Origin: Elusimicrobiota bacterium | Lineage (GTDB): Bacteria > Elusimicrobiota > JBDRON01 | NCBI GenBank assembly: GCA_043810025.1 | Contig: JBDRON010000056.1 | Span: forward strand, 19,377-83,376 | Reading direction: 5' to 3' | DNA length: 64,000 nt | Shown here: piece by piece, positions 1 to 64,000 of the stretch | Position numbering within the stretch: position 1 is the stretch's first letter | How the letters are laid out: each line of letters begins with the position of its first letter | Program-made: the position numbers and the translations under genes | Notes under the pieces: model-generated | What the model saw: only the letters and a program-made list of their open reading frames with translations | The model's database searches: none | What the model was told of the DNA's origin: nothing

Positions 1-22
1 ACAGCTCAAAGTTAAAGTTATC

Positions 23-3000
23 GTGGTGCGCCGAATAACCGGGGGTTTTAAGACTTTGGATAACCGGCGAACGGTGACGATTAGCGCTCAAGATCCCAAT
101 TATAAAGAGTTTTTTACCCAAACGGTTAAGCTTAACGAGTTAGGCAGCGCCAGTGTCAGTCTGGAAATACCGCAAGGCCGTCTGCTGGGCCGCTATACCC
201 TCAATGCTCAAAGTTCTGATGGGCAGTTTAGCAACAGCAGCGCGATTAATTTTTCCGTTGAGGAATATAAGCGGCCGGAGTTTGAGCTTAGTTTAAAACC
301 GGCGGAGAAGGTTTGGAAATATGATCAGCCGGTAGAGGTTAAAGGTTCGGCCAAATATTATTTTGGCGGAGCGGTACCGTCAGCGGTCATTAAATACCGG
401 ATTAAGCGGCAAAGTTATATTCCCTGGTGTTACCGTTATTGGTTTGCGGAAAATTATACCGGATCTCCACAGGAGATGGCCAGCGGAGAATTGAAAACTG
501 ACGCGGAAGGCAATTTTTCGATTCCTTTTACGCCGACCGGTGGACAGGGTGGATATGCGGGTAATATTCCGGAGATCGCCCGGTTTGTGGTGGAAGTGGA
601 GGGAAGAGATGCCGGCGGCCGGACGATCCAGACAGAGCAAACTTATCAAGCCAGCCGGCAGGCGTTCTATTTTGCCGTCCAGCCGCAGAAAGGTTTTTAT
701 CGGGAAAAAGAAAAAATTGGGATAGAAACTAAACTGTTGACGATTAACGACGCGCCGCTGGCCGGTAAAGCTGATTTTCAAGCGTTTGTCTTAGCCAATC
801 AGCCGGCTAAACCGTTGTCCGAAAGCCGTCACCAATCTGGAGGAATATGGACGCCGCCGCTCGATCTGCAGTTAAAGGATGTGCCGAATGCGGAATTGGT
901 GGAAGAAGGAGAAATTAAGTATGGTCAGGATGGGCAGACCATTATAAACTTGCGGTCACTGCCCCAGGGGGTGTATCGGATCCGATTAAAATCCCAAGAT
1001 CAGTGGGGCGGGGAAGTTGAACAAAACAAAATTTTTGTGGTCGCAAAAAGCGTAAAAGAGGCCGTGCCTGTGCCCGCGGCTTCAGTGACGCTGGTGGAAA
1101 AAGACGAATATCAAGTTGGCCGGACGGCCCGGCTGCTGATCGGTTCGGCGCTGGCCGGCGGCCGTTACTGGGTGGAAATCTGGGCGGGTGAATATTTTTT
1201 GCGCAGTGAGTTTATCGACCGCGGTCAGCCGGTGCAGTTAATCGAAATACCGGTGACCGAAGCGCTGAAAGGCGGGTTTACCGTGCGCTGGTTCGGAGTT
1301 AAAGATTTGGATGTTTACGCCGGCCAGACGGTAATTGCCGTACCCTGGAAAGAAAAAAAACTTACTTTAAGTTTAGAGCCTTTTAGCAAAAAACTAAAAC
1401 CGGGAGAAAAAATTAACTGGGGACTGAGAGTAAAAAATTTTGCCGGCCAGCCGCAAAAAGCGGAGGCGCTGGTTTTAATGTACGACCGTTCCTTAGAATA
1501 TTATCGGACTTCCCAAAACCCCTGGCTGGATAATCTTTATGCCTTAAAACCTCAGCCTTATAATTATCTGAATTCGGTTTTTGACCCGCCAACAATCCAT
1601 CTCCCGATTACCGAAGGACTGCTGGAAAAAGTACTGCGCTCTTTTCGTCAACCGTCGCCAGGGCCGGCGCTGCCCGGTTTGCGTACCCGCCGCACCTGGT
1701 CACAGGGGTATGATCTTGATAGTTTCGCGAATTTTGGAAGTGAGTATAAAGGTAAAAACAATGTAATGAGAAAAGAGATGGCCAGTGTTGTTTTGGAAGA
1801 CAACAAAAGAGATGCTGAAGGTCGGGGAATTGTGAAATCTTCGTCACTCCCTGATGCCTCCGGCTCAGCAGCCGGCAAACCGTATGCTGGTGCACTCAGC
1901 AAAGTCGAAGCGCGCAAAACTTTTGCCGACACCGCCTTTTTTAAACCGCAGATTAGCACCGCGCTGGACGGCCGGGGTAAATTTTCTTTCACCGCTCCCG
2001 AACAGTTAACCAGCTGGCGGATAAAAATGTTTGCTTTTACTAAAGACGCGCAGGAAGGTATTTTGGTGGAAGAAGCCCAAACCCAAAAAGAGCTGATGGT
2101 CCGCTTGGACCTGCCGCGGTTTTTCCGGGAGAAAGACCAGGGAACAGTGACAGCGATTGTGCACAACGAGTCCGAAGTGGAGCAGGAAGGGGAGCTGCTT
2201 ATGGAGATCAGGGAAAACAAACAATTGATTAACGAAAAATTGCAACTGGCCGCCCCTCAGAAACATTTTAAGATTAAACCTCATCAGCTGGCCAGTTTTA
2301 ATTGGCTGGTGAAAATTCCCGCAGGGGTAACTAATTACCAGGTGAAGGCTGCCGCGGTTAGTAAAAAACTTTCCGATGTCGAGGAAAGGGAACTGCCGAT
2401 CCTGCCTTCCCGCCAGCGGTTAAGCGAATCGGCTTTCACGGTTTTGTCCGGTGATGTATCGCGAAAATTGGCCATCGTTCTGAAAGCCGATCCGACCCGG
2501 ATTAACGAAACGATGGTCTTGCAAATTGATCCTCAACTGGCGCTAACTATTTTGAATACGATCCCCTTTTTGATCGAGTATCCTTACCATTGCGTGGAAC
2601 AGCTGTTAAATAAATATGTGCCTTTAAGTATCGTTAACGAACTGTACAAAAAATATCCGAATATCCAAAAAGCGGTCAGTAAAATTCCCAAACGCCAGAC
2701 GGTTACGCCGGACTGGGAGAAAGACGATCCCCGCCGGCTGCTTAGCTTAATGGAAACGCCCTGGGTCTGGGAATCGGAAGGGCGTCCGGCCCCCTGGCCG
2801 CTGATCGATCTGCTTGATCCCCAGATCGTGGAAAATCAAAAAAACAATATTCTGGAACAGCTGCAATCCGCCCAACTGTCCAACGGCGCTTTCCCCTGGT
2901 GGCCGGGCGGCGAGGCTGATCCTTATATCACCCTTTATGTGCTGGCCGGTCTGGCCGAAGCCCGTCGTTATGGGGTAGAGATGCCCAAACAGCTGGTAGA

Positions 3001-4180
3001 AAAAGCCCTGCGTTATGTCAACTATGAAATACCGCGCCGTTTGACCGCTGAAGAATACAACCTCAGTCTGGTAGCCTACGCCGGCTATGTGCTTACCTCA
3101 TTTTCCCCGCAGGAGTTTTCCGCGGCAAAAAACGGACACACCGCCGCCAAATCCTGGGTGGTCTTCCTGGAACGGCATCTTCAGGCGCTGCCCCCCTTGG
3201 GGAAAGCTTATCTGGCCTACACCTATTGGCGGCTGGGTAATAAGGATCAAGCGAACAAAGTATTGGCTATGGCTTTAGACGGAGCGCGGGATGATTCTCT
3301 CACCGGTGTTTACTGGACACCGGAAAAATATTCCTGGGTCTGGTATGCGGATACGGTGGAAAAACATGCCTTCTTTTTGCGCGCCCTGCAGGAGCTGCGT
3401 CCGAAAGATAGCCGGATCCCGGGGATGGTGCGCTGGTTATTGTTCAGCCGGAAAGGAACTGTTTGGAAATCGACGAAAGCTTCCGTGGCCGCCGTTTTTT
3501 CTTTACTGGATTATCTTAACCAGCAAGGAGCGTTAAGCGGTGAGGAAAATTTTAAGATTAAATGGGGTGACCGTATCGACTCGGTAGTCGTCAAAGCCGA
3601 CGATTGGCTGGATAAACCTTTGCGCTGGCAGGAGAAAGGTTTTGAGATTACCCCGGATAAACAATCGGCAATCGTCGAGAAAAAAGGTCCGGGGGTGGCC
3701 TTCGCCAGTCTGCACTGGACCTATTCCACCGATCAGATACCGGAAGCTTCCACGCCCGGCTTGCTGGAACTAAAACGGATTTTTTACCGGCGGGTGAAAG
3801 AAGGCCGGGAGTATCATCTTAAACCGTTGGTTTCCGGTGATACTATCCACGTGGGCGACCAAATTGAAGTCCAGCTAAAAATCAACACCCGCAGCCGGTT
3901 CGAATATATGCACCTGAAAGATCCGAAAACCGCCGGTTTCGAAGCCGAAACCCTGCTCAGCGGCTGGAAATACGACCCGCTTTCCTTCTACGAGGAGCCG
4001 CGCGATTCGCTAACCAATTTTTTCTTAAGCCGGCTGCCCCACGGCGAATACATTCTGCGCTACCGCCTCAGACCAACCAAACCCGGCCTATACCGCGTCG
4101 GCGCCGCCACTCTGCAGTCGATGTACTCCCCGGAAATGACCGCCCACAGCGCCGGCTTTGTGATTAAGGTGGGGGAGTAA
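23..4180 (+). CDS. alpha-2-macroglobulin family protein (bacterial A2M, thioester-containing); 5' partial, ORF open to window start
   Basis: 1385-aa ORF running from the window edge; thioester-type motif CxEQ present (YPYHCVEQLL); very large multi-domain size; hydrophobic alpha/alpha-toroid-like region LAGLAEARRYG. Confidence 0.75.
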   Translation: MVRRITGGFKTLDNRRTVTISAQDPNYKEFFTQTVKLNELGSASVSLEIPQGRLLGRYTLNAQSSDGQFSNSSAINFSVEEYKRPEFELSLKPAEKVWKYDQPVEVKGSAKYYFGGAVPSAVIKYRIKRQSYIPWCYRYWFAENYTGSPQEMASGELKTDAEGNFSIPFTPTGGQGGYAGNIPEIARFVVEVEGRDAGGRTIQTEQTYQASRQAFYFAVQPQKGFYREKEKIGIETKLLTINDAPLAGKADFQAFVLANQPAKPLSESRHQSGGIWTPPLDLQLKDVPNAELVEEGEIKYGQDGQTIINLRSLPQGVYRIRLKSQDQWGGEVEQNKIFVVAKSVKEAVPVPAASVTLVEKDEYQVGRTARLLIGSALAGGRYWVEIWAGEYFLRSEFIDRGQPVQLIEIPVTEALKGGFTVRWFGVKDLDVYAGQTVIAVPWKEKKLTLSLEPFSKKLKPGEKINWGLRVKNFAGQPQKAEALVLMYDRSLEYYRTSQNPWLDNLYALKPQPYNYLNSVFDPPTIHLPITEGLLEKVLRSFRQPSPGPALPGLRTRRTWSQGYDLDSFANFGSEYKGKNNVMRKEMASVVLEDNKRDAEGRGIVKSSSLPDASGSAAGKPYAGALSKVEARKTFADTAFFKPQISTALDGRGKFSFTAPEQLTSWRIKMFAFTKDAQEGILVEEAQTQKELMVRLDLPRFFREKDQGTVTAIVHNESEVEQEGELLMEIRENKQLINEKLQLAAPQKHFKIKPHQLASFNWLVKIPAGVTNYQVKAAAVSKKLSDVEERELPILPSRQRLSESAFTVLSGDVSRKLAIVLKADPTRINETMVLQIDPQLALTILNTIPFLIEYPYHCVEQLLNKYVPLSIVNELYKKYPNIQKAVSKIPKRQTVTPDWEKDDPRRLLSLMETPWVWESEGRPAPWPLIDLLDPQIVENQKNNILEQLQSAQLSNGAFPWWPGGEADPYITLYVLAGLAEARRYGVEMPKQLVEKALRYVNYEIPRRLTAEEYNLSLVAYAGYVLTSFSPQEFSAAKNGHTAAKSWVVFLERHLQALPPLGKAYLAYTYWRLGNKDQANKVLAMALDGARDDSLTGVYWTPEKYSWVWYADTVEKHAFFLRALQELRPKDSRIPGMVRWLLFSRKGTVWKSTKASVAAVFSLLDYLNQQGALSGEENFKIKWGDRIDSVVVKADDWLDKPLRWQEKGFEITPDKQSAIVEKKGPGVAFASLHWTYSTDQIPEASTPGLLELKRIFYRRVKEGREYHLKPLVSGDTIHVGDQIEVQLKINTRSRFEYMHLKDPKTAGFEAETLLSGWKYDPLSFYEEPRDSLTNFFLSRLPHGEYILRYRLRPTKPGLYRVGAATLQSMYSPEMTAHSAGFVIKVGE

Positions 4181-4353
4181 AAATACAACGATTAGTCGAT
4201 TTAAAAAATCCGTGGTGAAGGGATAGGCATTTACAAGTTAAGCAACGTAGGAAACAACGTCCCCTAGTTTTTGCTCTTTTTTTCTTGCCTTTTATAAAAA
4301 ACTTTGTTATATTCACTATTTTAGTTCTGGCAGCTCCTTTTAGAGGAAGATCA

Positions 4354-4707
4354 ATGAATAATTATGGGCAAATCTTAATTTTCTTGCTGGTGGGGGTAGC
4401 TTTTGTTTTTGTTTCCCTGATGATGGCTTATTTGGTCCGCAGTGTTTCCGGCGGTCTGCAGAAAGCCTCTACTTATGAGTGCGGCGAGGAAGCGGTTGGC
4501 CAGTCCTGGGTGCAGTTCAATGTTCGTTACTATGTATTTGCCTTGATTTTTGTGATCTTCGATGTGGAAACGATTTTTTTGTATCCCTGGGCGGTGGTTT
4601 TTAAAAGTTTAGGATTATTTGCTTTTGTGGAGATGATAATTTTTATCGGGATACTGGGTTTAGGGCTGGCTTACGCCTGGCGCAAAGGGGCCTTGCTGTG
4701 GGGTTAG
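4354..4707 (+). CDS. nuoA: NADH-quinone oxidoreductase subunit A
   Basis: Three-TM small protein [14 protein letters not shown]...; GAGGAAG RBS 6-8 nt upstream of ATG 4354 (the track ORF from 4285 is an N-terminal over-extension); first gene of the nuo cluster. Confidence 0.88.
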
Positions 4708-5246
4708 AATTAGAAAAAGAAAATAAAATGGGGATTATTTTGGATAAAGCCCCGCTGATTCTGGAGAAAATACCCGGCGGAGGGATTGTTTTAACCACGA
4801 TGGATTTTTTTGTCAACTGGGCGCGCGAGTCTTCCTTGTGGCCGTTAACTTTTGGGCTGGCTTGCTGCGCGATTGAAATGATGTGCGCTTACGCTTCCCG
4901 GTTTGATTTCGACCGCTTGGGGGTTTTCCCCCGGCCGACACCCCGCCAAGCCGATCTGATGATTGTGGCCGGTACGGTAACCAAAAAAATGGCTTGTCGT
5001 CTGGAGCGGCTTTATCAACAGATGCCCGAACCGCGGTTTGTTGTTTCGATGGGGTCGTGTTCGAACAGCGGCGGCCCTTTTTTTGATTCTTATTCCGTTG
5101 TTAAAGGTGTGGATAAAATTGTTCCGGTGGACATTTACATCCCCGGCTGTCCGCCCCGCCCGGAAGCGTTGATTTACGGGGTAATGCAGCTGCAGAAAAA
5201 AATCGAAAAGATGAAGCTGTTGGAGTTAAGTAAAAGAAAATTGTAG
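4698..5246 (+). CDS. nuoB: NADH-quinone oxidoreductase subunit B (N2 Fe-S cluster)
   Basis: Conserved motifs [18 protein letters not shown] and IPGCPPRPE; overlaps the nuoA stop. Confidence 0.92.
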
Positions 5247-5255
5247 TGAGGACAA

Positions 5256-5723
5256 TTGATGGATAAAGATAATTTATTTGCTTACATTGTCAATAAGTTT
5301 CCGTTTGTGGAAAAATTAGCGAATTTTTTGCCGGCGGAAGAACTGGCGCTAAAAGTTCCGAAAGAAATATTTTTTGAACTGGCCCGTTTGCTGAAAGAAG
5401 ATCCGACCCTGAATTTTGATTATCTTTCCTTTATTACCGCTGTCGATTATGCCGATCGTCTTGAAGTTGTTTATCATTTTTTTTCTTTTGAGCACCGGCA
5501 CAAAATTTTTTTAAAGATTGATGTTTCCAGGGATAAATCCGAAATTCCCTCGTTGTTCGGGCTTTGGCCGACGGCGAATTGGCACGAACGGGAAACGTAT
5601 GATTTGCTGGGAATAAATTTTATCGGTCACCCTGATTTGCGCCGGATTCTTTTACCGGCGGATTGGCCGGAAGGACCGCCGTTAAGAAAAGACTATCAGC
5701 ACCAGGCAGATAAATACGACTGA
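5256..5723 (+). CDS. nuoC: NADH-quinone oxidoreductase subunit C
   Basis: 155-aa NuoC/30-kDa subunit-like (WPTANWHERETYDLLGI); position between nuoB and nuoD; not fused to nuoD. Confidence 0.88.
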   Translation: MMDKDNLFAYIVNKFPFVEKLANFLPAEELALKVPKEIFFELARLLKEDPTLNFDYLSFITAVDYADRLEVVYHFFSFEHRHKIFLKIDVSRDKSEIPSLFGLWPTANWHERETYDLLGINFIGHPDLRRILLPADWPEGPPLRKDYQHQADKYD

Positions 5724-5724
5724 G

Positions 5725-6837
5725 ATGAATAGTACAGAAAAGTTGCAAACAGAGACGATGTATATTAATATGGGGCCGCAGCATCCTTCGACGCACGGGG
5801 TGCTGCGGTTGGGTTTGACTTTGGACGGAGAAGTCGTTACCGCGGCAGATCCGGACATCGGTTATTTACACCGGGGAATAGAAAAGCTGGCCGAGAAACG
5901 CAATTATTTTCAGTTTAACCCGCTGACTGACCGGTTGGATTATCTGGCCTCGATGTCCAATAATTTGGCCTATTGTTTAACCGTGGAAAAAATACTGGGG
6001 GTGGCCATACCGCCGCGGGCCCAGGTGCTTCGCGTAATTATGGCCGAGCTGCAGCGAATTGCCAGCCATCTGGTTTATTTTGGCACTTATGGGGTTGATC
6101 TGGGAGCCGTTACGCCCTTTATGTACGCTTTTCGCGACCGGGAAGTGATTGTCGATTTGTTTGAATCGGTTTGCGGCGCCCGTCTCACCTATAATTATAT
6201 CCGTATCGGCGGGGCGGCCGCTGATCTGCCGGAAGGTTTTGTTGAAAAAACAAAAATATTTATCCAATCGATGGGGCCGCATCTCCAGGATTATGACAAC
6301 CTGCTTTCCGATAATGCTATTTTTCTGGACCGAACCAAAGGGATCGGAATTATCTCTGGAGAAAAAGCGATCGCTTATGGCTTAAGCGGTCCCAATCTGC
6401 GGGCTTCCGGGATAAAGTTTGATTTGCGCAAAGACGAACCTTATTCCGGATACGACCAATATAATTTTGCCGTGCCGGTTGGGACCAGGGGTGATTGCTG
6501 GGATCGGTATTATTTAAGGATGTCCGAGATTCGGGAAAGTTTAAAGATTGTTGAACAGGCTTTGAACAAATTGCCGTCAGGCGAGTATCTGGCTAAGGTA
6601 CCGAAAGTATTGAAAGTCCCGGCGGGAGAAACTTATCAGCATATTGAGTCCCCGCGCGGGGATTTGGGGTTCTATCTGGTCAGTGACGGGACAGAAAAAC
6701 CTTACCGGCTGAAAATTCGGGCGCCCTCCTTTGTTAATTTGCAAATCCTGGGAGATATTATGCCGGGTGGAAAGATCGCCGACATCGTCGCTATTTTAGG
6801 CAGTATCGATATAGTTCTTGGGGAAGTGGATAGGTGA
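5725..6837 (+). CDS. nuoD: NADH-quinone oxidoreductase subunit D (49 kDa)
   Basis: 370 aa; NiFe-hydrogenase-large-subunit-like fold typical of NuoD (MYINMGPQHPSTHGVLRL...RAPSF). Confidence 0.93.
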   Translation: MNSTEKLQTETMYINMGPQHPSTHGVLRLGLTLDGEVVTAADPDIGYLHRGIEKLAEKRNYFQFNPLTDRLDYLASMSNNLAYCLTVEKILGVAIPPRAQVLRVIMAELQRIASHLVYFGTYGVDLGAVTPFMYAFRDREVIVDLFESVCGARLTYNYIRIGGAAADLPEGFVEKTKIFIQSMGPHLQDYDNLLSDNAIFLDRTKGIGIISGEKAIAYGLSGPNLRASGIKFDLRKDEPYSGYDQYNFAVPVGTRGDCWDRYYLRMSEIRESLKIVEQALNKLPSGEYLAKVPKVLKVPAGETYQHIESPRGDLGFYLVSDGTEKPYRLKIRAPSFVNLQILGDIMPGGKIADIVAILGSIDIVLGEVDR

Positions 6838-6865
6838 TAAAGGCTGGGGATCGTAAAAAGCGGAC

Positions 6866-6955
6866 AGGTCATGAGTCATGGGTTATGAGTTATGAGTTTA
6901 TAAAGAATAGAGTCTTTTAATCACAAGACACATGACTCATAACTTGTGACTTATT
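6866..6955. repeat. Family B long palindrome (tandem-heptamer arms + conserved AAAGAATAGAGTCTTTTAA centre), copy B1
   Basis: Arms GTCATGAGTCATGGGTTATGAGTTATGAG / CACAAGACACATGACTCATAACTTGTGAC; lies between nuoD and nuoH. Confidence 0.7.
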
Positions 6956-6982
6956 TTGGTAATTTAACAACCAAAGGTGATA

Positions 6983-8032
6983 ATGAGATATTTGGATATT
7001 GATTTTTGGGGTTCCTTTATTATTGAGCAGGCGCAGAAGTTCTGGCTTCAGTTTCATTTGCCGGCCGAACTGCTGACTTTGCTTTTCGGGTTGGTTAAAG
7101 CGGCGGCGGTCTTGGGGCTGATTCTGGTTACCGTGCTTTTTCTCGTTTGGTTGGAAAGGAAAATATCCGCTCATGTGCAGCTGCGGCTGGGACCGATGCG
7201 GACCGGCCGTTGGCATGGGTGGGCACAGACGATTGCCGATGCGATTAAATTGTTTCTAAAAGAGGACATTGTTCCGGAAGCGGCTGATCGTTGGATACAT
7301 TTTCTTGCTCCGGTGGTCACTTTTGTGCCGGCGCTTTTATGTTTTGCCGTGATCCCTTTTAGCCGGTTGATGGTGGCGGCAGATTTGAATGTCGGCTTGC
7401 TTTATGTTTTTTCCCTCAGTTCGATTACCGTAATCGGGATTATTATGGCCGGCTGGGGTTCAAATAACAAATATACTTTATTGGGTGGTATCCGCTCGGC
7501 GGCTCAGATGGTTTCCTACGAGATCCCGCGGGCGTTGTCGATTTTACCGGTGGTGATGTGGGCAGGCAGTTTAAAACTTTCGGAAATTGTTTTGGCGCAA
7601 AAGGGGATGTGGTTTATTGCCTATCCGGTGGTCGGCCAATTAGCTTTCCTTCTTTATCTGATTTCCTCGGTTGCCGAGACCAACCGCATACCGTTTGATT
7701 TACCGGAGGCGGAGGCGGAATTAGTGGCTGGATTTAATACGGAGTATTGCGGTCTGAAATTTGCCTTCTTCTTTTTATCGGAATTTGCTTATGTGTTCTT
7801 AGCCTCCGTTTTAGCCGCGGCGCTGTTTTTTGGCGGAGGGGCGGGTCCCTGGCTGCCGTCGTGGATCTGGTTTTTTGTTAAAACTTATGCGATAATTTTT
7901 CTTATTATGATGTTCCGCTGGACTTACCCGCGGCTTCGGGTTGACCGCTTAATGGATTTTAGCTGGAAATTTTTACTGCCGCTGGCCTTCATCAATATTG
8001 TCTTGGCCGGGATATTGTTTTTGATCTTTTAA
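6983..8032 (+). CDS. nuoH: NADH-quinone oxidoreductase subunit H
   Basis: Polytopic membrane protein with NuoH signature (WLERKISAHVQLRLGP, EAEAELVAGFNTEY); ATG 6983 lies after an AAAGG RBS, and the track alternative GTG 6977 is also possible. Confidence 0.9.
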   Translation: MRYLDIDFWGSFIIEQAQKFWLQFHLPAELLTLLFGLVKAAAVLGLILVTVLFLVWLERKISAHVQLRLGPMRTGRWHGWAQTIADAIKLFLKEDIVPEAADRWIHFLAPVVTFVPALLCFAVIPFSRLMVAADLNVGLLYVFSLSSITVIGIIMAGWGSNNKYTLLGGIRSAAQMVSYEIPRALSILPVVMWAGSLKLSEIVLAQKGMWFIAYPVVGQLAFLLYLISSVAETNRIPFDLPEAEAELVAGFNTEYCGLKFAFFFLSEFAYVFLASVLAAALFFGGGAGPWLPSWIWFFVKTYAIIFLIMMFRWTYPRLRVDRLMDFSWKFLLPLAFINIVLAGILFLIF

Positions 8033-8095
8033 ATAGTAGTTTTATTGTTTATTCTTGAACCCTCGAACCCTTTGCTTCTGAAGGAAGTATATTTT

Positions 8096-8503
8096 ATGAA
8101 CTATCTGAAACATGTCTTAATCTCAGCGCTTAGTTTGCTTAAAGGACTACTGGTCACTTTCCGCTATTTGTTTAAACCGGCGATTACTGTGCAGTATCCC
8201 TGGCAAAAAGTTGCCCTTAGCCCGCGGTATCGGGGTTTTTTGGAATTTAACGCCAAGACCTGCATCGTCTGCGGGATGTGCGTGAAAGCCTGCCCGGTGC
8301 AGTGTATTGCGTTGACGACGACTAAGGATGCCAACGGTAAAAGAGTTTTAGCCGGTTACGCGATCAATTTTAGCCTTTGCCAGTTTTGCCGGCTTTGTGA
8401 GGAAAGTTGTCCGGTGGCGGATAAATCGATAAAGCACGGTCAGAAATACGAAGTTTGTTTTACCAAACGGGAAGAGATGAATATTGTGATGTATCAAATC
8501 TGA
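8096..8503 (+). CDS. nuoI: NADH-quinone oxidoreductase subunit I (2x[4Fe-4S] ferredoxin-type)
   Basis: Two CxxCxxCxxxCP motifs (CIVCGMCVKACP, CQFCRLCEESCP); AAGGAAG RBS before ATG 8096 (the track start 8045 is an over-extension). Confidence 0.9.
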   Translation: MNYLKHVLISALSLLKGLLVTFRYLFKPAITVQYPWQKVALSPRYRGFLEFNAKTCIVCGMCVKACPVQCIALTTTKDANGKRVLAGYAINFSLCQFCRLCEESCPVADKSIKHGQKYEVCFTKREEMNIVMYQI

Positions 8504-8526
8504 TTTTTGCGTAGGGAGTTAACAAC

Positions 8527-9024
8527 TTGAATTTACCTTTAATGATTTTTTATGGATTAGCGGCCTTAGTTGTGGCGGGCGCCTTAGGCGCGGTGCTGTT
8601 TAAAAACTTGATGCATAGCGCTTTGTCTTTAATCCTGAGTTTGTTTTTTGTAGCCGGTATTTTTTTTATGTTGGAAGCGGATTTCCTGGCGGTTGTCCAG
8701 ATCATGTTGTATGTCGGCGGGATCACAGTTTTGATTTTATTTGTGATCATGCTGACCTACAGATTAACCGATAAAGATATCCGACAAACTAACCATCAGG
8801 TTTTGCCGGCGGGGATTGCCGGTTTGGGATTAATCTTCGTCTTTTTATTAATTCTGAGCAAAACTAAATTTGTCTTTGATCCCGGTGCGGCCCAGGACAA
8901 CTCCGTGGTAATTATCGGCAAACTTTTGTTAACAAAATATGTTTTGCCTTTTGAGGCGGCCGGTATACTGCTTTTAGTCGCGATGGTTGGCGCCATCCTA
9001 ATGGCCAGAAAAGAAGAAAAATAA
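8527..9024 (+). CDS. nuoJ: NADH-quinone oxidoreductase subunit J
   Basis: 165-aa, 5-TM NuoJ-like; TTG/ATG start ambiguity (TTG 8527 or ATG 8542). Confidence 0.85.
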   Translation: MNLPLMIFYGLAALVVAGALGAVLFKNLMHSALSLILSLFFVAGIFFMLEADFLAVVQIMLYVGGITVLILFVIMLTYRLTDKDIRQTNHQVLPAGIAGLGLIFVFLLILSKTKFVFDPGAAQDNSVVIIGKLLLTKYVLPFEAAGILLLVAMVGAILMARKEEK

Positions 9025-9028
9025 ACGA

Positions 9029-9063
9029 GTTAGTTGTAGGGAACGGTCGCGACCGTTCCGCAT
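9029..9063. repeat. Family D palindrome GTTAGTTGTAGGGAACGGTCGCGACCGTTCCGC, copy D1
   Basis: Perfect 20-bp palindrome GGAACGGTCGCGACCGTTCC directly after the nuoJ stop. Confidence 0.65.
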
Positions 9064-9084
9064 CGATAATTTGAGGTTTTGATC

Positions 9085-9393
9085 ATGGTGACAATATATC
9101 ATTATCTGGTTTTGAGTTGTATACTGTTTGCGATTGGCGTCTTTGGCGCTTTGACCCGGCGGAACATTTTGGGTATTTTAATTAGTTTGGAATTAATTTT
9201 TAACGCGGCCAATATCAATTTAATCGCTTTTTCTCACTATTTGCCTTCTTCGGAGATCGTCGGACAAATTTTTGCCATTTTTGTGATCGCTGTCGCCGCG
9301 GCTGAAGCGGTGGTCGGTCTGGCTTTAGTCTTAGCTCTCTATCGAAACACAAAAGAAGTTTTTGCCGAAAAAATGAACATTATGAAAGGATAA
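9085..9393 (+). CDS. nuoK: NADH-quinone oxidoreductase subunit K
   Basis: 100-aa, 3-TM NuoK (ILISLELIFNAANINLIAF); GAGG RBS before ATG 9085. Confidence 0.9.
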   Translation: MVTIYHYLVLSCILFAIGVFGALTRRNILGILISLELIFNAANINLIAFSHYLPSSEIVGQIFAIFVIAVAAAEAVVGLALVLALYRNTKEVFAEKMNIMKG

Positions 9394-9410
9394 ATCAACC
9401 GTATAATATT

Positions 9411-9505
9411 GGTCGTGAGTCATGAGTCTTGGGTTATGAGCTTGAAAGGAATCGATTCTTTTAGACTCAAGACTCATAACGCATGACTCAGGACTTGTAA
9501 CTTGC
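9411..9505. repeat. Family B palindrome, copy B2
   Basis: GGTCGTGAGTCATGAGTCTTGGGTTATGAGCTTGAAAGGAATCGATTCTTTTAGACTCAAGACTCATAACGCATGACTCAGGACTTG; between nuoK and nuoL. Confidence 0.7.
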
Positions 9506-9510
9506 TAACT

Positions 9511-11466
9511 ATGAACTATATCTACCTTGTTCCTCTGCTCCCGTTGTTTAGCGCTGTTTTGATTTTCTTTTTTGGCCGCTGGCTGCCCAAAAAAGGGGCG
9601 GTTGTTGGTATTTTGGCGATTGGAGCCTCGGCGCTGATCTCGCTGGTCGCTTTTGCCCAAACACTTTTGGGGTTGCCCTGTTTCCGGGAAGAGAGCTGGC
9701 TGTGGTTCCGCAGTGGTTCGATCAGTTTGGAAGTTGGCTTGTTGGTGGATGGGCTGAGCCTGGTGATGCTTTTGGTCGTGACGATCGTCAGTTTGCTGGT
9801 CCAGATTTATTCACTGGGGTACATGAAGGATGACCCGCGCTTTAAACGGTATTATGCTTATTTGTCTTTATTCACTTTCTCGATGTTGGGGCTGGTCTTA
9901 GCCAACAATTTTTTACAGCTGTTTATTTGTTGGGAACTCGTCGGGGTATGCTCGTATTTACTGATTGGCTTTTGGTTTGAGAAAAAATCGGCCGCGGAGG
10001 CCGGCAAAAAAGCTTTTATTACCACCAAGATCGGTGATTTGGGATTTTATCTCGGGATGTTTTTAATTTTTGCGGCAGGCGGCACATTCCATTTTGGCCA
10101 GCTTTCTTTAGCGGCGGAAAATGGTGTTTTTAGCGCGCAGTTGGCGACCTGGATCAGTTTGTTGATTTTTTGCGGAGCGGTGGGGAAATCCGCCCAGTTC
10201 CCGCTTCATGTCTGGCTGCCGGATGCGATGGAAGGCCCCACTCCGGTATCGGCCTTAATTCATGCGGCGACGATGGTCGCGGCTGGGGTTTATTTAGTGG
10301 CCCGCTGTTATTTTATTTTCAGTCTTTCCGGCACGGCCTTAATTGTCGTGGCTTCGATCGGCATTTTTACGGCGTTTCTCGCCGCGACGATGGCTTTAAC
10401 GGCTAACGATATTAAACAGGTGTTGGCTTATTCGACAATTAGTCAATTAGGTTATATGATGATGGCTTTGGGTGTGGGCGGTTATACGGCCGGAATATTC
10501 CATTTAACCACCCATGCTTTTTTTAAGGCTTTGCTCTTTCTCGGCGCCGGCAGTGTGATTCACGCCATGCATACTAACGATCTTTGGCAGATGGGCGGGT
10601 TGTGGGAAAAAATGAAGCTCACGGCTTTTACTTTTTTTGTCGCCGCTCTATCCATCTCTGGGATTCCGCCGTTCAGCGGTTTTTATTCCAAGGATGAGAT
10701 CCTCCTGGCCGCTTATCGGTCTGGGCATACTTTTATTTATTTTCTAGCCACTCTGGTGGCCGGAATGACCTCTTTTTACATGTTCCGGCTTTACTTCCTC
10801 GCTTTTACCGGTAAACCGCGGAATAAGGAAAAGTATGAACACGCTCACGAGTCGCCGCTTTCCATGACGATTCCTTTAGTGGTTTTAGCCTTTTTTTCGG
10901 TTTTTCTGGGGATGCTGGCCCTGGTTAAATTTAAATATTCCCAGCCAGCCCAAACTATTTTTCAATATTTTGTCAGTTGGCCGGGGTTGGCGGAGGAACA
11001 TGAAAGTTTGCCGGTGATGTTGGTTTCGATTGCGGTTGCCGGGTTGGGGATTTTTCTGGCTTACTCATTTTATTGCCGGAAATGGTTTGCCCCGGAAAGA
11101 CTGGCTGAGCGCTTGCCGGCAGTTTATAAAATATTAGTTAATAAATATTATCTGGATGAGATTTATTTGAAATTTGTGGTGCGTCCCCTGATGGCTTTTG
11201 CCGGCGCTCTATCCCATTTTGATTGGCGGGTAATTGACAGCTTTTTTGTCGACGGCAGCGCCTGGCTGGTAATCAAACTCAGTTTGATTAAAGATTGGAT
11301 TGACCGATGGATTATTGACAAAACAGTGGATGGATTGGGTTTTATTACTGTCGGGGCGGGTAAAATTCTGCAGTTCACTCAGACCGGTCAAATCCAAAAT
11401 TATTTATTAATGATCGTCCTCGGTCTGGGAATAATGGTAGTACTAAAAATATTCTTCGGGATGTAA
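9511..11466 (+). CDS. nuoL: NADH-quinone oxidoreductase subunit L (antiporter-like)
   Basis: About 650-aa Mrp/antiporter-like subunit with long C-terminal amphipathic extension; conserved AKSAQFPLHVWLPDAMEGPTPVSALIHAATMV. Confidence 0.92.
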   Translation: MNYIYLVPLLPLFSAVLIFFFGRWLPKKGAVVGILAIGASALISLVAFAQTLLGLPCFREESWLWFRSGSISLEVGLLVDGLSLVMLLVVTIVSLLVQIYSLGYMKDDPRFKRYYAYLSLFTFSMLGLVLANNFLQLFICWELVGVCSYLLIGFWFEKKSAAEAGKKAFITTKIGDLGFYLGMFLIFAAGGTFHFGQLSLAAENGVFSAQLATWISLLIFCGAVGKSAQFPLHVWLPDAMEGPTPVSALIHAATMVAAGVYLVARCYFIFSLSGTALIVVASIGIFTAFLAATMALTANDIKQVLAYSTISQLGYMMMALGVGGYTAGIFHLTTHAFFKALLFLGAGSVIHAMHTNDLWQMGGLWEKMKLTAFTFFVAALSISGIPPFSGFYSKDEILLAAYRSGHTFIYFLATLVAGMTSFYMFRLYFLAFTGKPRNKEKYEHAHESPLSMTIPLVVLAFFSVFLGMLALVKFKYSQPAQTIFQYFVSWPGLAEEHESLPVMLVSIAVAGLGIFLAYSFYCRKWFAPERLAERLPAVYKILVNKYYLDEIYLKFVVRPLMAFAGALSHFDWRVIDSFFVDGSAWLVIKLSLIKDWIDRWIIDKTVDGLGFITVGAGKILQFTQTGQIQNYLLMIVLGLGIMVVLKIFFGM

Positions 11467-11513
11467 TAGTTAAATTGAAGTTTTTTAAGATAAAATTGAA
11501 TGATTTTGGAAAA

Positions 11514-11572
11514 GTAGGGCAGGGCTTTAGCTCTGCGTTTTTTAAAGATGCAAGCCTAAAGGCTTGCCCTAC
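11514..11572. repeat. Family C nested-hairpin element (GTAG...CTAC bounded), copy C1
   Basis: GTAGGGCAGGGCTTTAGCTCTGCGTTTTTTAAAGATGCAAGCCTAAAGGCTTGCCCTAC; outer stem GTAGGGCA/TGCCCTAC enclosing two inner hairpins; between nuoL and nuoM. Confidence 0.65.
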
Positions 11573-11628
11573 ATTTTAAATCTAGTTTTAATTTTCCGAA
11601 TTAATCGGATTATCTAGGGAGAAAACAG

Positions 11629-13110
11629 ATGGGTATACTGACGGCAATAACTTTTTTACCTCTAATTGGAGCGATAATAATCTTATTTGTTCCTAAAACA
11701 AGAACCGGTTTAATTCAACTGCTGGCGATGGCTTTTTCTCTGGCCACCCTGGGACTTTGCGGCTGGTTGTATTACGCCTTTGATCGGACCACGGCCAGCA
11801 TGCAATTCGTGGAACAATGTTCCTGGATTCCTAATCTGAATGTTGAATATTTTCTTGGTGTCGACGGGCTTTCCGTGCCGCTGATTATTTTGACCGCGCT
11901 GCTGTCTTTATTGTCGATTGTCTACTCTTATTCGATTAAGGAACGGGTTAAAGAATATTTCTTTTTCTTTTTGCTTTTAGAGACCGGGATGCTCGGGGTT
12001 TTTGCGGCCCTGGATTTCTTTCTTTTTTATATGTTTTGGGAAATCAGTCTGGTGCCGATGTATTTTCTCATCGGGATCTGGGGTGGGCCGAAAAAAGAAT
12101 ATGCGGCGATAAAATTTTTCCTCTATACGCTTTTTGGCAGTGTGTTTATGCTTTTGGCGATTCTGGCTTTGTATTTTAAATCCGATCCGCATACATTTAA
12201 CATGATCACGCTGATTGGCCAATATAAGAATTCCTGGACCTTCCCCTTTCAGATGTTGGTGTTTTTAGCTTTTTATTTGGCTTTTGCGATTAAGGTCCCG
12301 ATTTTTCCCTTCCATACCTGGCTGCCGCTGGCCCATGTGGAAGCTCCGACGGCGGGCAGTGTAATTCTGGCGGGAATTTTGCTGAAGATGGGTGTTTATG
12401 GTCTGTTGCGGGTAAATTATACAATTTTACCGGAGATGGCTGTTTATTTTGCCTTACCCCTGGCCATCTTGGCTTTGATTAACATCGTCTACGGCGCTTT
12501 GGTGGCGATGGCGCAGCAGGATTTGAAAAAGATGGTGGCCTACTCTTCAATTAGCCATATGGGTTATTGTTTGTTGGGGATGGCCGCTCTGACCACTACC
12601 GGGTTTAACGGAGCGGTCTTTCAAATGATTAACCATGGGGTAATTACCGGCGCTTTATTCTTGCTGGTTGGAGTAATTTATGAACGGACGCATACCCGTC
12701 AGCTTAACGATTTTGGCGGTTTGGGAGCCAGACTTCCCGTCTATACCGGGATTATGGTTACCGCCACTCTAGCCTCGTTAGGTTTGCCCGGATTAGCCGG
12801 TTTTGTCAGCGAGTTGATGTGTCTTTTGGGGGCTTTTATGGGTAAAACGCCGCTGATTCAATTGATCACCATTATCGCGATCAGCGGTATCGTGATTACT
12901 GCCGCCTTTTTCCTCTGGATGATTCAGAAGGTTTTTCTGGGACCGTTAAAAGAAACCTGGGCGAATTTGACCGACATGACTGCCCGGGAGCTTCTTTGTC
13001 TCGTTCCTCTGGTAATCTTGATGCTGCTGCTGGGAATTTTTCCAAAATTTGCCGTCGATTTAATGGATGTAACCATGACTCATCTGGCGAATATGTTGGG
13101 AAACATTTAA
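11629..13110 (+). CDS. nuoM: NADH-quinone oxidoreductase subunit M
   Basis: 493-aa antiporter-like subunit (FPFHTWLPLAHVEAPTAGSVILAGILLKMG); GGGAG RBS before the start. Confidence 0.92.
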   Translation: MGILTAITFLPLIGAIIILFVPKTRTGLIQLLAMAFSLATLGLCGWLYYAFDRTTASMQFVEQCSWIPNLNVEYFLGVDGLSVPLIILTALLSLLSIVYSYSIKERVKEYFFFFLLLETGMLGVFAALDFFLFYMFWEISLVPMYFLIGIWGGPKKEYAAIKFFLYTLFGSVFMLLAILALYFKSDPHTFNMITLIGQYKNSWTFPFQMLVFLAFYLAFAIKVPIFPFHTWLPLAHVEAPTAGSVILAGILLKMGVYGLLRVNYTILPEMAVYFALPLAILALINIVYGALVAMAQQDLKKMVAYSSISHMGYCLLGMAALTTTGFNGAVFQMINHGVITGALFLLVGVIYERTHTRQLNDFGGLGARLPVYTGIMVTATLASLGLPGLAGFVSELMCLLGAFMGKTPLIQLITIIAISGIVITAAFFLWMIQKVFLGPLKETWANLTDMTARELLCLVPLVILMLLLGIFPKFAVDLMDVTMTHLANMLGNI

Positions 13111-14517
13111 ATGAATATATTATTTTTACCGGAATTGATTATTTGTATGACTTTACTGGTTGTGTTGGGGGTGGATTTATTTATTCCTTCCCGCCATCAG
13201 CCGAAGTTGTATCTGGTTTCTTTGGCTGGGGTAATCCTGGCTTTTTTAGCGGTGGTCTATCTCTGGAGCAGCGGTAAAGAAGGGGCGATGTTTTACCAGT
13301 TTTTTCTTGCTGATAATTTTGCCTATTTTATTAAAGCGCTGATTCTAATTACCGTATTTTTTGTTTTGATTATTTCTTACCCTTACCAGCCGCTGAGCGA
13401 AAGCAAATATTTGGCCGAGTATCAGTTTTTGCTGCTCGGGGCCACCTTGGGGATGTTCCTACTGGTTAGCGCGCAGAATTTATTGATGATTTTCCTGGCT
13501 TTAGAATTGGTGGGAATTGCTTCCTATATCCTGGTCGGTTTTATCCGGAAAGACGTTCTTTCCAACGAAGCGGCGATAAAATATTTTCTCATCGGAACTT
13601 TTTCCTCAGGGATAATGATTTTCGGGATGTCTTTGTTTTACGGGTTAACCGGCGACATCTCCCTTTTTGATCTGGGTGGTAAAATTAGTCAGGGTCCGCT
13701 GGTTATTTTTTCTTTACTCTGCATTACTGCGGGGTTGGGTTTTAAAATTTCCCTGGTACCTTTTCATTTCTGGGCGCCGGACGCTTATCAGGGGGCGCCC
13801 ACACCGATTACCGCTTTTCTTTCTTTAGCTCCCAAGATGGCCGGGTTAGCGATAATTCTGCGGTTTTTTGACACCTTCATTCCTTTGGATAAAATTAATT
13901 TTAATCTGCTTTTTGCTTTTCTGGCCGCGGTGACCATGACGGTCGGAAATTTAATGGCGATTCAGCAGACAAACATTAAACGGCTGCTGGCCTATTCTTC
14001 GATCGCTCAGATCGGGTATTTGCTGGTGGGATTTGTGGTAGTGGATAGTTTTGGTAAACAGGGGATGATGGTTTATTTAACGGCTTATCTTTTCACCAAC
14101 CTGGGAGCGTTCAGCTGCGTGATTGCCGTTTCCAATAAACTGTTTTCCAATGAGATTAAAGATTATGCGGGGTTGGCTCACCGCTCTTTAGGTTTGGCTT
14201 TGATGATGTTTGTGTTTTTGCTTTCTCTGGCCGGGTTACCGCCGATGGGAGGATTTTTAGGGAAGTTTTTGGTCTTCGGCTCAGCGATAAAAACCGGCTA
14301 TTTGTGGTTGGCCGTTTTCGGCATCTTGAACAGCGTCGTTTCAGTCTACTACTATTTTCGGGTTGTCTACCGGATGTTTTTTCAGTTTCCCGCCGACCAA
14401 AACAGGTTAGTGGTATCTCCGGTGATTAATCTGGTTATTGCGGTTAGCGGGATCATGGTTTTGCTCATCGGCCTTTATCCAAACCCGCTGATTCAGTTGA
14501 TCAGCTGGTGGAAGTGA
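13111..14517 (+). CDS. nuoN: NADH-quinone oxidoreductase subunit N
   Basis: 468-aa antiporter-like subunit (VPFHFWAPDAYQGAPTPITAFLS); start abuts the nuoM stop. Confidence 0.92.
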   Translation: MNILFLPELIICMTLLVVLGVDLFIPSRHQPKLYLVSLAGVILAFLAVVYLWSSGKEGAMFYQFFLADNFAYFIKALILITVFFVLIISYPYQPLSESKYLAEYQFLLLGATLGMFLLVSAQNLLMIFLALELVGIASYILVGFIRKDVLSNEAAIKYFLIGTFSSGIMIFGMSLFYGLTGDISLFDLGGKISQGPLVIFSLLCITAGLGFKISLVPFHFWAPDAYQGAPTPITAFLSLAPKMAGLAIILRFFDTFIPLDKINFNLLFAFLAAVTMTVGNLMAIQQTNIKRLLAYSSIAQIGYLLVGFVVVDSFGKQGMMVYLTAYLFTNLGAFSCVIAVSNKLFSNEIKDYAGLAHRSLGLALMMFVFLLSLAGLPPMGGFLGKFLVFGSAIKTGYLWLAVFGILNSVVSVYYYFRVVYRMFFQFPADQNRLVVSPVINLVIAVSGIMVLLIGLYPNPLIQLISWWK

Positions 14518-14527
14518 GGGAGTGTAT

Positions 14528-14650
14528 AGGAAATTAGAAGTTTGTTGAAGTGTTCCCCCTTTTGAAAGGGGGATGAAGGGGGATTTTAAAATATTGATAA
14601 AATCTCCCCTACCCCTCTTTTTAAAGAGGGAAAAAAACGTCACAGGTGTG
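14528..14650 (+). repeat. Family A triple-hairpin REP-like element, copy A1
   Basis: GAAATTAGAAGTTTGTTGAAGTGTT-CCCCCTTTTGAAAGGGGG-ATGAAGGGGGATTTT...AAATCTCCCCTA-CCCCTCTTTTTAAAGAGGG-AAAAAAACGTCACAG; three consecutive stem-loops; immediately downstream of nuoN. Confidence 0.7.
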
Positions 14651-14690
14651 TAAAGTTCTGAACGTAGCTCGGAACAACTTAGGGGGGATT

Positions 14691-15470
14691 ATGGTCTTGG
14701 TTTTTGATATTGGCAATACCCAGGTTACGGTTGGTTTATTTGAGAAGGATGAGGTGGTTGGCTGCTGGAGTGTTTCCAGCGATGAAAAAAAAACAGCTGA
14801 TGAATACGGGATAACCCTGCGGATGTTGTTGAAGAATAATTTAGCAGGCAAGGCTTCTTTAGAAGGGGTGGTTATCTGTTCGGTTGTTCCCGGTTTAACC
14901 CCGGTTTTTGAGAAAGCCGCTAAAAGTTATTTCTCCTGTTCGGCGCTGATAATTTCTTCAAAATTAAACCTGCCGATGAAAATTTTGGTTGATTATCCCA
15001 AAGAAGTCGGAGCAGACCGGCTGGCTAATGCGGTTGCCGTGCAGAAATTGGGGTATACCCCGGCGATTGTTATCGACATGGGAACAGCGACAACTTTTGA
15101 TGTCGTCGATTCCTCCGGCGGCTATTGGGGCGGGGTGATTGCTCCCGGGATGGAAATCTCCATTCAGTCCCTGGCGAAGAAAACCACTCAGCTTCCCAAA
15201 ATTGAATTGAATGTTCCGCAAAACGCGTTAGGAAGAAATACCCGCGAATGCATTGTGTCCGGAATTTATTGGGGTACAATTGGGCAGATCAAAGAAATTA
15301 TTCAGCGGCTGCAAACAGAGTTAAGTCCGCAGATTGGCGGTAGGGAATTTAAGGTTGTCCTAACCGGCGGTTTGTCTTCTCTGGTTACTCCCAATCTGGA
15401 AAAAGTATATTTGGTTGATCCTTATTTAACCTTACGCGGGATTAAGTTTATTTGGGATACGAATCATTGA
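14691..15470 (+). CDS. coaX: type III pantothenate kinase
   Basis: N-terminal MVLVFDIGNTQVTVGLF and ASKHD-fold motifs (IVIDMGTATTFDVV); AGGGGGG RBS before ATG 14691 (the track start 14646 lies inside the repeat). Confidence 0.85.
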   Translation: MVLVFDIGNTQVTVGLFEKDEVVGCWSVSSDEKKTADEYGITLRMLLKNNLAGKASLEGVVICSVVPGLTPVFEKAAKSYFSCSALIISSKLNLPMKILVDYPKEVGADRLANAVAVQKLGYTPAIVIDMGTATTFDVVDSSGGYWGGVIAPGMEISIQSLAKKTTQLPKIELNVPQNALGRNTRECIVSGIYWGTIGQIKEIIQRLQTELSPQIGGREFKVVLTGGLSSLVTPNLEKVYLVDPYLTLRGIKFIWDTNH

Positions 15471-15516
15471 GGAAGAAAATTCCTGGTTAGCGAGAACTGA
15501 TTTCTTGTGCTATGTG

Positions 15517-15580
15517 TTGTAGGGAACGGTTTTTTAAAGAGGGAAAAAAACGTTACAGACAGGTAAAGTTCCGAGCGAAG
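15517..15580 (+). repeat. Composite repeat: Family D head (GTTGTAGGGAACGG) fused to a Family A 3' tail (TTAAAGAGGGAAAAAAACGTTACAGACAGGTAAAGTTCCGAGCG)
   Basis: The tail matches A1 positions about 14620-14665 almost base for base; the head matches D1/D2. Confidence 0.55.
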
Positions 15581-15684
15581 TGAGGACTAACTTAATTGAT
15601 AAATGAAGGCAAAAAAGCTTTTTTGACTAACTTGTGGATACTGTGGATAAGGTTGTGGATAACTATTACATACAAAAGAACACA

Positions 15685-15770
15685 GGTCATGAGTTGTGGG
15701 TCGTGGGTTGTGAGCTTAAAAGAATCGAGTCTTTTAATCTCAAGACTCATGACTCATAACCCATGACTTA
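15685..15770. repeat. Family B palindrome, copy B3
   Basis: GGTCATGAGTTGTGGGTCGTGGGTTGTGAGCTTAAAAGAATCGAGTCTTTTAATCTCAAGACTCATGACTCATAACCCATGACTTA; upstream of bamA. Confidence 0.7.
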
Positions 15771-15895
15771 TTTCGGGAATTTCGCAGGCAATCGCGGTTC
15801 TAGGGATCATAGTTCTGGTTTGACTTTTGCTGTAAAAATGGTAAGATAAATTAAACTAAACTATTATAAATTGGATTACAAGGAGTTTACTTAAG

Positions 15896-18229
15896 ATGAA
15901 AAAGCTACTGGTTTATTTTAACATAATTTGTTTTTTGTTTGGTCTTTTTCCGACCGCTGTCTTCGCCGAGACCGTCGATGTCTACACTGGAAAAAAAATC
16001 CGGGCAATAGAGATTAAGGGAAATAGAAATGTTAAGGAGAGCGCTATCCGGGAAAAAATGAAGTTGAGTAAAGGTGATTTCTATAATCAAGGAAGTGTCG
16101 ATGAAGATATTCAAAAAATTAATGAATTGGGTTTGTTCGACGAGGTTAAGGTTGATCTGGAAGAAGTGAAGAAAGGGGTGAAACTGATTTATTATTTGGT
16201 GGAAAAACCGATTATTAAAAAAATTGAGTTTAAGGGTAATAAAAAATTTCCTAACCGCCGGTTAAAAGAAAAAATTGCCAGTAAAGAAGAGGAGTCTTAT
16301 AACAAAACCAGAGTTGAAGATGATCTTGGCAAGCTGATCATTTTTTACAAAGATGAAGGTTATAGCGAGGTTAAAGTCGAAGCTTTTCCGGCTGTCGATG
16401 AAAAAACAAATCAAGCGGTGATAACCTTTTTTATTCGGGAAGGCAAACAGGTTTTAGTTGATAAAGTCCTTTTGAGCGGAACAAAAGATTTTAGCGCCAA
16501 GAAAGTGCTTAAAGGGATGAAACTGCGCAGGAAAAAGGTTTTTAAAGAAGATACTCTGCGGGCGGATATCAAGGAGATAGAAAGTTTTTATAAAAATCGC
16601 GGGTATTTGCAAGTGACGGTTGTCGAACCACAGATTACTTACAATAAGGAGCGGACAAAAGTCAGTATCGAAATAAAAGTTGTTGAGGGCAGGAAATTCA
16701 GGTTTGGAGCTATTACTTTTGAAGGGAGCAGTTTGTACCCGGAAAAAAAATTATTGACTAACCTTACCTTTAAACCCGGGCAGATTTTTTCCCAGCAGGA
16801 ACTGGACAAAAGTGTGGAAAATGTTCATCAGCTTTATTATAGCAAAGGATATCTGCGCTCGTTGGTGGAAGCTAAACAAGATGTGCAAGAGATTGCCGGT
16901 ATTTTAAATGTGGCCGTCAATATTACTGAGGGCGGGATTGTTTATATCGATCGGATTTATATTGAAGGCAATACCTTCACCAAAGATTATGTGCTCCGCC
17001 GGGAACTGCTGGTTAAGGAAGGGGATCCGTTTGATTTAACTAAAATTAAACGCAGTCAGGAAAAACTTTACAATTTGGGATTTTTAAAAGAGGTGTCGAT
17101 AGACATTCAAGAAACACCGGTTGAGGATAAGGCCGACTTGGCCATTGATATTAAAGAAGACAAGCCGGGAATTTTAACCATGGGCGCGGGCTATTCTTCC
17201 GTGGACCGGTTTTCCGGAACCTTGCAGGTTTCCCATGTCAATATGTTTGGCCTGGGCCAGCGTCTTAACCTGCTCTGGGAGTTCGGCCAGCGCAAACAGA
17301 ATTATGAAATCGGTTTTACTGAGCCCTGGATCTTCAGTAACCCGATTTATGCCGAAAGTCCTTCGGCTTTGTTTCGTTGGTTAAATCGCCATCAAACCAC
17401 CGCCGGTTTCGGTGTTTTTAACACGATTCGCAAAAGGCAGTATGGCACGGAGTCCGATGCTTATAAAGAACAGCGCCGGGGTGGAGATTTGCGCTTGGGC
17501 CGCAGTTTTACTGATTTCGTTTCGGGAAACCTTACATACTCTTATGAAGAAATAAAGCTATTTGATTCTATCGTGACCGATGTTAAACCTTCTCTGGCGG
17601 TTACCTCCAGCATTTCGTCCGGGTTATCCCGGGATAGCCGCGATAACATTTTTGATGCGGCCCGCGGGTCCCGAAATAGTGTTTCAGTGGAACTGGCCGG
17701 CGGTCCGGTTGGCGGGAATGTGCATTTCTACCGGCCGAGCGTTACCTCTTCCTGGTTTTTTCCGACCTTTTGGAAGTTTGTGTTTTCCACCAATTTGCGC
17801 TTGGGTCTGATTCGCTCTTTTCCACCATCATCAGAAATACCGGTCTATGAGCGGTACTATGTGGGTGGGGCGGATACGGTGCGCGGCTATGACTACCGCG
17901 GGCAAATCGGCCCTCAGGAAGGCGGCAATATCATGAGCGTGGTGAATGCTGAATACAAGTTTCCTTTTGTCGAAGAAGGCGGTCGGACAATATTGCAGGG
18001 AGCCTTCTTCTTTGATTTGGGCGGCGCCTGGCGGAACTTTCGGGATATAAGGTTAGCTCTGGGTAACGAAGAACTGAATTGGAAAGCCGGGGTGGGTTTC
18101 GGGATCCGGATTTTTGTGATGGCGGTATTCCCGATCAGGCTGGACTGGGGCTATGGTTTAAATCATCGCCGGGACATTCAAAAAGCCAGCCGTCACCAGT
18201 TCTACTTTACCATCGGCCAGGTGTTTTAA
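15896..18229 (+). CDS. bamA: outer membrane protein assembly factor BamA
   Basis: 777 aa; N-terminal signal peptide, repeated POTRA-like segments (IEFKGNKKF..., ITFEGSSLY..., IYIEGNTFT...); C-terminal beta-barrel ending ...FYFTIGQVF; followed by skp-lpxD. Confidence 0.9.
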   Translation: MKKLLVYFNIICFLFGLFPTAVFAETVDVYTGKKIRAIEIKGNRNVKESAIREKMKLSKGDFYNQGSVDEDIQKINELGLFDEVKVDLEEVKKGVKLIYYLVEKPIIKKIEFKGNKKFPNRRLKEKIASKEEESYNKTRVEDDLGKLIIFYKDEGYSEVKVEAFPAVDEKTNQAVITFFIREGKQVLVDKVLLSGTKDFSAKKVLKGMKLRRKKVFKEDTLRADIKEIESFYKNRGYLQVTVVEPQITYNKERTKVSIEIKVVEGRKFRFGAITFEGSSLYPEKKLLTNLTFKPGQIFSQQELDKSVENVHQLYYSKGYLRSLVEAKQDVQEIAGILNVAVNITEGGIVYIDRIYIEGNTFTKDYVLRRELLVKEGDPFDLTKIKRSQEKLYNLGFLKEVSIDIQETPVEDKADLAIDIKEDKPGILTMGAGYSSVDRFSGTLQVSHVNMFGLGQRLNLLWEFGQRKQNYEIGFTEPWIFSNPIYAESPSALFRWLNRHQTTAGFGVFNTIRKRQYGTESDAYKEQRRGGDLRLGRSFTDFVSGNLTYSYEEIKLFDSIVTDVKPSLAVTSSISSGLSRDSRDNIFDAARGSRNSVSVELAGGPVGGNVHFYRPSVTSSWFFPTFWKFVFSTNLRLGLIRSFPPSSEIPVYERYYVGGADTVRGYDYRGQIGPQEGGNIMSVVNAEYKFPFVEEGGRTILQGAFFFDLGGAWRNFRDIRLALGNEELNWKAGVGFGIRIFVMAVFPIRLDWGYGLNHRRDIQKASRHQFYFTIGQVF

Positions 18230-18232
18230 TAG

Positions 18233-18328
18233 TGCAAAACGCAAAGCGCAAAACGCAAAATGCAAAGTCAAAAGCATCGAGTCTTTAAAAGTCCTTAAGT
18301 TTTGCGCTTTGCGCATTGAGTTTTACGC
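18233..18328. repeat. Family B-type palindrome, copy B4 (arms built from GCAAAAC heptamers)
   Basis: TGCAAAACGCAAAGCGCAAAACGCAAAATGCAAAGTCAAAAGCATCGAGTCTTTAAAAGTCC...TTTTGCGCTTTGCGCATTGAGTTTTACGC; same centre as B1-3 but different arm heptamers. Confidence 0.65.
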
Positions 18329-18358
18329 TATTATGTTTGTTGGGGGGGAGTCAAAAAT

Positions 18359-19132
18359 ATGAATAGAAAATATTTTACTTTGCTCTTGATTGTTAGTATC
18401 GGGGCGCTGCCGTGTTGGGGATTTCGGCTTACCGATCAGCCGCAGACCGCAGCGACTCCATCCAGTGTTCAGCCGGCCAAACTTCTTCAAGCGGCTCCGG
18501 CCGAAAAAAAAGCGCCGAAGATTGCTTTTGTGGATATGGAGAAAATTTTTAACGAATTTCCGGAAACCAAAACAGCTAAAGAGCAATTGGATGCGATGGT
18601 TAATAAAGGCAAGGAAGAAATTGTTTTAAAAGAACAAAAAGTAAAAAATTTAAAAGCTGAAATTGTTTCTCTTTCTGTCCAACCTTCGTCGCCGGCTGTC
18701 AAGCAGCAGTCCTATACGGTCCAACCATCATCGCCTTCGATCAATCAGCAGTCCTATACTGTTCCGCCATCCTCATCGTCATGGAGTCAACCATCGGATC
18801 TGGAACAACCGGTTTCTTCCCGCTCTTCTGCGGAGATTCTGTCGGATAAACAGGCGGAATTAAAACAAGCTCAAGACGCTTTGGACAAATTTATTGCCGA
18901 CACCGAACAACGGCTTACGGAATGGGAAAGTAAAGCCATGCGCGGGATCTTGGGCAAGTTTTACCAATCCCTCCGCAAAATTGCCGAGGAGGAAAATTTT
19001 AGCATTATTGTTGATAAAAACAGTGTTCTTTATGGTGAGCAGGGATTGGATATCACCGATCGTCTCCAAAAAGACTTGGAAAAAGCAGCCGAAGAATTAA
19101 TTGAAATTGAAGAAAATCCGGAGGATGAGTAA
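18359..19132 (+). CDS. skp: periplasmic chaperone Skp (OmpH family) with internal P/S/Q-rich tandem repeat insert
   Basis: Signal peptide; coiled-coil Skp-like ends; position between bamA and lpxD; tandem 14-aa repeats QPSSPAVKQQSYTV/QPSSPSINQQSYTV. Confidence 0.72.
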   Translation: MNRKYFTLLLIVSIGALPCWGFRLTDQPQTAATPSSVQPAKLLQAAPAEKKAPKIAFVDMEKIFNEFPETKTAKEQLDAMVNKGKEEIVLKEQKVKNLKAEIVSLSVQPSSPAVKQQSYTVQPSSPSINQQSYTVPPSSSSWSQPSDLEQPVSSRSSAEILSDKQAELKQAQDALDKFIADTEQRLTEWESKAMRGILGKFYQSLRKIAEEENFSIIVDKNSVLYGEQGLDITDRLQKDLEKAAEELIEIEENPEDE

Positions 19133-19140
19133 TAAAACTT

Positions 19141-20157
19141 ATGCAAAAAACCGTTGAAGAAATTAGTCGGCTGCTGGATGGTAAGCTGGAGGGTAACGGA
19201 CAAATAATTATTACCGGCGCGGCCGGTATTCGAGAGGCGGCGCCTGGAGAGATAACTTTTTTGGCGAATCCCAAATATGTTGAGGATCTAACAACTACAC
19301 AGGCTTCGGCGGTAATTGTGCCTAAGGATATTTCGCTAGAGGGTAAAACCTTGATCCGGGTAGATAATCCGCAATTTGCTTTCGGTAAAATTTTGGAAAT
19401 TATCGATAAGGAAAAAAAGACTATCGCCCGGGGTATCCACCCGACGGCGGTTTTGGGCAAAAACATCAAGATCGCTCCGGGGGTAACCTTAGGAGCTTAC
19501 ACGGTAGTTGAGGATGGTGCGGAGATCGGGGAAGAAACGGTCATCTATCCGCACTGCTACATCGGACAGAAAACAAAAGTCGGTTCTTTTTGCCGGATCT
19601 ATCCCCAGGTAACCATTCGGGAAGAGGTGAAGGTTGGCGATAGAGTTATTATCCATTCCGGCACGGTCATCGGGTCCGATGGTTATGGTTTTGCCGCTTT
19701 TGAAGGGGTTCATCACAAAATACCGCAAATCGGCACGGTAATCATTGAGGATGATGTAGAAATCGGGGCGAATGTCACTATTGACCGGGCGACAACCAGC
19801 GCTACCCGGATTGGAACTGGGACAAAAATTGACAATCTGGTTCAGATTGCCCATAATGTAGTTGTCGGAAAAAATTGTTTAATTATCGCCCAGGTAGGTA
19901 TCGCCGGTTCGACAAAAATTGGCGATGGTGTGACGCTGGCCGGGCAGGCCGGTCTGGTCGGGCATATTAGTATCGGTGATAAAGCGGTGGTGGCGGCTCA
20001 GGCCGGGGTGATTGCCGATGTGCCGGCCAACACGGTAGTTTCCGGTTATCCGGCTCGCCCGCATCGGGAGGCTTTAAAATTGCAGGCCTACATGCAGAAA
20101 CTGCCGGAATTGATTGCGCTAGTCAAAGAATTAAAAGAAAAAATAGAAAGAAAATAA
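19141..20157 (+). CDS. lpxD: UDP-3-O-(3-hydroxyacyl)glucosamine N-acyltransferase
   Basis: 338 aa; left-handed beta-helix hexapeptide repeats; LpxD N-terminal domain; conserved bamA-skp-lpxD synteny. Confidence 0.9.
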   Translation: MQKTVEEISRLLDGKLEGNGQIIITGAAGIREAAPGEITFLANPKYVEDLTTTQASAVIVPKDISLEGKTLIRVDNPQFAFGKILEIIDKEKKTIARGIHPTAVLGKNIKIAPGVTLGAYTVVEDGAEIGEETVIYPHCYIGQKTKVGSFCRIYPQVTIREEVKVGDRVIIHSGTVIGSDGYGFAAFEGVHHKIPQIGTVIIEDDVEIGANVTIDRATTSATRIGTGTKIDNLVQIAHNVVVGKNCLIIAQVGIAGSTKIGDGVTLAGQAGLVGHISIGDKAVVAAQAGVIADVPANTVVSGYPARPHREALKLQAYMQKLPELIALVKELKEKIERK

Positions 20158-20171
20158 GGGGGGAAGGCCAG

Positions 20172-21485
20172 TTGGATAAACAGCGAACAATCGAGAAAGA
20201 AATAAGTTATTCGGGAATCGGTTTGCATACCGGGAATACTACTACGGTGAGTTTTAAACCGGCGCCGGCTAATTCCGGGATCAAGTTTGTACGTAGTGAT
20301 CTGACCGGCCGGCCGGAGATAGCCGCTAATTTTTCTAATGTTTTAGGGGTTGTGCGCGGTACCAGTATCGGTGTTGGCGAAGTGCAAATACATACAGTTG
20401 AACATTTGATGGCGGCCGTCTGTGGTTTGGGGATTGATAATTTAGCGATTGAAGTTAACGCCAACGAACCGCCCGTTGCCGATGGTTCCAGCCGGCCCTT
20501 CATTGATATTCTGGAAAAAGCCGGTATTATTGAGCAGGATGCCCCGCGCAATTATTTTGCGATAGAGTCACCGCTGAAGTATTCGGTTGACAATGTGGAA
20601 ATAATTGCTTTGCCCGATGATAAATTTCGTATTTCTTACATTATAGAATACAATCATCCGCTGGTGAGCGTAGAGTTTGCTTCTTTCGAGATTACCCCGG
20701 AAATATTTAAAAAGGAAATTAGTTCCGCCCGAACTTATTGTTTTGATTATGAAATCGAGATGTTAAAAAAGAAAGGGCTGGGCAAAGGCGGCAGTTTGGA
20801 TAATGCGATTGTCATCGGAGAAAAAAATATTCATAATAAAGAAGCTTTACGGTATCCTAATGAGTTTGTCCGGCATAAAATTCTGGATTTGATTGGCGAC
20901 CTTTATCTGCTGGGATGCCCTCTGAAGGGTCACATTATTGCGGTTCGGTCCGGTCACGGACACAATATCAATTTTGCTAAGCAGCTTAGCCGGCAGATCA
21001 ACAAAAAACCTGAGCTGGCGGCTAAAAAGGACATTGCGCCGGCGCCGGTCGGCCGGATGTTGGATATTATTGAGATTAAAAAAGTTATTCCACACCGTTA
21101 TCCCTTCCTGCTGATTGATAAAGTTATTGTTACCGAAGAACAAAAAAAAGCTGTTGGCTACAAGTGTGTCACCGCAAACGAAGAATTCTTTCAGGGACAT
21201 TTTCCGGAACGGCCGATTATGCCCGGGGTTTTGATCGTTGAGGCGATGGCCCAGACCGCCTGCGTGCTTTTTCTATCCCGCCCGGATTTGAAAAATAAGC
21301 TGGCTTATTTTATGGGATTGAATGAAGTAAAGTTCCGGCGGCCGGTCGTTCCCGGCGATGTTTTGCGGCTGGAAGTAGAAGTGCTTCGGGCGCGGGAACG
21401 CGGGGGTAAGGTGCAGGGAAAGGCTTATGTCGATGAACATCTGGCGGCCGAATCGGAATTTATGTTCACGTTAGTGGATAAGTAA
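20172..21485 (+). CDS. lpxC-fabZ: bifunctional UDP-3-O-acyl-N-acetylglucosamine deacetylase / 3-hydroxyacyl-ACP dehydratase (LpxC::FabZ fusion)
   Basis: 437 aa; N-terminal LpxC (GIGLHTG..., HTVEHLMAAV, zinc motif region), C-terminal FabZ hot-dog (IPHRYPFLLIDKV...FFQGHFPERPIMPGVLIVEAMAQ); TTG start. Confidence 0.88.
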   Translation: MDKQRTIEKEISYSGIGLHTGNTTTVSFKPAPANSGIKFVRSDLTGRPEIAANFSNVLGVVRGTSIGVGEVQIHTVEHLMAAVCGLGIDNLAIEVNANEPPVADGSSRPFIDILEKAGIIEQDAPRNYFAIESPLKYSVDNVEIIALPDDKFRISYIIEYNHPLVSVEFASFEITPEIFKKEISSARTYCFDYEIEMLKKKGLGKGGSLDNAIVIGEKNIHNKEALRYPNEFVRHKILDLIGDLYLLGCPLKGHIIAVRSGHGHNINFAKQLSRQINKKPELAAKKDIAPAPVGRMLDIIEIKKVIPHRYPFLLIDKVIVTEEQKKAVGYKCVTANEEFFQGHFPERPIMPGVLIVEAMAQTACVLFLSRPDLKNKLAYFMGLNEVKFRRPVVPGDVLRLEVEVLRARERGGKVQGKAYVDEHLAAESEFMFTLVDK

Positions 21486-21593
21486 ACGGCAGCCTAAAAG
21501 CCTAAAAGGCTAAGAGTTATTAGCCCAAGAGTAAAGAATAAAAGCCTTTTTGGAGAAAATATGCTGACAAAAGAAAAAAGCAAGGAGACCTTG

Positions 21594-22368
21594 ATGAACA
21601 TTCATAAAACTGCTTTAGTCCATCCCGATGCGGTCATCGGTGAAGATGTGGAAATCGGTCCCTTTTCAATTATTGGGGGCGAGGTAAAAATTGGCAAGAA
21701 TACCCGGATTGGCGCCCATGTGGTAATTGAGGGAATAAGCGAGATCGGTGAGAATTGCCGGATATTTACCGGAGCAATCATTGGGAATTTCCCGCAGGAT
21801 TTAAAATATAAAGGGGGAAAAAACGAAAGTTGTGATCGGCAGCAACAATGTTATCCGCGAATATGTAACGATTAATCGGGGAACTGTGGCTGTGGGGGAA
21901 ACAAGAATCGGGGATAATTGTTTATTGATGGCTTATGTGCATATCGCTCACGATTGTTCCGTTGGTAACGGGGTAATTTTGGCGAATGTGGCTACTCTGG
22001 CCGGCCATGTGATAATTGAGGATAAGGCGGTCATCGGCGGGGTTACTCCAATCCATCAGTTTGTCCGGATTGGGACGATGGCCATCGTTGGCGGGGCCAG
22101 CCGGGTGGCTAAAGATGTGCCTCCTTATTGTATGGCGGCCGGTATGCCGATCCGGACATTCGGTTTAAATGTTGTCGGGTTACAGCGCAACGGAGTCTCT
22201 TCGGAGACTAGGGAACAGTTGAAGAAAGCTTACAAAACAGTTTTTCGTTCCAGCCTCAATGTCAGCGATGCGATCGCCGCTTTGGAGAGGGAAAGCAATC
22301 ATTGTGAAGAGGTTGCCTATTTTATTAATTTCATTAAACAATCCGAACGAGGGATATGCAAAGAGTAG
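21594..22368 (+). pseudogene. lpxA: acyl-ACP--UDP-GlcNAc O-acyltransferase LpxA, interrupted by a +1 frameshift in a G5 run (sequencing error or real pseudogene)
   Basis: Two overlapping ORFs (21561..21875, 21832..22368) together give a full LpxA. Deleting one G from GGGGG at 21813-21817 restores ...[29 protein letters not shown]... in one frame. Confidence 0.75.
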
Positions 22369-23159
22369 GTTTAATTGCCGGCAACGGATCATTCCCGTTT
22401 GTGTTTGCCAAACAAGCCAGAGAGTTGGGCAATCAGGTTGTGGTGATCGGGCTGAAAGAAGAGACGGATCCTTCCTTGGAAAAGTTTGTGGACAAACTCT
22501 ACTGGATATCCTTAGGCGAATTTGGAAAATTAATCAGGATTTTAAAAGAAGAAAATATTACCCGGCTGGTGATGGCCGGGCAGGTTAAACATGTCCAGAT
22601 TTTTAAGAATATCAAACTGGATTTGCGCGCCGGCGCTCTGCTTTTTAAACTGATCAACAAAAAAACCGATACCATTCTTAAAGCTGTCGCCGATGAATTG
22701 AAAAAAGAAGGTATCGAACTGCTTTCCTCGGCCACCTTCCTCCCTCATTTGCTGGCCACCAAAGGCCTGATCTCTTCCCGCCAACCAACCAAAGAAGAAT
22801 CCGAAGACATAAAATTTGGCCAAAGTATCGCCAAACAGATTGCCGGCCTCGATATCGGCCAGACCGTAGTGGTTAAAGACAAAGCGGTAGTGGCGGTAGA
22901 ATCGGTAGAAGGCACCGACCAATGCATTCGCCGCGGCGCATCTTTAGCCGGTGAAGGTGTAGTCGTGGTTAAAGTAGCCAAACCCAACCAGGATTTCCGC
23001 TTCGATTTACCGATTATCGGCCTGAACACCATTACCACCTTAAGCGAATCCGGCAGTTCGGTCATCGCCATCGAAGCCGGAAAAACGCTGATGCTGGATA
23101 AAGAAGAAATAATCCGCCAGGCCAACGAAAAAAATATCAGCATATTCGGGATAGAGTAA
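22356..23159 (+). CDS. lpxI: UDP-2,3-diacylglucosamine pyrophosphatase LpxI (DUF1009 family)
   Basis: 267 aa beginning MQRVGLIAGNGSFPF, the typical LpxI N-terminus; located right after lpxA. Confidence 0.8.
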   Translation: MQRVGLIAGNGSFPFVFAKQARELGNQVVVIGLKEETDPSLEKFVDKLYWISLGEFGKLIRILKEENITRLVMAGQVKHVQIFKNIKLDLRAGALLFKLINKKTDTILKAVADELKKEGIELLSSATFLPHLLATKGLISSRQPTKEESEDIKFGQSIAKQIAGLDIGQTVVVKDKAVVAVESVEGTDQCIRRGASLAGEGVVVVKVAKPNQDFRFDLPIIGLNTITTLSESGSSVIAIEAGKTLMLDKEEIIRQANEKNISIFGIE

Positions 23160-23180
23160 AAAAATAATTCGGATAGTAAT

Positions 23181-23265
23181 GTTAGTTGTAGGGAACGGTC
23201 GTGACCGTTCCGCTTTTGTCATGTAACAGAAATATAAGTTGTAGGGAAAGCATATCTGCGTTCCC
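23181..23265. repeat. Family D element, copy D2 (two GTTGTAGGGA units)
   Basis: GTTAGTTGTAGGGAACGGTCGTGACCGTTCCGC...GTTGTAGGGAAAGCATATCTGCGTTCCC; downstream of lpxI. Confidence 0.6.
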
Positions 23266-23287
23266 AGGTGAACCATAAAAATAGTCC

Positions 23288-23316
23288 TTGACAATACAAG
23301 TTATAACTTGTATACT
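23288..23316 (+). promoter_or_regulatory. sigma70-like promoter TTGACA-17-TATACT with a palindromic operator (CAAGTTATAACTTG) in the spacer, upstream of higB-like/higA-like
   Basis: Consensus -35 at 23288-93, 17-nt spacer that is itself a perfect 14-bp palindrome, -10 TATACT at 23311-16. Confidence 0.5.
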
Positions 23317-23340
23317 CTTATTAGAAATAAAGAGTAAAAG

Positions 23341-23688
23341 ATGCTGAAAAATATCTATTATTTTGTAGATGAACGGGGTGATAACCCGGTTAGAGAATTT
23401 ATAGATTCTTTGCCGATTAAAGAACGGGCAAAGATATTTGCTTACATTGAAGAATTAAGAAATCAGGGTCACAATTTGCGTAGGCCGATAGCGGATTATT
23501 TAGGTAACGATATTTATGAACTAAGACCTAAAAGCAATAGAATCTTTTATTTCTTCTTTTTAAAAGATAACGCGGTTTTGGTTCATGCCATAAAAAAGAA
23601 GACGGACAAAATTCCCAATGCCGATTTAAACTTAAGTATAAAAAGAAAAGGGTTGGTTGAGGAGTATGAACGAGTAGAAAAAATATAA
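23341..23688 (+). CDS. type II toxin, HigB-like / phage-related Gp49 (RelE/ParE superfamily)
   Basis: 115 aa, MLKNIYYFVDERGDNPVREFIDSLPIKERAKI...; followed 8 nt later by an XRE HTH gene (toxin-first HigBA arrangement). Confidence 0.68.
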   Translation: MLKNIYYFVDERGDNPVREFIDSLPIKERAKIFAYIEELRNQGHNLRRPIADYLGNDIYELRPKSNRIFYFFFLKDNAVLVHAIKKKTDKIPNADLNLSIKRKGLVEEYERVEKI

Positions 23689-23704
23689 TAGTGAGGTGAG
23701 CGGG

Positions 23705-24031
23705 ATGAAAAAAATTAAATTAGAAAAAATCGACGACCATTTAAACGCGGAATTAAAGAATGAAGAATTCAGAAGGAATTTTGAATTAGAAAGAGCTAAA
23801 GTATCGTTGGCTCAAAAAATAGCGGAGCTGAGACAGGATAAAAAACTGAAACAAATTGATCTCGCCAAGAAACTGCATGTTTCGCAGCAATTCATTTCCC
23901 TGATTGAAACTGCGCAAGAAAAGAATTTGACTCTGGAAACTTTAGTAAAAATTGCCAAGTCCTTGGGAAGAAGTGTCAAAATTTCTTTCCCCAAAGCCTC
24001 TGCCCAAGGTGCTCATCTCAAGATAGCATAA
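23705..24031 (+). CDS. HigA-like antitoxin, XRE-family HTH DNA-binding protein
   Basis: HTH region LRQDKKLKQIDLAKKLHVSQQFISLIE; GAGGTG RBS before ATG 23705. Confidence 0.68.
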   Translation: MKKIKLEKIDDHLNAELKNEEFRRNFELERAKVSLAQKIAELRQDKKLKQIDLAKKLHVSQQFISLIETAQEKNLTLETLVKIAKSLGRSVKISFPKASAQGAHLKIA

Positions 24032-24119
24032 TTTGTTTGAATACAAAGTAACAGATAAAAAAATACAGCCGACTAATTTTAGTTTAATTCCCTAGTTTAA
24101 GAATATAAGTAAGTTTAAT

Positions 24120-24593
24120 ATGAGTGAAGAAGAAAAATACGAGTACGATAGTAATATTTTGTCAATAAAGTATACAAAAATTACTGATACGATACCTGTT
24201 TCTGGTGCGAATACATCTACCAGTATATTTTGGGATCAAACAGAAATGCCTGATGCCGGAGTTCTTAAATTTTTAGAACCTTGTGGTCGGAATTGGAGAT
24301 TCGGAAAACTGGAAAATGAAATGAAGTATGTAGCGAGGGTGCACCACAAATTAAAATCAAATTCTAAAGGTAATTTCTATACTTTAATATGGAGTTGGAA
24401 AGATATTCATCAAGTAAAGGAGTGGCTTGAATTAGACGGTGTTGCAATAGACTTAAAAACAAAATTTGTTATTAGGCCAGGATGTTTAATCGCAATTGGG
24501 AATTTTAAGAAAAACAATAATCATCAAATTTATGTAAAAGAAAAAGAGGAATTTGTTCTTGAAATTACAGAAAGTACTACTAATATAGAATGA
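24120..24593 (+). CDS. hypothetical protein (ORF A of AT-rich island), translationally coupled to the next gene
   Basis: 157-aa ORF in a markedly AT-rich segment; 4-bp overlap (ATGA) with the downstream ORF; no recognisable motif. Confidence 0.5.
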   Translation: MSEEEKYEYDSNILSIKYTKITDTIPVSGANTSTSIFWDQTEMPDAGVLKFLEPCGRNWRFGKLENEMKYVARVHHKLKSNSKGNFYTLIWSWKDIHQVKEWLELDGVAIDLKTKFVIRPGCLIAIGNFKKNNNHQIYVKEKEEFVLEITESTTNIE

Positions 24594-25666
24594 AAACTTC
24601 TCCGATAAAACAATTACCAAACAATGACTATTTAATAAATCCTGGTGCTTCATTTGAAATGCATCTTTATAATACCGACATCAATACCGTAACCGAACTA
24701 GTTAATATTATGAAAAAAGGTGAGGAAGAAGGATCAGGAACTGGCGTTGTTAACTGTAAATTGTTGGAATTACTAGTAAAAAATAATGTTAGATGCCGTG
24801 AAATTGATTCTTATGTAAATGAATTTCGGCCACAATATATTCAAAATCTAAAAACATATTCTGGATTAAATGTTGACTGGCAGAGTATTAATGAAATTGA
24901 TATAAGTAGTATTCCAGAAGAAATCAGAAAAAAAGCAGTTGATGAGTTGCGCATAAAACCAGACACTAATATAGAGGTTTTGTTTAAACTTTATCCTTGT
25001 GATGATTCTGTGCCGATAGAAGTATTTAGGAAGTATCCCTTTAAAGTTATAGTAAAATATCTTAATGTTTGGGATCGGGGCAAAGAATTGAAAGTTATTC
25101 CTCTGGAACACCGAGATAGAAAAATTTACGAGAAAATGGTTGAATTGAATCTGTCTATGCAAGGGGAAGCAATTCCGCTTAAAGATATATTAGTGACTTT
25201 GAAATTATCTGAATTAAAGGAAATCGGTTTAAAGGTAAATACAGAGCCATCAAATAAGAAAGAAAAAGTTATTGAAAATTTACTGAGCAAAGAAGGTGTT
25301 GAAAAACAAATTCAAGGTAGTATTAATCTTAAAGACTATTTTAAACTTATTTCTATCGAACGAGAGTTTGGCTCCGATATATTCAGTAAATTAAATTCAT
25401 CCATTAAATATAATGAACTTAATGCAGACTTAATTGGGAGAACTTTTTTATTCTCTTATTACAATGATTCTAGGGATAATTCCTGGTCGAATCCAATATC
25501 TTCTGAACTAATCACAGGATATGAAATTTCAATGGTTTCCGATGCAAGATGTTGCCCTTACTGTAAAGATATGAAAGGAAAAAAGTTTGACAAAGTTAAT
25601 TGTCCTAAAATACCATTGCATTTGGCTTGTCGATGTGCGAAAGTCCCGCTAACAAAATATGGCTAA
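24590..25666 (+). CDS. hypothetical protein (ORF B) with SAP-like helix-extended-helix motif and C-terminal Mu-F/SPP1-gp7-like zinc-ribbon motif (CxYC...PLHxxCRC)
   Basis: 358 aa; LKDILVTLKLSELKEIGLKVNT...KKEKVIENLLSK resembles a SAP DNA-binding motif; C-terminus CCPYCKDMKGKKFDKVNCPKIPLHLACRCAKVPL resembles the conserved end of phage head-morphogenesis (Mu F) domains. Confidence 0.5.
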   Translation: MKTSPIKQLPNNDYLINPGASFEMHLYNTDINTVTELVNIMKKGEEEGSGTGVVNCKLLELLVKNNVRCREIDSYVNEFRPQYIQNLKTYSGLNVDWQSINEIDISSIPEEIRKKAVDELRIKPDTNIEVLFKLYPCDDSVPIEVFRKYPFKVIVKYLNVWDRGKELKVIPLEHRDRKIYEKMVELNLSMQGEAIPLKDILVTLKLSELKEIGLKVNTEPSNKKEKVIENLLSKEGVEKQIQGSINLKDYFKLISIEREFGSDIFSKLNSSIKYNELNADLIGRTFLFSYYNDSRDNSWSNPISSELITGYEISMVSDARCCPYCKDMKGKKFDKVNCPKIPLHLACRCAKVPLTKYG

Positions 25667-25702
25667 AGTATTTGAATAAAACACTGTATTAGGGGATTAA
25701 AT

Positions 25703-26155
25703 ATGTCGGGATCATTTTTATACATTGGAATTCATTTTATTTTTAGTACAAAAAATCGTGTGAACATAATTACTAGCGAAATAAAAGATAGGTTGTATTC
25801 CTATATTGGCGGAATAATAAAATCAATTAAAGGTATACCAATTGCTATAAATGGAATGCCTGATCATATCCATGTTTTTTGTATTGTATCACGGGAAATG
25901 ACCATTGCTGATTTTATGCGTATTGTTAAATCAAATTCATCAAAATGGTTGAATGAAACTTTTCCTGTTAAGCCAAAATTCCAATGGCAAGACGGATACG
26001 GTTCGTTTTCAGTCACTAAATCATCAGAAAATAAAATCATTGAATATGTAAAAAATCAAGAAGAACATCATAAACAAAAATCATTTCAGGATGAATTTAT
26101 TGAATATTTAAGATTGATGAAAATTGACTATGATGAAAGATATATATGGCAATAA
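25703..26155 (+). mobile_element. tnpA: IS200/IS605-family Y1 HUH transposase (TnpA) / REP-associated tyrosine transposase (RAYT)-like, solitary
   Basis: 150 aa; HUH motif MPDHIHVFCIV; C-terminal catalytic Tyr in EYVKNQEEHH (Y-x-x-NQ motif of IS200 TnpA/RAYT); no tnpB partner. Confidence 0.75.
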
Positions 26156-26400
26156 TACTCCGCCGCCCCGTTGGGGCTTATATTTTCATGGGTGATTATA
26201 GCGGGGATTACATCCCCGCCTATAATCCGCAATCCCTTCGGGATAATAAATTGAAAAAGATTGTAGTATGCTTTTATTTGTCCTGAAAGGACAACGGAAT
26301 ATAGGCGGGGGGCTTGCCCCCCGAAAATGAAATATTCCATGAACGATAAGCCCTGAAAGGGCGGAGGAAAAGCGCCCAAATTATTTATAAATTTTCAGTG
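26156..26400 (+). other. structured GC-rich hairpin cluster downstream of tnpA (possible IS end / REP-like hairpins / small RNA)
   Basis: Hairpins TATAGCGGGGATTACATCCCCGCCTATA (26195-26225), GTCCTGAAAGGAC, GGCGGGGGGCTTGCCCCCCG (about 26300-26322), GCCCTGAAAGGGC; the outer complement CTCCGCCGCCCC...GGGCGGAG frames the region. Confidence 0.45.
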
Positions 26401-26592
26401 TAATAAAAAGAGGTAAGCTATGGATTTCAAAATTTTATCTACTCACTCGTGGGGCGGAGATTTGACAGAAAAAAATTATTGGCCTAGAATCGGGGGAAAG
26501 TTTCCCTATTACGAAATTATCTGGTCGAAGGTTATAGCGCTCTTAACAAAGAGATCAGACAATTTACTTTTGGTTTAAAAAGGGGGGGTGTT

Positions 26593-27498
26593 ATGAAAAA
26601 TTTTTTTGAGAAAAATAAAATATTCTTGGGTATAATTATAGCCGGTTTGATGATTGCCGCAGCTATTTATTTTGGTTTAAATAAGCCGGCTGATAAAGAA
26701 AAATATTTATCATTATCGTCCTCGCCGTCTCCTGCCCAAAGTTTGGCGCCGGCTGAGGCTCTTGTCACTAAAGTTATCGATGGTGATACGATAATTGTTG
26801 AAGGCGGTTATAATGTCCGGCTTTTGGGTATTGATGCTGATGAGGCGGGTTATCCCTGTTACGAAGCAGCCAAAAAACGCTTAGAAGAATTGATTTTAAA
26901 TAAAACGGTGAGATTGGAAAAAGACCAAACCGATGTTGACCAATATAAAAGATATTTGAGGTATATTTTTCTTGACGACAAAAATATATGTTTAGAGTTG
27001 GTAAAAGAAGGCTTGGCAATTGCCAGATTTTATGAGCCGGATAGAAAATACAAAAACGAGATTGTTTCCGGCGAAAAAGAAGCGATTGAGAAAAAAGTTG
27101 GTTGCAAATGGTCCGCTTCCACCAATGTTTCGGCGGATAAATTATCTTACGAAAAAAACGAATTCTCCTATGAGAAATTAACCACGGGGAAGACCGGTTT
27201 AAAAGTAGTTGGCGCTTACCAATCAGGGAATTATTACGGAAGAGAAGTCATTGTGGAAGGAAAAGTAGTTGGCGCTTATCGCTCAAAAACAAATATAGTT
27301 TTCTTAAATTTTGATAAAACCTATCCCAATCAATATTTTGTCGGAGTTATTTTTAGTTCAGACCAGTATAAGTTTGTTGAGGCGCCGGAAAAATATTATG
27401 CGGGAAAAACCGTTAGAATCAAAGGAAAAATTAAGGAGTATCGCGGCAAACCGGAAATTATTATAAAAGACCCTTCCCAGATTGAGATAGGAAAATAA
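26593..27498 (+). CDS. membrane-anchored thermonuclease (SNase-like) with C-terminal OB-fold domain
   Basis: N-terminal TM; SNase core VIDGDTIIVEGGYNVRLLGIDADE...RYLRYIFLDDKN...; C-terminal OB-fold-like repeat (KVVGAY...KGKIKEYRGKPEIIIKD). Confidence 0.72.
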   Translation: MKNFFEKNKIFLGIIIAGLMIAAAIYFGLNKPADKEKYLSLSSSPSPAQSLAPAEALVTKVIDGDTIIVEGGYNVRLLGIDADEAGYPCYEAAKKRLEELILNKTVRLEKDQTDVDQYKRYLRYIFLDDKNICLELVKEGLAIARFYEPDRKYKNEIVSGEKEAIEKKVGCKWSASTNVSADKLSYEKNEFSYEKLTTGKTGLKVVGAYQSGNYYGREVIVEGKVVGAYRSKTNIVFLNFDKTYPNQYFVGVIFSSDQYKFVEAPEKYYAGKTVRIKGKIKEYRGKPEIIIKDPSQIEIGK

Positions 27499-27735
27499 AC
27501 TCATATATGCAAAGTCAAAATAAAAAAGGGAAAAATCTTTTTACAGTATCAAAAATTAGAGGGTATTGATTGGTTATGAAACTCACTAAAAAAGATTCAG
27601 AGACAATTTGTGATGTTTTTTTGTTTTCTGGTAAATATGATCTTATGGATGGAAATTGATAATGAGTAAAGAGACAATAGAAAAGCTCACAAATACAATT
27701 GCTCAAAATACCGAACCTAAAATTCAGCCGCGTAT

Positions 27736-27764
27736 TGTATATAACTGCGCATAATTAAAGGGAC
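27736..27764. repeat. left arm of a 29-bp perfect inverted repeat (TATATAACTGCGCATAATTAAAGGGACAT)
   Basis: Exact reverse complement found at 27958-27986; the pair flanks a 193-bp segment containing Family A copy A3. Confidence 0.8.
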
Positions 27765-27817
27765 ATCAGCAAAAGTGTCATAGCAACGAAAGCTGGTATC
27801 CAGAAAGTGTGATATAC

Positions 27818-27957
27818 AGAAATTTGAATGTTTGTTTTGCGTATATTCCCCCTTAAAAAAGGGGGACACAGGGGGATTTTGAAAATTAGAAATATTGTCT
27901 AAATCTCCCCTACCCCTCTTTTTAAAAGAGGGGAAAAAATACCACAGAACGAAACTC
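27818..27957 (+). repeat. Family A triple-hairpin element, copy A3 (inside the 29-bp IR pair)
   Basis: GAAATTTGAATGTTTGTTTTGCGTATATT-CCCCCTTAAAAAAGGGGG-ACACAGGGGGATTTTGAAAATTAGAAATATTGTCTAAATCTCCCCTA-CCCCTCTTTTTAAAAGAGGGG-AAAAAATACCACAG. Confidence 0.7.
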
Positions 27958-27986
27958 ATGTCCCTTTAATTATGCGCAGTTATATA
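27958..27986. repeat. right arm of the 29-bp perfect inverted repeat; contains the start codon of the downstream wHTH gene
   Basis: ATGTCCCTTTAATTATGCGCAGTTATATA; ATG 27972 (MRSYIVEK...) lies inside it. Confidence 0.8.
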
Positions 27987-28196
27987 GTCGAAAAAATAGA
28001 GGATAAAAACATAATTGTAGTTGATGTAAATGAATCTATTTATTTAAGAGAACATAAAGAAATAACTAGAAATGAATGTATGGAATTATTGAATTTAACG
28101 AGAGATATTGCAATTAGAGAACTTTTATCGTTGAAGAGAAAGGGAATTATTAAACAAATTGGTAAAGGGAAGAACATTTATTATGTACTTGTCTAA
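27972..28196 (+). CDS. small winged-helix DNA-binding protein (possibly a gene fragment)
   Basis: 74 aa; ...ITRNECMELLNLTRDIAIRELLSLKRKGIIKQIGKGKNIYYVL resembles C-terminal wHTH domains of Fic/AAA-type regulators; the start is embedded in the inverted repeat. Confidence 0.4.
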   Translation: MRSYIVEKIEDKNIIVVDVNESIYLREHKEITRNECMELLNLTRDIAIRELLSLKRKGIIKQIGKGKNIYYVLV

Positions 28197-28256
28197 CGAA
28201 AATGCGACGAATCCGATTCGTCTCAGGCGGATTGATTTTTGGTTTTGCGGAGTGAT

Positions 28257-29237
28257 ATGGCTAAAATAAAAGTTGCGGTTGTTGGGGTGGGGCATTTGGG
28301 GCAGCATCATGCGCGGGTTTATTCCCAGTTGCCGGAAGCGGAATTGGCGGCGGTGGTGGATAACGATTTTTCTGCGGCGCAGAAGTTTGGGAAAAAATTT
28401 GGCTGTGCGGCTTTGGCGGATTACCGGCAAATTTTGGGCAAAGTTGAGGCGGTTTCGCTGGTCGTGCCTACCCCGCTGCATTTTTCCATCGGCAAAGATT
28501 TGCTTTCTGCCGGTCTGCATGTTTTAATCGAAAAACCACTGGCTTCCTCTTTGGAAGAAGCGGAAGAATTAATTGCCTTGGCTCAGCAAAAAAACTCCAT
28601 ACTGCAAGTCGGGCATATCGAACGGTTTAACAGCGGCCTGGTAGAAACGCAAAAGTATATCAGCCGGCCGCGGTTTATTGAAGCTAACCGGCTGGGGCCT
28701 TACGATCCCCGCACCGGTCATATCGGGGTGATCCTGGATTTGATGATTCACGATCTGGACATAGTTTTACAGTTGGTTAATTCCAAGATCGAAACAATCG
28801 AGGCGGATGCGGCGGCGGTTTTTTCCGGCCACGAGGATATCGCCAAAGTGCGTTTAAGGTTTGCCAACGGTTGTATCGCCGATTTATCGGCAAGCCGGAT
28901 TTCTCTGGAAAAATTTCGTAAAATAAGAATTTTTCAGCCGGAGAGTTATATTTCGCTGGATTATATCCGTCAGGAGCTGAAAATTTATCGCAAGAAAGAG
29001 TCGGTGGAGCAGGTTAAATCCCTGATGGACATTGAGGTTATCCGTCCAAAGTTAAAAAGCCAGGAACCTTTGCAGGAAGAGCTGAAACATTTTCTGGAAT
29101 GCGTCCGAACCGGTAAAACCCCGCTGGTCACCGGCGAACACGGCCGCGGCGCCCTGGAGCTGGCTTTGGAAATTTTAAAGAAAACAAAAGTACAAGTAGT
29201 AAATAGTCCACAGTCCACGGTCCACAGTCCACACTAA
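28257..29237 (+). CDS. Gfo/Idh/MocA-family NAD(P)-dependent oxidoreductase (possible UDP-GlcNAc 3-dehydrogenase GnnA-like, lipid A associated)
   Basis: Rossmann N-terminus MAKIKVAVVGVGHLGQHHARVY; immediately upstream of lpxB-msbA; the last 11 codons (NSPQSTVHSPH) are encoded by a GTCCACA heptamer-repeat arm. Confidence 0.75.
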   Translation: MAKIKVAVVGVGHLGQHHARVYSQLPEAELAAVVDNDFSAAQKFGKKFGCAALADYRQILGKVEAVSLVVPTPLHFSIGKDLLSAGLHVLIEKPLASSLEEAEELIALAQQKNSILQVGHIERFNSGLVETQKYISRPRFIEANRLGPYDPRTGHIGVILDLMIHDLDIVLQLVNSKIETIEADAAAVFSGHEDIAKVRLRFANGCIADLSASRISLEKFRKIRIFQPESYISLDYIRQELKIYRKKESVEQVKSLMDIEVIRPKLKSQEPLQEELKHFLECVRTGKTPLVTGEHGRGALELALEILKKTKVQVVNSPQSTVHSPH

Positions 29238-29290
29238 TAACAGCTCCTTTTATTTTTATTCTGTGGTCAGTGGACTGTCGACTGTGGACG
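29217..29290. repeat. heptamer-arm palindrome (GTCCACA x4 ... TGTGGAC x2) at the oxidoreductase 3' end
   Basis: GTCCACAGTCCACGGTCCACAGTCCACAC-TAATAACAGCTCCTTTTATTTTTATTC-TGTGGTCAGTGGACTGTCGACTGTGGAC; same architecture as Family B with a different centre. Confidence 0.65.
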
Positions 29291-29306
29291 AAGTAACTTT
29301 GATATT

Positions 29307-30434
29307 ATGGATAAAAAAATATTTATTTGTGCTGGCGATGTTTCCGGGGACGAGCATGCTGGCCGGCTGGTCGAGGAGTTAAAAAAAATTAATCCCTCTT
29401 TAACCATTTTTTCTTGCGGTGGAGAAAAACTTAAAAGTAAGACTAATTTTATTTGCGATCTGGTTGGGCTGTCGGCGTTTGGTTTCCTGGAACCGCTGCG
29501 GGAAATTTTTACTTTTCGGAACATTTTAAAAAAAATCATTCAACCTTTGTTGGTTGGCAATAAAATTGATTTGGTTGTTCTGGTTGACTATTATGGATTT
29601 AATGTTCATGTGGCCCGTTTAGCCAAAGAGTTAGCTATACCGGTAGTTTATTATATCAGCCCGCAGGTTTGGGCGAGCCGGCCGGGAAGGATAAAAGTTT
29701 TAGCGAAATTGGTTAAAAAAATGCTGGTCATCTTCCCCTTTGAGGAAGAAGTTTATCGAAAGTCCGGGCTGGAGGCGGTTTGGGTGGGACATCCCTTAAT
29801 GGATAAAATACCCGAGCCTAATTTCTCCAGTCAAAATACGGCTAAAGAATGTTTGATCGGCCTTTTTCCAGGCAGTCGGCGAGGAGAGGTTGTCAGTCAT
29901 TTACCGATTATGGAAAAGACTGTTCGGTTAATTATTAAACAGTTTCCGCAAGCGTATTTCGTGATCTTTGCCGCTTCGGCGATGGCTGAGGATTTAATCA
30001 ATAATTATTGGGCCGGGGATGATTTGCCGGTATCGATCGTGCGCGATCATAATTACAGTTTTCGCCGAATGCTTAAATTTGCGATTGTTGTTTCCGGCAC
30101 GGTTACACTGGAAAATGCCTGTTTGGGAATACCGATGCTGGTAATTTACCGGACCAATTGGCCGACTTATTTTTTAGCTAAACAGTTGATTAAAATCCGT
30201 TACATTAGTATAGTTAATCTATTGGCCGGGCGCGAAATTGTCCCGGAGTTCATTCAGCGGAAGGCCGCAGCGGAAAATCTGGCCGCGGCGACGGTTAAGC
30301 TGCTGAAAAACCCTGATGAATTGGAACAATTTCGACAACAATTGCTTGAGATAAGAAAAAAACTCGGCGCGCCGGGAGCGAACCGAAAAGCAGCAGAAAT
30401 TATTCTCGGGTGCTTGGGGGAAGGTGGGGTTTAA
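29307..30434 (+). CDS. lpxB: lipid-A-disaccharide synthase
   Basis: 375 aa starting MDKKIFICAGDVSGDEHAGRLV (GT19 LpxB signature); followed by msbA. Confidence 0.88.
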   Translation: MDKKIFICAGDVSGDEHAGRLVEELKKINPSLTIFSCGGEKLKSKTNFICDLVGLSAFGFLEPLREIFTFRNILKKIIQPLLVGNKIDLVVLVDYYGFNVHVARLAKELAIPVVYYISPQVWASRPGRIKVLAKLVKKMLVIFPFEEEVYRKSGLEAVWVGHPLMDKIPEPNFSSQNTAKECLIGLFPGSRRGEVVSHLPIMEKTVRLIIKQFPQAYFVIFAASAMAEDLINNYWAGDDLPVSIVRDHNYSFRRMLKFAIVVSGTVTLENACLGIPMLVIYRTNWPTYFLAKQLIKIRYISIVNLLAGREIVPEFIQRKAAAENLAAATVKLLKNPDELEQFRQQLLEIRKKLGAPGANRKAAEIILGCLGEGGV

Positions 30435-30437
30435 ACT

Positions 30438-32162
30438 ATGTATTCACGGTTAGCAAAGTATTTTCGGCCTTATTTAGCGCGGTTTTTGCAGGCGGTGGTC
30501 TGTATGCTTTTAGTTGCCGGCTTAACTGCTTTGTCAATGTGGATTTTGCGCGATGTCATCGATAAAATATTTATTGCTAAAAACCAAAAAATGCTGTTCT
30601 GGGTTGCCGGAGCCGTGCCGGCGATTTTTTTATTGAAAGCGATTTTCTCTTATATTCAAACTTATTTGATTGCTTATATCGGCCAGCAGATCATTAAGAC
30701 TCTGCGCAACGAATTATTTAATCATCTCCAGAAACTTTCCCTGGATTTTTACCATCGTAACCCCAGCGGCAAGATTATGGCCCGCCTGACCAACGATGTG
30801 CAAACATTACAGAATGCGATCACCCATGTGCCGTTGTATTTTATTCGTGACGGCTTTACGATAATTTTCCTGGCCGGGTTTCTTTTTTATCTGAATTGGC
30901 AATTTGCTTTGATTACGCCAATCGCGATTCTGGTTGCCGGCTGGCCGATTGTCCTCTTTGGCAAGAAACTGCGCAGTGTTGGCCGGCATGGCCAGCAAAA
31001 AATGAGCGATGTTTACACCTCGCTTCAGGAGAATGTCAGCGGGGTAATGGTGATTAAGGCTTTTAATATGGAGGATTACGAGCGGGAGAAGTTCACCCGG
31101 GAAAACCAGAACTATTTCAATATTGTGATGCGTTCCTTACGGGTGGAGGCGCTTTCCACTCCGGTTATGGAACTTATTGGGGCGGTCTCGATAACGATAA
31201 TTATTTTCTGGGGCGGCTGGGATGTAATTAAAGGGGTATGGACCGCGGGATCTTTTTTTGCTTTTTTGGGAGCTTGCTGGTCCACATATAATCCAATCAA
31301 GAATTTTGCCCAAATGAACAACAATGTCCAACAGGCTTTGTCGGCGGTGGAACGAATTTTTTCCTTGCTCGATGAGAAACCAAAAATCCAGGAAGTTGAC
31401 CATCCGATACAGCTGTGCCCGATCGAGCAGGAGATTCGGTTTCAAGATATCTGGTTTTCTTACTACCCTGGTGAATATATTCTAAAAGACATAAATTTTA
31501 TTATCAATAAAGGCGAGGTTGCGGCGCTAGTCGGCCCTTCCGGCGTAGGGAAAACCACCTTGATTAATTTATTGGCGCGGTTTTACGATCCGGTGCAAGG
31601 AGCAATTTTCATTGACGGTATCGATATCCGGCAAGCCGGCAAGAAATCGTTGTATGAGCAGATTGGGATAGTCACCCAGGAGACGATTCTTTTTAACGAT
31701 ACAATTTACAACAACATCGCCTACGGGCGCTGGGGAGCGTCGGATAAAGAAGTGGAGACCGCCGCTCAAATGGCTAACGCCCATGAATTTATTGGCCGGC
31801 TTCCCCAGGGTTATGGCACTTTTGTCGGTGAGCGGGGGGTGCTGTTGTCCGGCGGTCAAAAACAACGGATCGCCATCGCCCGGGCGATCCTAAAAAAACC
31901 TTCTATTTTAATTCTGGATGAAGCCACCTCCAATCTGGATACCGAATCGGAAAAACTAGTCCAGGAGGCTTTAGAACGGTTAATGGTCCGGCAAACCACT
32001 CTGGTAATTGCCCACCGTCTTTCCACGATCGCCCGCGCCGATAAAATAGTGGTTTTTAACCATGGCCGGATCGCCCAGATCGGCCGCCATCAGGAACTTT
32101 TAAAACAAGAAGGAATATACAAAAAACTTTTTGAACTCCAGTTTTCCAAAACCACAATTTGA
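30438..32162 (+). CDS. msbA: lipid A export ABC transporter permease/ATP-binding protein MsbA
   Basis: 574 aa; six TM + NBD with Walker A GPSGVGKTT, signature LSGGQKQRIAIARA, Walker B ILILDEATS. Confidence 0.85.
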   Translation: MYSRLAKYFRPYLARFLQAVVCMLLVAGLTALSMWILRDVIDKIFIAKNQKMLFWVAGAVPAIFLLKAIFSYIQTYLIAYIGQQIIKTLRNELFNHLQKLSLDFYHRNPSGKIMARLTNDVQTLQNAITHVPLYFIRDGFTIIFLAGFLFYLNWQFALITPIAILVAGWPIVLFGKKLRSVGRHGQQKMSDVYTSLQENVSGVMVIKAFNMEDYEREKFTRENQNYFNIVMRSLRVEALSTPVMELIGAVSITIIIFWGGWDVIKGVWTAGSFFAFLGACWSTYNPIKNFAQMNNNVQQALSAVERIFSLLDEKPKIQEVDHPIQLCPIEQEIRFQDIWFSYYPGEYILKDINFIINKGEVAALVGPSGVGKTTLINLLARFYDPVQGAIFIDGIDIRQAGKKSLYEQIGIVTQETILFNDTIYNNIAYGRWGASDKEVETAAQMANAHEFIGRLPQGYGTFVGERGVLLSGGQKQRIAIARAILKKPSILILDEATSNLDTESEKLVQEALERLMVRQTTLVIAHRLSTIARADKIVVFNHGRIAQIGRHQELLKQEGIYKKLFELQFSKTTI

Positions 32163-32383
32163 ACCGGTAACACCAGACCAGCCTCAACCTCGTCCCGATG
32201 CCCCTCTCCCCAGTAAGGGAAATTTTAAATGGGCTAATAATTTTGTTAATGGGTTAATAAATAGGGTAATATCGAAGTTGCTGCTTACCAAGAAAAAAAT
32301 TACTTTAATTGTCGTTAGTAGGGCAATTACACAACGTTGGTAGCCCAATAAATTGGGCAATTACTCTATTAAGGTAGACCACG

Positions 32384-32947
32384 CTAAATTGACTGATCGG
32401 TTAATTTTGGGATACCGAATTCTTTCTCTTTAATCATTTTTATATTTTTTTGGTTATCCCTGGAAAATATTTCAGTACTGAGCATAGTTAAACTAATTCC
32501 AAACATAATCATAAATACCGTGGCTATGTTAAAAAATTTCGCAGGTTTTGCTGTTATATTTTTCTGAAATTCGTGTTCAGATGTTTTCTGAAAAATCGGC
32601 AGGGTTAAAACATCAAATCCCAGACTTTGCCAATGAGGATAATCAATTTTTGCATATTCCAGATCGTCTTCCGAGCAGACCAGCAGCCCTCCCCGAATTA
32701 AGGACGGAGACAATTCTTCTAGTAATTGGGACACAAGATTCCATGGATTGGTCAGATAGACATAAACATTCTGACAGAATATGATATCCAATCTATTCAT
32801 TCGTTTTTTTTGGTGTTCATTTGTTATATTCAAAAACTCAAAATTTACCATTTTTTTAACTTTATCCTTCACCTGATAATATTCCGTTGCTTGGGGAAAG
32901 GGTAAAAAATATTCATTTACTATACTAGGCGGGTCAAAAAAGACCAT
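32384..32947 (-). CDS. CheR-like SAM-dependent methyltransferase C-terminal fragment with C-terminal TM segment (probably truncated)
   Basis: LDIIFCQNVYVYL and GGLLV motifs typical of CheR/class I MTase post-motif I regions; lacks a GxGxG N-terminus; AT-rich island. Confidence 0.3.
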   Translation of the reverse strand: MVFFDPPSIVNEYFLPFPQATEYYQVKDKVKKMVNFEFLNITNEHQKKRMNRLDIIFCQNVYVYLTNPWNLVSQLLEELSPSLIRGGLLVCSEDDLEYAKIDYPHWQSLGFDVLTLPIFQKTSEHEFQKNITAKPAKFFNIATVFMIMFGISLTMLSTEIFSRDNQKNIKMIKEKEFGIPKLTDQSI

Positions 32948-33598
32948 GAATTAATGAAAATTAGAGCAGCGATCGATTGGAGTTTTGTCGAAACTATGAC
33001 GCGTGAATTGTCTCGTGTTTTAATAGGAGTTTTATTTCATTGTAGATTCTTGTATCTTCTGTTTCGCCTGACAGTTTCATTGCCCAATCGAGTAGATATT
33101 TCTTATCCAGTTTGCCTGAATTTTTAATGGCGATACTTTCTGCATCGGCGATGTCTTTCGGTTTTCCGGGAATTATTTTCAGTAAAATCAAATCTTCAGG
33201 TGTGGGCAGATTTTTCTTTATTGAGAAATGTTACGATTTTTTTAAATACTTCAATTAAATTCATCTCTTTGCCTTTAACAGTAACTCATAACTTAAAGGT
33301 GTGTCTTTAATAAAATCACTTCCATGATGGTCGAAAAAAATCAACAAGGATTTTTGCAACTCTTCCTAGTTATTATACGCAATAGTTCAAGGATAGTAAA
33401 GAAATTTAAATTACAGAAATTTCCAGTTGTCCCTTTAGCAATATTGTATTACATACTTATTGTCGATGATAACTACGGATTGCTTCGTCACTTCGCTTCT
33501 CGCAATGACACTTCTGGCGGCTTTTCGAGCAGGAACTATGTCTGGCCCAGCTTTAAACTTTATAAAGTTTTACCGTATTTGACATTCTTTATAAAGTT

Positions 33599-34543
33599 AT
33601 GTATATTTTAAATATGGATATAAAAGAAAAACTTACTCTGATTAAAAGGTTGTCGAGGAAGACACAGGAAAAGCTGGCGGCTGAACTCGGGGTTTCTTTC
33701 CCGACGCTGAACAGCTGGATTAACGGAAAATCTGTTCCGCGCAAAGATGCGCAACGATTGATTGATGAGTTATACCTGCGTCTGATCGGACAGAATATAA
33801 TTCCTCAAACGCTGATTGAAGCAAAGAAGTTGGGAATATTAAATAAGCGGCTGGAGTATCCGAAAATTTTGCGCTTATTGCAAGACCGAAAAGATCTATA
33901 TGATCAATTTTTGCTTTCGCTAACCTATAATACCAACCGCATTGAGGGGAGCACATTAACCGAACCGGAAACGGCGGCAATCCTTTTCCAAAATGCCGCT
34001 CTGCCGGACAAATCCATTATTGAGCAGATGGAAGTAAAAAATCATCAGGCGGCTTTCCAATACATGATCCGGCATTTGGCTGGAGGGGGGGGAATTTCGG
34101 AAGAATTCATTCTTAGAATGCATGCTATCTTGATGAACGGGATCAGGGAAGACGTCGGACAGTATCGCCGGCACGGGGTGCGAATAGTCGGTTCTAATCT
34201 TCCGACTGCCAATTATCTGAAAGTGCCGGCGTTGATGCAAATCCTGATTGAGGAAATTTTTAAGGGTGAAAAAGATATCATCGGCTTGGTTACCCGTATT
34301 CACAGCCGTTTTGAGCAAATCCATCCTTTTTCCGACGGAAACGGTCGGATAGGCCGCTTACTGTTGACCGCGATGCTTTTAAAAGAAAACCTGCCGCCAG
34401 CGATTATTCCACAAGCGCAAAGACGATACTATATTCTCTACCTGAATCAATCCCAAACCCGGAATGATTATAGCCGTTTGGAAGATTTTATCAGCGATGC
34501 AATTCTGTCCGGCTATGATCTTTTGAACGAAAAATCATTGTAG
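33599..34543 (+). CDS. Fic/DOC-family protein with N-terminal HTH
   Basis: Fic motif HPFSDGNGRIGR; N-terminal HTH-like LSRKTQEKLAAELGVSFPTLNSWINGKSVP. Confidence 0.85.
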   Translation: MYILNMDIKEKLTLIKRLSRKTQEKLAAELGVSFPTLNSWINGKSVPRKDAQRLIDELYLRLIGQNIIPQTLIEAKKLGILNKRLEYPKILRLLQDRKDLYDQFLLSLTYNTNRIEGSTLTEPETAAILFQNAALPDKSIIEQMEVKNHQAAFQYMIRHLAGGGGISEEFILRMHAILMNGIREDVGQYRRHGVRIVGSNLPTANYLKVPALMQILIEEIFKGEKDIIGLVTRIHSRFEQIHPFSDGNGRIGRLLLTAMLLKENLPPAIIPQAQRRYYILYLNQSQTRNDYSRLEDFISDAILSGYDLLNEKSL

Positions 34544-34620
34544 GGGCAGGACAGGCTAAGGTATGAGCGGTAATGTGGATGCCTTTCTAAAGATGTTTTA
34601 GGATGTTTTTTAGTAACTAC

Positions 34621-34872
34621 TCAGGTACATGACCGCTCACAATTAACTGGAAACACAGAAATTTTAATGTTTGTTTTTTTTGTGTTCCCCCTTAATGAAC
34701 TTCTTATTTCCCAGTAGTTTTTTCTGAGGTGTTTCAAGCCTAAGCCTTCCGGCTTTTTTTTAGAGGTAAAAAAATCAATCGCCTGGCAAACTGACTCTTT
34801 GGCTTTCTTTTTACGTAAGTGGTCCAAATTTCGCAGTGATTTATCAAAAGACGGTTTAAATTCAAATCTCAT
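34621..34872 (-). CDS. RelE/ParE-family toxin-like protein, 3' end replaced by a partial Family A repeat (likely inactivated)
   Basis: MRFEFKPSFDKSLRNL...GLGLKHLRKNYWEIR matches RelE/ParE toxin N-terminus and core; the expected C-terminal catalytic region is missing, and the last about 15 codons are encoded by the Family A head sequence (34657-34695). Confidence 0.5.
   Translation of the reverse strand: MRFEFKPSFDKSLRNLDHLRKKKAKESVCQAIDFFTSKKKPEGLGLKHLRKNYWEIRSSLRGNTKKTNIKISVFPVNCERSCT
34657..34695 (+). repeat. partial Family A element (5' head only: AGAAATTTTAATGTTTGTTTTTTTTGTGTTCCCCCTTA), copy A9
   Basis: Matches the head of A3 (GAAATTTGAATGTTTGTTTTGCGTATATTCCCCCTT); embedded in the 3' end of the RelE-like ORF. 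Confidence 0.55.
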
Positions 34873-35129
34873 AGTTTAGCTAAGTATTCCTTCGCTTCTT
34901 TACCGGTTAAACAGGTTTTACCCTTTTGGTCGGCCAATTTTTCAATCTTTGACCACTCATCAGGGCTAAAGATAGATTCAAATTCCCACTCTTCCAAGAA
35001 ATGTTTAATTGCTTTAGAAATTAACCATGATTTGGAGCGTTCTTCTCTTTTGCAGAATTCATTAAATTTAATAAAAATTTCTTTGTCTAATGTTGCCGAA
35101 ATATGCACAGCATTACGCATAAAAACCAC
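34869..35129 (-). CDS. ribbon-helix-helix (CopG/Arc-like) antitoxin-like protein
   Basis: ISATLDKEIFIKFNEFCKREERSKSWLISKAIKHFL is RHH-like; 4-bp overlap with the downstream toxin-like ORF (antitoxin-first operon). Confidence 0.55.
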   Translation of the reverse strand: MVFMRNAVHISATLDKEIFIKFNEFCKREERSKSWLISKAIKHFLEEWEFESIFSPDEWSKIEKLADQKGKTCLTGKEAKEYLAKL

Positions 35130-35200
35130 CTCCTAGTTAGATATTAACATAAGTATTAACAAATATTAAGAAGTTTCTGGTCGTCTATTAAATTTTTTAC

Positions 35201-35229
35201 TTGACATTTGTTGATTGATTTTTTATAAT
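35201..35229 (+). promoter_or_regulatory. consensus sigma70 promoter TTGACA-17 nt-TATAAT driving the cobalamin riboswitch/cob operon
   Basis: TTGACA at 35201-06, exactly 17-nt spacer, TATAAT at 35224-29; a riboswitch follows immediately. Confidence 0.65.
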
Positions 35230-35236
35230 ACGGCTA

Positions 35237-35400
35237 GAATTTAAGAAACACTTCAGCCAGGGGAAGTCCGTGGGAATCGGACACTGCCCCGCAACGGTGA
35301 TTCCTTCCGCCATCAGGCGGATTGGATAAGTCCGGTCTACTGTCTGAAGCATAAATCCTAAAAAGTGTTTTTAGGATTGCCTGCGCGGGCGGGATGGGTT
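35237..35400 (+). promoter_or_regulatory. cobalamin (AdoCbl) riboswitch
   Basis: B12-box-like core ...AGGGGAAGTCCGTGGGAATCGGACACTGCCCCGCAACGGTGA... (the conserved ...GCCACTG... region appears as CACTGCC); 5' UTR of the cobO-btuFCD-cobCUTS operon. Confidence 0.75.
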
Positions 35401-35408
35401 TTTGTCTG

Positions 35409-35441
35409 CCCAACCTCCGTCGGAGGTTGGGTTTTTTTTAT
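35409..35441 (+). terminator. intrinsic terminator / riboswitch expression platform (CCCAACCTCCGTCGGAGGTTGGG + U8)
   Basis: Perfect 9-bp stem with CGTC loop followed by TTTTTTTT, located between the riboswitch aptamer and the cobO RBS. Confidence 0.65.
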
Positions 35442-35457
35442 TTAGGGGGGATAGCTA

Positions 35458-36006
35458 ATGAACAATTCAAAAAAAAATATTCGAGGCCTGGTTCAGGTTT
35501 ATACCGGCAACGGGAAAGGTAAAACAACGGCGGCGGTCGGTTCGGCGATCCGGGCTTTAGGTCAAGGCTTAAGGGTCTGTTTTGTTCAATTTTTTAAAAA
35601 TGACAAAAAATTTTCTTACGGGGAGCAAAAAATATTTTCCCAGTTAAAAAATTTGGAATTCCATTGTTTTTCCCCTCATCATCCGCGGTTGGAAAAGATG
35701 GTCGATGATGCGGAAATCCGTCAGGGATGCCGGCAGGGAATGGAATTTATCAAAAATATTTTTCTGCGGAATAATTTTGACCTGCTGATTATCGATGAAT
35801 TAAATATTGCTTTGCGCGATGGATTTTTAAGCCCGGAAACGGTAATCGGCCTGCTCAAAAATAAGCCGGCAAAAATGGAAGTAATTATCACCGGACGGGG
35901 CGCGTCGAAAGAGTTGATGGAATACGCTGATTTAGTGACCGAAATGCTGCCGGTAAAACATCCTTATGATAAAGGTATCCCCTGCCGCAAAGGAATAGAA
36001 TATTAA
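35458..36006 (+). CDS. cobO: cob(I)yrinic acid a,c-diamide adenosyltransferase (CobA/CobO/BtuR)
   Basis: P-loop VQVYTGNGKGKTTAAVGSAIRALGQG typical of BtuR/CobO. Confidence 0.88.
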   Translation: MNNSKKNIRGLVQVYTGNGKGKTTAAVGSAIRALGQGLRVCFVQFFKNDKKFSYGEQKIFSQLKNLEFHCFSPHHPRLEKMVDDAEIRQGCRQGMEFIKNIFLRNNFDLLIIDELNIALRDGFLSPETVIGLLKNKPAKMEVIITGRGASKELMEYADLVTEMLPVKHPYDKGIPCRKGIEY

Positions 36007-36023
36007 AGCAGGTAAATTAAAAA

Positions 36024-36683
36024 ATGAGCAAAATAGTTTATTTAGTAAAAAGAAGTTTGTTGTTAAGTTTTGCGTTTTGCGCTTTGCACTTTACGCTTGT
36101 TTTCGCGGCTTCACCGCAAAGGATTGTCTCTTTGTCGCCTTCCGTAACGGAGATACTTTTTTTGCTTGGTTTGGGGGATAAAGTGGTCGGGGTCACCACT
36201 TCCTGCGATTATCCGCCGCTGGCCAAAGAAAAATTTAAAGTTGGTGATTTTTCCAATCCGAACCTGGAAAAAATTGTTGCGCTTCAACCGGATCTGGTTT
36301 TTGTTACCGACGGCATACAGGAGCCGCTGGCGCGGAAATTGAGGCAGTTTGGTTTAAGGGTGGAGGTGGTTGCCCCCCAGAATATTGAAGGGATTCTCCG
36401 CTCATTTGTTTCAATTGGTGAATCTACCGGAACAAGCGGGCCGGCGATGAGGTTGGTAAAAGAAATTCGCCGCAGGTTGAATAAGGTTGAGGTGAAAGTT
36501 GCCGCTGTTCCCCGGGAGAAAAGGCCGAAAATTTTTCTGGAGATTTGGCCTAAACCCTTGATGACGGTCGGCAAAGACTGTTTTGTTGACCTTGACCCGG
36601 ATTTATTGCTGCGCACCGGACCGCGTTTTGTCCAGGGGGTAGAAGATTTGTACCGGATTTTCTACCCGGATGATAAACCATGA
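36024..36683 (+). CDS. btuF: periplasmic cobalamin-binding protein (ABC substrate-binding, BtuF-like)
   Basis: Signal peptide, then PQRIVSLSPSVTEILFLLGLGDKVVGVT (BtuF/FecB family). Confidence 0.78.
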   Translation: MSKIVYLVKRSLLLSFAFCALHFTLVFAASPQRIVSLSPSVTEILFLLGLGDKVVGVTTSCDYPPLAKEKFKVGDFSNPNLEKIVALQPDLVFVTDGIQEPLARKLRQFGLRVEVVAPQNIEGILRSFVSIGESTGTSGPAMRLVKEIRRRLNKVEVKVAAVPREKRPKIFLEIWPKPLMTVGKDCFVDLDPDLLLRTGPRFVQGVEDLYRIFYPDDKP

Positions 36684-37378
36684 AAAAAATACCGCCGTTT
36701 AATTTTTTAGTTATTCTGCTGATTTTTTTGTTGGGTGTCTTTATTTTATCGATTTTTATCGGGTCCAGTTCTATTTCTCCATTGAAAATAATGAAAATTC
36801 TTCAGGCAAAGTTTTTGGCCGGTCAGACTTCCTGGGAAACTGCGGTTATCTGGAATATCCGTCTTCCCCGGATTTTTCTCGGGTTTATAGTTGGGGCCGG
36901 TTTGGGCTGTGTGGGGGCGGTGTTCCAGGGGTTGCTGGGTTCTCTCAGCCAAACCGAGGGGAAACTGTTGGTTCTGGTCAGTATTATTATTTTGCTGGGG
37001 ATTGCGCTGCTGCAGCTGTTCTCCTGGCAGCTTAACCTGATTTCTTTAAGCGAAGATAAAGCCGCTCATCTGGGTGTGGATACGGAACGAACTAAAAAAG
37101 CTGTTTTTACTATTGCCTCGATCATCATCGGGGCGGTAGTCAGCGTTTCCGGGTTGATTGGTTTTGTCGGTTTGATTATTCCGCATATCATCCGGCTGTT
37201 TATCGGCCCTGACCACCGCTATTTATTAATCGGTTCGGCTTTGGGCGGGGGGATATTCTTGATTTTTTCCGACACAATCGCCCGAACGATATTCAGCCCG
37301 GTGGAACTGCCGGTCGGCATAGTCACCGCAATTTTTGGCGCCCCTTTTTTCCTTTATCTGTTAAGAAAGGGGAGATAA
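36680..37378 (+). CDS. btuC: FecCD-family ABC permease (BtuC-like), unusually short (about 100-aa internal in-frame deletion)
   Basis: N- and C-terminal FecCD motifs (RLPRIFLGFIVGAGLG..., GFVGLIIPHIIRLFIGPDHRYLL...ELPVGIVTAIFGAPFFLYLLRK), but only 232 aa versus about 330 expected. Confidence 0.65.
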   Translation: MKKIPPFNFLVILLIFLLGVFILSIFIGSSSISPLKIMKILQAKFLAGQTSWETAVIWNIRLPRIFLGFIVGAGLGCVGAVFQGLLGSLSQTEGKLLVLVSIIILLGIALLQLFSWQLNLISLSEDKAAHLGVDTERTKKAVFTIASIIIGAVVSVSGLIGFVGLIIPHIIRLFIGPDHRYLLIGSALGGGIFLIFSDTIARTIFSPVELPVGIVTAIFGAPFFLYLLRKGR

Positions 37379-37459
37379 TAGCCATTTTTGTGGTAGCCGC
37401 AACCTTTAGGTGCGTTTCAAATTATGCGCAGGCTAAAGCCTGCGGCTACCAAGTGATAC

Positions 37460-37560
37460 TGATGTTATGTGTGTTCCCCTTTTAGAAAGGGGGATAAGGG
37501 GGATTTAGAAAATAATTACTAAATCTCCCCTAACCCCTCTTTATAAAAGAGGGGAATAAG
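37460..37560 (+). repeat. Family A triple-hairpin element, copy A4
   Basis: TGATGTTATGTGTGTT-CCCCTTTTAGAAAGGGGG-ATAAGGGGGATTTAGAAAATAATTACTAAATCTCCCCTAA-CCCCTCTTTATAAAAGAGGGG-AATAAG; between btuC and btuD. Confidence 0.7.
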
Positions 37561-37578
37561 AAATGAGGTGCCTAACTA

Positions 37579-38385
37579 ATGCTGCTAAAATTCGAAAATC
37601 TAAGTTTTTATTATAACGGCGCTCCGGTGCTTGAGGATATTTCCAGCCAGATCAGGGGTGGAGAGTTTTTAGGGGTGATTGGGCCGAATGGCGCCGGTAA
37701 ATCCACCTTCTTAAAAATTCTCAGCCGGGCCGTTTTGCCGGCCCGTGGCCGGGTTTTTTTCCAGGATCGGGAGATGCGGAAATATTCGATTAAGCAGTTG
37801 GCCCAAAACATCGCTTTTGTCAGCGCGGAAAATTTTGTCCCTTACGATTTTACCGTGCGAGAAATTGTTCAGATGGGACGCACCCCGTATCTTGGTTTCT
37901 TTCCGCGGTTTTCGGTTAACGACCAGGAGATAGTCGAGCGGATGCTAAGGGAAACGAATATTTTAAAATTAGCTCAGCGTTCGATAAACTCGCTTTCCAG
38001 CGGTGAAAGACAGCGGGTTTTTATTGCCCAGGCTTTTGCTCAGGAACCAAAGCTATTATTGCTGGACGAGCCGACTAATCATTTGGATATCCGCTACGAA
38101 ATTGAGATCTTTAAACAATTAAAAAAATTCAACCGGCTGCAGCAAACCACGATAGTGGTAGTCACCCATAACCTGAATTTAGCCGGAGCCTATTGCCGGA
38201 AACTGATTCTGCTTAAATCCGGCCGAATTTTTGCCCAGGGTAGTCCGGAGGAAGTGATCACAGAAAATAACATTCGCCGTGTTTATCAGGCCGAGGTGGA
38301 AGTAGTCAAAAATTACCGGAACAACACAGTACAGGTTTTCCCCAAAACGGAAAACACAAATATAAATTTATGCCCACAAAATTAA
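37579..38385 (+). CDS. btuD: ABC transporter ATP-binding protein (BtuD/FecE-like)
   Basis: Walker A GPNGAGKST, signature LSSGERQRVFIAQA, Walker B LLLLDEPTNHLD. Confidence 0.8.
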   Translation: MLLKFENLSFYYNGAPVLEDISSQIRGGEFLGVIGPNGAGKSTFLKILSRAVLPARGRVFFQDREMRKYSIKQLAQNIAFVSAENFVPYDFTVREIVQMGRTPYLGFFPRFSVNDQEIVERMLRETNILKLAQRSINSLSSGERQRVFIAQAFAQEPKLLLLDEPTNHLDIRYEIEIFKQLKKFNRLQQTTIVVVTHNLNLAGAYCRKLILLKSGRIFAQGSPEEVITENNIRRVYQAEVEVVKNYRNNTVQVFPKTENTNINLCPQN

Positions 38386-38927
38386 TCTTAATCCGGCACG
38401 GTGAAACTGCTTGGAGCAGTCAGAAGAGGTATTGCGGGATTAGCGATGTGGAGCTGAACGAAAACGGCCGAAAACAGGCTCTCCTGCTGGCCGGGAAATT
38501 GAGCGGAGAAAGAGTGGACAAAATTTATTCCAGCGACCGGAAAAGAACCTGGCAGTTTGCCCGGATCGTTTTTCCGGGTTTGCCGGTGGAAAAGGTTCCG
38601 GAGCTGCAGGAAATAAATTTTGGAATTTTTGAAGGGTTTACTTATCGGCAGATTTTGAAAACTCATCCGGAGATTTATCGAGCCTGGCTGGCTAACCCGG
38701 TCGATACCCAAATTCCGGGAGGAGAATCCCTAAGTAATCTGGCCGAAAGGGTCAAAAAAATATTAGAAAAAATTTTGGCGGATAACCGGAACAAAACAAT
38801 TGCCGTGGTTACCCATAGCGGCCCGATTCGGATAATTTTGGGCGGGATCAGGAAATTGGAGTTAAAAAATATCTGGCAAATCAAACCTGATTTAGCCAGC
38901 GTCAATATTGTGGAGTTCAATGGGTAA
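38370..38927 (+). CDS. cobC: alpha-ribazole phosphatase / histidine phosphatase family (CobC)
   Basis: LILIRHGETAWS catalytic RHG motif; sits within the cob salvage operon. Confidence 0.75.
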   Translation: MPTKLILIRHGETAWSSQKRYCGISDVELNENGRKQALLLAGKLSGERVDKIYSSDRKRTWQFARIVFPGLPVEKVPELQEINFGIFEGFTYRQILKTHPEIYRAWLANPVDTQIPGGESLSNLAERVKKILEKILADNRNKTIAVVTHSGPIRIILGGIRKLELKNIWQIKPDLASVNIVEFNG

Positions 38928-39438
38928 AATTATATTTATTCTTGGTGGAGCAAGAAGCGGGAAAAGTTCCCACTCGCTTAAATTAGCCGGAGCGGTCCGA
39001 GGCCGGGCCGCCTTTGTGGCCACCTGCGCGCCGCTGGATAAAGAAATGGAAAAGCGGATCGAAAAGCATAAAAGTTCGCGGCCGCTTAACTGGCAGACTT
39101 TTGAAGAGCGGCGAAATTTACCGGCGCTGATGGCGAAGATTGGATCAAAGTTCCGGGTGATTATTGTTGATTGTCTAACGCTTTATCTGACTAATCTTCT
39201 CTTGGCCGGTCTGGATGAGGCGGCAATCGAGCGGAATATCGGCCAATTGCTCCAAACGGTTAAAGCGGTAAAAAGTAAAACGTTGATTGTTTCCAACGAA
39301 GTGGGGTTGGGGATTGTTCCCCAGAACCGGTTAGCCAGAAAGTTCCGGGATTTAGCCGGCAGGATAAACCAGATTGTTGCCGAAAAATCCGACGAAGTTA
39401 TTTTTATGGTCTCCGGTCTGCCAATTAAAGTTAAATAA
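38908..39438 (+). CDS. cobU: bifunctional adenosylcobinamide kinase / adenosylcobinamide-phosphate guanylyltransferase (CobU/CobP)
   Basis: P-loop IIFILGGARSGKSSHSL; about 176 aa. Confidence 0.88.
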   Translation: MWSSMGKIIFILGGARSGKSSHSLKLAGAVRGRAAFVATCAPLDKEMEKRIEKHKSSRPLNWQTFEERRNLPALMAKIGSKFRVIIVDCLTLYLTNLLLAGLDEAAIERNIGQLLQTVKAVKSKTLIVSNEVGLGIVPQNRLARKFRDLAGRINQIVAEKSDEVIFMVSGLPIKVK

Positions 39439-39457
39439 TTTTTCAAAAGGAGAAAAC

Positions 39458-40513
39458 ATGGAAAAAGTGGAAGAAATTGTAGTGAAAATTGCCGGGCTTG
39501 ATTCGGATCTGCTAAGGAGGACACAAGAAAGGTTGGATAATCTTACCAAGCCGCCGGGCAGTTTGGGAAGGCTGGAAGAGTTGGCCAGGATGATCGTCGG
39601 AATGACCGGAAAAGCTAACCCCTCTTTGGACAACAAGGTTATTTTTACCCTTGCTGCTGATCATGGAGCGGCGGAGGACGGGGTCAGCGCTTATCCCCGG
39701 GAAGTGACGGCTCAGATGGTTTATAATTTTTTAAATGGCGGGGCGGCGATCAATGTTTTGGCTAAGCATGCGGGGGCGAGGGTGGTGGTCGTGGATCTGG
39801 GAGTGGCCGTCGATTTAAAACCTCATCCGGAGTTAATGATTAAAAAAATAAATTATGGGACAAAAAACATGCGCCAGGGGCCGGCGATGAGCCGTGGGGA
39901 AGCGATAAAATCCATCGAAGCCGGGAAGGAAATTTTTCAGGTGGCGGCGGAGAAAGGGATTGATATCGCCGGGACCGGAGATATGGGCATTGGGAATACG
40001 ACGGCCAGCGCGGCTTTAACGGCTGTTTTTACCGGCCGGGCTGTGGAGGATGTTACCGGCCGCGGTACCGGCCTTGAGGATCAGGCTTTAAAAAACAAAG
40101 TTGCCTTTATTGCTGAGGCGATAGGCTTAAACAAGCCGGATAAAAACGATCCGTTGGATGTGCTGGCTAAACTGGGCGGGTTTGAGATCGGGGGGTTGGC
40201 CGGAATAATTTTGGCGGCTGCTTCCCGAAGGGTGCCGGTGGTGATTGATGGTTTTATTTCCGGGACGGCGGCTTTGCTGGCTTATCAGCTAGAGCCAAAA
40301 GTTAAGGATTATCTGATCGCTTCGCATTGTTCGGTAGAAAAGGGGCATAAAATAATTCTTGATTTTATTGGTTTAAAACCGTTTTTGGATTTGAATTTAA
40401 GGTTAGGCGAAGGAACGGGAGCGGCCTTGGGCATCAGTCTGGCCGAAGCTAGTATAAAAATATTAACCCAAATGGCCACCTTTGCCAAAGCCGGAGTTTC
40501 CACAAAAAAGTAG
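39458..40513 (+). CDS. cobT: nicotinate-nucleotide--dimethylbenzimidazole phosphoribosyltransferase
   Basis: CobT family (KPPGSLGRLEELA..., GIGNTTASAAL, ...ALGISLAEASIKIL); AAGGAG RBS before ATG 39458 (track start 39374 is an over-extension). Confidence 0.88.
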   Translation: MEKVEEIVVKIAGLDSDLLRRTQERLDNLTKPPGSLGRLEELARMIVGMTGKANPSLDNKVIFTLAADHGAAEDGVSAYPREVTAQMVYNFLNGGAAINVLAKHAGARVVVVDLGVAVDLKPHPELMIKKINYGTKNMRQGPAMSRGEAIKSIEAGKEIFQVAAEKGIDIAGTGDMGIGNTTASAALTAVFTGRAVEDVTGRGTGLEDQALKNKVAFIAEAIGLNKPDKNDPLDVLAKLGGFEIGGLAGIILAAASRRVPVVIDGFISGTAALLAYQLEPKVKDYLIASHCSVEKGHKIILDFIGLKPFLDLNLRLGEGTGAALGISLAEASIKILTQMATFAKAGVSTKK

Positions 40514-40516
40514 TAG

Positions 40517-40590
40517 TTGTGGGTCATGGGTCTTGAGCTCAAAAGACTCGATTCCTTTAAAATCACAACCCATGACACACAACTCAGAAC
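40517..40590. repeat. Family B palindrome, copy B5
   Basis: TTGTGGGTCATGGGTCTTGAGCTCAAAAGACTCGATTCCTTTAAAATCACAACCCATGACACACAACTCAGAAC; between cobT and cobS. Confidence 0.7.
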
Positions 40591-40616
40591 CATTACTTTA
40601 GGGAGCTTGTTTTATC

Positions 40617-41360
40617 TTGAAAGAGTTTTTATTGGCTTTACAGTTTTTAACGATCATACCGCTGGGATCTACGGAGGTGTTCGAGGAAAAAAAACTTCTT
40701 CGGGCGCCGGCGTTCTTTCCGCTCGTCGGACTGCTGATCGGTTTAATTTTAGCCGGAATGAATAATATTCTCTCATGGCTGTCCGTAGAACAGTTTTTGT
40801 CTAATGCTGTTCTACTGGTCTTGCTGATTGTTTTAACCGGAGGACTGCATCTGGATGGATTGGCCGATACTTTTGACGCTTTAGGCAGTGGAAAAGATCG
40901 AGCTCGCCGGCTGGAAATTATGCGCGATTCCCATATCGGGACGATGGGTGTTTTAAGCCTGATCAGTCTTCTTTTGCTGAAACTGGCGCTTCTCTGTTCT
41001 TTGGTCCCGGTCTTAACGAATAATTCTTTAATTCTGATGTGTTTATTAAGCCGGTATGCTTTAATTTTGGCGATGTTTTTGTTCCCTTACGCCCGCCAGG
41101 AAGGTAAAGCAAAACTTTTTATGCAGGGAATGAATTATAAGGTTTTTTTTCTGGGAAGCGGGCTAAGCTTAGCTTTCTCCTTAATTTTTTTTCAACTCCA
41201 GGGGGTGATATTTTTTATTTTAGTAACCATCTTTGTTTTTTTAGCCGGTAAATATGCGGCGAATAAGATTGGCGGAATTACCGGAGATGTTTTAGGGGCG
41301 ATCAGCGAATTGACCGAAATTTTTGTCCTCTGCAATGTTTTAATTTTGAGTAAATTTTAA
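40617..41360 (+). CDS. cobS: adenosylcobinamide-GDP ribazoletransferase (cobalamin synthase)
   Basis: Polytopic membrane protein starting LLALQFLTIIPL (CobS signature); TTG start. Confidence 0.85.
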   Translation: MKEFLLALQFLTIIPLGSTEVFEEKKLLRAPAFFPLVGLLIGLILAGMNNILSWLSVEQFLSNAVLLVLLIVLTGGLHLDGLADTFDALGSGKDRARRLEIMRDSHIGTMGVLSLISLLLLKLALLCSLVPVLTNNSLILMCLLSRYALILAMFLFPYARQEGKAKLFMQGMNYKVFFLGSGLSLAFSLIFFQLQGVIFFILVTIFVFLAGKYAANKIGGITGDVLGAISELTEIFVLCNVLILSKF

Positions 41361-41383
41361 TGGATGCTAATTTTCTTGTGATA

Positions 41384-41432
41384 GTGATGTGATTTGTGTT
41401 CCCTCTTTATAAAAGAGGGAATGAAAAAAATC
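41384..41432 (+). repeat. internally deleted Family A element (head + hairpin 3 only), copy A8
   Basis: GTGATGTGATTTGTGTT-CCCTCTTTATAAAAGAGGG-AATGAAAAAAATCGC. Confidence 0.5.
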
Positions 41433-41472
41433 GCGCTAAGCTAAATAAACCAAATCAGAAGGAGTAACTAAA

Positions 41473-43347
41473 ATGTTTAAGAGAAAAAAAGATGTTTTGC
41501 TGGTTATTTTTTTATTTTTTGTCTGGGGGGGGAGAACTTTTTTATATTCAAAAGATGAACCTTTGATCGTGGTGAGCGCGACCCTTGCGCCGTTAAGTTA
41601 TCCCAATGCCCCTACTAATGTCAATGTGATCAGCCGGGAAGAGATTGAGCAAACCAACGCGCAAAATGTGGGCGAGGCGATTAATTATTTGCCGGGTATC
41701 GAAGTCAGCCGGCATGGCAGTCTGGGAGCCTTAAGTCAGGTGCGGTTAAGAGGTTTTTTTGCCGACCAGGTGCTGGTGTTAATTGATAATCGGCCGGTGG
41801 GTGGTATATCGCTGGGTGTTGTCGATCTCAGTTTAATTCCCCTGGATAATGTGGAACGGATCGAAGTGGTTCGCGGGCCGGGATCCAGTGTTTACGGGGC
41901 GAACGCTCTAGGCGGTGTGGTCAATATTATCACCAAAACACCGAAGAATGAAATTCCTTATACCGAATATACTGTTCAACAGGGTAGTTTTTCGACCTAC
42001 CTTAATCGCCTTAGTTTTGATGTCCGCAAAGAGAAACTAGGGATACTTCTTTCCGCTAGTGAGAATAATTCTCAGGGTTTCCGGGATAACGGCGGATTTC
42101 AGTCGGCTAACTATTTCGGTAGTTTTGAGTACCGGCTCAATGAGAATAATCAATTGCTGTTTAGTGGCGGTTACGCTAAAAAAAGAACGGATGTTCCCGG
42201 ACCAAATCCTTTACGTTTGAACGAATTCGACGGACATAAGGAACGGTCTGCTTCCACCCCCAACACTTTTCAGAAGGACAAAGATGTTTATGGCCAGCTG
42301 GTTTATAAACTGCTGGTCGGAGAAAAAAATATGTTTCAAGGAAGAGTTTATTCTAATGTAAAAGAAAATTTTTATAACCAGCCCGACGACTGGGCGATAA
42401 AAAATTTAGCCGACGAGAAAAGTAACGGCGCTGAACTTCAGTGGGACACAGTCTATGGATTTGTTTTAGGGACAAACCTGCATACCGATTACTATGTTTT
42501 GACCGATCAACTTGCCGACAGCGAACAAATAAATAAGAAAGCCGGCAACTTCGCCTTTTTCCTGGAAGATAACTTGCATTTGAAAAAGTTAACGGTTGTT
42601 CCTGGTGTTCGATATGATCGGCATAAGACTTTTGGCGCTGAGGTTAATCCGCGTCTGTCGGCGATCTATCAAGCTAATGAACAAATAAAATTTTCTACTA
42701 ATTTTGGCCGCGCCTATCGGGTACCGACTTTCAATGATTTGTATTACCCATCCGGTGGTAATCCGGATTTAAAACCGGAGATTTCTTTGGGCGGGGATTG
42801 TGGAACCGAATATAAAATCAGGGGAAGTCTGACGGCCCGGCTTACTTATTTTCATTCCCGGGTCAAAGAGATGATTCGTTGGTCCGAAGATGCTAATACC
42901 GGAGTCTGGCATCCGGTTAATAACAAAGTTATTAATCAAGGTCTGGAGTTGGAACTGGAGAACAATTTTTTTTCTAATTTGAGTGGTAAACTTGGTTATT
43001 CTTTCCTTCACAACCGCAAATACGATTTTAAGGCCAGCCGCTATGTAGAGTGGTTTTATACGCCGGCGCATCGGCTTACTTATCAAATCGGTTACCAGCC
43101 CTCTGCGGCCTGGAATATTAATACTGGCTTGGAGTATGTCGATAAACAGTATGCTTCTGACGATAAAACGGGAACAAAACTGCCTTCCTATACTTTATGG
43201 GGGTTGCGCGTTTCCCGAAAAATTATTTCCTGGGATTTCTTCGCCGGTGTAGACAATCTAACCAATAAAAGATATATTATCCGCCAGGGCTATCCTCTGC
43301 CCGGCCGCACTTATTATGCCGGCGCCACCGCCAGATTTTCGAATTGA
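41473..43347 (+). CDS. btuB: TonB-dependent outer-membrane receptor (BtuB-like vitamin B12 transporter)
   Basis: Signal peptide, TonB-box-like DEPLIVVSAT, plug and 22-strand barrel-sized body; located after cobS. Confidence 0.78.
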   Translation: MFKRKKDVLLVIFLFFVWGGRTFLYSKDEPLIVVSATLAPLSYPNAPTNVNVISREEIEQTNAQNVGEAINYLPGIEVSRHGSLGALSQVRLRGFFADQVLVLIDNRPVGGISLGVVDLSLIPLDNVERIEVVRGPGSSVYGANALGGVVNIITKTPKNEIPYTEYTVQQGSFSTYLNRLSFDVRKEKLGILLSASENNSQGFRDNGGFQSANYFGSFEYRLNENNQLLFSGGYAKKRTDVPGPNPLRLNEFDGHKERSASTPNTFQKDKDVYGQLVYKLLVGEKNMFQGRVYSNVKENFYNQPDDWAIKNLADEKSNGAELQWDTVYGFVLGTNLHTDYYVLTDQLADSEQINKKAGNFAFFLEDNLHLKKLTVVPGVRYDRHKTFGAEVNPRLSAIYQANEQIKFSTNFGRAYRVPTFNDLYYPSGGNPDLKPEISLGGDCGTEYKIRGSLTARLTYFHSRVKEMIRWSEDANTGVWHPVNNKVINQGLELELENNFFSNLSGKLGYSFLHNRKYDFKASRYVEWFYTPAHRLTYQIGYQPSAAWNINTGLEYVDKQYASDDKTGTKLPSYTLWGLRVSRKIISWDFFAGVDNLTNKRYIIRQGYPLPGRTYYAGATARFSN

Positions 43348-43462
43348 TTTTGGGGGATCAGTTGTATTAAAATGTCCCCCTTTGATAAAGGGGGATTAAG
43401 GGGGTTGGGTTTTATATTTTTAAACTCCCCTAACCCCTCTTTAATAAAGAGGGGAATTAAAG
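43340..43462 (+). repeat. Family A triple-hairpin element, copy A5
   Basis: GAATTGATTTTGGGGGATCAGTTGTATTAAAATGT-CCCCCTTTGATAAAGGGGG-ATTAAGGGGGTTGGGTTTTATATTTTTAAACTCCCCTAA-CCCCTCTTTAATAAAGAGGGG-AATTAAAG. Confidence 0.7.
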
Positions 43463-43479
43463 CTCCGATAAATAAAAAT

Positions 43480-44283
43480 ATGTTCTCCAAACTTAACCAT
43501 TTAGAAAAAATTCTTAAAAAATTGGGCCGGGTGCTGGTGGCTTATTCCGGCGGGGTGGATTCGGCTTTTCTTTTGCTGGCGGCGATAAAATTTCTTGGCC
43601 GGGAAAATGTTTTTGCGGTGATTGCCGAAAGCGAGACCTATCCCCGGGCGGAAAAAAAATCGGCTGTTAGTTTGGCAAAAAAATTACGGGTCAAATATCA
43701 AGTTATTTTAACCGAAGAATTGAAAAATAAAAATTTTGCCGACAACCCGGTGGAACGATGTTTCTGGTGTAAAAACGAACTGTTTGCCAAGTTGACTGTC
43801 TTGGCCGATCAGAAAAAGATGGTGGTTGTTGACGGGTTGAATTATTCCGATCGAGGCGATTTTCGTCCCGGGGTGAAGGCGGCGGCTAAATGGAATGTGC
43901 TGCACCCGCTCCAACAGGCGAAGCTGACGAAGGAAGAAATTCGTTTTTGGAGCAGGGAATGGGACCTGCCGACCTGGGATAAACCGGCGCAAGCCTGTTT
44001 GGCTTCGCGGTTTCCTTATGGGCAGCCGATTACCGGGGAATCGCTGGGCAGGATCGAACGGGCCGAGAAAAACCTGTCTAAGTTAGGTTTTAAAATAATT
44101 CGGGTGCGCCATTACGGATCAACTGCCCGGATTGAGGTCGGAAAGAATGAATTAATAAAAATCATTAAAGATGATATCCGGGAGAAGATTATTTCCAGTT
44201 TTAAAAAATTAGGCTATCAATATGTTACTTTGGATTTGGCCGGCTATCGGACGGGAAGCATGAACGTCAGCCTAAAAGCCTAA
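43480..44283 (+). CDS. PP-loop ATP pyrophosphatase, LarE-like (TIGR00268 family)
   Basis: SGGxDS PP-loop (LVAYSGGVDSAFLL), conserved CFWCK cysteine; the track N-terminus (43372-43479) is encoded by repeat A5, so ATG 43480 is used. Confidence 0.7.
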   Translation: MFSKLNHLEKILKKLGRVLVAYSGGVDSAFLLLAAIKFLGRENVFAVIAESETYPRAEKKSAVSLAKKLRVKYQVILTEELKNKNFADNPVERCFWCKNELFAKLTVLADQKKMVVVDGLNYSDRGDFRPGVKAAAKWNVLHPLQQAKLTKEEIRFWSREWDLPTWDKPAQACLASRFPYGQPITGESLGRIERAEKNLSKLGFKIIRVRHYGSTARIEVGKNELIKIIKDDIREKIISSFKKLGYQYVTLDLAGYRTGSMNVSLKA

Positions 44284-44345
44284 GAGTCGGGGAACTAAAA
44301 AGCCCGCACCGCAGGCGCCCTAATTCCCTGTTTACCGCCGGTTTT

Positions 44346-44810
44346 TTAAGCCAGCTGTTTAATCATGCCTTTAATTCCGGTAGGGTAAATTTCCAATAGT
44401 CCGTAAGTACGATAGATGGAAAATACCCGGTCGGTGGGTGAGCCGGGGTTAAAACAAAGTATGCCGTTGAGGACTTTATTGTAAGGTTTATGCGTATGAC
44501 CAAAAACCAGACAATCGATTTTTTCGCCGCTGTATTTTTTTAGGAGAGAAATCGGCAGATTAAAAGGACTGCCGCTGCCATGGGTGAGGGCAATCCGCCG
44601 GCCTTCGATCTCAATTATCTTGTGTTCAGGAAGTATTTTACAGAGCGCCGGTTCGTCCATGTTGCCGCAGACACCCTCCATCTTTATGCCCATGGAGTTT
44701 AACTTTTCATAAGTTTCTTTGCTGACAAAGTCACCGGCATGAAGAATTAAATCTACTTTTTTTAGCTCTTCGATTAATTCGTCAGGAAGATTTTTTGCCC
44801 GCATCGGCAT
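44346..44810 (-). CDS. YfcE/MJ0936-family metallophosphoesterase; conserved N-terminus extends upstream of the annotated ATG without a canonical start
   Basis: GDFVSKETYEKL, ...VFGHTHKPY motifs; the upstream in-frame codons (to 44843) encode KIFRIAILSDTH, the canonical metal-binding N-terminus, following an AAGGAGG RBS but with no ATG/GTG/TTG. Confidence 0.7.
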   Translation of the reverse strand: MPMRAKNLPDELIEELKKVDLILHAGDFVSKETYEKLNSMGIKMEGVCGNMDEPALCKILPEHKIIEIEGRRIALTHGSGSPFNLPISLLKKYSGEKIDCLVFGHTHKPYNKVLNGILCFNPGSPTDRVFSIYRTYGLLEIYPTGIKGMIKQLA

Positions 44811-44867
44811 ATGTGTGTCGGAAAGAATCGCTATCCTAAAAATTTTTTTTACCTCCTTATGTGTGTG

Positions 44868-44905
44868 TTTAATTTACTGCAAGTCACAGGCTGCAAGCAG
44901 CCTGT
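44868..44905. repeat. palindrome GCAAGTCACAGGCTGC-AAGC-AGCCTGTGACTTGC
   Basis: Perfect 16-bp stem; shares the CAAGTCACAGGCTGCA core with the 45295-45365 element. Confidence 0.6.
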
Positions 44906-45005
44906 GACTTGCGGCCTGCTTCATAATATATACATGGAAAGAAAGAAAATTTCCACTGTTTTTTTTAAAAATAAGGGGGGGTGCTGGGTTTGAGGAAAAA
45001 CGATT

Positions 45006-45257
45006 TTATAAAATTATCCCAAAAGCGATGCCAATATAGCCGGCGATGATCAGGAGCTGAGATAGATTGCTGGCCCAATTATCGCCTTGCGGGTTGGTTT
45101 TGGTCAGGATATAGAAACCGATGATCACAATAATAATCGCGAAAGTAATTATTTTTTTTCCTCTCCGGCTAAGACCGGAGTTAAGTGGTAATACTTTTGC
45201 CTCAGCGGTTTGCAAAACAGCTTTTCTATCTTTCCTTTTAGACATTTTTTCCTCCAA
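45006..45257 (-). CDS. small membrane protein (hypothetical)
   Basis: 83 aa with two predicted TM helices; flanked on both sides by CAAGTCACAGGCTGCA-type palindromic repeats. Confidence 0.35.
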   Translation of the reverse strand: MEEKMSKRKDRKAVLQTAEAKVLPLNSGLSRRGKKIITFAIIIVIIGFYILTKTNPQGDNWASNLSQLLIIAGYIGIAFGIIL

Positions 45258-45294
45258 AAAGCCGTTAATTGTCAGCTTCGATATGCAATATGCG

Positions 45295-45365
45295 TAATTA
45301 TACCAAATTTTCCAGTTTCGTCAAGTCACAAGTCACAGGCTGCAGGTCGCAAGACACAAGACTCA
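45295..45365. repeat. heptamer-arm element (AAGTCAC AAGTCAC AGGCTGC AGGTCGC AAGACAC AAGACTC)
   Basis: GTCAAGTCACAAGTCACAGGCTGCAGGTCGCAAGACACAAGACTCAAGC; tandem 7-mers like the Family B arms. Confidence 0.55.
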
Positions 45366-45462
45366 AGCTACTTGCATCTTGTACAGCTTGATTGTTTAAG
45401 TATTTTTTTGTATTATAGATGGAAGTAAATGGCAAATTAAATCGTGGGCAGAGGAAGTCCGG

Positions 45463-45990
45463 ATGAAAAAAAAGCAAAAATCTGCGGTCAGCGCTAAGGA
45501 ATTGGAGAAAAAATTGGCCGATTTTATTGTCAAGACAGGCTTGAAAAATATTAAAAAAATTGATTTCTCATCTAGCGAAGAAAATTATTTGTGGCGGGAA
45601 ATGATCATCGTTAATGTGTTTGCCGTGATTCAGGTAATTCGCCAAATTCTTAATAATGAGCATTTAGAAAACGAAATTTTAGAAAATCTGCACCGGGATT
45701 ATTATCAGGGACTGGTAGAACAATTCGACTTTACGGAAGAGCAGATTGTCGGACAGTTTAATCATGCTTTGAGCCGTTATCAGGATTATCAGGAAATCAT
45801 TGATGATGAATCTTCCTCGGATTGGCTGGAAAAGGTTACGGAGCGGATGTATCGTAATTTGCAGAAGTTTAATGAAGATGAGCCGGTTGATCCGGAAGAG
45901 CTGGAGCGGTTCGGCGAAATTTTTTCTTTAATGTTAAAGGAGATTACAGGGTTCTTGCCGGACGGTAAAATTATCAGCGAATGGGAGTAA
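45463..45990 (+). CDS. hypothetical acidic protein
   Basis: 175-aa ORF with a good RBS region; no recognisable motif. Confidence 0.45.
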   Translation: MKKKQKSAVSAKELEKKLADFIVKTGLKNIKKIDFSSSEENYLWREMIIVNVFAVIQVIRQILNNEHLENEILENLHRDYYQGLVEQFDFTEEQIVGQFNHALSRYQDYQEIIDDESSSDWLEKVTERMYRNLQKFNEDEPVDPEELERFGEIFSLMLKEITGFLPDGKIISEWE

Positions 45991-45995
45991 GGCCA

Positions 45996-47132
45996 ATGCG
46001 CGAGCCAAAAATACTTTTTCTTTATATTTCGGTTAGTTCCGGCCATCAACAGGCGGCTGAATCAATTCAAAAAGCGATAAAAGAAATTGTCCCGGAAGCA
46101 AAGACTTTAGGGTTGGATTCCTTTAATTATGCCTATCCTTTTGTGGGCAAATTTATTGCCGGCACTTATCTGCAAATTGTTAAACGGACACCATTTCTTT
46201 GGGATTATCTTTACGATAACCCCGATGTGGTTACCGCCACGCAGGAAATTCGCGAGGTGTTAAACCGCCTTAATTCCAGGAAATTCAAAAAATTGCTTGC
46301 CTCGTTTCATCCTTCGGCCGTTGTTTGTACCCAGGCTGTTCCCTGTAGTGTGGTGGCTGCCGCGAAACGACACCGGAAGATTAACGTGCCGTTGATCGCC
46401 GTGATTACGGATTTTGCCGCCCATGCTTACTGGGTTTATAAAGAAGTCGATGCTTATGTCGTGGCTAATGAGAGTACCCGGCGGGAACTGATGAAAAAAG
46501 GCATCCCCGAAGAAAAAATTTATCTCTTTGGCATCCCGATCAATCCGGTGTTTAATCAGCAGGTCGGAAAAGAAGACGCCCGGCTCAGTTTGGGGTTTAA
46601 ACCCAATTTGCCGGTCTTATTGGTAATGGGCGGCAGTCAAGGGCTGGGGCCGATCGAGAGTATACTCTCCGCCCTGGATTGGATATCCATTCCTTTTCAG
46701 GTGGCGGTAATTACCGGACTGAATGAAAAATTGCGGCGTTCTTTAAAAAAAGATTTTGCCAAAAGTATTCATCGGTTTCACATTTTTGGTTATATCGATG
46801 GGATTGACAAGTTTATGGAAGCGGCGGATATTTTGATTACCAAACCCGGTGGATTAACGTCTTCAGAGGCCTTGGCAAAAGGTTTGCCGATGATTATTGT
46901 CAATCCGATACCCGGTCAGGAGGAAAGAAACAGCAGTTATTTAATTAAACATGGTGTTGCTGAACGCGCGGATAATCTTGAAGAATTGGCTCATTATGTA
47001 AGTGATTTTTTTTCTCATCCGGTAAAACTGTCCCGGATGCGCCATCAAGCCCTCTCCATGGCCCAGCCTGATGCGGCTTATAATACGGCTTTATTGGTTT
47101 TGAAACAAATCGGCTGGCCGACAATAGTGTAA
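45996..47132 (+). CDS. glycosyltransferase family 28, MGDG-synthase/UgtP-like (diacylglycerol glycosyltransferase)
   Basis: N-terminal KILFLYISVSSGHQQAAESI (MGDG_synth domain signature) and C-terminal GT-B fold (LVMGGSQG..., ITKPGGLTSSEALAKGLPMIIVNPIPGQEERN). Confidence 0.75.
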   Translation: MREPKILFLYISVSSGHQQAAESIQKAIKEIVPEAKTLGLDSFNYAYPFVGKFIAGTYLQIVKRTPFLWDYLYDNPDVVTATQEIREVLNRLNSRKFKKLLASFHPSAVVCTQAVPCSVVAAAKRHRKINVPLIAVITDFAAHAYWVYKEVDAYVVANESTRRELMKKGIPEEKIYLFGIPINPVFNQQVGKEDARLSLGFKPNLPVLLVMGGSQGLGPIESILSALDWISIPFQVAVITGLNEKLRRSLKKDFAKSIHRFHIFGYIDGIDKFMEAADILITKPGGLTSSEALAKGLPMIIVNPIPGQEERNSSYLIKHGVAERADNLEELAHYVSDFFSHPVKLSRMRHQALSMAQPDAAYNTALLVLKQIGWPTIV

Positions 47133-47190
47133 AACGCAAAGCGCAAAACTTAAAGTCAAAAGATAAAAGAATCAAGTTAGTCGCTTTCGG
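47129..47190. repeat. half Family B element (GCAAAAC-type arm + AAAAGAATCAAG centre, right arm missing), copy B8
   Basis: GTAAAACGCAAAGCGCAAAACTTAAAGTCAAAAGATAAAAGAATCAAGTTAGTCGC, abutting Family A copy A6. Confidence 0.5.
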
Positions 47191-47204
47191 CGCTGACTTT
47201 TAAA

Positions 47205-47340
47205 ATTTCCTTCTTCTTTTGTTCCCCTCTTTTATAAAGAGGGGTTAGGGGAGATTTGGTAATTATTATTGTCTAAATCCCCCTTATCCCCCTTTAAAAA
47301 AGGGGGAAATTAGATTTTTGCTACACATTGAATTTCCTTA
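47205..47340 (-). repeat. Family A triple-hairpin element, copy A6 (reverse orientation)
   Basis: Reverse complement reads GGAAATTCAATGTGTAGCAAAAATCTAATTT-CCCCCTTTTTTAAAGGGGG-ATAAGGGGGATTTAGACAATAATAATTACCAAATCTCCCCTAA-CCCCTCTTTATAAAAGAGGGG-AACAAAAG. Confidence 0.7.
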
Positions 47341-47393
47341 ACTTCGAGTTTTCAAAAGTTTTTAAACTTTGTGTTTTTCGCTAAATTATAACA

Positions 47394-48242
47394 ATGTCGG
47401 TTTATTTAATCTATAAATTTATTTCTGTTCTGGTCCGCCTTTTGCCTCGGAGAATTAGTTATTTATTGGCTGATCTGGCGTCTACGATCAGTTGGTTGAT
47501 CAGCAGAAAAATAAGGTTGAACATTCAAAGCAACTTAAGTCGGATTTTAGGTGTTAGCGAAAAAAAATGCCTGCTAAAAAGCCGAAAGGCAGTGGTGTAT
47601 TTTACCCAGTATCTGGTGGATTTTTTTTTATTCCCGCACCTGGACGAAAAGAAATTTTTAGAAATAGTTACACCGCCCAGCCGGGATAAAGTAGAAGATT
47701 TATTCAAACAAAAAAAGGGGATCATCGCTCTTTCCGGCCATTTAGGACATTGGGAATTAGGGGCGTTGGTCTTAGGTTTGTGGGGATTCCCGGTTAATGT
47801 GATTTATTTGCCGCATCAAGATCAAAGGATTGACCGGCTTTTTCTCCAAACCCGCTTGCGGCAGATTCATTGGGTGCCTGTGGGCAGCGCTTTGCGCCGG
47901 GGGATGAAGGTTTTGAAGCATGGGGAAATCTTGGCTACCGGCGGAGATTTGGTTTATGGCGAGGGCGGAGTGGAAATAAATTTCTTAGGAAAACCGGCGC
48001 GGTTTCCGACCGGTCCGGCCCTCCTTTCCATCAGAACAGGAGCGCCGATTTTAGTGGCGTTTTTTGTCCGGGATAGTCAAGGCAACTACCGGGGAATTAT
48101 GGAAGAGCCGATTTATCCCCTGGCCAATAACGATCAGAAAAATGAAGCCTATAGAATTACCAAAGAGTTTGTTAAAATCTTAGAGAGGTATGTGTACAAA
48201 TATCCGGAACAATGGCATATTTTTCAAAAATTTTGGCTTTAG
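47394..48242 (+). CDS. lipid A biosynthesis late acyltransferase (LpxL/HtrB-family lysophospholipid acyltransferase)
   Basis: LPLAT fold with HX4E-like motif SGHLGHWELG (compare HFGNWE of LpxL); 282 aa. Confidence 0.65.
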   Translation: MSVYLIYKFISVLVRLLPRRISYLLADLASTISWLISRKIRLNIQSNLSRILGVSEKKCLLKSRKAVVYFTQYLVDFFLFPHLDEKKFLEIVTPPSRDKVEDLFKQKKGIIALSGHLGHWELGALVLGLWGFPVNVIYLPHQDQRIDRLFLQTRLRQIHWVPVGSALRRGMKVLKHGEILATGGDLVYGEGGVEINFLGKPARFPTGPALLSIRTGAPILVAFFVRDSQGNYRGIMEEPIYPLANNDQKNEAYRITKEFVKILERYVYKYPEQWHIFQKFWL

Positions 48243-48700
48243 CGGTTATCCATACTCTTTTTAGCCGGCTGGTTTCCATACCGACAGGGATGCTGATGTT
48301 CGGGGATTGGTCGGTGGTAGTTGTATTGGTATTTTTGATGGATTTAGTCCAAATACCTCTTCTCTATTATCTTTATGAGCAGCACAAAAAAATTGGGTTC
48401 CTCGCCAGATTTTTGGAAAAGTTATACAGTAAACTGGAACAGCTGCAAAAAAAAACTCTTTTTCAGAAATCACTGCGTTTTCACGAATGGGGAGTAATCT
48501 TGCTTACGGCGATGCCTACCTTTGGCGGGGGGATGTGGTCGGGAGTACTGCTGACTCATTTGTTAAAAATTAACCGGCAAAAAAGTTATTTCCTCGTTAG
48601 TTTGGGGAGCATTTTAGGCTGTGTTTTCCTGGCTTTGGGCTGGGGAGGGATAAAAAACTTATTTTATCCGGTCTGGCGTTATCTGGAAAAATTGGTTTAA
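48212..48700 (+). CDS. small multi-TM membrane protein (hypothetical; COG2426-like)
   Basis: Four predicted TM helices; overlaps the previous gene by 31 nt, so the start may lie further downstream. Confidence 0.45.
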   Translation: MAYFSKILALAVIHTLFSRLVSIPTGMLMFGDWSVVVVLVFLMDLVQIPLLYYLYEQHKKIGFLARFLEKLYSKLEQLQKKTLFQKSLRFHEWGVILLTAMPTFGGGMWSGVLLTHLLKINRQKSYFLVSLGSILGCVFLALGWGGIKNLFYPVWRYLEKLV

Positions 48701-48808
48701 CGGTGTCCGATTAAAAATAAAAATTTCTTGCTCTTTGTTTTATTCTATGATAAAATTCCTCCCGTTAAGGCTTTAAATAGTCGGATTATAGTTGTGGATG
48801 TGGATTGG

Positions 48809-49105
48809 ATGACGATGAATAGCGGGCTGTCCAAGGCAGCCGTGCATATTTTAATTCAGGGAACGGTGCAGGGGATTGGCTACCGCTGCTTTGCGCTGCG
48901 GCAGGCAAAGGCCTTAGGGATCATGGGTTGGGTAAAAAATTTAGCTAACGGCGATGTGGAGCTGGAAGCGCAGGGGGATAAAAAAAGTTTGGAAGATTTC
49001 ATTGAAAGTTTGAAAACCGGTCATCCCTGGGCATCGGTGCAGCAAGCAAAAATAAGCCGGCTGGAAGGTAATAAACAATACGATCAGTTTGTGATTAAGG
49101 CATAG
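48809..49105 (+). CDS. acyP: acylphosphatase
   Basis: VHILIQGTVQGIGYRCFALRQAKALGIMGWVKNLANGDVELEAQGD (VxGxVQGVxFR motif and GWVxNxxDGxVE motif); start set at the internal ATG. Confidence 0.78.
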   Translation: MTMNSGLSKAAVHILIQGTVQGIGYRCFALRQAKALGIMGWVKNLANGDVELEAQGDKKSLEDFIESLKTGHPWASVQQAKISRLEGNKQYDQFVIKA

Positions 49106-49113
49106 GGAGAAAA

Positions 49114-49950
49114 GTGGATTCGTTAGATCCTTTAAAACTATATTTTCAGCAGATCAGAAAGATTCCCCGTTTAAGCGCCGACGAGTTTGACAGCCTTTGG
49201 AAGCTGTGGATGAAAACCGGGAACAGGAGAGCAAAGGAGCGCTTGATCGAAGGTAATCAGCGGCTGGTGATTACTTTAGCCAAACGCTACCATCGTTGGG
49301 GGATGGAGTTTTTAGATCTGATTGAAGAAGGCAATTTGGGCATGCTGCGGGCGCTGGAGAAATATAACCCGAGAAAAGGCAACCGCTTTTCCACTTACGC
49401 CGCTTATTGGATTGACCAGGCGATGCGCCGGGCCATGGATACCCAATCGAAGACCATTCGGATTCCTCCTCATGCCTGGGAAGGACTGCGAAAATGGATT
49501 AAAGAATGGGACAAACTTCGCGGCCAGTATGGCCGGGCTCCAACGATGACCGAGATGTCGTCAAGGCTTGGGCTTTCGGCTAGAGAGATGAAGAGCATTA
49601 TGGAGTTAAACGAGCTGACCAAAAGTTTAAGTTCTCTGGATGCTCCGATTAATTTGGAAGAAAATCTTTATCTCAAGGATGTTATACCCGATGGTGAAAA
49701 AAATTCACCGGAACACATTATTTCTCTGCTCCGGGCTAACGATGATTTAAGCAAGGTGATCGATCAGCTCTCTCCCAAAGAGAAAGCAGTCATCCAGATG
49801 CGGTTTGGTCTTAACGATGGAAAAAGATTAACCCTGGATGAGGTGGGCCGACGTTTTAAGCTTTCCCGGGAAAGAATTCGCCAGATCGAACATAAAGCCT
49901 TACTTCGTCTGCGCCGGTTTGCCCAACGCAAAGGATTGATCCAACCCTGA
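49114..49950 (+). CDS. RNA polymerase sigma factor, sigma-70 family (group-3-like, e.g. FliA/SigB-type)
   Basis: Region 2 (LIEGNQRLVITLAKRYHRWGMEFLDLIEEGNLGMLRALEKYNPRKGNRFSTYAAYWIDQAM) and region 4.2 (LTLDEVGRRFKLSRERIRQIEHKALLRLR); no region 1.1; followed by a PilZ gene. Confidence 0.85.
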   Translation: MDSLDPLKLYFQQIRKIPRLSADEFDSLWKLWMKTGNRRAKERLIEGNQRLVITLAKRYHRWGMEFLDLIEEGNLGMLRALEKYNPRKGNRFSTYAAYWIDQAMRRAMDTQSKTIRIPPHAWEGLRKWIKEWDKLRGQYGRAPTMTEMSSRLGLSAREMKSIMELNELTKSLSSLDAPINLEENLYLKDVIPDGEKNSPEHIISLLRANDDLSKVIDQLSPKEKAVIQMRFGLNDGKRLTLDEVGRRFKLSRERIRQIEHKALLRLRRFAQRKGLIQP

Positions 49951-49965
49951 TTTTTTTGAAGCAAT

Positions 49966-50496
49966 TTGGAGGATAAGATGAATCGAAGAGAAGATACTGA
50001 ACGGCGAAAAGGTAATTTATCCGTCTCGCATGTAGACCGGCGCCGGTTCAATGACCGGCGGTCGGTTTCTGAACGAAGAAGACATTTTCGAGTTCCGGTA
50101 ATTCACGATTTAGCCAAACAAATTGAATTGCGTTTTTTCCCCTCCACTTTGGAAACCGCCATTCCGGCCGTGATCACCCAGCTTTCCAGCGGCGGGATGA
50201 CCGTGGTTGCTTTTTTTCCGCTTGTTGATGAACAACATTTGCCTTCCGTCATAGTTGATTTGCCGGTGATCGGGATTAGACAGGTTGAAGGCAAGATTAT
50301 CTGGTTTGACAAAAAAGACAGTAGTTATCTGCTGGGAGTAAAATTTTCCCGTATTGCCCAGGAAGATGCCGAGAAAATCAAGACCATGGCTTACGATTAT
50401 CTTGATTGCAATAACAAGCTTTCTTTTGGGGTAAAGGATGTTTGTTTTCCCAACTGCAGTTATAAAGCGCTTTGCGCAAAACCGGAAAAAGACTAA
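49966..50496 (+). CDS. PilZ-domain (c-di-GMP-binding) protein
   Basis: Arg-rich N-terminal RxxxR cluster RRFNDRRSVSERRRHFRVPV and a following beta-barrel-sized domain. Confidence 0.65.
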   Translation: MEDKMNRREDTERRKGNLSVSHVDRRRFNDRRSVSERRRHFRVPVIHDLAKQIELRFFPSTLETAIPAVITQLSSGGMTVVAFFPLVDEQHLPSVIVDLPVIGIRQVEGKIIWFDKKDSSYLLGVKFSRIAQEDAEKIKTMAYDYLDCNNKLSFGVKDVCFPNCSYKALCAKPEKD

Positions 50497-51546
50497 ATGG
50501 CTAATTTTACCTATGCGACAATGATCGGGAGCCTGCCTCACCTCAACCCCGAGGAAGCCTGTCGCTTGGTGCTTGCCTGTTTCCCGCAATTTCCGGTCTG
50601 GCCGCAGCTTACCCGTCTAAGTTTCAAAGAAAATATGTATGTTCAGTATTCCCAGTGCGTGCCCGGCCTGGTAATCAATGAAGAAAAAAATATAATCTAT
50701 TTTAAACAGGGGCCAGAGTGGGAAAAAGATCTGGAAAAGTTTTATGAACGGTTTCTGGAAGATGATTTAAATTATTTTGCGATTACCCCGGAATATGCCT
50801 GCGGTCTCCATACCCTTTACGAACAGATCAAGCAATCCCCTCCCAAACGGCTGAAAATGATTAAAGGACAGATTACCGGTCCGATCACTTTCGGTTTGGC
50901 GATTAAAGACGAGCATGGCCGGTCGATTTTTTATAATCAGCAGATGGTTGATTTGATTGTGAAAAACTGTATGATGAAAGCCCGCTGGCAGATCCAAAAA
51001 TTCCGCCGGCTGCATCAGGATTTTGTTTTGTTTCTGGATGAGCCTTACCTCTCGGCCTACGGTTCAGCCTTTACGGCTTTGAGCCGGCAGGAAGTGATCA
51101 ATTGTCTAAATGAGATAATTGAGGCGGTGCATCGGGAAAAGGTCCCGGTGGGGGTGCACTGCTGCGGCAACACCGACTGGTCGTTACTGCTGGATTCGGA
51201 GATTGATATCCTTTCCTTCGACGCCTACGAGTTTTTTGATACCCTGAATCTTTATCCCGATCAATTAAGGAAATTTATCAATTCCGGTAAAACCTTGGCC
51301 TGGGGGTTGGTGCCGACCGGCGAAACAGTTTCACAGGAAAATGTGGAAAAATTGAGTAAAAATTTCTTTACGAAAATAGAATCGTTGGCCCAAAAAGGTA
51401 TTTCTAAGGAACAACTGCTCAGACAGGTGATCATTACCCCGGCCTGCGGGGTGGGTACGCGTTCGCCGGAACTGGCGGAAAAAGTTTTAAAATTCACCCA
51501 ACAACTGGCTGAGGAGATCGATAGAACAAAAAATGAAAATTTATAA
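50497..51546 (+). CDS. UROD/MetE-like TIM-barrel family protein (methyltransferase/decarboxylase-like), function unclear
   Basis: [26 protein letters not shown] resembles the metal-binding C-terminal region of URO-D/MtaA/MetE-like enzymes. Confidence 0.35.
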
Positions 51547-52006
51547 TACTTTAGAAAAAATTAAAGAGTCTGTTTTCGGTTATCTCGGCTATCTCCGGAG
51601 GAAGCTGGGCCGCTATCCAATCCCGACGGCGGATATTATTATCGAATATGGGGACGGGATCATTTTGGTGGACCGGGTAAATCCGCCTTTTGGCTGGGCG
51701 ATACCGGGCGGGTTTGTGGAGTACGGGGAAAGTTTAGAGCAGGCCGCCCGGCGGGAAGCGAAAGAAGAAACCGGTTTGGAGTTGGAAAATCTGGCGCAGT
51801 TTCACACCTATTCCGCCCCGGACCGCGATCCTCGCTTCCAGACGATTTCTACCGTCTTTACCGCTAAAGGAAAAGGCCGGTTCCGGGCGGCCAGCGATGC
51901 CAAAAATATCGGTGTCTTCAACCCAAAAAAATTGCCGGAGAAAATAGTTTTTGATCACAAAAAAATTCTAGAAGATTATTTTCAGCGTCAGAACTTACTT
52001 AGTTAA
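51533..52006 (+). CDS. NUDIX hydrolase
   Basis: Nudix box [26 protein letters not shown]. Confidence 0.8.
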
Positions 52007-52023
52007 TTGTATAGGAGTTTTAA

Positions 52024-52082
52024 TGTAGGGCAAGCCTTTAGGCTTGCGTTTCTAAAACCGCAGGGCTAAAGCCCTGCCCTAC
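52024..52082. repeat. Family C nested-hairpin element, copy C2 (approximately the reverse complement of C1)
   Basis: GTAGGGCAAGCCTTTAGGCTTGCGTTTCTAAAACCGCAGGGCTAAAGCCCTGCCCTAC. Confidence 0.65.
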
Positions 52083-52121
52083 GATGAAAAATCATAACGA
52101 TTCAATGCAGAGGATAAATCG

Positions 52122-52868
52122 ATGAAAATAGCGGTGGCCGGCAAAGGCGGGGTTGGTAAAACTACCTTAAGCTGCGGTCTGGCCCTGATTTTTGCCGAAG
52201 CGGGGAAGAAAGTATTGGCGATCGATGCTGATCCGGACGCCAATTTGGCGGTTTATTTAGGTTTCCCGCCGGCCCTTAAAATTGTGCCGATGAGCGAGCT
52301 GAAAGAAGAGATTGCTCAGCGGGTGGGCGGCAAGGAAGATTGGGGCGGTTATTTTCGCCTCAACCCCAAGGTGGATGACATACCCGCTAAATATTGTCCG
52401 GTTTATCAGGGGATTCAGCTGATGGTGCTGGGTTATGTCCGGAAAGGCGGCGGCGGCTGTATCTGTCCGGAAAATTCTTTCCTGAAAGCTTTGCTCACCC
52501 ATGCTTTGTTTAATCACGAGGCGGTAATTATCGACTTGGTTGCCGGTACCGAGCATTTAGGGCGGGGAACTGCCGGCAGTGTCGACGGTTTTATTATTGT
52601 TGCTGAACCGAATGCCCGCAGTCTGGATACGGCTTTGCGTTCGGAAAAACTGGCCAAAGAAGTCGGGATAAAAAAAATTTATTTCGTCGGCAATAAAATT
52701 CGCTCCCTTGAGGACGAAAAATATATTTCTGCCCAATTACCCCAAAAAAATGTGATTGGATTTCTTAACTATGAACCGGCTCTGGAAAACAGCCGGGACC
52801 AATTCAGTTTTACCCCGCAGTTGTCTACCCAGATAAAGTCAATTATCCAAAAGTTAAGAAATGCTTAA
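52122..52868 (+). CDS. CooC-type nickel-insertion accessory ATPase (MinD/ParA superfamily)
   Basis: Deviant Walker A AGKGGVGKTT, DADPDANL motif and CxC metal motif (GGGCICPEN) characteristic of CooC/AcsF. Confidence 0.72.
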   Translation: MKIAVAGKGGVGKTTLSCGLALIFAEAGKKVLAIDADPDANLAVYLGFPPALKIVPMSELKEEIAQRVGGKEDWGGYFRLNPKVDDIPAKYCPVYQGIQLMVLGYVRKGGGGCICPENSFLKALLTHALFNHEAVIIDLVAGTEHLGRGTAGSVDGFIIVAEPNARSLDTALRSEKLAKEVGIKKIYFVGNKIRSLEDEKYISAQLPQKNVIGFLNYEPALENSRDQFSFTPQLSTQIKSIIQKLRNA

Positions 52869-52957
52869 ACCGGCACTAATCCTCCAAATTTCCTTCTTGT
52901 TGCCCATTTTAATGTCTTCCGTGATAATACAGGATATTAGAATATAATATTATTTAC

Positions 52958-54694
52958 TTGAAAAATATTAAGAAAACGGTTATTAATATCTTAGGCAGCA
53001 GCGGCCGGGGCTGTTCACCGTGCAATCCGGCATCTTCGGCGAACATGCCCAATAAACGGGCTAAACGAAGGGAGGTTAACTTGAAACCAAACATTGTCAA
53101 AATTTTTTTTCTTGGATTTATCAGCATAATCATCTTGATAACGGCTATCGCCGTTTTTGGCTGGTATGCAGCGAAAAAAATCGGTTATATCAAGGACAGG
53201 GTAATTGCCGGTTACCGGTTGGAAAAAGAAATTCTGCTCTGCCGGAGAGAAGAAAAAAACATTATAATTAGGGGTGTATCGCCGGAAGCTATTGCCCAAT
53301 GGCGGAATTCTTATGTCCGGATTCAAGATCTTATTCCGGAGATGAAAGCTAAAAGATATATTGGTTTAGCGGAAAGCCGGACTTTGGAAAAAAATCTGCT
53401 TACTTATGGACAATTATTTTTGACGTTTGTCAAACAAATCCAAGGGAAAAAGGCGTTGAATACGGAAATATTGAATTCTTACGATGAACAATTGAAAAAA
53501 ACCGGCCGGTTAATCTTGGAGACCGGTGAGCAAATTATTCAGCAATCCAAAACCCGGGCGAGAAAAATTACTCGAAGCGCTTTCAGTTTGTTAATTATTA
53601 TTTCTCTTTTGGGGATTGGTTTTTCGCTAATTTTGGGTTACAGGATTATCAAAACTACTCGGCAATCATTAAAAGAAAACGAAGATCTGGCTAAGCAATT
53701 AAAGCAAAATAATTTAGAACTAACCTTGGGTTTATCTGAGCTGAAACAGACGCAAAAAGAATTGGAAGAAATTAGTCTGGAAATGGCGCTGGAGTTGTCG
53801 GAGATTTTTAATATCCTAAGACGGGTGGCTGGAGGGGATTTAACCGCCGCCCCTTTAAGGGAATCCAAAAACGAACTGTTGACCAAGCTAAGAGTTGAAC
53901 TTAATCAAACGATCGGCAAGATTAAGCAGCAGAGGGAAGAGCTAAAAAGTTATACGGAGAAGCTGAAAGAAAGCAATACAAATTTGGAAGATTTTGCTTA
54001 TGTTGCCTCCCACGATTTGCAGGAACCTTTACGCAAGATAAAAAGTTTTGGCGACCTTTTAATGCTTAAATATAAAGATAACATAGATAGTCAGGGAGGC
54101 GATTATATTCAGCGGATGCAGGGTGCGGCTATTCGGATGCAGAAGCTGATTGAAGACTTGTTAAGCTACTCGCGGGTAACCCAAAAAGGACAACCGTTTA
54201 TGGCTGTTGATCTGAACATTGTAGTGAAGGAAGCGCTTTCTGATCTGGAAATCCGGCTCCGGGAGACTAATGGCCGGGTGGAAGCCGGGGATTTACCGGT
54301 AGTTAATGGAGATTCCCTGCAGCTTCGCCGGCTTTTTCAAAACCTGCTTGGCAACGCTTTGAAATTCCACAAAAAAGATCAGCCGCCGGTAATCAAGGTC
54401 TACAAAAACGATGTGCAGTTGGCCGGCGCTGATTCTTCAGTTAAACGGTTTTGCCTGATTGTTGTAGAAGACAATGGGATCGGGTTTGACGAACAATACA
54501 CGAACAAAATATTCGAAATTTTTCAGCGCCTGCACGGACGCGATGAATACGAGGGAACCGGGGTGGGGCTGGCAATTTGCAAAAAAATAGTTGAGTGGCA
54601 CGGTGGCGCAATAACCGCCCAAAGCCAGCCCGGGGAAGGAACAAAATTTATCGTTACTTTGCCGATGAAACAGATGGCGGTGGATGCGGGTTGA
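52958..54694 (+). CDS. sensor histidine kinase (membrane-anchored, coiled-coil/HAMP-like linker, HisKA + HATPase_c)
   Basis: TM segments; H-box FAYVASHDLQEPLRKI; N, G1, G2 boxes (LGNALKFH, DNGIGFD, GTGVGLAICKKIVEWHGG). Confidence 0.8.
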   Translation: MKNIKKTVINILGSSGRGCSPCNPASSANMPNKRAKRREVNLKPNIVKIFFLGFISIIILITAIAVFGWYAAKKIGYIKDRVIAGYRLEKEILLCRREEKNIIIRGVSPEAIAQWRNSYVRIQDLIPEMKAKRYIGLAESRTLEKNLLTYGQLFLTFVKQIQGKKALNTEILNSYDEQLKKTGRLILETGEQIIQQSKTRARKITRSAFSLLIIISLLGIGFSLILGYRIIKTTRQSLKENEDLAKQLKQNNLELTLGLSELKQTQKELEEISLEMALELSEIFNILRRVAGGDLTAAPLRESKNELLTKLRVELNQTIGKIKQQREELKSYTEKLKESNTNLEDFAYVASHDLQEPLRKIKSFGDLLMLKYKDNIDSQGGDYIQRMQGAAIRMQKLIEDLLSYSRVTQKGQPFMAVDLNIVVKEALSDLEIRLRETNGRVEAGDLPVVNGDSLQLRRLFQNLLGNALKFHKKDQPPVIKVYKNDVQLAGADSSVKRFCLIVVEDNGIGFDEQYTNKIFEIFQRLHGRDEYEGTGVGLAICKKIVEWHGGAITAQSQPGEGTKFIVTLPMKQMAVDAG

Positions 54695-54760
54695 AGAAAT
54701 AAGGAAAAATACCGGTTTATTGCCCAAGTAGAGCAGTCGAAATAAAAAAGGAGGATTTTT

Positions 54761-54985
54761 ATGGCGGTAGAAGTTCTGGATACCTGCGGTTTGAAATGTC
54801 CTCAACCGGTTTTAAAGCTTGCGGTTAAATCTCCGGATATGAAGACGGGAGATGTTTTGGAGATTGTTGGGGATTGCGAAACTATGGAACGAGATGTCCG
54901 GCTGTGGTGCCGGCGGCTGGGCAAAATTTTTCTTTCTACCCGTGATGAAGGACAAAACCGGAAACGGCTCCGAATCCAGTTTTGA
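54761..54985 (+). CDS. TusA-like sulfurtransferase
   Basis: 74 aa with LDTCGLKCPQPVLKL (CPxP motif). Confidence 0.7.
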   Translation: MAVEVLDTCGLKCPQPVLKLAVKSPDMKTGDVLEIVGDCETMERDVRLWCRRLGKIFLSTRDEGQNRKRLRIQF

Positions 54986-55071
54986 TGCCTGCCTCGCGGA
55001 TATCGGAAATTGAAAGTAGTAGCGGTCCTTATATTGTCGAAAAAAATATTTCCCTAAGGCGGTGCGTCTAG

Positions 55072-55449
55072 ATGAATGATCAGCGAATAAAAGTTCTTCT
55101 GGTTGATGATGATGAAGATTATTGGGTGATCACCCGTTCTTTATTAGCCGAGTCTAAAGATGTCCATTATGAGCTGGATTGGATCGCGGCCTACGACGCC
55201 GCTTTGGAAACAATTAAGTTGAATAAACACGATATTTATCTGCTTGATTATCGGATCGGATCGCATACCGGGCTGGATCTTCTTTCTATGGCGCTCGAGA
55301 ATGGTTGTAAAGCCCCGTTCATTATGCTAACCGGCCAGGGGGACCGGAAAACGGATGTAAAAGCGATGCAGATGGGGGCCGCCGATTATTTAAGTAAAGA
55401 CAAGATTGATGCGGCCTTACTGGATCGTTCCGTCCGCTATGCTATTTAG
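55072..55449 (+). CDS. response regulator receiver domain protein (CheY-like); ends at an in-frame TAG immediately before the PAS domain of the next gene
   Basis: REC motifs (VLLVDDDED, DLLDYRIG, FIMLTGQGDR, K at ...YLSKD); stop TAG at 55447-49. Confidence 0.8.
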   Translation: MNDQRIKVLLVDDDEDYWVITRSLLAESKDVHYELDWIAAYDAALETIKLNKHDIYLLDYRIGSHTGLDLLSMALENGCKAPFIMLTGQGDRKTDVKAMQMGAADYLSKDKIDAALLDRSVRYAI

Positions 55450-55533
55450 CGGAAAAAAAATGAAGATTACCTGCGTAATTCCGCCCAAGAGTGGCAAACC
55501 ACTTTTGACGCGATCAGCGACGGGGTAGTAGTA

Positions 55534-56979
55534 GTGGATGTTAAGGGGGAAATTCTGCGCTGCAATCGGGCAATGACCGAAATAATCGGAAAGCCGGCGG
55601 GAGAAATAATCCGGCGAAAATGCCATGAAATTATTCCCGGCGGTTCCGAGGTGGAAAGATGTCTTTTCTCAAGGGCGAAAGCTGCCGGTAAAGGGGAAAC
55701 CGGCGAGCTGGAATTTGGGGGAAAAAAATATCAATATTTTATTGATCTAATCCGGAATATTCAAGGCAATATTGTCGGCGGTGTCGGGAAAATAATGGAT
55801 ATTACCGAACGCAGGAAACTGGAGGAACGGTTATTGCAGTCGCAAAGGCTGGAAGCAATCGGTCAGTTAGCCGGCGGTATTGCCCACGATTTTAACAATC
55901 TGATGACTTCGGTGCTGGGTTACAGCTCTCTGATCTTAAACGGGTTGGCCGAAAATGATGTTTTAAGGGCAGACCTTGAGGAAATCCATAAAGCCGGTAA
56001 ACGGGCTTCTTTGCTTACCCAGCAGCTTCTGGCTTTCAGCCGCAAACAGATGCTGAAAGTTCAGCTAACGGATTTAAACAGCCTGGTTAGGGACATGGTC
56101 ATAATGCTCCAGAGGCTGATCGGGGAAGATATTAAACTATTTCTGGAGTTGGAACCAAAAATTGAAAAAATAAATCTTGATCCGGGGCAGGTGGAACAAG
56201 TAATTATGAATTTAGTGCTTAATGCCCGCGATGCGATGCCCGGTGGAGGTAAAATTACTTTCTCTACGGAGAATGTAAATATTAGCGGGAAGGAAAACAA
56301 AATTTTACCCGGCGCCCGGCCGGGACGGTTCGTCCGCTTTTCGGTTCAAGATAACGGAATCGGAATGAACGAAGAAATTCTTAAGCGTATTTTCGAACCG
56401 TTCTTTACCACCAAAGAGAAAAATAAAGGCACCGGACTGGGGCTTTCTACGGCTTACGGAATTATTGCCCAGCACGAGGGTTGGATTAATGTGGAGAGCG
56501 AGCCGAAGAAAGGAGCAATATTTAAGGTTTACCTGCCTGTGGTCAATACCGCGATAGAAAAGGAAATTATTGAAGAGGCTGCGGTTATTTTAAATGAACA
56601 CAAGGGTAAGGGGGAACGGATACTTCTGGTTGAAGATGAAGAAAATGTGCGCAAATTTGTTTGCCGGCTTTTAGCAGATAACGGCTATGATGTTTGTGAT
56701 GCCGTTGATGCCCGGCAGGCCCTGGAAATTTTTAAGCGGGATACAGGAAATTTTCAGCTTGTTTTTAGCGATGTGGTTTTGCCGGATAAAAATGGCCTGC
56801 AGTTGGCGGAGGAATTATTATTGCTTAAGCCCGATTTAGCCGTAGTTTTGGTCAGCGGTTATCTGGACGAAAAATCCCAGTTGGCGGCCGTGCAGGAAAA
56901 AGGTCTGGTCCTTCTTCAAAAACCTTATCCGGCGTCTTTATTGTTCAAGACCTTTAAGGAACAGATAAAACCGAAATGA
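55534..56979 (+). CDS. hybrid sensor histidine kinase (PAS + HisKA + HATPase_c + C-terminal REC); reading frame is open upstream to 55450
   Basis: H-box [18 protein letters not shown]-binding boxes, C-terminal REC ([10 protein letters not shown]...[12 protein letters not shown]). The annotated GTG start 55534 sits inside the PAS S1 box (...[19 protein letters not shown]). Confidence 0.8.
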
Positions 56980-57069
56980 AAGAAGCAGTTTTGGCAGGCT
57001 GGAATATTATTTGATGTTTGTATTGGTCATTTCGCTCGGACAAAATAGCTGGCTGGTAAAGGGGGGGGA

Positions 57070-59007
57070 ATGGTAGAAAAGGTTGGGGTGTTCATTTGTG
57101 ATTGCGGCACAAATATTTCTGAGAGTATCGAAACGGCAGAATTAGCCAAGTTTGCCGAAAAGCACGATGATGTAGTAGAAGTAAAAATTCATCGCTTGTG
57201 GTGTTCAGATGAAGGAAAAGAGGAACTGAAGCGCATAATTATGGAGAAAAAACTTTCCCGGGTAGTAATGGCTGCTTGTTCTCCGAAACAACACGAGTTA
57301 ACCTTCCAAAAAGTCCTAAGTTCAGCCGGATTGAATCCTTATCTCCTGCAGATGGTTAATCTTCGCGAGCAAATTGCCTGGGTTACTAAAGATAAGGCGG
57401 CGGCTTTGAAAAAAGCGGTTTCCCAATTAAATTCGGCGCTGAAAAGGGTGAGATTGCACAAACCTTTAGAAAAGAAAGAAATTGAATGTAAAACCGATCT
57501 ATTGGTAATCGGAGCCGGTATTGCCGGTATGTCGGCGGCTTTAACGGCTGTTCAGAAAAACAGGAAGGTCTATCTGGTGGAAAAACAACCTTGGATTGGC
57601 GGGAAGGTAGCGGCCTATGAAGATGTTTTCCCAAATTTAGATTGCGCTCCTTGTATGCTGGAACCAAAAGAAGACGATGTTCTTCATCATCAACAAATTA
57701 CCCTGCTAACCAATAGTGAAGTGGAAAATGTAAAAGGATTTTTTGGCAATTTTGAAGTGGAAGTTAAAAACAAAGCCCGGTTTATCGATGCCGATAAATG
57801 CATCGGCTGCGGGGCCTGTTTTGAGGTTTGTCCGGTTAAAGTGAAAAATAAGTTTGACGGTAACCTTTCGGAAAGGAGAGCTGTTTATACCGCGTTTGCC
57901 GGGGCGCTTCCTAATTTACCGGTAATCGATCGGGAAAACTGTCTGCGTTTTATCAAAGGTGAAGATTGCCGGAAATGTCAGGATGCTTGTCCGTGCGGCG
58001 CGGTTGATTACGAACAAAAGGATAAAACTGTTTCTGTGCAAGTCGGAGCGCTAGTGGTGGCCACAGGTTTTGAGCTTATGGATGTCAGCCGGCTGGAAAA
58101 TTTTTCTCCTCACCTGCCAAATGTTGTTAACGGTTATCAGTTTGAGCGGTTAACCAGTTCTACCGGACCAACCGGAGGAAAAATTTTAACTGCCGGCAAT
58201 CAACCGCCTAATTCCATTGCCTTTATCCACTGTGCAGGCAGCCGGGATAAAAATTACCGGGACTATTGCAGCGGTGTTTGCTGCGCTTATAGCCTTAAGC
58301 TGGCCCATCTGGCCAGAAAAAAACTCGGTAATATCAAAACCTACGAAATTTACTCCGACTGGTGTTTGCCCGGTAAAGGTTATCAGGAGTTTTATAATAA
58401 ATTTGCCTCGGAGGGAACCTGCTACCTGCGGGTGAATAATCCCAACGAAATCAAAATCGGCGCTAGCGGGAAAGGATTATTAGTTAATTACGGCGGCGGT
58501 TCCTTAACGGTGGATATGGTGGTCCTGGCGCCGGCAATCGTGCCTTCGTCCGGGGTGGAGGATCTGGCAATTTTACTGGGATTAGCCAGGGATAAAAATG
58601 GGTTTTACTTGGCTGAACACGAAAAAATCTCTCCGGCCTCGACGACTAACCGGGGAATTTATATTGCCGGATGCGCCGCCGGACCAAAAGATATCGCTCA
58701 ATCTGTCTTACAGGCGCAGGCCGGAGCGGGGATGGTTTTGAATATCCTTGTTCCCGGAGAAAAACTTGAGCTGGAAGCAGCTGTCTCCACCATTGATGAG
58801 AAACGATGCGGGGCCTGCCTGGTTTGTGTTCCCCTTTGTCCCTATCAAGCGATAAGTTTTGACGCAAAAGGAAAAACGGCGGTAATAAACGATGTTTTGT
58901 GTAGAGGGTGCGGGGTGTGTGCCGCCTCTTGTCCGTCCGGTGCGGCAGAAAATAAACATTTTACCGCCCGGCAAATATTCGCCGAGATCGAAGGAGTTAT
59001 GGAATGA
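57070..59007 (+). CDS. hdrA: heterodisulfide reductase subunit A-like flavoprotein (HdrA; FAD + multiple [4Fe-4S])
   Basis: FAD fold DLLVIGAGIAGMSAAL; four ferredoxin-type Cys clusters (CIGCGACFEVCP, CRKCQDACPCG, CGACLVCVPLCP, CRGCGVCAASCP); followed by mvhD. Confidence 0.85.
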   Translation: MVEKVGVFICDCGTNISESIETAELAKFAEKHDDVVEVKIHRLWCSDEGKEELKRIIMEKKLSRVVMAACSPKQHELTFQKVLSSAGLNPYLLQMVNLREQIAWVTKDKAAALKKAVSQLNSALKRVRLHKPLEKKEIECKTDLLVIGAGIAGMSAALTAVQKNRKVYLVEKQPWIGGKVAAYEDVFPNLDCAPCMLEPKEDDVLHHQQITLLTNSEVENVKGFFGNFEVEVKNKARFIDADKCIGCGACFEVCPVKVKNKFDGNLSERRAVYTAFAGALPNLPVIDRENCLRFIKGEDCRKCQDACPCGAVDYEQKDKTVSVQVGALVVATGFELMDVSRLENFSPHLPNVVNGYQFERLTSSTGPTGGKILTAGNQPPNSIAFIHCAGSRDKNYRDYCSGVCCAYSLKLAHLARKKLGNIKTYEIYSDWCLPGKGYQEFYNKFASEGTCYLRVNNPNEIKIGASGKGLLVNYGGGSLTVDMVVLAPAIVPSSGVEDLAILLGLARDKNGFYLAEHEKISPASTTNRGIYIAGCAAGPKDIAQSVLQAQAGAGMVLNILVPGEKLELEAAVSTIDEKRCGACLVCVPLCPYQAISFDAKGKTAVINDVLCRGCGVCAASCPSGAAENKHFTARQIFAEIEGVME

Positions 59008-59426
59008 ACAAAAATGATTTCGAACCGAAAATTGTCGGATTTTTTTGTAACTGGTGCAGTTATGCCGGAGCCGACCAGTCAGGTAATCAGCATAAAGAGA
59101 TACCGGCAAACTTGCGGACTATTCGGGTAATGTGTTCCGGCCGGGTGGAGCCGCAGTTCGTGCTCAAGGCTTTTAAAGAGGGAGCTGATGGAGTAATGGT
59201 GATGGGTTGTCATCCCGGCGACTGTCATTATAAGGAAGGTAATTACAAAATGCTGCGCCGGAAAAAATTGTTGGACCAGATGCTCAAGCAGTTTGGCATT
59301 GAGAAAGAACGTTTCCGGCTTGACTGGGTTTCGGCCGGTGAAGGCGAAAAATTCTCTCAATTGGTCACGGAAATGGCGGATACTTTAAAGAAACTGGGAC
59401 CGTTAAGAGTTAATAGAGCAGCTTGA
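59004..59426 (+). CDS. mvhD: methyl-viologen-reducing hydrogenase delta subunit (MvhD)
   Basis: IVGFFCNWCSYAGADQSG...IRVMCSGRVEPQFVLKAFKEGADGVMVMGCHPGDCHY (MvhD Cys pattern). Confidence 0.85.
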   Translation: MNKNDFEPKIVGFFCNWCSYAGADQSGNQHKEIPANLRTIRVMCSGRVEPQFVLKAFKEGADGVMVMGCHPGDCHYKEGNYKMLRRKKLLDQMLKQFGIEKERFRLDWVSAGEGEKFSQLVTEMADTLKKLGPLRVNRAA

Positions 59427-59460
59427 ATATCTTGCGTTCATTTTCCAAAGGAGGATGTAG

Positions 59461-60408
59461 ATGGGTAAACTTAAACTGGCTTTATATTGGGGGGCGTCCT
59501 GCGGCGGATGCGAAATCGCGGCGCTGGATATAAATGAAAAAATTTTGGCTGTGGCGGCTGTGGCCGACATTTTGCTTTGGCCGCTGGTTGTTGACGGCAA
59601 ATATAAAGATATTGAGGCGCTGCCGGATAAAACAATTGATGTCTGTTTATTTAACGGCGGGATACGTAATTCTGAAGCGGAACATAGAGCTAAAATGCTG
59701 CGAGTTAAATCCAAGACGCTGGTGGCTTTTGGCGCTTGCGCCGGTCTGGGAGGGGTGCCGGGCTTAGCTAACCAGTTTAGCCGGGAAGAAATTTTAGAAC
59801 GGGTCTATCAAACTACTCCTTCCACAGTAAACCCTGAAAAGGTTCGTCCCCAAACTAAAACTAAAATGCCGGAAGGCGAATTGGAAATACCGGAATTTTT
59901 TCCGCGGGTCCTGCCTTTAGATGAAGTGGTTAGCGTTGATTATTATCTTCCGGGATGTCCACCGACTGCCGAATGGGTGTTAAAAGCCATCGATGCTATC
60001 GTCAAGAATCAATGGCCGGCGCCCGGTTCAGTGATCGGATTGGAAAAAGCCGTCTGTGATGAATGTCCCTTGGAGCGGAAAAGTGAACGAAGTATAAAGA
60101 AATTTTATCGGCCGCAAGAAATTATTCCCGAACCGAAAAAATGTCTGCTGGAACAGGGGATAATTTGCTGCGGGCCGGCCACGCGAAGCGGGTGCAAAGC
60201 TCGTTGTTTGGAAGTGAATATTCCTTGTAGAGGCTGTTACGGACCACCGCCGGGAGTAGTTGACCAGGGGGCTAAAATGCTAAGCGCTGTAGCTTCGCTG
60301 ATTGATTCCGATCAAGAGGAGGAAATTGATCAAATAATCTCCGGAATCAAAGACCCTTTAGGAATATTTTATCAGTTCTCTTTGCCTAAATCTCTGTATA
60401 AGAAATAA
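59461..60408 (+). CDS. mvhG: NiFe hydrogenase small subunit, group 3c (MvhG-like)
   Basis: N-terminal proximal-cluster motif WGASCGGCEIAALD, further Cys clusters (GACAGLGG, CxxC...C); between mvhD and the large subunit. Confidence 0.8.
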   Translation: MGKLKLALYWGASCGGCEIAALDINEKILAVAAVADILLWPLVVDGKYKDIEALPDKTIDVCLFNGGIRNSEAEHRAKMLRVKSKTLVAFGACAGLGGVPGLANQFSREEILERVYQTTPSTVNPEKVRPQTKTKMPEGELEIPEFFPRVLPLDEVVSVDYYLPGCPPTAEWVLKAIDAIVKNQWPAPGSVIGLEKAVCDECPLERKSERSIKKFYRPQEIIPEPKKCLLEQGIICCGPATRSGCKARCLEVNIPCRGCYGPPPGVVDQGAKMLSAVASLIDSDQEEEIDQIISGIKDPLGIFYQFSLPKSLYKK

Positions 60409-60535
60409 GAATTCCCTTCCCCTTAAGGCTGGGTTTCCCCCTTTTTAAAGGGGGATCAAGGGGGATTTTACGACGATAAAAATCCTCCCTAACCCTCCTT
60501 TACAAAGGAGGGAATAACTAAAAAAACCGCGTTTT
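60408..60535 (+). repeat. Family A triple-hairpin element, copy A7 (compensatory stem-3 variant)
   Basis: ...TTT-CCCCCTTTTTAAAGGGGG-ATCAAGGGGGATTTTACGACGATAAAAATCCTCCCTAA-CCCTCCTTTACAAAGGAGGG-AATAACT; stem 3 reads CCCTCCTTT/AAAGGAGGG here versus CCCCTCTTT/AAAGAGGGG elsewhere. Confidence 0.7.
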
Positions 60536-60583
60536 TAGTAATATTATTTTTGACATTACCGCTAATTAGAAAGGGAGGTTAGA

Positions 60584-62047
60584 ATGAGGAAAATTACTAT
60601 CGATCCGATCACCCGGCTCGAAGGTCACGGTAAAATTGAGATATTTTTGAACGATGCAGGGGATGTGGAGAAGGCTTATTTACAGATCCCTGAACTGCGC
60701 GGTTTCGAAAAGTTTTGCGAAGGCCGGCCGGTCGAAGAATTGCCCAGAATTACAGCGAAGATTTGCGGGGTTTGTCCGGAAGCCCATCATCTTGCTTCCA
60801 GTAAGGCTGTGGATGCCGTTTACAAAGTTGATCCGCCGCCGGCGGCAAAAAAACTGCGGGAGTTGTTTTATATGGCCCATATCATGCATTCCCATATCGC
60901 TCATTTTTATGCCTTGGCTGCTCCCGATTTTGTTGTGGGTCCCGATGCTTTACCGGCGGAGAGAAATATTTTAGGGGTAATTGCTAAAGTCGGCGTGGAT
61001 ATCGGCAAAGAGGTAATCAAACACCGGGCTTATGCGCAGGACATTCAGACAACGATCGGGGGACGAGCCGCTTATCCGGTTTGTGGTTTGCCCGGCGGAT
61101 GCTCCAAAGCAATCAACGAAGACGAACGAAAGGAAATTGAAATTAAAGCTAAATCCTGTATCGAGTTTGCCAGATTTTCTTTAAAAATTTTTGAAGATAC
61201 GGTTTTAAAAAACAAAACTTATCTGGATATAATATTGTCTAAGGATCTTTATTATTTGAAAACTTATTATATGGGTCTGGTGGATAAAAATAACCTGGTC
61301 AATTTTTACGACGGCGCTATCCGGGTGGTTGATCCCGAAGGAAAAGAGTTTGCCAAATTTAAACCGGCCGATTATTTAGAACACATCGCCGAACATGTCG
61401 AGCCTTGGACTTATTTGAAATTTCCTTACCTGAAGAAGGTGGGCTGGAAAGGGCTTGTTGACGGAAAAGATTCCGGGGTATTTCGGGTTGCTCCGCTGGC
61501 TCGCTTGAATGCGGCTGAGGGGATGTCTACCCCGCTGGCTCAGACCGAGTACGAAAAAATGTATAAAACTCTTGGCGGGAAGCCGGTTCATCATACTTTG
61601 GCTTTTCATTGGGCCAGGTTGGTGGAACTGCTTTATGCCGCGGAACGGATGCTGGAGTTGAGTCAGGATAAAGATATTACTTCACCGGATGTCCGCGTTA
61701 TACCTACAGCTGTGCCGGATGAAGGCGTGGGGGTTGTCGAAGCCCCGCGCGGCACTTTGTTTCACCATTACAAAACTGATGCTGACGGAATGGTTAAGGC
61801 CGTTAATTTGATTGTAGCAACCGTCAATAACCATGCGGCGATGTGTTTGTCGGTAACCAAAGTTTCTCAAGGATTGATTAAAAAAGGGCAGGTTAACGAC
61901 GGTTTGCTGAATATGGTGGAGATGGCTTTTCGGGCTTATGATCCCTGTATGTCCTGCGCTACCCATTCCTTGCCCGGCAAAATGCCGCTGATCGTTAACC
62001 TGAAAAATCATCAAGGTGAAGTCATAAAGACGCTTCGGCGGGATTAA
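60584..62047 (+). CDS. mvhA: NiFe hydrogenase large subunit, group 3c (MvhA-like)
   Basis: N-terminal RLEGHGKI and Ni-binding CGVCPEAH; C-terminal DPCMSCATH motif. Confidence 0.88.
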
Positions 62048-62049
62048 CA

Positions 62050-62586
62050 GTGGATTTTGGATTGGCGATTGCGGAATGCGGAATGAAAAACAATAAAACT
62101 TTAATTCTGGGTCTTGGCAACCCGATTTTGTCCGATGATGCGGCGGGAATTATCGTTGGCAGAAAAGTCTATGAGTTTTTGCTGAATTCAAGATCAGTGT
62201 TTGCTGTGGAGTTTAGAGAAGCATCTTATGCCGGTTGGCGGTTAATTGATTTTCTTGGCGGATACAGCCGGGCAGTAATTATTGACGCTGTGCTTGATGA
62301 CAGTATGGCTGTGGGGGAAGTTTGTGAAATTAACAGATCGGCTATCTGTTCAATCCACTTGCAGTCTTCTCACGGAATGGGTTTGGCGGAAGCTTTGGAA
62401 TTAGCCGGGCAAAGCGGAATGCTGATGCCCAGGCAAATTTATATTTATGGGATCGGGATAAATAAGGCCGACAAATTTGGCGAGTCGCTTTCACCGGAAA
62501 TCGAACAAAAATTACCGTCAATTGTCCAAGAGATTGCAGAGGCTGTTAAAGACCGGTATCGAGAGTCGGATATTTGTTATAAATAA
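62050..62586 (+). CDS. hydrogenase maturation endopeptidase (HycI/HoxW/FrhD family)
   Basis: LILGLGNPILSDDAAGIIVG and ...DAV...HGMGLAEAL motifs; directly after the large subunit. Confidence 0.8.
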   Translation: MDFGLAIAECGMKNNKTLILGLGNPILSDDAAGIIVGRKVYEFLLNSRSVFAVEFREASYAGWRLIDFLGGYSRAVIIDAVLDDSMAVGEVCEINRSAICSIHLQSSHGMGLAEALELAGQSGMLMPRQIYIYGIGINKADKFGESLSPEIEQKLPSIVQEIAEAVKDRYRESDICYK

Positions 62587-62647
62587 GATCGATGTTATTT
62601 TATCTAAGGAGGAACGGGCTGGTTTTTTTACCCATTCAGATAAATTT

Positions 62648-63280
62648 TTATTCATAATCCTCCAGCTGATAGCTGGCGGCGATATTTTCTAACTGTTCAA
62701 GAATATGCTGTGTTTCGGTTTCCACTTTATTGAGTATTACTGTTTCTTCCTGACTAATTTTGCCGCTAAGTTTTTGCTGCAGCAAATTTAATCCGTTATT
62801 GGAGGCGGTCAAAGATGATTTTAATTCATCACCAAGAAATTGGCACAAGCTTTTATTTGTATCTTCCGCCTTTTTTAATTTGCGCAAACTTTCCTGCAAA
62901 TAATCATTGAGTTTGCGGATTCTCAGCAAACTTTTTACTCTGGTTAGCAGCTCTAATTGATTAAATGGTTTAGTGAGGAAATCGTCGGCTTTGTGCTGGA
63001 GACCTTTAATCTTATCGTCTAATTGGGAGAGAGCGGTCAGAAATATTATCGGAATAAACTGTGTAGCCGGTTCGCTTTTTAGAATTGAGCAGACCTGATA
63101 ACCGCTAAGTTCGGGCATCATTATATCCAAAATAATCAGATCGATATCCGCTTCTTTGGCTTTTTTCAATACTTCTTTGCCGTTTCTGCAAACGATAACT
63201 TCGAAATCTTCCGACTCCAAAATAATTTTCAAAGCATCGGTAATTGACAGCTCGTCATCCGCAACCAAAATCTTTCCCAT
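62648..63280 (-). CDS. response regulator (REC domain + C-terminal coiled-coil; no DNA-binding output domain)
   Basis: MGKILVADDELS..., DLIILDIMMPELSG, ...FLTALSQLDDKIKG; AAGGAG RBS before ATG 63280. The track N-terminal extension to 63403 runs through a Family B repeat and is rejected. Confidence 0.8.
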   Translation of the reverse strand: MGKILVADDELSITDALKIILESEDFEVIVCRNGKEVLKKAKEADIDLIILDIMMPELSGYQVCSILKSEPATQFIPIIFLTALSQLDDKIKGLQHKADDFLTKPFNQLELLTRVKSLLRIRKLNDYLQESLRKLKKAEDTNKSLCQFLGDELKSSLTASNNGLNLLQQKLSGKISQEETVILNKVETETQHILEQLENIAASYQLEDYE

Positions 63281-63310
63281 TTTTTTTCTCCTTTTACTAT
63301 TATTCGATAT

Positions 63311-63408
63311 AGTCGTAGTCTTGAGCCATGGGTCTTGAGTCTTGAGTCTTGAGTTTAAAAGAATCGATTCCTTTAAACTCAGAACCCATGACACATAACG
63401 CATGACCC
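63311..63408. repeat. Family B palindrome, copy B6
   Basis: GTCGTAGTCTTGAGCCATGGGTCTTGAGTCTTGAGTCTTGAGTTTAAAAGAATCGATTCCTTTAAACTCAGAACCCATGACACATAACGCATGACC; between the HK stop and the RR start within a minus-strand operon. Confidence 0.7.
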
Positions 63409-63413
63409 GTTAG

Positions 63414-64000
63414 TTATTCCCTTGTTATCGGTAATTCAATAATAAATTGCGCTCCACCCGACGGATTGTTTTGAGCAAAAATATTACCGCCGTGTTCTTT
63501 GATTATCCCGTAGCTGACACTTAAGCCCAAACCGGTATTTTTTTCTTTGGTGGTGAAAAAAGGATTAAATATTTTTGGCAGAATTTCTTTAGGAATACCT
63601 TCTCCGGTGTCAGAAAATTCAATAATGATCCGTCCTTCCTTGATGCCGGTTTTTACGCTAATCTGTTTGGCCGGCTTATTGCAGGCCGACAGCGCCTGGT
63701 GCGCGTTGTTTAAGAGATTAAAAAAAGCCTGTTGTAGTTTATTTTCGTCAACCATTAGATAGATATCTCGATCATATTGACGGATTAACTCAATATTGGA
63801 CAATTTCAATTCGTATTCTCTTATTTTAAGAACTGTTTCCAGGCATTTGTTGATACTGCACAACCTTTTTTCTGATTTGTAACTGCGGGTAAAAGTGACA
63901 AGGTTTTCAATAATTTTTTTACAACGCAAGGCATTCTCTTTTATTTGCAGCAATATCTTGTCTCGTTCTTCAACGGGGGCTCGTTCGATTATTTGTGAAA
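63414..64000 (-). CDS. sensor histidine kinase, C-terminal part (HATPase_c); 5' end lies beyond the window
   Basis: N-box LLNNAHQAL, G-boxes DTGEGIP, GLGLSVSYGIIKEHGG; frame still open at position 64000. Confidence 0.75.
   Translation of the reverse strand, partial: SQIIERAPVEERDKILLQIKENALRCKKIIENLVTFTRSYKSEKRLCSINKCLETVLKIREYELKLSNIELIRQYDRDIYLMVDENKLQQAFFNLLNNAHQALSACNKPAKQISVKTGIKEGRIIIEFSDTGEGIPKEILPKIFNPFFTTKEKNTGLGLSVSYGIIKEHGGNIFAQNNPSGGAQFIIELPITRE

Follow-up and report, generated by a model that had tools for sequence, protein, structure and literature searches.

Long palindromes whose arms are built of 7-nt units recur in the operon spacers of an Elusimicrobiota genome, and the question they raise is how their two arms came to match: whether each copy generates its own arms around a recognized centre, whether the hairpins evolved locally as regulatory RNA structures, or whether they are dispersed copies of one repeat. 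We address this question for the elements, here called family B, of a single 64-kb window on an 84-kb contig of one uncultivated Elusimicrobiota MAG, the window being the whole stretch of DNA analyzed and the scope of our census. We find it probable that family B is a lineage-specific set of dispersed repeats that are non-coding, form hairpins and belong to the MITE/REP type, unusual in appearance but essentially an ordinary kind of bacterial intergenic repeat.

A palindromic core marks six heptamer hairpins

A search of the window for the 18-nt core AAAAGAATCGATTCTTTT, allowing up to three mismatches, returned six matches against 0.21 expected, and none of the shuffled sequences gave six. The cores begin at positions 6901, 9445, 15718, 18270, 40541 and 63357. 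The core is itself palindromic, an inverted repeat is centred on every one of the six, and the arms were identified as tandem 7-mers by TRF. The period is specific to 7 nt, with 15 segments at lag 7 compared to 0–5 at the other lags between 4 and 12 (lag scan, threshold 15). All six cores lie inside heptamer hairpins; none stands alone in the window. The preliminary description had proposed that a palindromic core recurs in the intergenic spacers of operons with inverted heptamer arrays on either side, and the core matches, inverted repeats and TRF arrays all agree with it. The positions first assigned to the copies also proved right within a few bases in the inverted-repeat search.

The elements are 83–107 bp long and fold into A/T-rich stems of about 37 bp that end in the conserved palindrome AAARGAATCGAKTCTTTT. 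Five copies, beginning at 6864, 9408, 15682, 40504 and 63311, carry GTCATGA-type arms (B1; 83–103 bp) and share a consensus structure with a stem of 37 pairs, individual copies having about 37 bp. A second arm type, built of GCAAAAC units, is present in the window as one full copy and two fragments (B2). A covariance-model (CM) search of the window returned no further B1 copies, only other hairpin families. Every copy folds much better than its dinucleotide shuffles, with z-scores between −5.7 and −9.2. The core is better conserved than the arms, with a pairwise identity of 0.88 versus 0.76. The palindromes were at first called perfect, which they are not: when each left arm is globally aligned to the reverse-complemented right arm, only 69–78% of positions are Watson–Crick complementary, rising to 82–91% when G·U pairs on one strand are counted.

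The copies follow stop codons inside operons

All six full copies occupy stop-codon-to-RBS spacers between co-directional genes. In five of seven cases, the distance from the stop codon to the element is 0–27 nt; at the other end, about 10–30 nt separate the element from the next start codon, the third copy (E3) being the one exception among the full copies. Pfam agrees with the gene contexts originally given, which are nuoD|nuoH, nuoK|nuoL, coaX|bamA, bamA|skp, cobT|cobS and a histidine kinase next to a response regulator. The same annotation identifies an 11-gene nuoABCDHIJKLMN operon, which holds the first two copies (E1 and E2), a coaX, bamA, skp, lpxD, lpxC-fabZ and lpxA locus, the cobT/cobS genes, and the kinase and regulator pair on the minus strand. 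Almost all genes in the window are on the plus strand, and GC skew is positive throughout.

E1 (6864..6956, plus strand, core 6901–6918), delimited by the core match, TRF heptamers and CM boundaries, lies in the 139-bp spacer between the nuoD stop codon at 6837 and the nuoH ATG at 6984. It folds with −33.9 kcal/mol (z = −5.7), and a comparison of strands favours the plus strand (−34.8 versus −26.4 kcal/mol). E2 (9408..9500, plus strand, core 9445–9462; core match, inverted repeat, TRF and CM) lies between the nuoK stop codon at 9393 and the probable nuoL ATG at 9511, and its plus strand is again favoured (−43.7 versus −31.8 kcal/mol; z = −7.7). E3 (15682..15773, plus strand, core 15718–15735; core match and CM), between the coaX stop codon at 15470 and the bamA ATG at 15896, is the best-formed copy, having a 37-bp stem of −48.2 kcal/mol (z = −9.2) on the favoured plus strand versus −33.2 kcal/mol on the minus strand. 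E5 (40504..40594, minus strand, core 40541–40558; core match, inverted repeat and CM) is positioned between the cobT stop codon at 40513 and a cobS TTG at 40617; its favoured strand is antisense to these genes (−37.2 for minus versus −27.9 kcal/mol for plus, with five versus zero G·U pairs). E6 (63311..63410, minus strand, core 63357–63374; core match, inverted repeat, CM and Pfam) separates the stop codon of the histidine-kinase C-terminus at 63414 from the response regulator ATG at about 63279, both genes being on the minus strand, which is also the favoured strand (−42.6 versus −29.0 kcal/mol).

E4, the only full B2 copy (18226..18332, no strand assigned, core 18270–18287; core match, inverted repeat, TRF and blastn), overlaps the end of bamA, the stop codon of which (18227–18229) falls inside the element's terminal AATAG, with skp beyond. 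Its core, AAAAGCATCGAGTCTTT, matches that of E3 at 16 of 17 positions, and in blastn the core finds its match in E3, while the GCAAAAC-type arms find theirs at two other places in the window, 47123–47149 and 36063–36090. The minus strand of E4 folds better (−40.3 versus −32.1 kcal/mol), and its mismatch asymmetry of 5:2 is not significant. The half element that had been reported at 47129 is genuine: the partial B2 copy at 47123..47200 (plus strand; direct reading and blastn) has an E4-type arm lacking one heptamer, a degenerate core half (AAAAGAATCAAGT) and a replaced second arm, and it matches the left arm of E4 over 27 nt at 96% identity (E = 8e-8). A B2 arm remnant at 36063..36098 (plus strand; lag-7 scan, blastn, ORF and Pfam Peripla_BP_2) consists of GTTTTGC units that fall within the gene for a BtuF-like periplasmic binding protein and, once translated, supply the hydrophobic core of its signal peptide; its blastn matches to the E4 arms span 20 nt (100%) and 24 nt (92%). 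This recruitment of an arm fragment as a signal-peptide core would be a small example of repeat exaptation.

Two further loci had been grouped with the family, at 29217 and 45295, and they have only the heptamer architecture in common with it, lacking the core and any sequence match in the CM search and blastn. The first is a hairpin at 29197..29291 (no strand assigned; inverted repeat, TRF and lag-7 scan) with (AGTCCAC)4, inverted units and an unrelated 28-nt loop. It folds with −42.3 kcal/mol (z = −6.8) and has no blastn relative in the window. The second consists mainly of heptamers in direct repeat and folds weakly.

A comparison of orthologous loci, made for nuoD|nuoH, found no comparable spacer in two distant relatives, the nearest that were available. 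The two genes overlap by 4 bp in one (L111) and are 11 bp apart in the other (L112), versus 139 bp here, which argues for family B having been inserted at this locus rather than having originated in situ. The nuo spacers of L111 are filled with other hairpin repeats, unrelated to family B, and the window itself holds at least two other hairpin repeat families, a triple-hairpin GGGGGAT family (six sites) and GTAGGGCAGGGCTTTAGC (two sites). These genomes evidently accumulate hairpin repeats in their operon spacers, and the present one is permissive for such elements.

B1 arms are homologous and share an invariant heptamer skeleton

The five B1 copies align end to end with 76% column identity; at about 24% divergence, they are old. 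Summed over 20 aligned units, the heptamer is G(20) T(20) Y R T(20) G(20) R in the 5′ arm and N C(18) A(18) W R A(18) C(19) in the 3′ arm, so that the skeleton GT..TG. /.CA..AC confines variation to three positions in each 7-nt unit. In logos of the tabulated heptamers, four positions are invariant in 20/20 of the 5′-arm units. The earlier view that arms differ between copies holds for E4 and the two fragments with their GCAAAAC units, and does not hold for the other five of the six copies; with four of seven heptamer positions fixed in these, arm sequence does not vary freely. Invariance at the four positions extends to sites where the 3′ arm could undergo a transition and still pair through G·U. 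Stem pairing alone is thus an insufficient explanation for the skeleton, which hints at sequence-specific recognition.

The relationship between the two arms of a copy was quantified by dealing the 3′-arm letters among the copies. Dealt arms were 91.0 ± 0.8% paired versus 91.7% for native arms, 136 of 500 shuffles were as high as the native value, and the covariation scores of the B1 arms equalled the shuffle mean. Because swapped arms pair as well as native ones, pairing belongs to the family consensus and not to the single copy, and templated arm generation in each copy is ruled out for B1. The right arm had been said to complement its own left arm copy by copy, and the arms had been suggested to be templated or copied from one strand; the equal pairing of dealt partners contradicts the former, and the latter is countered by the lack of copy-specific covariation and by arm mismatches that are of the G·U type on one strand, the opposite of what is expected for an arm templated on the other arm.

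The arms are not symmetric either, contrary to what had been supposed. E6 has six units in one arm and four in the other, including three identical consecutive GTCTTGA units in its left arm (on the plus strand) that are not mirrored in the other arm; the arms of E2 are also asymmetric, and the fragment at 47123 equals an E4 arm less exactly one heptamer. Such gain or loss of whole heptamers in one arm at a time fits slippage and not mirrored templating, and the suggestion that replication slippage shaped the arms is accordingly plausible, as judged from the repeated GTCTTGA units and the shortened fragment. E4 is the one genuine case of the same core with different arms, as had been claimed more broadly, and so the family has one tip and two arm types, GTCATGA and GCAAAAC.

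Each copy has a strand polarity that is independent of gene direction

Folding both strands as RNA produced a difference of 8–15 kcal/mol in every copy, the plus strand being better in E1–E3 and the minus strand in E4–E6. When the alignment is oriented by the better strand, it contains 25 G·U pairs versus 3 on the complement. The transition-type arm mismatches that form a wobble on the plus versus the minus strand number 6:2, 5:1, 6:1, 2:5, 0:4 and 1:6 in E1–E6, and the copies are heterogeneous in this respect (chi-square = 17.1, p = 0.004; permutation p = 0.002), with the reservation that these are a small sample of 39 mismatches, that some are shared by descent, and that orientation was initially set by folding energy. 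Some wobble pairs are common to all or most copies, such as the U·G at columns 30:66 in all five, and an unpaired loop asymmetry, CGAG, is common to the plus strands of E1 and E3 and the minus strand of E5. Part of the polarity, at least, thus goes back to a master sequence.

Copies are found in both orientations. The favoured strand is the sense strand in four of the five B1 copies, antisense in E5 and weakly antisense in E4. A mutational strand bias was considered as the source of the polarity and rejected: polarity changes from copy to copy, yet GC skew stays positive all along the window, and an unchanging skew means that a replication-linked bias cannot yield opposite polarities. We found no orientation bias relative to replication, of the kind expected for IS200/IS605-type elements, in the small sample of three plus and two minus copies. 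Since the G·U polarity does not depend on the direction of the host genes, it points to a single-stranded intermediate or product, and it could serve as a handle for finding the mobilizing or binding factor.

Relationship to known repeat classes and mobile elements

The only Y1 transposase ORF in the window (25703–26155; Pfam Y1_Tnp, 2.3e-26) scores 69 bits against the NCBIfam IS200 model, above its cut-off, and 21 of the 80 bits needed for REP_Tyr_transpos. The 210 nt downstream of this gene fold with −99 kcal/mol (z = −7.2) and contain GGGGATT.ACATCCCCGCCTATAATC..AATCCCT.CGGGAT modules. The gene is flanked by CCCCGCCTATAAT-type hairpins, and homologous genes in two other genomic loci (L141 and L143) have the same modules, in tandem and on two sides. 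By blastn, these flanking hairpins have no counterpart in the rest of the window and show no relationship to family B. We therefore reject a RAYT/IS200 link for family B in this window, as the Y1 gene has its own, conserved and different flanking hairpins. Pfam scans of all long ORFs in the window returned no parent insertion sequence of family B. No shared or copy-specific direct repeat, as a target-site duplication would leave, occurs at the ends, which are fuzzy from the gain and loss of units. A GTAG tag abuts only E5 and E6, on the plus strand, and is absent at E1–E3, so no consistent terminal tag is present.

REPs are 20–40 bp long, G+C-rich and marked by a GTAG or CGTC tag (PMC3733652). 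Like REPs, REPINs and BIMEs, family B consists of imperfect intergenic palindromes, often just past coding sequences and in operons, in both orientations and with a built-in strand asymmetry that would be read in the single-stranded form. Its elements, however, are 83–107 bp with A/T-rich stems of about 37 bp, outside the size range of REPs, and it departs from the REP definition in size, in the tag and, in this window, in a cognate RAYT. Bacterial MITEs (Correia/NEMIS, ERIC, RUP, Nezha) are likewise non-coding, 70–300 bp long and bounded by inverted ends, all of which applies to family B, where the whole element is the inverted repeat. MITEs beside genes are co-transcribed and form long hairpins, stable RNA structures that can alter mRNA stability (PMC3733652). 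Agreement with the MITE definition extends only to size and inverted ends; the arms of family B differ in their 7-nt period, and neither a target-site duplication nor a parent insertion sequence was found in the window.

The nearest architectural precedent is the heptanucleotide-repeat hairpins of Nostoc. As summarized in PMC3488679 in the passage citing Costa 2002, the P6b hairpins of the Nostoc trnL intron form by pairing between degenerate heptanucleotide repeats, with variants that differ in unit number or contain non-heptamer inserts. In family B, too, the stem arises from the pairing of inverted, degenerate heptamers (lag-7 period, 37 pairs, logos), unit number varies, a non-heptamer insert is present as the central core, and there is more than one repeat class. 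In contrast, the Nostoc hairpins are part of an intron in Cyanobacteria, whereas family B is dispersed between genes of an Elusimicrobiota host, has a fixed palindromic tip and uses heptamers other than the Class 1 and Class 2 motifs. Among the long simple repeats of prokaryotes, heptanucleotides are the most frequent, and they have been ascribed to slippage (Mrazek 2007, as related in a passage of PMC4679880). In Geobacter metallireducens, multicopy intergenic sites consist of paired, inverted tandem hepta- or octanucleotides, with 3–5 units of 7–9 nt on opposite strands, which were read as regulator sites (PMC2700814); there, the distance between pairs is variable, no central core is described, and the regulator reading is itself putative. 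Overall, family B is REP/MITE-like in where it sits and in its probable consequences.

Other classes of structured sequence were compared with the elements. Rfam returned no match on them at the gathering score or at E ≤ 1; its matches elsewhere in the window were an AdoCbl riboswitch and one sub-threshold match. A terminator scan called no whole element, while two short sub-hairpins, in E3 (minus strand) and in E4, fit its pattern. The elements have long, A/U-rich stems without a U-tract, and we reject intrinsic terminators as an identity because there is no canonical match and no U-tract, and because E1 and E2 sit inside the 11-gene nuo operon. Integron attC sites were also considered, being likewise situated after stop codons, conserved in structure and strand-polar. 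They were rejected because the element ends do not fit RYYYAAC / GTTRRRY, the copies lie in housekeeping operons, and the Pfam scans found no integrase.

Distribution beyond the window

A search of JGI metagenomes for the core with its first 3′ heptamer gave no match, and a search for the core with flanks gave 28 matches, all without heptamer arms. A pattern scan of IMG/VR gave no match, nor did a blastn search of plasmids and phages with E3. Scanning GTDB genomes with the bare 18-nt core returned at least 110 matches in unrelated genomes, a chance-level result, and none of the 110 matches listed has heptamer arms around the core. One of them, in a Roseivirgaceae MAG (L082), adjoins a heptamer array inside the coding sequence of a sulfatase signal peptide. 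From these scans of JGI metagenomes, IMG/VR, plasmids and phages, family B looks lineage-restricted. The NuoD protein of the window is identical to MFH1259225.1 (100%), and its next best match among 5.8 billion proteins is at 65%, indicating a host lineage without close sequenced relatives.

The 110 listed loci also served as a background of 0.8 Mb from unrelated genomes. They contain 30 lag-7 arrays versus 6–18 at other lags, and heptamer-arm hairpins or inverted arrays occur in a Chitinophaga MAG (L007), a deltaproteobacterial MAG (L013) and the Roseivirgaceae MAG. Since heptamer hairpins are found in unrelated phyla, the architecture is not confined to the window, where its density is about 25 times that in the background loci.

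Competing explanations for the origin of the hairpins

That the copies are regulatory RNA hairpins (terminators, attenuators or processing sites) which evolved locally and resemble one another by convergence would agree with their intercistronic positions, their very stable folds and a better-pairing strand that is sense in most B1 copies. It is contradicted by the homology between copies, since copies at unrelated loci that are 76% identical over about 90 nt cannot be convergent, and the missing U-tract and whole-element terminator match, the absence of the nuoD|nuoH spacer in relatives and the one antisense copy point the same way; we regard convergence as largely refuted on these comparisons, and as very improbable. 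A process in which fold-back synthesis or template switching makes a palindrome out of each copy around a recognized centre is scarcely credible. Quasi-palindromes are known to mutate by template switching, a mechanism established in the work of Ripley and of Lovett, and both B2 arms differ from B1 yet remain mutually complementary, but the incomplete Watson–Crick complementarity, the polar G·U-type mismatches, the equal pairing of cross-copy arms and the unequal unit numbers in E6 and E2 all speak against it. A third possibility assigns the sequence to double-stranded DNA, the palindromic 18-bp core resembling an operator and the GT..TG heptamers acting as iterated half-sites for a nucleoid-associated or global regulator. 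The skeleton, invariant in 20/20 and 18–19/20 units beyond the needs of pairing, would be accounted for, the Geobacter sites offer an interpretive precedent, and GANTC is 19 times denser inside the elements. Yet the copies lie inside operons just past stop codons and not at promoters, a protein bound to double-stranded DNA could not sense a wobble asymmetry, a 7-bp spacing places successive sites on different faces of the helix, the arms have unequal unit numbers, and no candidate for the binding protein emerged; we consider this account quite improbable.

A modular origin, in which the 17–18-nt apical palindrome is a tiny mobile module that homes to older heptamer hairpins, is unlikely, and several observations nonetheless favour it. 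Two unrelated arm types have the same core precisely at their centre, the hairpin at 29197–29291 has heptamer arms and no core, as do heptamer-arm hairpins in unrelated phyla (L007, L013 and L082), and the core is better conserved than the arms. Elhai and colleagues, of the group behind the Nostoc intron work, are said to have described, in 2008, small dispersed repeats (SDR) of 21–27 nt in Nostoc that lie within heptameric repeats, and that resemble such a module. The SDR are cited briefly in PMC4390886 and PMC3116915, and a passage of the former has SDR5 inserting precisely within HIP1. Against modularity, B1 is homologous throughout, arms included, which makes the whole hairpin the unit that was copied; the window has no core outside a heptamer hairpin and a single full B2 copy; and no core in a heptamer context appears among the 28 JGI matches or the 110 GTDB loci listed. 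The residue of our analysis, namely the heptamer skeleton, the gene-independent polarity and the one tip with two arm types, keeps a modular or single-strand-recognition reading alive at low probability. Its fullest form is distinctly unlikely: the tip would be an independent micro-mobile module that homes to the apex of heptamer hairpins via a single-stranded intermediate, the GU..UG / CA..AC skeleton would be the recognition code of a putative binding or mobilizing protein, and the cyanobacterial SDR-in-heptamer arrangement would be one instance of a system found across several phyla, with Elusimicrobiota represented here and heptamer-arm hairpins present also in MAGs of Bacteroidota and deltaproteobacteria.

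Proposed mechanism and possible consequences for host operons

With family B as a dispersed repeat of the MITE/REP type, its copies would derive from the duplication and transposition of a master sequence through a single-stranded form, either RNA or ssDNA. Mobilization would occur in trans by a putative enzyme, and slipped-strand mispairing would both keep and vary the 7-nt period, in line with what has been proposed for heptanucleotide repeats generally. Once inserted, an element would be co-transcribed with its operon. The long A/U- and G·U-rich stem, without a U-tract, would not terminate transcription; it could be a barrier to 3′-exonucleases, a processing site for a double-strand RNase or simply tolerated. 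Any function would probably be exerted at the RNA level. The better-pairing strands of E5 and, weakly, E4, which are antisense to their operons, argue against a purely mRNA-level function. The elements are located inside essential operons (complex I, BamA-Skp-Lpx and cobalamin salvage), where they could affect stoichiometry or mRNA processing.

If this description holds genome-wide, family B would be a clean non-cyanobacterial case of hairpin repeats with stems of 7-nt units, and it would link dispersed palindromic repeats (REP/MITE) with heptanucleotide simple repeats, two classes that are usually treated apart.

Two minor observations concern sequence composition and annotation. The window has five TCATGA sites, four of which fall within elements, and the elevated density of GANTC is relative to sequence outside the elements; an explanation by restriction or methylation was set aside, as many palindromic hexamers are depleted equally. 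Such elements can break assemblies, and they inflate the number of spurious ORFs, examples being the ORF at 40517–40765 and the 5′ extension of the ORF at 62648–63403.

A Y1 transposase and its hairpin modules form a unit separate from family B

The window contains one gene for a Y1 (IS200-like/RayT-like) transposase of 150 amino acids. Immediately behind it, about 210 nt make up a structured region (gene and region together at 25703-26366) with a predicted folding energy of -99 kcal/mol (z = -7.2) and no match in an Rfam search. This downstream region is built from hairpin modules of the form GGGGATT.ACATCCCCGCCTATAATC..AATCCCT.CGGGAT, and we found the same modules, in tandem and on both sides, adjoining homologues of the gene with 66-75% identity on two unrelated metagenome contigs (L141, 9800-10990, and L143, 1706-2025). 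The Y1 gene and its modules are a REPtron/TIRtron-like unit, distinct from the family-B repeats.

The gene lies in an island of low G+C content (about 23300-28000; 31-36% compared with about 44%), which also encodes a toxin-antitoxin-like Gp49-like/HTH pair, a staphylococcal-nuclease-like protein and two more proteins lacking a Pfam match, one of which has a weak SPP1 gp7-like domain. Situated between lpxI and the lpxB region, the island was probably acquired and inserted there.

Other hairpin families and heptamer arrays

A second dispersed family occurs at 14552-14635, 27843-27934, 37470-37562, 43370-43461, 47223-47310 (inverted) and 60433-60513. Its unit consists of three short G+C-rich hairpins in succession, TTCCCCCTTTTGAAAGGGGGAT / AAGGGGGATTT..AAATCTCCCCT / CCCCTCTTT..AAAGAGGGG, and resembles a REP cluster of the BIME type. 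The two members of a third family, GTAGGGCAGGGCTTTAGC...GCAAGCCTAAAGGCTTGCCCTAC, are located in the nuoL-nuoM spacer and behind a NUDIX gene (11512-11576 and 52016-52093); a similar hairpin, CGCAGGCTTTAGCCTGCG, is found between nuoH and nuoI of a distant, Firestonebacteria-like relative (L111, 12178-12240). There is also a perfect palindrome with arms of 16+16 nt, GCAAGTCACAGGCTGC (44879-44912), one arm of which recurs 430 bp away (45329-45344), where a direct heptamer array begins; between the two is a small minus-strand ORF (45006-45257) with no Pfam match.

Tandem heptamer arrays, as hairpins or inverted pairs, are also present in unrelated MAGs: a Chitinophaga (L007, 4435-4515), a deltaproteobacterium (L013, 1979-2264 and 4087-4173) and a Roseivirgaceae member (L082, 1-213). 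These are chance finds, within a 0.8-Mb sample of loci retrieved through accidental core matches, and arrays with a 7-nt period are the commonest short-period arrays in that sample.

Sequence context of the family-B elements

A copy of the GCAAAAC-type (B2) arm, with GTTTTGC units, is situated within the 5′ end of a gene for a BtuF-like periplasmic binding protein (36063-36098), where 20 nt are identical to the full B2 element at 18233. This copy encodes the hydrophobic core, LLLSFAFCALHFTLVFA, of the protein's predicted signal peptide, a possible exaptation of a repeat arm. The gene belongs to a cluster (btuR/cobO, btuF-like, FecCD, ABC ATPase, cobC, cobU, cobT and cobS) downstream of an AdoCbl riboswitch (35238-35379; Rfam RF01482, 53 bits).

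The palindromic hexamer TCATGA, part of the family-B consensus heptamer, occurs five times in the whole window, four times inside family-B elements; base composition predicts about 19 occurrences outside them, and many other palindromic hexamers in the window are depleted to the same degree. The density of GANTC is 19 times higher within the elements.

Between coaX and bamA, three adjoining DnaA-box sequences on the minus strand (15633-15662; two perfect TTATCCACA, the third with one mismatch) end 20 bp upstream of the family-B copy E3. Only three perfect boxes exist in the whole window. The cluster is not an obvious oriC, because the GC skew keeps its sign there.

Follow-up and report, generated by a model that had tools for sequence, protein, structure and literature searches.

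The window, a 64-kb stretch of DNA from an Elusimicrobiota bacterium that we analyzed as a whole, carries short GTAG-footed repeats in the gaps between its genes. Three of the elements are inverted dimers (C1, C2, and C3), and the others are single units of a second family, D. All seven sites are extragenic and lie in gaps between open reading frames with Pfam-supported products: between nuoJ and nuoK, between nuoL and nuoM, after a pantothenate kinase gene, after lpxI, between the FecCD and ABC ATPase genes, and between a NUDIX gene and a ParA-like gene. The window also encodes one Y1 transposase, which we refer to as TnpA. The features discussed below are as follows.

9036 to 9059, + strand: D1, single unit GTAG-GGAACGGTCGCGACCGTTCC with a TTAGTT leader at 9030 to 9035, intergenic between nuoJ and nuoK
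11514 to 11572, no single strand: C1, foot-outward (REPIN-like) dimer, intergenic between nuoL and nuoM
11514 to 11536, + strand: left unit of C1, GTAGGGCAGGGCTTTAGCTCTGC, with one stem mismatch
11550 to 11572, - strand: right unit of C1, GTAGGGCAAGCCTTTAGGCTTGC, separated from the left unit by a 13-nt spacer
15519 to 15529, + strand: D3, truncated unit GTAGGGAACGG, 3′ of the pantothenate kinase gene
23188 to 23211, + strand: D2a, single unit GTAG-GGAACGGTCGTGACCGTTCC, 3′ of lpxI
23241 to 23265, + strand: D2b, variant unit GTAGGGAAAGCATATCTGCGTTCCC, in the same orientation as D2a and 53 nt after it
25703 to 26155, + strand: TnpA (150 aa), the only Y1 transposase in the window, probably of the TnpA-Y1 subclass 1.2 type
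26156 to 26375, no single strand: modules flanking TnpA, a right-end module at 26156 to 26260 and a left-end-like inverted copy at 26262 to 26375
37393 to 37449, no single strand: C3, dimer with the variant foot GTAGCCGCA, intergenic between the FecCD permease and ABC ATPase genes
37393 to 37414, + strand: left unit of C3, with a decayed stem that has lost one stem base
37427 to 37449, - strand: right unit of C3, GTAGCCGCAGGCTTTAGCCTGCG
52025 to 52082, no single strand: C2, the C1 dimer flipped, intergenic between a NUDIX gene and a ParA/MinD-like gene
52025 to 52047, + strand: AGC-type unit of C2
52060 to 52082, - strand: GGG-type unit of C2, 12-nt spacer between the two units

An Rfam scan of the window placed no known RNA family over C or D and identified a single element, an AdoCbl (B12) riboswitch at 35238 to 35379 on the + strand (53.1 bits; gathering score, 50); the gene set downstream of it comprises, among others, the FecCD-type permease and the ABC ATPase. 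A tRNA scan of the window found none.

Anatomy of the C and D units

The C unit is 23 nt long and follows the pattern GTAGGGCA-NNN-CTTTAG-nnn-TGC, and a C dimer is an inverted pair of such units with the GTAG feet facing outward. C1 reads GTAGGGCA-GGG-CTTTAG-CTC-TGC, then a 13-nt spacer, then the reverse complement of GTAGGGCA-AGC-CTTTAG-GCT-TGC, and C2 carries the same GGG and AGC units in reversed order. As the initial annotation had it, C2 is approximately the reverse complement of C1, with ~90% identity over 59 nt, the 12- to 13-nt spacer included. Because the two elements have this spacer in common, they are copies of one dimer and not independent pairings of single units. The dimer is thus itself the copied unit, as in REPINs, here with two copies only, and the spacers of 12 to 13 nt in C1, C2, and C3 likewise correspond to the short spacer between the inverted REPs of a REPIN.

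Several details of the earlier description can be refined. The boundaries given for C1 were exact, while those of C2 began one base too early (at 52024; the element starts at 52025). Both elements fit the hairpin form proposed for them, with one mismatch in the left hairpin of C1 (GCAGGGC/GCTCTGC), and two inverted 23-nt units describe them better than a nested palindrome does. The third dimer, C3, had been overlooked; it came to light in a search for TT(T/C)A-loop hairpins, and its loops are CTTTAG.

The D units are single GTAG-footed hairpins, every one on the + strand. D1 and D2a are near-identical over ~35 nt (9030 to 9061 and 23182 to 23213), including the common TTAGTT leader, and yield the consensus GTAG-GGAACGGTCG[C/T]GACCGTTCC. 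D3 stops after GGAACGG, at the point where a copy of another repeat family starts (TTTTTAAAGAGGG...). The D copies in the window end in ...GACCGTTCCGC and have no terminal CTAC, so the earlier statement that both families end in CTAC applies to C only.

The window thus holds nine units in 64 kb, six in the three dimers and three full or variant D units, plus the truncated one. The units are 23 to 25 nt long and start with GTAG, which stands unpaired 0 to 1 nt before the stem, and the stem variants found in the window (GGG, AGC, and CAGG) all pair. These repeats are real and not a product of chance. The sequence GTAGGGCA occurs five times in the window against 0.94 expected, and none of 100 shuffles reaches five; the match at 32318 is followed by no matching hairpin and was excluded as a unit. 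By itself, the hexamer GTAGGG shows no enrichment (17 observed, 17.2 expected), and the signal therefore lies in the foot together with the hairpin. Hairpins that combine a GTAG foot, a perfect 7-bp stem, and a TTTA loop number four in the window and zero in 100 first-order Markov simulations. The dimers fold as single-stranded DNA with z scores of -4.3 and -5.6; in the predicted lowest-energy fold the left arm pairs with the right arm in one long imperfect hairpin, and the alternative is two separate hairpins. In a literature search, GTAGGGCA turned up solely in unrelated primers and aptamers.

Other repeats share the intergenic space of the window. A separate family of long palindromes is present at 6871 to 6959, 9405 to 9503, 15682 to 15776, 40509 to 40599, and 63311 to 63415, with arms made of heptamer runs (GTCATGA, GTTGTGG, and GTCTTGA types) on either side of a TTAAAAGAATCGA(T/G)TC core; comparable runs adjoin REPs in Brocadiales and Stahlbacteria loci (L106 and L092). 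An intergenic G5/C5 hairpin family (TTCCCCCTTTTGAAAGGGGGA and CCCCTCTTTATAAAAGAGGGG joined by a link of ~30 nt) occupies 14545 to 14637, 27838 to 27942, 37466 to 37563, 43367 to 43463, 47212 to 47316, and 60427 to 60521, and motifs of this type come after REPs in loci L010 and L044. Two G5/C5 copies contain CCCCTAC, on the hairpin side opposite to that expected of a REP foot. The CCCCTAC-CCCTCTTTTTAAAGAGGG family (14589, 27890, and others) was accordingly rejected as a REP, its GTAGGG being on the minus strand and on the wrong hairpin side, and is a different family. A further small family, rich in GCAAAACGCAAAGCGCAAAAC-type repeats, appears in both orientations at 18228 to 18329, 36056 to 36097, and 47123 to 47206.

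Distribution of the C unit and its association with RAYT genes

Far from being unique to these loci, the C unit is widespread. We scanned 185,579 species genomes with GTAGGGCANNNCTTTAGNNNTGC, a pattern of 17 fixed bases for which ~70 chance matches are expectable, and obtained at least 118 loci from at least ~80 assemblies (counted by accession prefix), all of them MAGs. Among the matches listed, MAGs named for a dozen or more phylum-level groups carry the C unit. These hosts are Acidobacteriota (including Vicinamibacterales and Terriglobia), anammox Planctomycetota (Scalindua, Jettenia, and Brocadiaceae), Nitrospirota, Nitrospinota, WOR-3, Stahlbacteria, Thermodesulfobacteriota and other delta-type MAGs, Desantisbacteria, Firestonebacteria, Zixiibacteriota, Ignavibacteria, Elusimicrobia, and a few others. 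Two Nitrospinota loci (L044 and L071) have exactly the GGG and AGC pair of the window. A blastn comparison of the window with the at least 118 REP loci found no close relative among the matches listed.

The six free stem positions are fully complementary in 143 of the 160 listed units, against 2.5 expected, which excludes chance for the scan set; the remaining 17 units are one mismatch off, and the 160 units display 16 different stem triplets. A third of the 160 units (52) are accompanied within 60 nt by a foot-outward partner conforming to a strict partner pattern; the median spacer is 11 nt, and in 50 of these 52 dimers the partner has a different triplet (for example, AGG with ACC or AAC, and GGG with GAC or AGC). 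The base immediately preceding the foot (-1) is a pyrimidine in 134 of 157 units, and the base at -2 is A or T in 128. The differing arms and the pyrimidine at -1 together suggest that perfect long palindromes are avoided and that the sequence recognized or cleaved extends to W-Y-GTAG. The scan set was chosen on foot and loop, so that their conservation within it reflects selection, and only a set of loci anchored on RAYT genes speaks to the conservation of these two parts.

A motif screen (HUH followed by Y..NP) of the at least 118 listed loci identified one open reading frame, at 3544 to 4074 of locus L062 from an Acidobacteriota MAG. Its 177-aa product scores 98 bits against the NCBIfam REP_Tyr_transpos model (cut-off, 80) and has E. 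coli TnpA-REP (4er8) as its best PDB match. A GTAGGGCAGAGCTTTAGCTCTGC unit stands 11 nt before the start codon, and inverted units overlap and come after the stop codon, which is a classical REPtron arrangement. Four homologues of this protein, retrieved by exact protein look-up, are all bracketed likewise by REPs, of the sequences GTAGGGCATGAC..., GTAGGGCACCCC..., GTAGGCCGGGTC... (46% protein identity), and GTGGGGCGGGGC... (42%). The REP sequence drifts with the divergence of the RAYT protein, and the CTTTAG loop is kept.

Eight more RAYT loci have foot-outward flanks (L129/L130, L131, L132, L133, L196, L214/L215 from Stahlbacteria, and L216/L217 from Brocadia), and in nine loci read in detail, identical or near-identical C units directly flank a canonical class-2 RAYT gene. 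The low-GC RAYT loci carry exactly the unit format of the window: L196 has GTAGGGCAAGGC / GTAGGGCAACCC, and L214/L215 and L216/L217 have GTAGGGCAAGGCTTTAGCCTTGC paired with GCAAACCT[A/G]AAGGTTTGCCCTAC directly on both sides of the RAYT gene. For the D units, the link to a RAYT consists of a single locus, L205, where a tandem run of the D foot and stem (GTAGGGAACGGTC, 1112 to 1190) ends in a TTCA-loop hairpin and adjoins a class-2 RAYT gene. Another D relative, at 3504 to 3531 of L119, is a double-footed single hairpin, GTAGGGAACGGTCGAGACCGTTCCCTAC (GTAG...CTAC), on a contig that also carries a homologue of the window's TnpA with 66% identity.

The RAYT-anchored set comprises 80 metagenome loci collected by protein alignment alone, with repeat sequence playing no part in the choice, and it therefore independently shows foot and loop to be the constant parts of the unit. 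A GT[AG]G-footed hairpin with a TT.. loop lies within 260 nt of the RAYT gene in 64 of the 80 loci and on both sides in 40 of the 80, compared with 2 of 40 control stretches located 900 nt or more from it. The loops are mainly TTCA (87) and TTTA (69), and the feet mostly face away from the RAYT gene (52 versus 18 upstream and 46 versus 20 downstream). The same unit type as in the window, which itself contains no REPtron, flanks RAYT genes in these 64 loci and at L062, L129 to L133, L196, and L214 to L217.

This RAYT family is large, with 6413 proteins at E values of at most 1e-15 among 8000 candidates scored, and its named members come from Omnitrophota, Saganbacteria, Margulisbacteria, WOR-3, Stahlbacteria, Brocadia, Acidobacteriota, and delta-type MAGs. 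The family profile matches 4er8 at E = 2.5e-15 and retains the W-Q...E-(H/R)...R positions, which are listed for E. coli as contacting GTAG (Quentin et al., PMC6006769). Judged by motif alone (DH[LA]H, WQ, and YIxENP, in proteins of 155 to 180 aa), the family appears closest to subclass 2.5 in Table 1 of that study, a subclass associated with short REPs (PMC6006769).

Origin of the repeats and the role of the window's TnpA

We consider C1, C2, C3, and the D units to be non-autonomous GTAG-footed REP elements, with C in the form of REPIN-like dimers, whose cognate RAYT is encoded outside the window or has since been lost, and we place the probability of this reading at roughly 0.8. Their resemblance to classical GTAG REPs, as initially proposed, extends to the foot, the short covarying stem, the extragenic site, the foot-outward dimers, and the presence of the C unit beside canonical RAYT genes in other genomes. 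Each unit is a single-strand hairpin whose 5′ GTAG(G) foot lies at the base of a 7- to 9-bp stem, with C-G closing the TT(T/C)A loop. By analogy with E. coli TnpA-REP, a class-2 Y1 HUH enzyme (RAYT) would bind the folded hairpin and read the GTAG foot, and it would cut and rejoin single-stranded DNA at the REP as in E. coli, whereby whole dimers would be copied into intergenic DNA. The pairing of unit and RAYT seen in other lineages probably holds in this organism as well, and the elements may still be mobile in its genome. No class-2 RAYT is encoded within the 64-kb window.

The units could instead be kept mainly as structural signals in RNA or DNA, that is, as stabilizers of mRNA 3′ ends, attenuators, or weak terminators between co-directional genes, with transposase-driven spread being irrelevant today. 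All units do lie in gaps downstream of + strand genes, two of these gaps are inside the nuo operon, a terminator scan with lax settings flags D2a and the two hairpins of C1, and REPs act in this manner in E. coli (PMC3733652). However, across the 160 listed units a T-rich sequence is no consistent feature of the spacers and 3′ flanks, and an RNA role alone explains neither the GTAG foot nor the pyrimidine bias at -1 nor the tight flanking of RAYT genes. Intrinsic termination as the main function was discarded, its support coming from the lax scan and the T-tracts not being conserved. We regard a predominantly structural role as unlikely, and it is in any case compatible with the REP/RAYT explanation and not exclusive of it. 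Their position inside operons makes a secondary effect at the RNA level possible, both on the nuo transcript and on the other transcripts that carry them.

The initial annotation named C and D as the most likely substrates of the window's TnpA, which it took to be RAYT-like. TnpA is the sole Y1 HUH enzyme in the window, its gene is single and has no tnpB partner, JGI calls its homologues "REP element-mobilizing transposase RayT" (although this is a generic COG name), and a D-type unit lies 6.5 kb from the 66%-identical homologue in L119. The protein itself points elsewhere. It matches Pfam Y1_Tnp, is identical to MFH1259245.1 from an Elusimicrobiota MAG, and bears the motifs DHIH, WQ, and YVKNQEEHH, the last being of the Y---Q--HH and not the Y---NP form. 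It reaches 21 bits against the RAYT model NF047646 (cut-off, 80) and passes the IS200 model NF033573 with 69 bits (cut-off, 55), and its closest solved relatives are the TnpA proteins of ISDra2 (Deinococcus) and IS608, with 4er8 absent among the matches. In an ungapped extension of the alignment from WQ, the positions equivalent to E. coli E100, H101, and R104 would be S, F, and T. By motif, length, and copy number (single in the window), TnpA is best assigned to subclass 1.2 (DH[IV]H, WQ, Y---Q--HH, ~148 aa, low copy). Subclass 1.2 is described as low in copy number, with no REP association reported and generally without IS200-type ends (PMC6006769).

Neither flank of the TnpA gene (25560 to 25702 and 26156 to 26600) contains a C or D unit, and the closest, D2, is 2.4 kb upstream, an ordinary distance for nine units in 64 kb. 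The gene is accompanied instead by modules of ~100 nt, each with three small tetraloop hairpins and an ATAG 5′ of the middle hairpin, which have no relation to the C and D units. The window has no upstream module, and a left-end-like copy is present 3′ of the right end. Homologues in L119 (66% identity), L122 (55%), L218, and L219 are bracketed by the same modules as inverted ends, with covarying stems and with no GTAG units beside them; L218 is Algoriphagus ratkowskyi, which has two tandem TnpA genes. The modules of these homologues are located as follows.

L119: 9885 to 10000 and 10450 to 10562
L122: 1088 to 1201, 1650 to 1762, and 1790 to 1905
L218: flanks of 396 to 848 and of 1501 to 1953
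L219: flanks of 1501 to 1953

A three-hairpin module conserved around TnpA in five lineages indicates that this enzyme has its own DNA partners, without a GTAG foot. Conversely, tblastn of TnpA against the at least 118 REP loci found no homologue among the matches listed, and the same repeat type flanks the other enzyme family. With the signature, the profile score, the absence of a flanking unit, the separate modules, and the absence of homologues from the REP loci all in agreement, the proposed link between C/D and TnpA is not supported; we disfavor it and judge it very improbable.

Two further observations concern TnpA relatives. The bracketing modules occur with genes of the subclass 1.2 type, which in the published description has no REPs and, as a rule, no IS200-type ends (PMC6006769). 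In a type I restriction-modification operon, a 49%-identical subclass 1.2 TnpA (L123, 10001 to 10453) is flanked by hsdS and hsdR, with three GATACAGAGCCGAGG...CCTCGG repeats upstream and the hsdR start 13 nt downstream. A scan for TnpA relatives in viral contigs found none.

In another reading, the genome would have no class-2 RAYT, and its GTAG REPINs would be mobilized in trans by the subclass 1.2 TnpA, now or until recently. We give this scenario scant credence; if true, it would provide the first substrate for the orphan subclass 1.2 and imply that one GTAG hairpin is recognized by Y1 enzymes of two very different kinds. That C and D are chance palindromes in AT-rich intergenic DNA is already refuted. 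The hexamer GTAGGG does occur at its expected frequency, but the GTAGGGCA count and the GTAG-footed TTTA hairpins are matched in none of the shuffles or simulations, the copies are near-identical over 35 to 59 nt, and the C unit recurs in at least ~80 other assemblies.

Relation to known REP systems

We conclude that C and D are ordinary GTAG-footed REPs and REPINs in a new lineage and no new kind of system. The format of a GTAG(G) foot, a short stem, and a CTTYAG loop was formerly documented mainly in gammaproteobacteria, and its range now takes in many uncultivated lineages, among them Elusimicrobiota, Acidobacteriota, anammox Planctomycetota, Nitrospinota, Nitrospirota, WOR-3, Stahlbacteria, Desulfobacterota-type MAGs, and others. 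The near constancy of foot and loop, set against a freely covarying stem, points to the bases that are read by the enzyme. The case also carries a warning for annotation: a nearby Y1 transposase is not necessarily the partner of a repeat, and repeat format and enzyme subclass must match.

The closest published counterparts come from Nunvar et al. (2010, PMC2817692), who reported short CTTYAG-loop REPs of the GTAG class, namely, GTAGGGTGGGCTTYAGCCCACC in H. influenzae (with its variable base, GTAGGGTGGGCTT[C/T]AGCCCACC) and GTAGGTCGGCCTTCAGGCCGAC in Thioalkalivibrio. Like the units described here, these have a GTAGG(G) foot at the base of a G+C-rich stem of 6 to 8 bp, a four-base TT(T/C)A loop closed by C-G, and an associated RAYT gene. 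The window-type units differ in their stem (GCAxxxC), in their uncultivated nonproteobacterial hosts, and in that C elements are heterodimers of two stem variants. GTAG-footed REPs are typically present in more than 100 copies per genome (Nunvar 2010; Di Nocera 2013).

With the REP/BIME elements and TnpA-REP of E. coli (4er8; Messing et al. 2012, PMC3479197; Ton-Hoang et al.), the repeats share the GTAG foot, the single-stranded DNA hairpin, and inverted pairs of two subtypes (Y with Z2 in E. coli; GGG with AGC and AGG with ACC here). In both systems the RAYT gene is bracketed by its own REPs and the W-Q-E-(H/R)-R positions are conserved. The E. coli REPs (subclass 2.2), however, are longer and bulged, and the RAYT family found here differs from TnpA-REP in its DH[LA]H, WQ, and YIxENP motifs and its length of 155 to 180 aa.

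The C dimers also resemble the REPINs of Pseudomonas fluorescens (Bertels and Rainey 2011, PMC3116915), in which two inverted REPs with a short spacer are copied as one. The arms of C differ systematically in their stem triplet, however, and so do not form the near-perfect long palindrome. As far as described features allow a comparison, the GTAG repeats of Di Nocera et al. (2013, PMC3733652; see also PMC6006769) are alike in having their GTAG termini on the outside (HH type), in lying between co-directional genes, and in falling into stem subfamilies with complementary changes. The "double foot" REPs of the same reports (PMC3733652 and PMC6006769), finally, have a counterpart in the D relative of L119, which likewise bears GTAG...CTAC on one hairpin.

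Follow-up and report, generated by a model that had tools for sequence, protein, structure and literature searches.

Family A repeats of an Elusimicrobiota genome share their modules with the ends of DUF559 nuclease genes

We describe a family of intergenic repeats, Family A, in a 64-kb window (the whole stretch of DNA analysed) from an Elusimicrobiota MAG. Each copy is built from two inverted modules, and these also serve as the terminal inverted repeats of units of ~450 bp, each encoding a DUF559 (Vsr-like PD-(D/E)XK) protein of ~115 aa. Since modules lie at both ends of DUF559 genes, we infer that Family A is the gene-less, MITE- or REPIN-like form of a DUF559-associated element, related to the DUF559 unit as MITEs are to insertion sequences or REPINs to RAYTs, with DUF559 as the presumed agent of mobilisation. 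The explanation as a whole, in which Family A is a selfish repeat at the DNA level rather than an RNA gene and is the gene-less counterpart of the DUF559 unit, is the one that we favour, at a probability of about 0.55. The original prediction is supported in so far as the repeat is palindromic, REP/MITE-like, dispersed between genes, and structurally constrained.

Family A copies in the window

The six full and three partial copies of the original prediction all lie where it had placed them, as judged by pattern, covariance model, and identity to full copies (Table 1). Their anatomy of three GC-clamped hairpins with an A-rich tail had been described correctly, as had their gene contexts, which agree with the Pfam assignments of the neighbours (Proton_antipo_M/Pan_kinase; FecCD/ABC_tran; TonB receptor/NAD_synthase-like; Oxidored_q6/NiFeSe hydrogenase). 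The search pattern AAAGGGGGAN{2,3}AGGGGGN{15,45}CCCTAMCCC gave 6 matches against 0.00 expected (100 shuffles), and the covariance model R1, trained on 59 family members, scored the full copies, whose cores span 85-95 nt, at 73.7-88.8 bits (E 1e-20 to 1e-24). All six full copies are located between co-directional genes of the + strand, five in sense and one in antisense orientation; the antisense copy, A5, scores 88.1 bits on the - strand vs 64.4 on the +.

Table 1. Coordinates of Family A copies, fragments, and the inverted repeat around A2 (positions of A1-A6 are cores)
Feature	Position	Strand	Originally predicted span	R1 (bits)	Pattern match	Remarks
A1	14550..14634	+	14528-14650	75.6	14565	nuoN-like/coaX junction; left module TCCCCCTTT-tg-AAAGGGGGA-tga-AGGGGGATT, then spacer and right module
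A2	27843..27937	+	27818-27957	79.1	27858	
A3	37471..37558	+	37460-37560	88.8	37486	neighbours FecCD/btuC-like gene and ABC ATPase gene (Pfam)
A4	43372..43458	+	43340-43462	87.0	43387	downstream of TonB-dependent receptor gene
A5	47220..47310	-	47205-47340	88.1	47242-47295	flanking genes on + strand
A6	60432..60516	+	60408-60535	73.7	60447	mvhG-like/mvhA-like junction
Inverted repeat around A2	27738..27986	.				arms 27738-27769 / 27955-27986, 32 nt, 97% complementary
One-hairpin derivative	41384..41432	+				head, single CCCTCTTT..AAAGAGGG hairpin, tail
Head fragment	34650..34695	+				D15, 83% identical to 27811-27856
Tail fragment	15531..15594	+				D10, 80% identical to 14618-14681

Copy A2 has the longest spacer of the full copies and is nested in a unique 32-nt inverted repeat, the arm sequence of which occurs at two places only in the window; this reflects either insertion into a pre-existing palindrome or a composite element. 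Copy A6 belongs to the CCCTCC subfamily and carries its variant in the hairpin arm, the complement, and the mirrored C-run (AAATCCTCCC). The change in both hairpin arms (CCCTCCTTT/AAAGGAGGG), which had been read as compensatory mutation, is indeed present in this copy, but it is common to copies in other phyla (L006, L027), which makes it the mark of a subfamily and not a compensatory change that arose locally.

Among the partial copies, the one-hairpin derivative falls in the hairpin-3 family (D5) at 41401-41429 and scores 20.5 bits with R1 at 41397-41469; short one-hairpin deletion forms are also found in Methylococcaceae loci (L034, L104, and L083). The head fragment stops in the first pyrimidine block (..GTGTTCCCCCTTAA), while the tail fragment comprises the 3' arm of hairpin 3, the A-rich tail, and ~40 nt that match sequence downstream of A1.

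Module architecture and covariation

A Family A copy is an inverted pair of one ~30-nt module, with a spacer of 10-35 nt between the two. The module consists of a 9-nt pyrimidine block, a 2-3-nt loop, a complementary 9-nt purine block, a further loop of 2-3 nt, and a 9-nt mirror-image purine/T block, the blocks in the window being TCCCCCTTT/AAAGGGGGA/AGGGGGATT and CCCCTCTTT/AAAGAGGGG/GGGGAGATT. With G*GC, A*AT, and T*AT as allowed triads, every one of the 12 modules in the six copies has 8-9/9 Watson-Crick pairs and 8-9/9 allowed triads, giving combined scores of 17-18/18 against a shuffle maximum of 9-15. Of 233 distinct modules, 153 have a C-run that exactly mirrors their hairpin arm (0/2000 shuffles get there), a count inflated by the relatedness of the copies, which amount to only about 3-5 independent module variants. 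A matching C-run is present in each of the CCCCTC, CCCCCC, and CCCTCC variants.

The element is nearly self-complementary, and each copy also matches R1 on the opposite strand (48-66 bits), as expected of an inverted doublet, which supports the REPIN-like character given in the original prediction. A long single hairpin and three hairpins fit almost equally well (94.7% vs 94.4% of cells paired), and pair 111-123 (UA in 52 sequences, CG in 34) is explained by the local hairpin only. The module/mirror model supersedes both folds. What looks like a middle 'stem 2' arises where two inverted modules pair through their inner parts, and in gene-bearing relatives a 340-390-nt DUF559 gene lies between its arms; an architecture of three hairpins is not supported. 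A module can fold as a hairpin and, by analogy with TMECO, could fold as a purine-motif triplex in single-stranded DNA; intrastrand triplex formation has been demonstrated only for the E. coli TMECO oligonucleotide (PMC4666352). Readings of the element as a G-quadruplex (only three G-runs per strand) or as an intrinsic terminator (in place of a U run, hairpin 3 has an A run after it and hairpin 1 a purine run) were rejected.

Selection on RNA secondary structure had been proposed for these repeats, in which triple hairpins, transcribed along with the operon, would stabilise or attenuate the mRNA, direct its processing, or yield sRNAs. The location of the six window copies between co-directional genes, five of them in sense orientation, would suit such a role, as would the covarying hairpin arms and predicted RNA folds that are more stable than shuffles (z -2.5 to -6.3). 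However, the informative covariation is three-way, joining arm, complement, and mirror block, and nothing in an RNA hairpin calls for a mirror repeat to covary. The 'bulged' T in stem 2 tracks stem 3 and not its pairing partner, and purine-motif triplexes are not formed by RNA (PMC4666352). The three-hairpin RNA model does not predict the three-way covariation, whereas the purine-motif triplex is a structure of DNA. The suggested pattern search and covariance modelling recovered copies beyond the window with covarying arms. Moreover, the family as a whole has only 35 sense vs 19 antisense copies (naive ORF calls, p = 0.04), each copy, being nearly self-complementary, also scores on the opposite strand, and BoxC shows no strand bias (PMC4666352). 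PIT elements showed neither promoter nor terminator activity (PMC4666352), and no terminator-like site was found in 60300-60650, around A6. An Rfam scan of the window returned an AdoCbl riboswitch (35238-35379) as its sole match, and no Rfam family matches Family A; sub-threshold miRNA-precursor-like matches at A1 arise from the long palindrome. Because the mirror covariation is indicative of DNA, we disfavour a role in RNA and regard it as highly improbable.

Association with DUF559 genes

The link to DUF559 was found from both directions. From the repeat side, four ORFs within or abutting half-elements (two in L064, one each in L093 and L108) are PF04480 (E 1e-30 to 1e-42). Starting from the protein, we took the 76 usable metagenomic DUF559 loci, which had been picked solely on protein patterns. 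The right module is present in 66 of them, the left in 53, and both in 47, while among 115 other ORFs in the DUF559 loci, taken as a control, 8 have a right module, 7 a left, and none both. The inverted repeats around the DUF559 gene are 31-41 nt long, 78-100% complementary, and 341-388 nt apart, and DUF559 genes with these ends are spread over many bacterial phyla. Different DUF559 lineages have their own module sequences (types CCCCTCCC/GGGAGGGG in L064a, CCCCTCTTT in L064b, and CTCCCTCTTT in L176), and several unit and enzyme types occur together in the one genome of L064. Gene-less doublets are the abundant form. The catalytic motif columns of DUF559 are invariant, and >5,900 database clusters match one clade member at E 1e-20 or better. 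In E. coli, the DUF559 gene ycjD adjoins BoxC copies; of 5,426 E. coli genomes, 3,378 carry ycjD, and BoxC counts span 1 to 30.

The 64-kb window itself contains no DUF559 gene. At the DUF559 units we found no target duplications or outward extension of the inverted repeat, one subgroup having a displaced outer inverted repeat. Closely related DUF559 genes for the most part have the same flanks, which suggests vertical inheritance and not recent transposition. We know of no case in which a PD-(D/E)XK nuclease alone performs transposition. In Caulobacter, DNA is damaged in vivo by a DUF559 protein (PMC12907096), and the Vsr/DUF559 clade includes a homing endonuclease (PMC3424549). Membership of DUF559 in a defence system was rejected, the similarity to DpdF and methyl-directed restriction enzymes being at the domain level only. 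Remnants of the DUF559 5'UTR and 3' end in gene-less spacers looked convincing by eye before scoring, and were rejected when their scores equalled those of shuffles (7.8 vs 8.1; 7.0 vs 7.0).

We hypothesize that a DUF559 nuclease encoded elsewhere in the genome would recognise the folded module and nick it, and that host repair and recombination would then spread or homogenise the copies. The six window copies, diverged and without target duplications, would probably be old insertions, with stems kept by the DUF559/repair process or by selection at the level of the element. Their lack of terminator or promoter features may be why they are tolerated inside operons.

The same association could be read in reverse, with the doublets as primary elements spread by borrowed transposases (as in Methylococcaceae) or recombination and DUF559 as a parasite acting like a homing endonuclease, which would cleave empty doublets and place a copy of its gene in the spacer. 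In keeping with this, the gene is invariably located exactly between the two modules, empty doublets are far commoner than filled ones (4 DUF559 genes in 113 loci), and their spacers are without detectable gene remnants. I-Bth0305I is a proven homing endonuclease of the Vsr/DUF559 clade (PMC3424549; see also PMC3239194), and the Methylococcaceae MITE described below moves with its own inverted repeats and target duplication. Against this, for most loci the reading frame extends into the right module at a constant phase (with matches up to residues 130-134) and module sequence types track DUF559 lineages, both of which fit long co-inheritance as one unit, and a filled/empty allele pair at one locus was not found. 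We therefore consider the homing scenario unlikely.

Distribution and mobility

Family A-type repeats occur at >113 loci in many phyla, with hosts among Gamma- and Betaproteobacteria, Nitrospirota, Thermodesulfobacteriota, Calditrichota, Bacteroidia, and others. Family-wide, ~108/119 copies do not overlap an ORF of >=90 aa. The distribution is patchy, and copy numbers vary between relatives. At the mvhG/mvhA junction, a 74%-identical relative (L115) is without a spacer and a 96%-identical relative (L114) has a different hairpin element instead. No recurrent neighbour genes except DUF559 were seen across the 113 loci, and a search of 2.9 million viral contigs for phage carriage gave 0 matches.

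In Methylococcaceae and some Nitrospirota, the doublet lies inside GTAAG-type inverted repeats with 8-bp target-site duplications. The 8-bp flanks agree at >=7/8 positions in 17 of 24 Methylococcaceae-type elements (15 perfect; control 0/24), and in these lineages the doublet transposes as a classical MITE. GTAAG-starting inverted repeats with 8-bp direct repeats are the marks of an IS66-derived MITE (PMC11946415), and the combination of the two features in Methylococcaceae points to a DDE (IS66-like) transposase, not DUF559. No IS66 transposase was found in the repeat-bearing loci examined, and when a full-length IS bounded by the Methylococcaceae GTAAGTATTCAC ends was sought, only more MITEs and short derivatives appeared; large ORFs near these elements encode VWA, histidine kinase, exosortase, and similar proteins. 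The re-packaging of the doublet inside IS-type ends in Methylococcaceae amounts to layered parasitism. GTAAG ends are absent from the six window copies, around which neither an inverted repeat beyond the modules nor a target duplication was found.

The repeats might alternatively be host-level DNA structural motifs (replication pause, recombination hotspot, or chromosome organisation) without a dedicated enzyme, the DUF559 link being a side effect. In E. coli, TMECO, a triplex former in vitro, is a marker of loci that differ in arrangement between strains, and the authors of that study saw no mobility genes in its vicinity (PMC4666352). Window copies are 69-89% similar to each other and 80-86% to copies in other phyla, the cross-phylum conservation being in part an artefact of a search pattern that fixed one arm per stem; that similarity within the window is about that across phyla indicates a constraint on the stems and not a recent burst, as a host motif would also allow. 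Nevertheless, the modules are very strongly enriched, and in a position-specific manner, at the two ends of DUF559 genes, transposition is proven in one lineage by target duplications, and the patchy distribution, the unequal copy number between relatives, and the absence among the copies of any positional regularity beyond their intergenic location all speak against such motifs, which we view as distinctly unlikely.

A further possibility, that of a REP/REPIN family mobilised by a RAYT-like Y1 transposase, was suggested by the resemblance of the inverted doublet to a REPIN and by the Y1 gene in the window (25703-26155). The encoded protein scores as an IS200-type TnpA (69.4 bits on the IS200 model, cutoff 55) that fails the RAYT model (21 bits, cutoff 80); the flanks of its gene carry unrelated hairpins and no Family A copy, and no Y1 homologue was found in the 113 repeat-bearing loci. 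A GTAG precedes the hairpin in two copies only, and separate GTAGGG-plus-hairpin repeats in the window suit a REP better. The proposed Y1 link is thus already largely refuted, and we give it almost no credence.

Comparison with known repeat systems

BoxC, PIT, and triplex-motif (TM) repeats have been known since 1992 and number thousands of occurrences in bacterial genomes. The Family A module shares their architecture (TM including TMECO; Bergler 1992; Hoyne and Maher 2000; Holder et al. 2015, PMC4666352) and does not represent an undescribed type, as had been supposed. Both have three consecutive 9-nt blocks (pyrimidine, complementary purine, mirror purine) with 2-6-nt loops, and both are G/C-rich, multi-copy, strictly intergenic, widespread, variable in copy number between relatives, and without promoter or terminator features. 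By the ITxF definition, block 1 is complementary to block 2 and block 3 is its mirror, with stems of 6-15 nt, <=1 mismatch, and loops of 1-6 nt; all 12 window modules conform to it. TMECO is defined more narrowly, by 9-nt stems with loops of 3-6 and 3 nt (CCCTCNCCC N3-6 GGGNGAGGG N3 GGGNGAGGG), and assignment to TMECO in the strict sense was rejected, the window blocks differing from its consensus and belonging to the same class only. Family A further differs in its blocks (CCCCCTTT/AAAGGGGG/GGGGGATT vs CCCTCNCCC/GGGNGAGGG), in being an inverted doublet with a 10-35-nt spacer, and in its hosts, the 262 genomes with TMECO being proteobacterial and those of Family A belonging to Elusimicrobiota, Nitrospirota, Thermodesulfobacteriota, Methylococcaceae, and others. 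No enzyme is associated with the known repeats in the literature searched, and a 2015 survey reported that no mobility function had ever been found near them (PMC4666352), whereas Family A-type modules are the ends of DUF559 genes.

Like REPIN-RAYT systems, Family A consists of a short palindromic unit arranged as inverted doublets in many dispersed intergenic copies, with a low-copy, largely vertically inherited nuclease gene between inverted units of the same kind. In contrast, the DUF559 enzyme is PD-(D/E)XK and Vsr-like, not a HUH Y1 transposase, and is a putative rather than established agent of spread; the units are mirror-repeat hairpins without a conserved GTAG 5' of the palindrome, where GTAG(GG) overlaps A1 and A2 only (minus strand) and the others have TTAG.

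The characters of a MITE are likewise present, namely terminal inverted repeats, a length below ~300 bp, no ORF, and a gene-bearing element with the same ends, DUF559 being the presumed mobiliser. As with a MITE and its parent IS, the small, gene-less, multi-copy form is bounded by inverted repeats, has one-hairpin deletion derivatives, and shows 8-bp target duplications in the Methylococcaceae/Nitrospirota subfamily. The gene-bearing unit is, however, only ~450 bp and without a known transposase fold, the window copies and DUF559 units are without target duplication, and GTAAG is an outer layer in some lineages only. Free-standing homing genes of the I-Bth0305I type (Vsr-like, EDxHD) also encode a small nuclease of the Vsr/DUF559 clade and show gene presence/absence at a fixed point of a conserved sequence, but DUF559 genes are not in introns or inteins, and their flanks are a multi-copy palindromic repeat instead of a host gene.

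A candidate enzyme can thus be offered for repeats that have lacked an explanation of their origin since 1992. We tentatively propose, at less than even odds, that DUF559 proteins are the missing enzymes of BoxC, PIT, and triplex-motif repeats, with the unit of module, DUF559 gene, and inverted module as the autonomous, 'RAYT-like' partner and the gene-less doublets as its non-autonomous offspring. If true, this would constitute a new class of mobile or self-maintaining repeat system, driven by a nuclease that recognises structure and ranging from E. coli (ycjD/BoxC) to Elusimicrobiota. With the modules bounding the genes of a large DUF559 clade as terminal inverted repeats, the repeats and a protein family without an assigned function each gain a testable partner, in E. 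coli too, where ycjD adjoins BoxC. The repeat class itself is now extended to many uncultured phyla. For annotation, the elements are of practical concern in that they break metagenome assemblies, cause spurious P/S/G-rich protein tails, and resemble structured RNAs.

Module architecture of Family A

Reading of the sequence recovered Family A, the intergenic repeat with a head, three GC-clamped palindromes and an A-rich tail, at all nine places at which its six full and three partial copies had been predicted, between the same flanking genes, and its observation in the window is confirmed. Repeat finding recovered the family independently, and a pattern spanning parts of all three hairpins matched exactly the six full copies (0.00 expected in shuffles). 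A covariance model derived from 59 members gave these copies scores of 73.7-88.8 bits, and a score of 20.5 bits to the single-hairpin copy near 41397, with no further significant match in the window. Rfam holds no family for the element, an AdoCbl riboswitch being the sole gathering-score match in the window; at relaxed thresholds copy A1 matched miRNA-precursor models only, which shows the whole element to be one long imperfect palindrome.

Positions of Family A and other features in the window
Feature	Positions	Strand	Basis
Family A, full copies A1-A6 (cores)	14550-14634, 27843-27937, 37471-37558, 43372-43458, 47220-47310 (-), 60432-60516		repeat finding, full and partial copies together (D3, D4, D5, D10, D15, I2-I17)
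Family A, partial copies	41384-41432 (one hairpin), 34650-34695 (head), 15531-15594 (tail)		
Inverted repeat around A2	27738-27769 / 27955-27986		
Second repeat family	6871-6952, 9405-9498, 15682-15771, 40509-40593, 63311-63408		repeat finding (D1, D2, D7, I1, I3, I5)
Third repeat family	18228-18329, 36056-36097, 47123-47206		repeat finding (D9, D12, I11, I16, I22)
GTAGGG-hairpin repeats	9029-9061, 23181-23213, 11514-11582, 52015-52082, about 37420-37450		
Solitary Y1 transposase, 150 aa	25703-26155	+	NCBIfam, IS200-type
GC-rich hairpins after Y1 gene	26160-26400		
AdoCbl riboswitch	35238-35379	+	53.1 bits (gathering score 50)
FecCD/BtuC-like permease ORFs	36024-36683, 36680-37378	+	
Tandem duplication, within ORF 18359-19132	18677-18760		D16

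Across 95 sequences, a model of three hairpins and one of a single long hairpin do equally well (94.4% vs 94.7% of cells paired). The sole strongly covarying pair (T-A in 52 sequences, C-G in 34) lies in hairpin 3 and is found in the local-hairpin model only. Stem 2 has a "bulged" T in its 3' arm (AAATC-T-CCCC), which varies without compensation in its pairing partner and instead tracks hairpin 3, with CCCCTCTTT coupled to AAATCTCCCC, CCCCCCTTT to AAATCCCCCC and, in the window copy at 60432 and at two loci elsewhere (L006 and L027), CCCTCCTTT to AAATCCTCCC. Since this T follows hairpin 3 and not its partner, the unit under constraint is a three-block module: a pyrimidine block, its complement, and the mirror image of that complement. 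Each copy of Family A consists of a left module, a 10-35-nt spacer and an inverted module. Of the original "three hairpins", the three palindromes thus stand, while their independence does not, "stem 2" being the inner blocks of the two modules pairing with each other.

In the six window copies, each of the 12 modules is built of 9-nt blocks with 2-3-nt loops and has 8-9/9 Watson-Crick pairs; 8-9/9 of its triads are of the kinds that a purine-motif triplex permits (G*GC, A*AT, T*AT). The module score is 17-18/18, as against at most 15 in shuffles. An exact mirror is present in 153 of 233 distinct modules, a count inflated by relatedness among few independent variants, and was reached by 0 of 2000 shuffles.

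Class membership and distribution

BoxC, an E. coli intrastrand-triplex repeat, was discovered in 1992 beside envM/fabI and later named PIT elements (2000) and TM/TMECO (2015); the 2015 census counted, across 262 proteobacterial genomes, 3,610 copies, all intergenic, without strand bias and associated with rearranged loci (PMC4666352). It has also been listed as a family of 56 bp and 32 copies with a complex fold (PMC2267715). Family A has the same module architecture and fits the definition of the class, but it departs from the TMECO consensus, CCCTCNCCC N3-6 GGGNGAGGG N3 GGGNGAGGG (PMC4666352). As a DNA element, Family A belongs to the BoxC/triplex-motif class, and the REP/MITE-like part of the original interpretation holds.

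The MvhG protein of the window matches, at 100% identity, an NCBI protein assigned by name to Elusimicrobiota, which places the window in an Elusimicrobiota MAG. A pattern search in one genome per species found Family A at no fewer than 113 loci elsewhere, in Methylococcaceae, Methylobacter and Crenothrix; Nitrospirota and Thermodesulfovibrionales; Syntrophales, Desulfobaccales and Desulfobacterales; Gallionellaceae, Thiobacillaceae and Sulfuricella; and Calditrichota, Bacteroidia, Hyphomicrobiales and others. Several single MAGs among the matches listed carry many copies, and the covariance model added further copies and tandem pairs within these loci; no copy was found in 2.9 million viral contigs searched. 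About 108 of 119 copies are intergenic, in co-directional, convergent and divergent contexts.

Action at the RNA level, as originally proposed, is not favoured. The weak orientation bias (35 sense and 19 antisense copies in co-directional contexts), the mirror covariation of the modules, the near-symmetry of the element and the absence of a terminator-like site at A6 all argue against an RNA role, as does the reported lack of promoter and terminator activity in PIT/TM elements (PMC4666352).

The mvhG|mvhA junction, which holds the window copy A6, turns over: a relative with a 74% identical MvhG has no spacer there at all, and in another (L114, GCA_017973895.1, 1806-1866; MvhG 96% identical) the spacer holds a different hairpin element, CCCTCCCCC-TCGAT-GGGGGAGGG, in place of that at 60409-60583 of the window, so that one module type has been replaced by another at one site. 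The L114 contig terminates within this element, which indicates that such repeats break assemblies. In a Bacteroidia MAG (JALHRL01, L108 940-1900), a dense tandem cluster of units, all of them behind similar leaders of ~40 nt, packs into 900 bp a gene-less doublet (two inverted modules), a unit bearing a DUF559 gene, a doublet whose hairpin 3 carries an insertion, and an extra left module. Solo "nested" modules (C5 - hairpin - G5ATTT) in Nitrospirota MAG117 (L087 473-511, 3841-3879, 6319-6357) lie at gene boundaries, spaced 2.5-3.4 kb, with the anatomy of single E. coli BoxC units.

Association with DUF559 endonuclease genes

One copy in the Bacteroidia cluster carries a 119-aa ORF in place of its spacer. 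An all-against-all ORF comparison placed it in a group with three further ORFs adjoining half-elements, in one Nitrospirota and one Methylococcales locus; all four are DUF559 (PF04480; E 1e-30 to 1e-42), a Vsr-like endonuclease family, of which the window plus the 113 listed loci hold no other gene. In the reverse test, DUF559 loci were picked by protein patterns only, giving 80 metagenomic loci with 54-67% identity to the query. In most of these, CCCCCCTTT-loop-AAAGGGGGG-NN-GGGGGGATTT precedes the ATG and the 3' end enters AAATCCCCCC-TNN-CCCCCCTTT-loop-AAAGGGGGG, the right module often being translated as the protein tail (e.g. ..EIPPSPPFSKGG). By strict regular expressions, 66 of 76 DUF559 loci have the right module, 53 the left and 47 both, compared with 8, 7 and 0 of 115 other ORFs in the same loci. 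The inverted repeats around the gene are 31-41 nt long, 78-100% complementary and 341-388 nt apart. Module sequences differ between DUF559 lineages; of two genes within 2 kb at one locus (L064), one has CCCCTCCC/GGGAGGGG ends and the other CCCCTCTTT ends, and L176 has CTCCCTCTTT. As an association, the presence of triplex-type modules as inverted ends on DUF559 endonuclease genes of different phyla is well supported, and we found no report of it in the open-access papers searched on DUF559 or bacterial intrastrand triplexes.

The clade of the query is very large: of the candidates scored, more than 5,900 reach E 1e-20 or better. These proteins come from many candidate phyla and bear no annotation beyond "very-short-patch-repair endonuclease" or "endonuclease domain-containing protein"; the sole solved relative is a structural-genomics entry, 3HRL. 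A survey of PD-(D/E)XK nucleases placed Vsr, DUF559 and DUF2726 in one group with the homing endonuclease I-Bth0305I (PMC3424549), and a Caulobacter DUF559 protein causes an SOS response when a cytosine methylase is absent (PMC12907096).

Mobility and possible mechanism of spread

Transposition is evident in one lineage. Methylococcaceae-type doublets are enclosed by outer inverted repeats (GTAAGTATTCACC ... GGACTGAATAnTTAC), and in 17 of 24 elements the 8-bp flanks agree with each other at no fewer than 7 of 8 positions (perfectly in 15), compared with 0 of 24 for the next 8 bp outward. On reading, two Nitrospirota copies (L046 and L065) carry ends homologous to these, again with duplications of 8 bp. 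The combination of GTAAG ends and duplications of that length is the hallmark of IS66 (PMC11946415); no IS66-type transposase occurs in the loci examined. One-hairpin deletion derivatives among the Methylococcaceae-type copies resemble the partial window copy at 41384. Neither the window copies nor the DUF559 units have target duplications, and near-identical DUF559 genes have flanks in common. The window copies are no closer to each other (69-89% identity) than to copies in other phyla (80-86%), and so look old, with conserved stems. A unique 32-nt inverted repeat, 97% complementary, surrounds A2, and an outer one of ~20 nt likewise surrounds several metagenomic DUF559 units (L132, L141, L152, L181), a hint that the elements inserted into palindromes or are composite.

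We hypothesize that a DUF559 nuclease acts on the folded module, and that host repair would then spread or homogenise the abundant gene-less doublets in trans, which we liken to the relation of RAYTs to REPINs and of IS to MITEs. The chief rival reading has DUF559 homing into doublets that were already there; gene remnants are not detectable in the spacers of gene-less copies.

The E. coli K-12 gene ycjD (within L196, NC_000913.3 1351039-1351828) is itself a DUF559 gene, and its reading frame terminates in a degenerate module (..SPSP*). Downstream of it come a duplicated piece of the gene's 3' end and, just before fabI, a complete TMECO/BoxC copy. E. coli genomes hold the repeat at 1-30 places (median 17), and no more than 3,378 of 5,426 have ycjD. 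In an evenly spaced sample, genomes with the ycjD-proximal copy have 12-29 BoxC-like places and most of those without it 1-5, a suggestive relationship in a comparison that ignores kinship.

Other repeats and features of the window

The Y1 transposase of the window had been proposed as the partner of Family A. A RAYT link was sought in the flanks of Y1, the 113 listed loci and the RAYT model score, and was rejected; the protein is IS200-type by NCBIfam (69 bits, vs 21 bits for the RAYT model). The roughly 240 nt of GC-rich hairpins after the Y1 gene are unrelated to Family A. A better candidate for a Y1/RAYT partner would be the repeats of classical REP/REPIN-like anatomy, in which GTAGGG precedes a GC-rich hairpin (e.g. 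GTAGGGAACGGTCGCGACCGTTCC; GTAGGGCAAGCCTTTAGGCTTGC as inverted pairs).

A second intergenic family of ~80-100 nt, with five copies in both orientations, has GAGTCATGGGT/GAGTCTTGAG-like unit runs either side of an AAAGAATCGAkTCTTTT palindrome. A third, small family has AAAACGCAAAGCGCAAAAC-like units, with one copy directly upstream of A5. The AdoCbl riboswitch lies upstream of btu-like transport genes, a cluster interrupted by two Family A copies. Just upstream of A3, a FecCD/BtuC-like permease is apparently split into two overlapping ORFs, the second matching profile positions 166-311 only, which may reflect a frameshift or a sequencing error. A 42-nt tandem duplication within another ORF is 81% identical between its two units.
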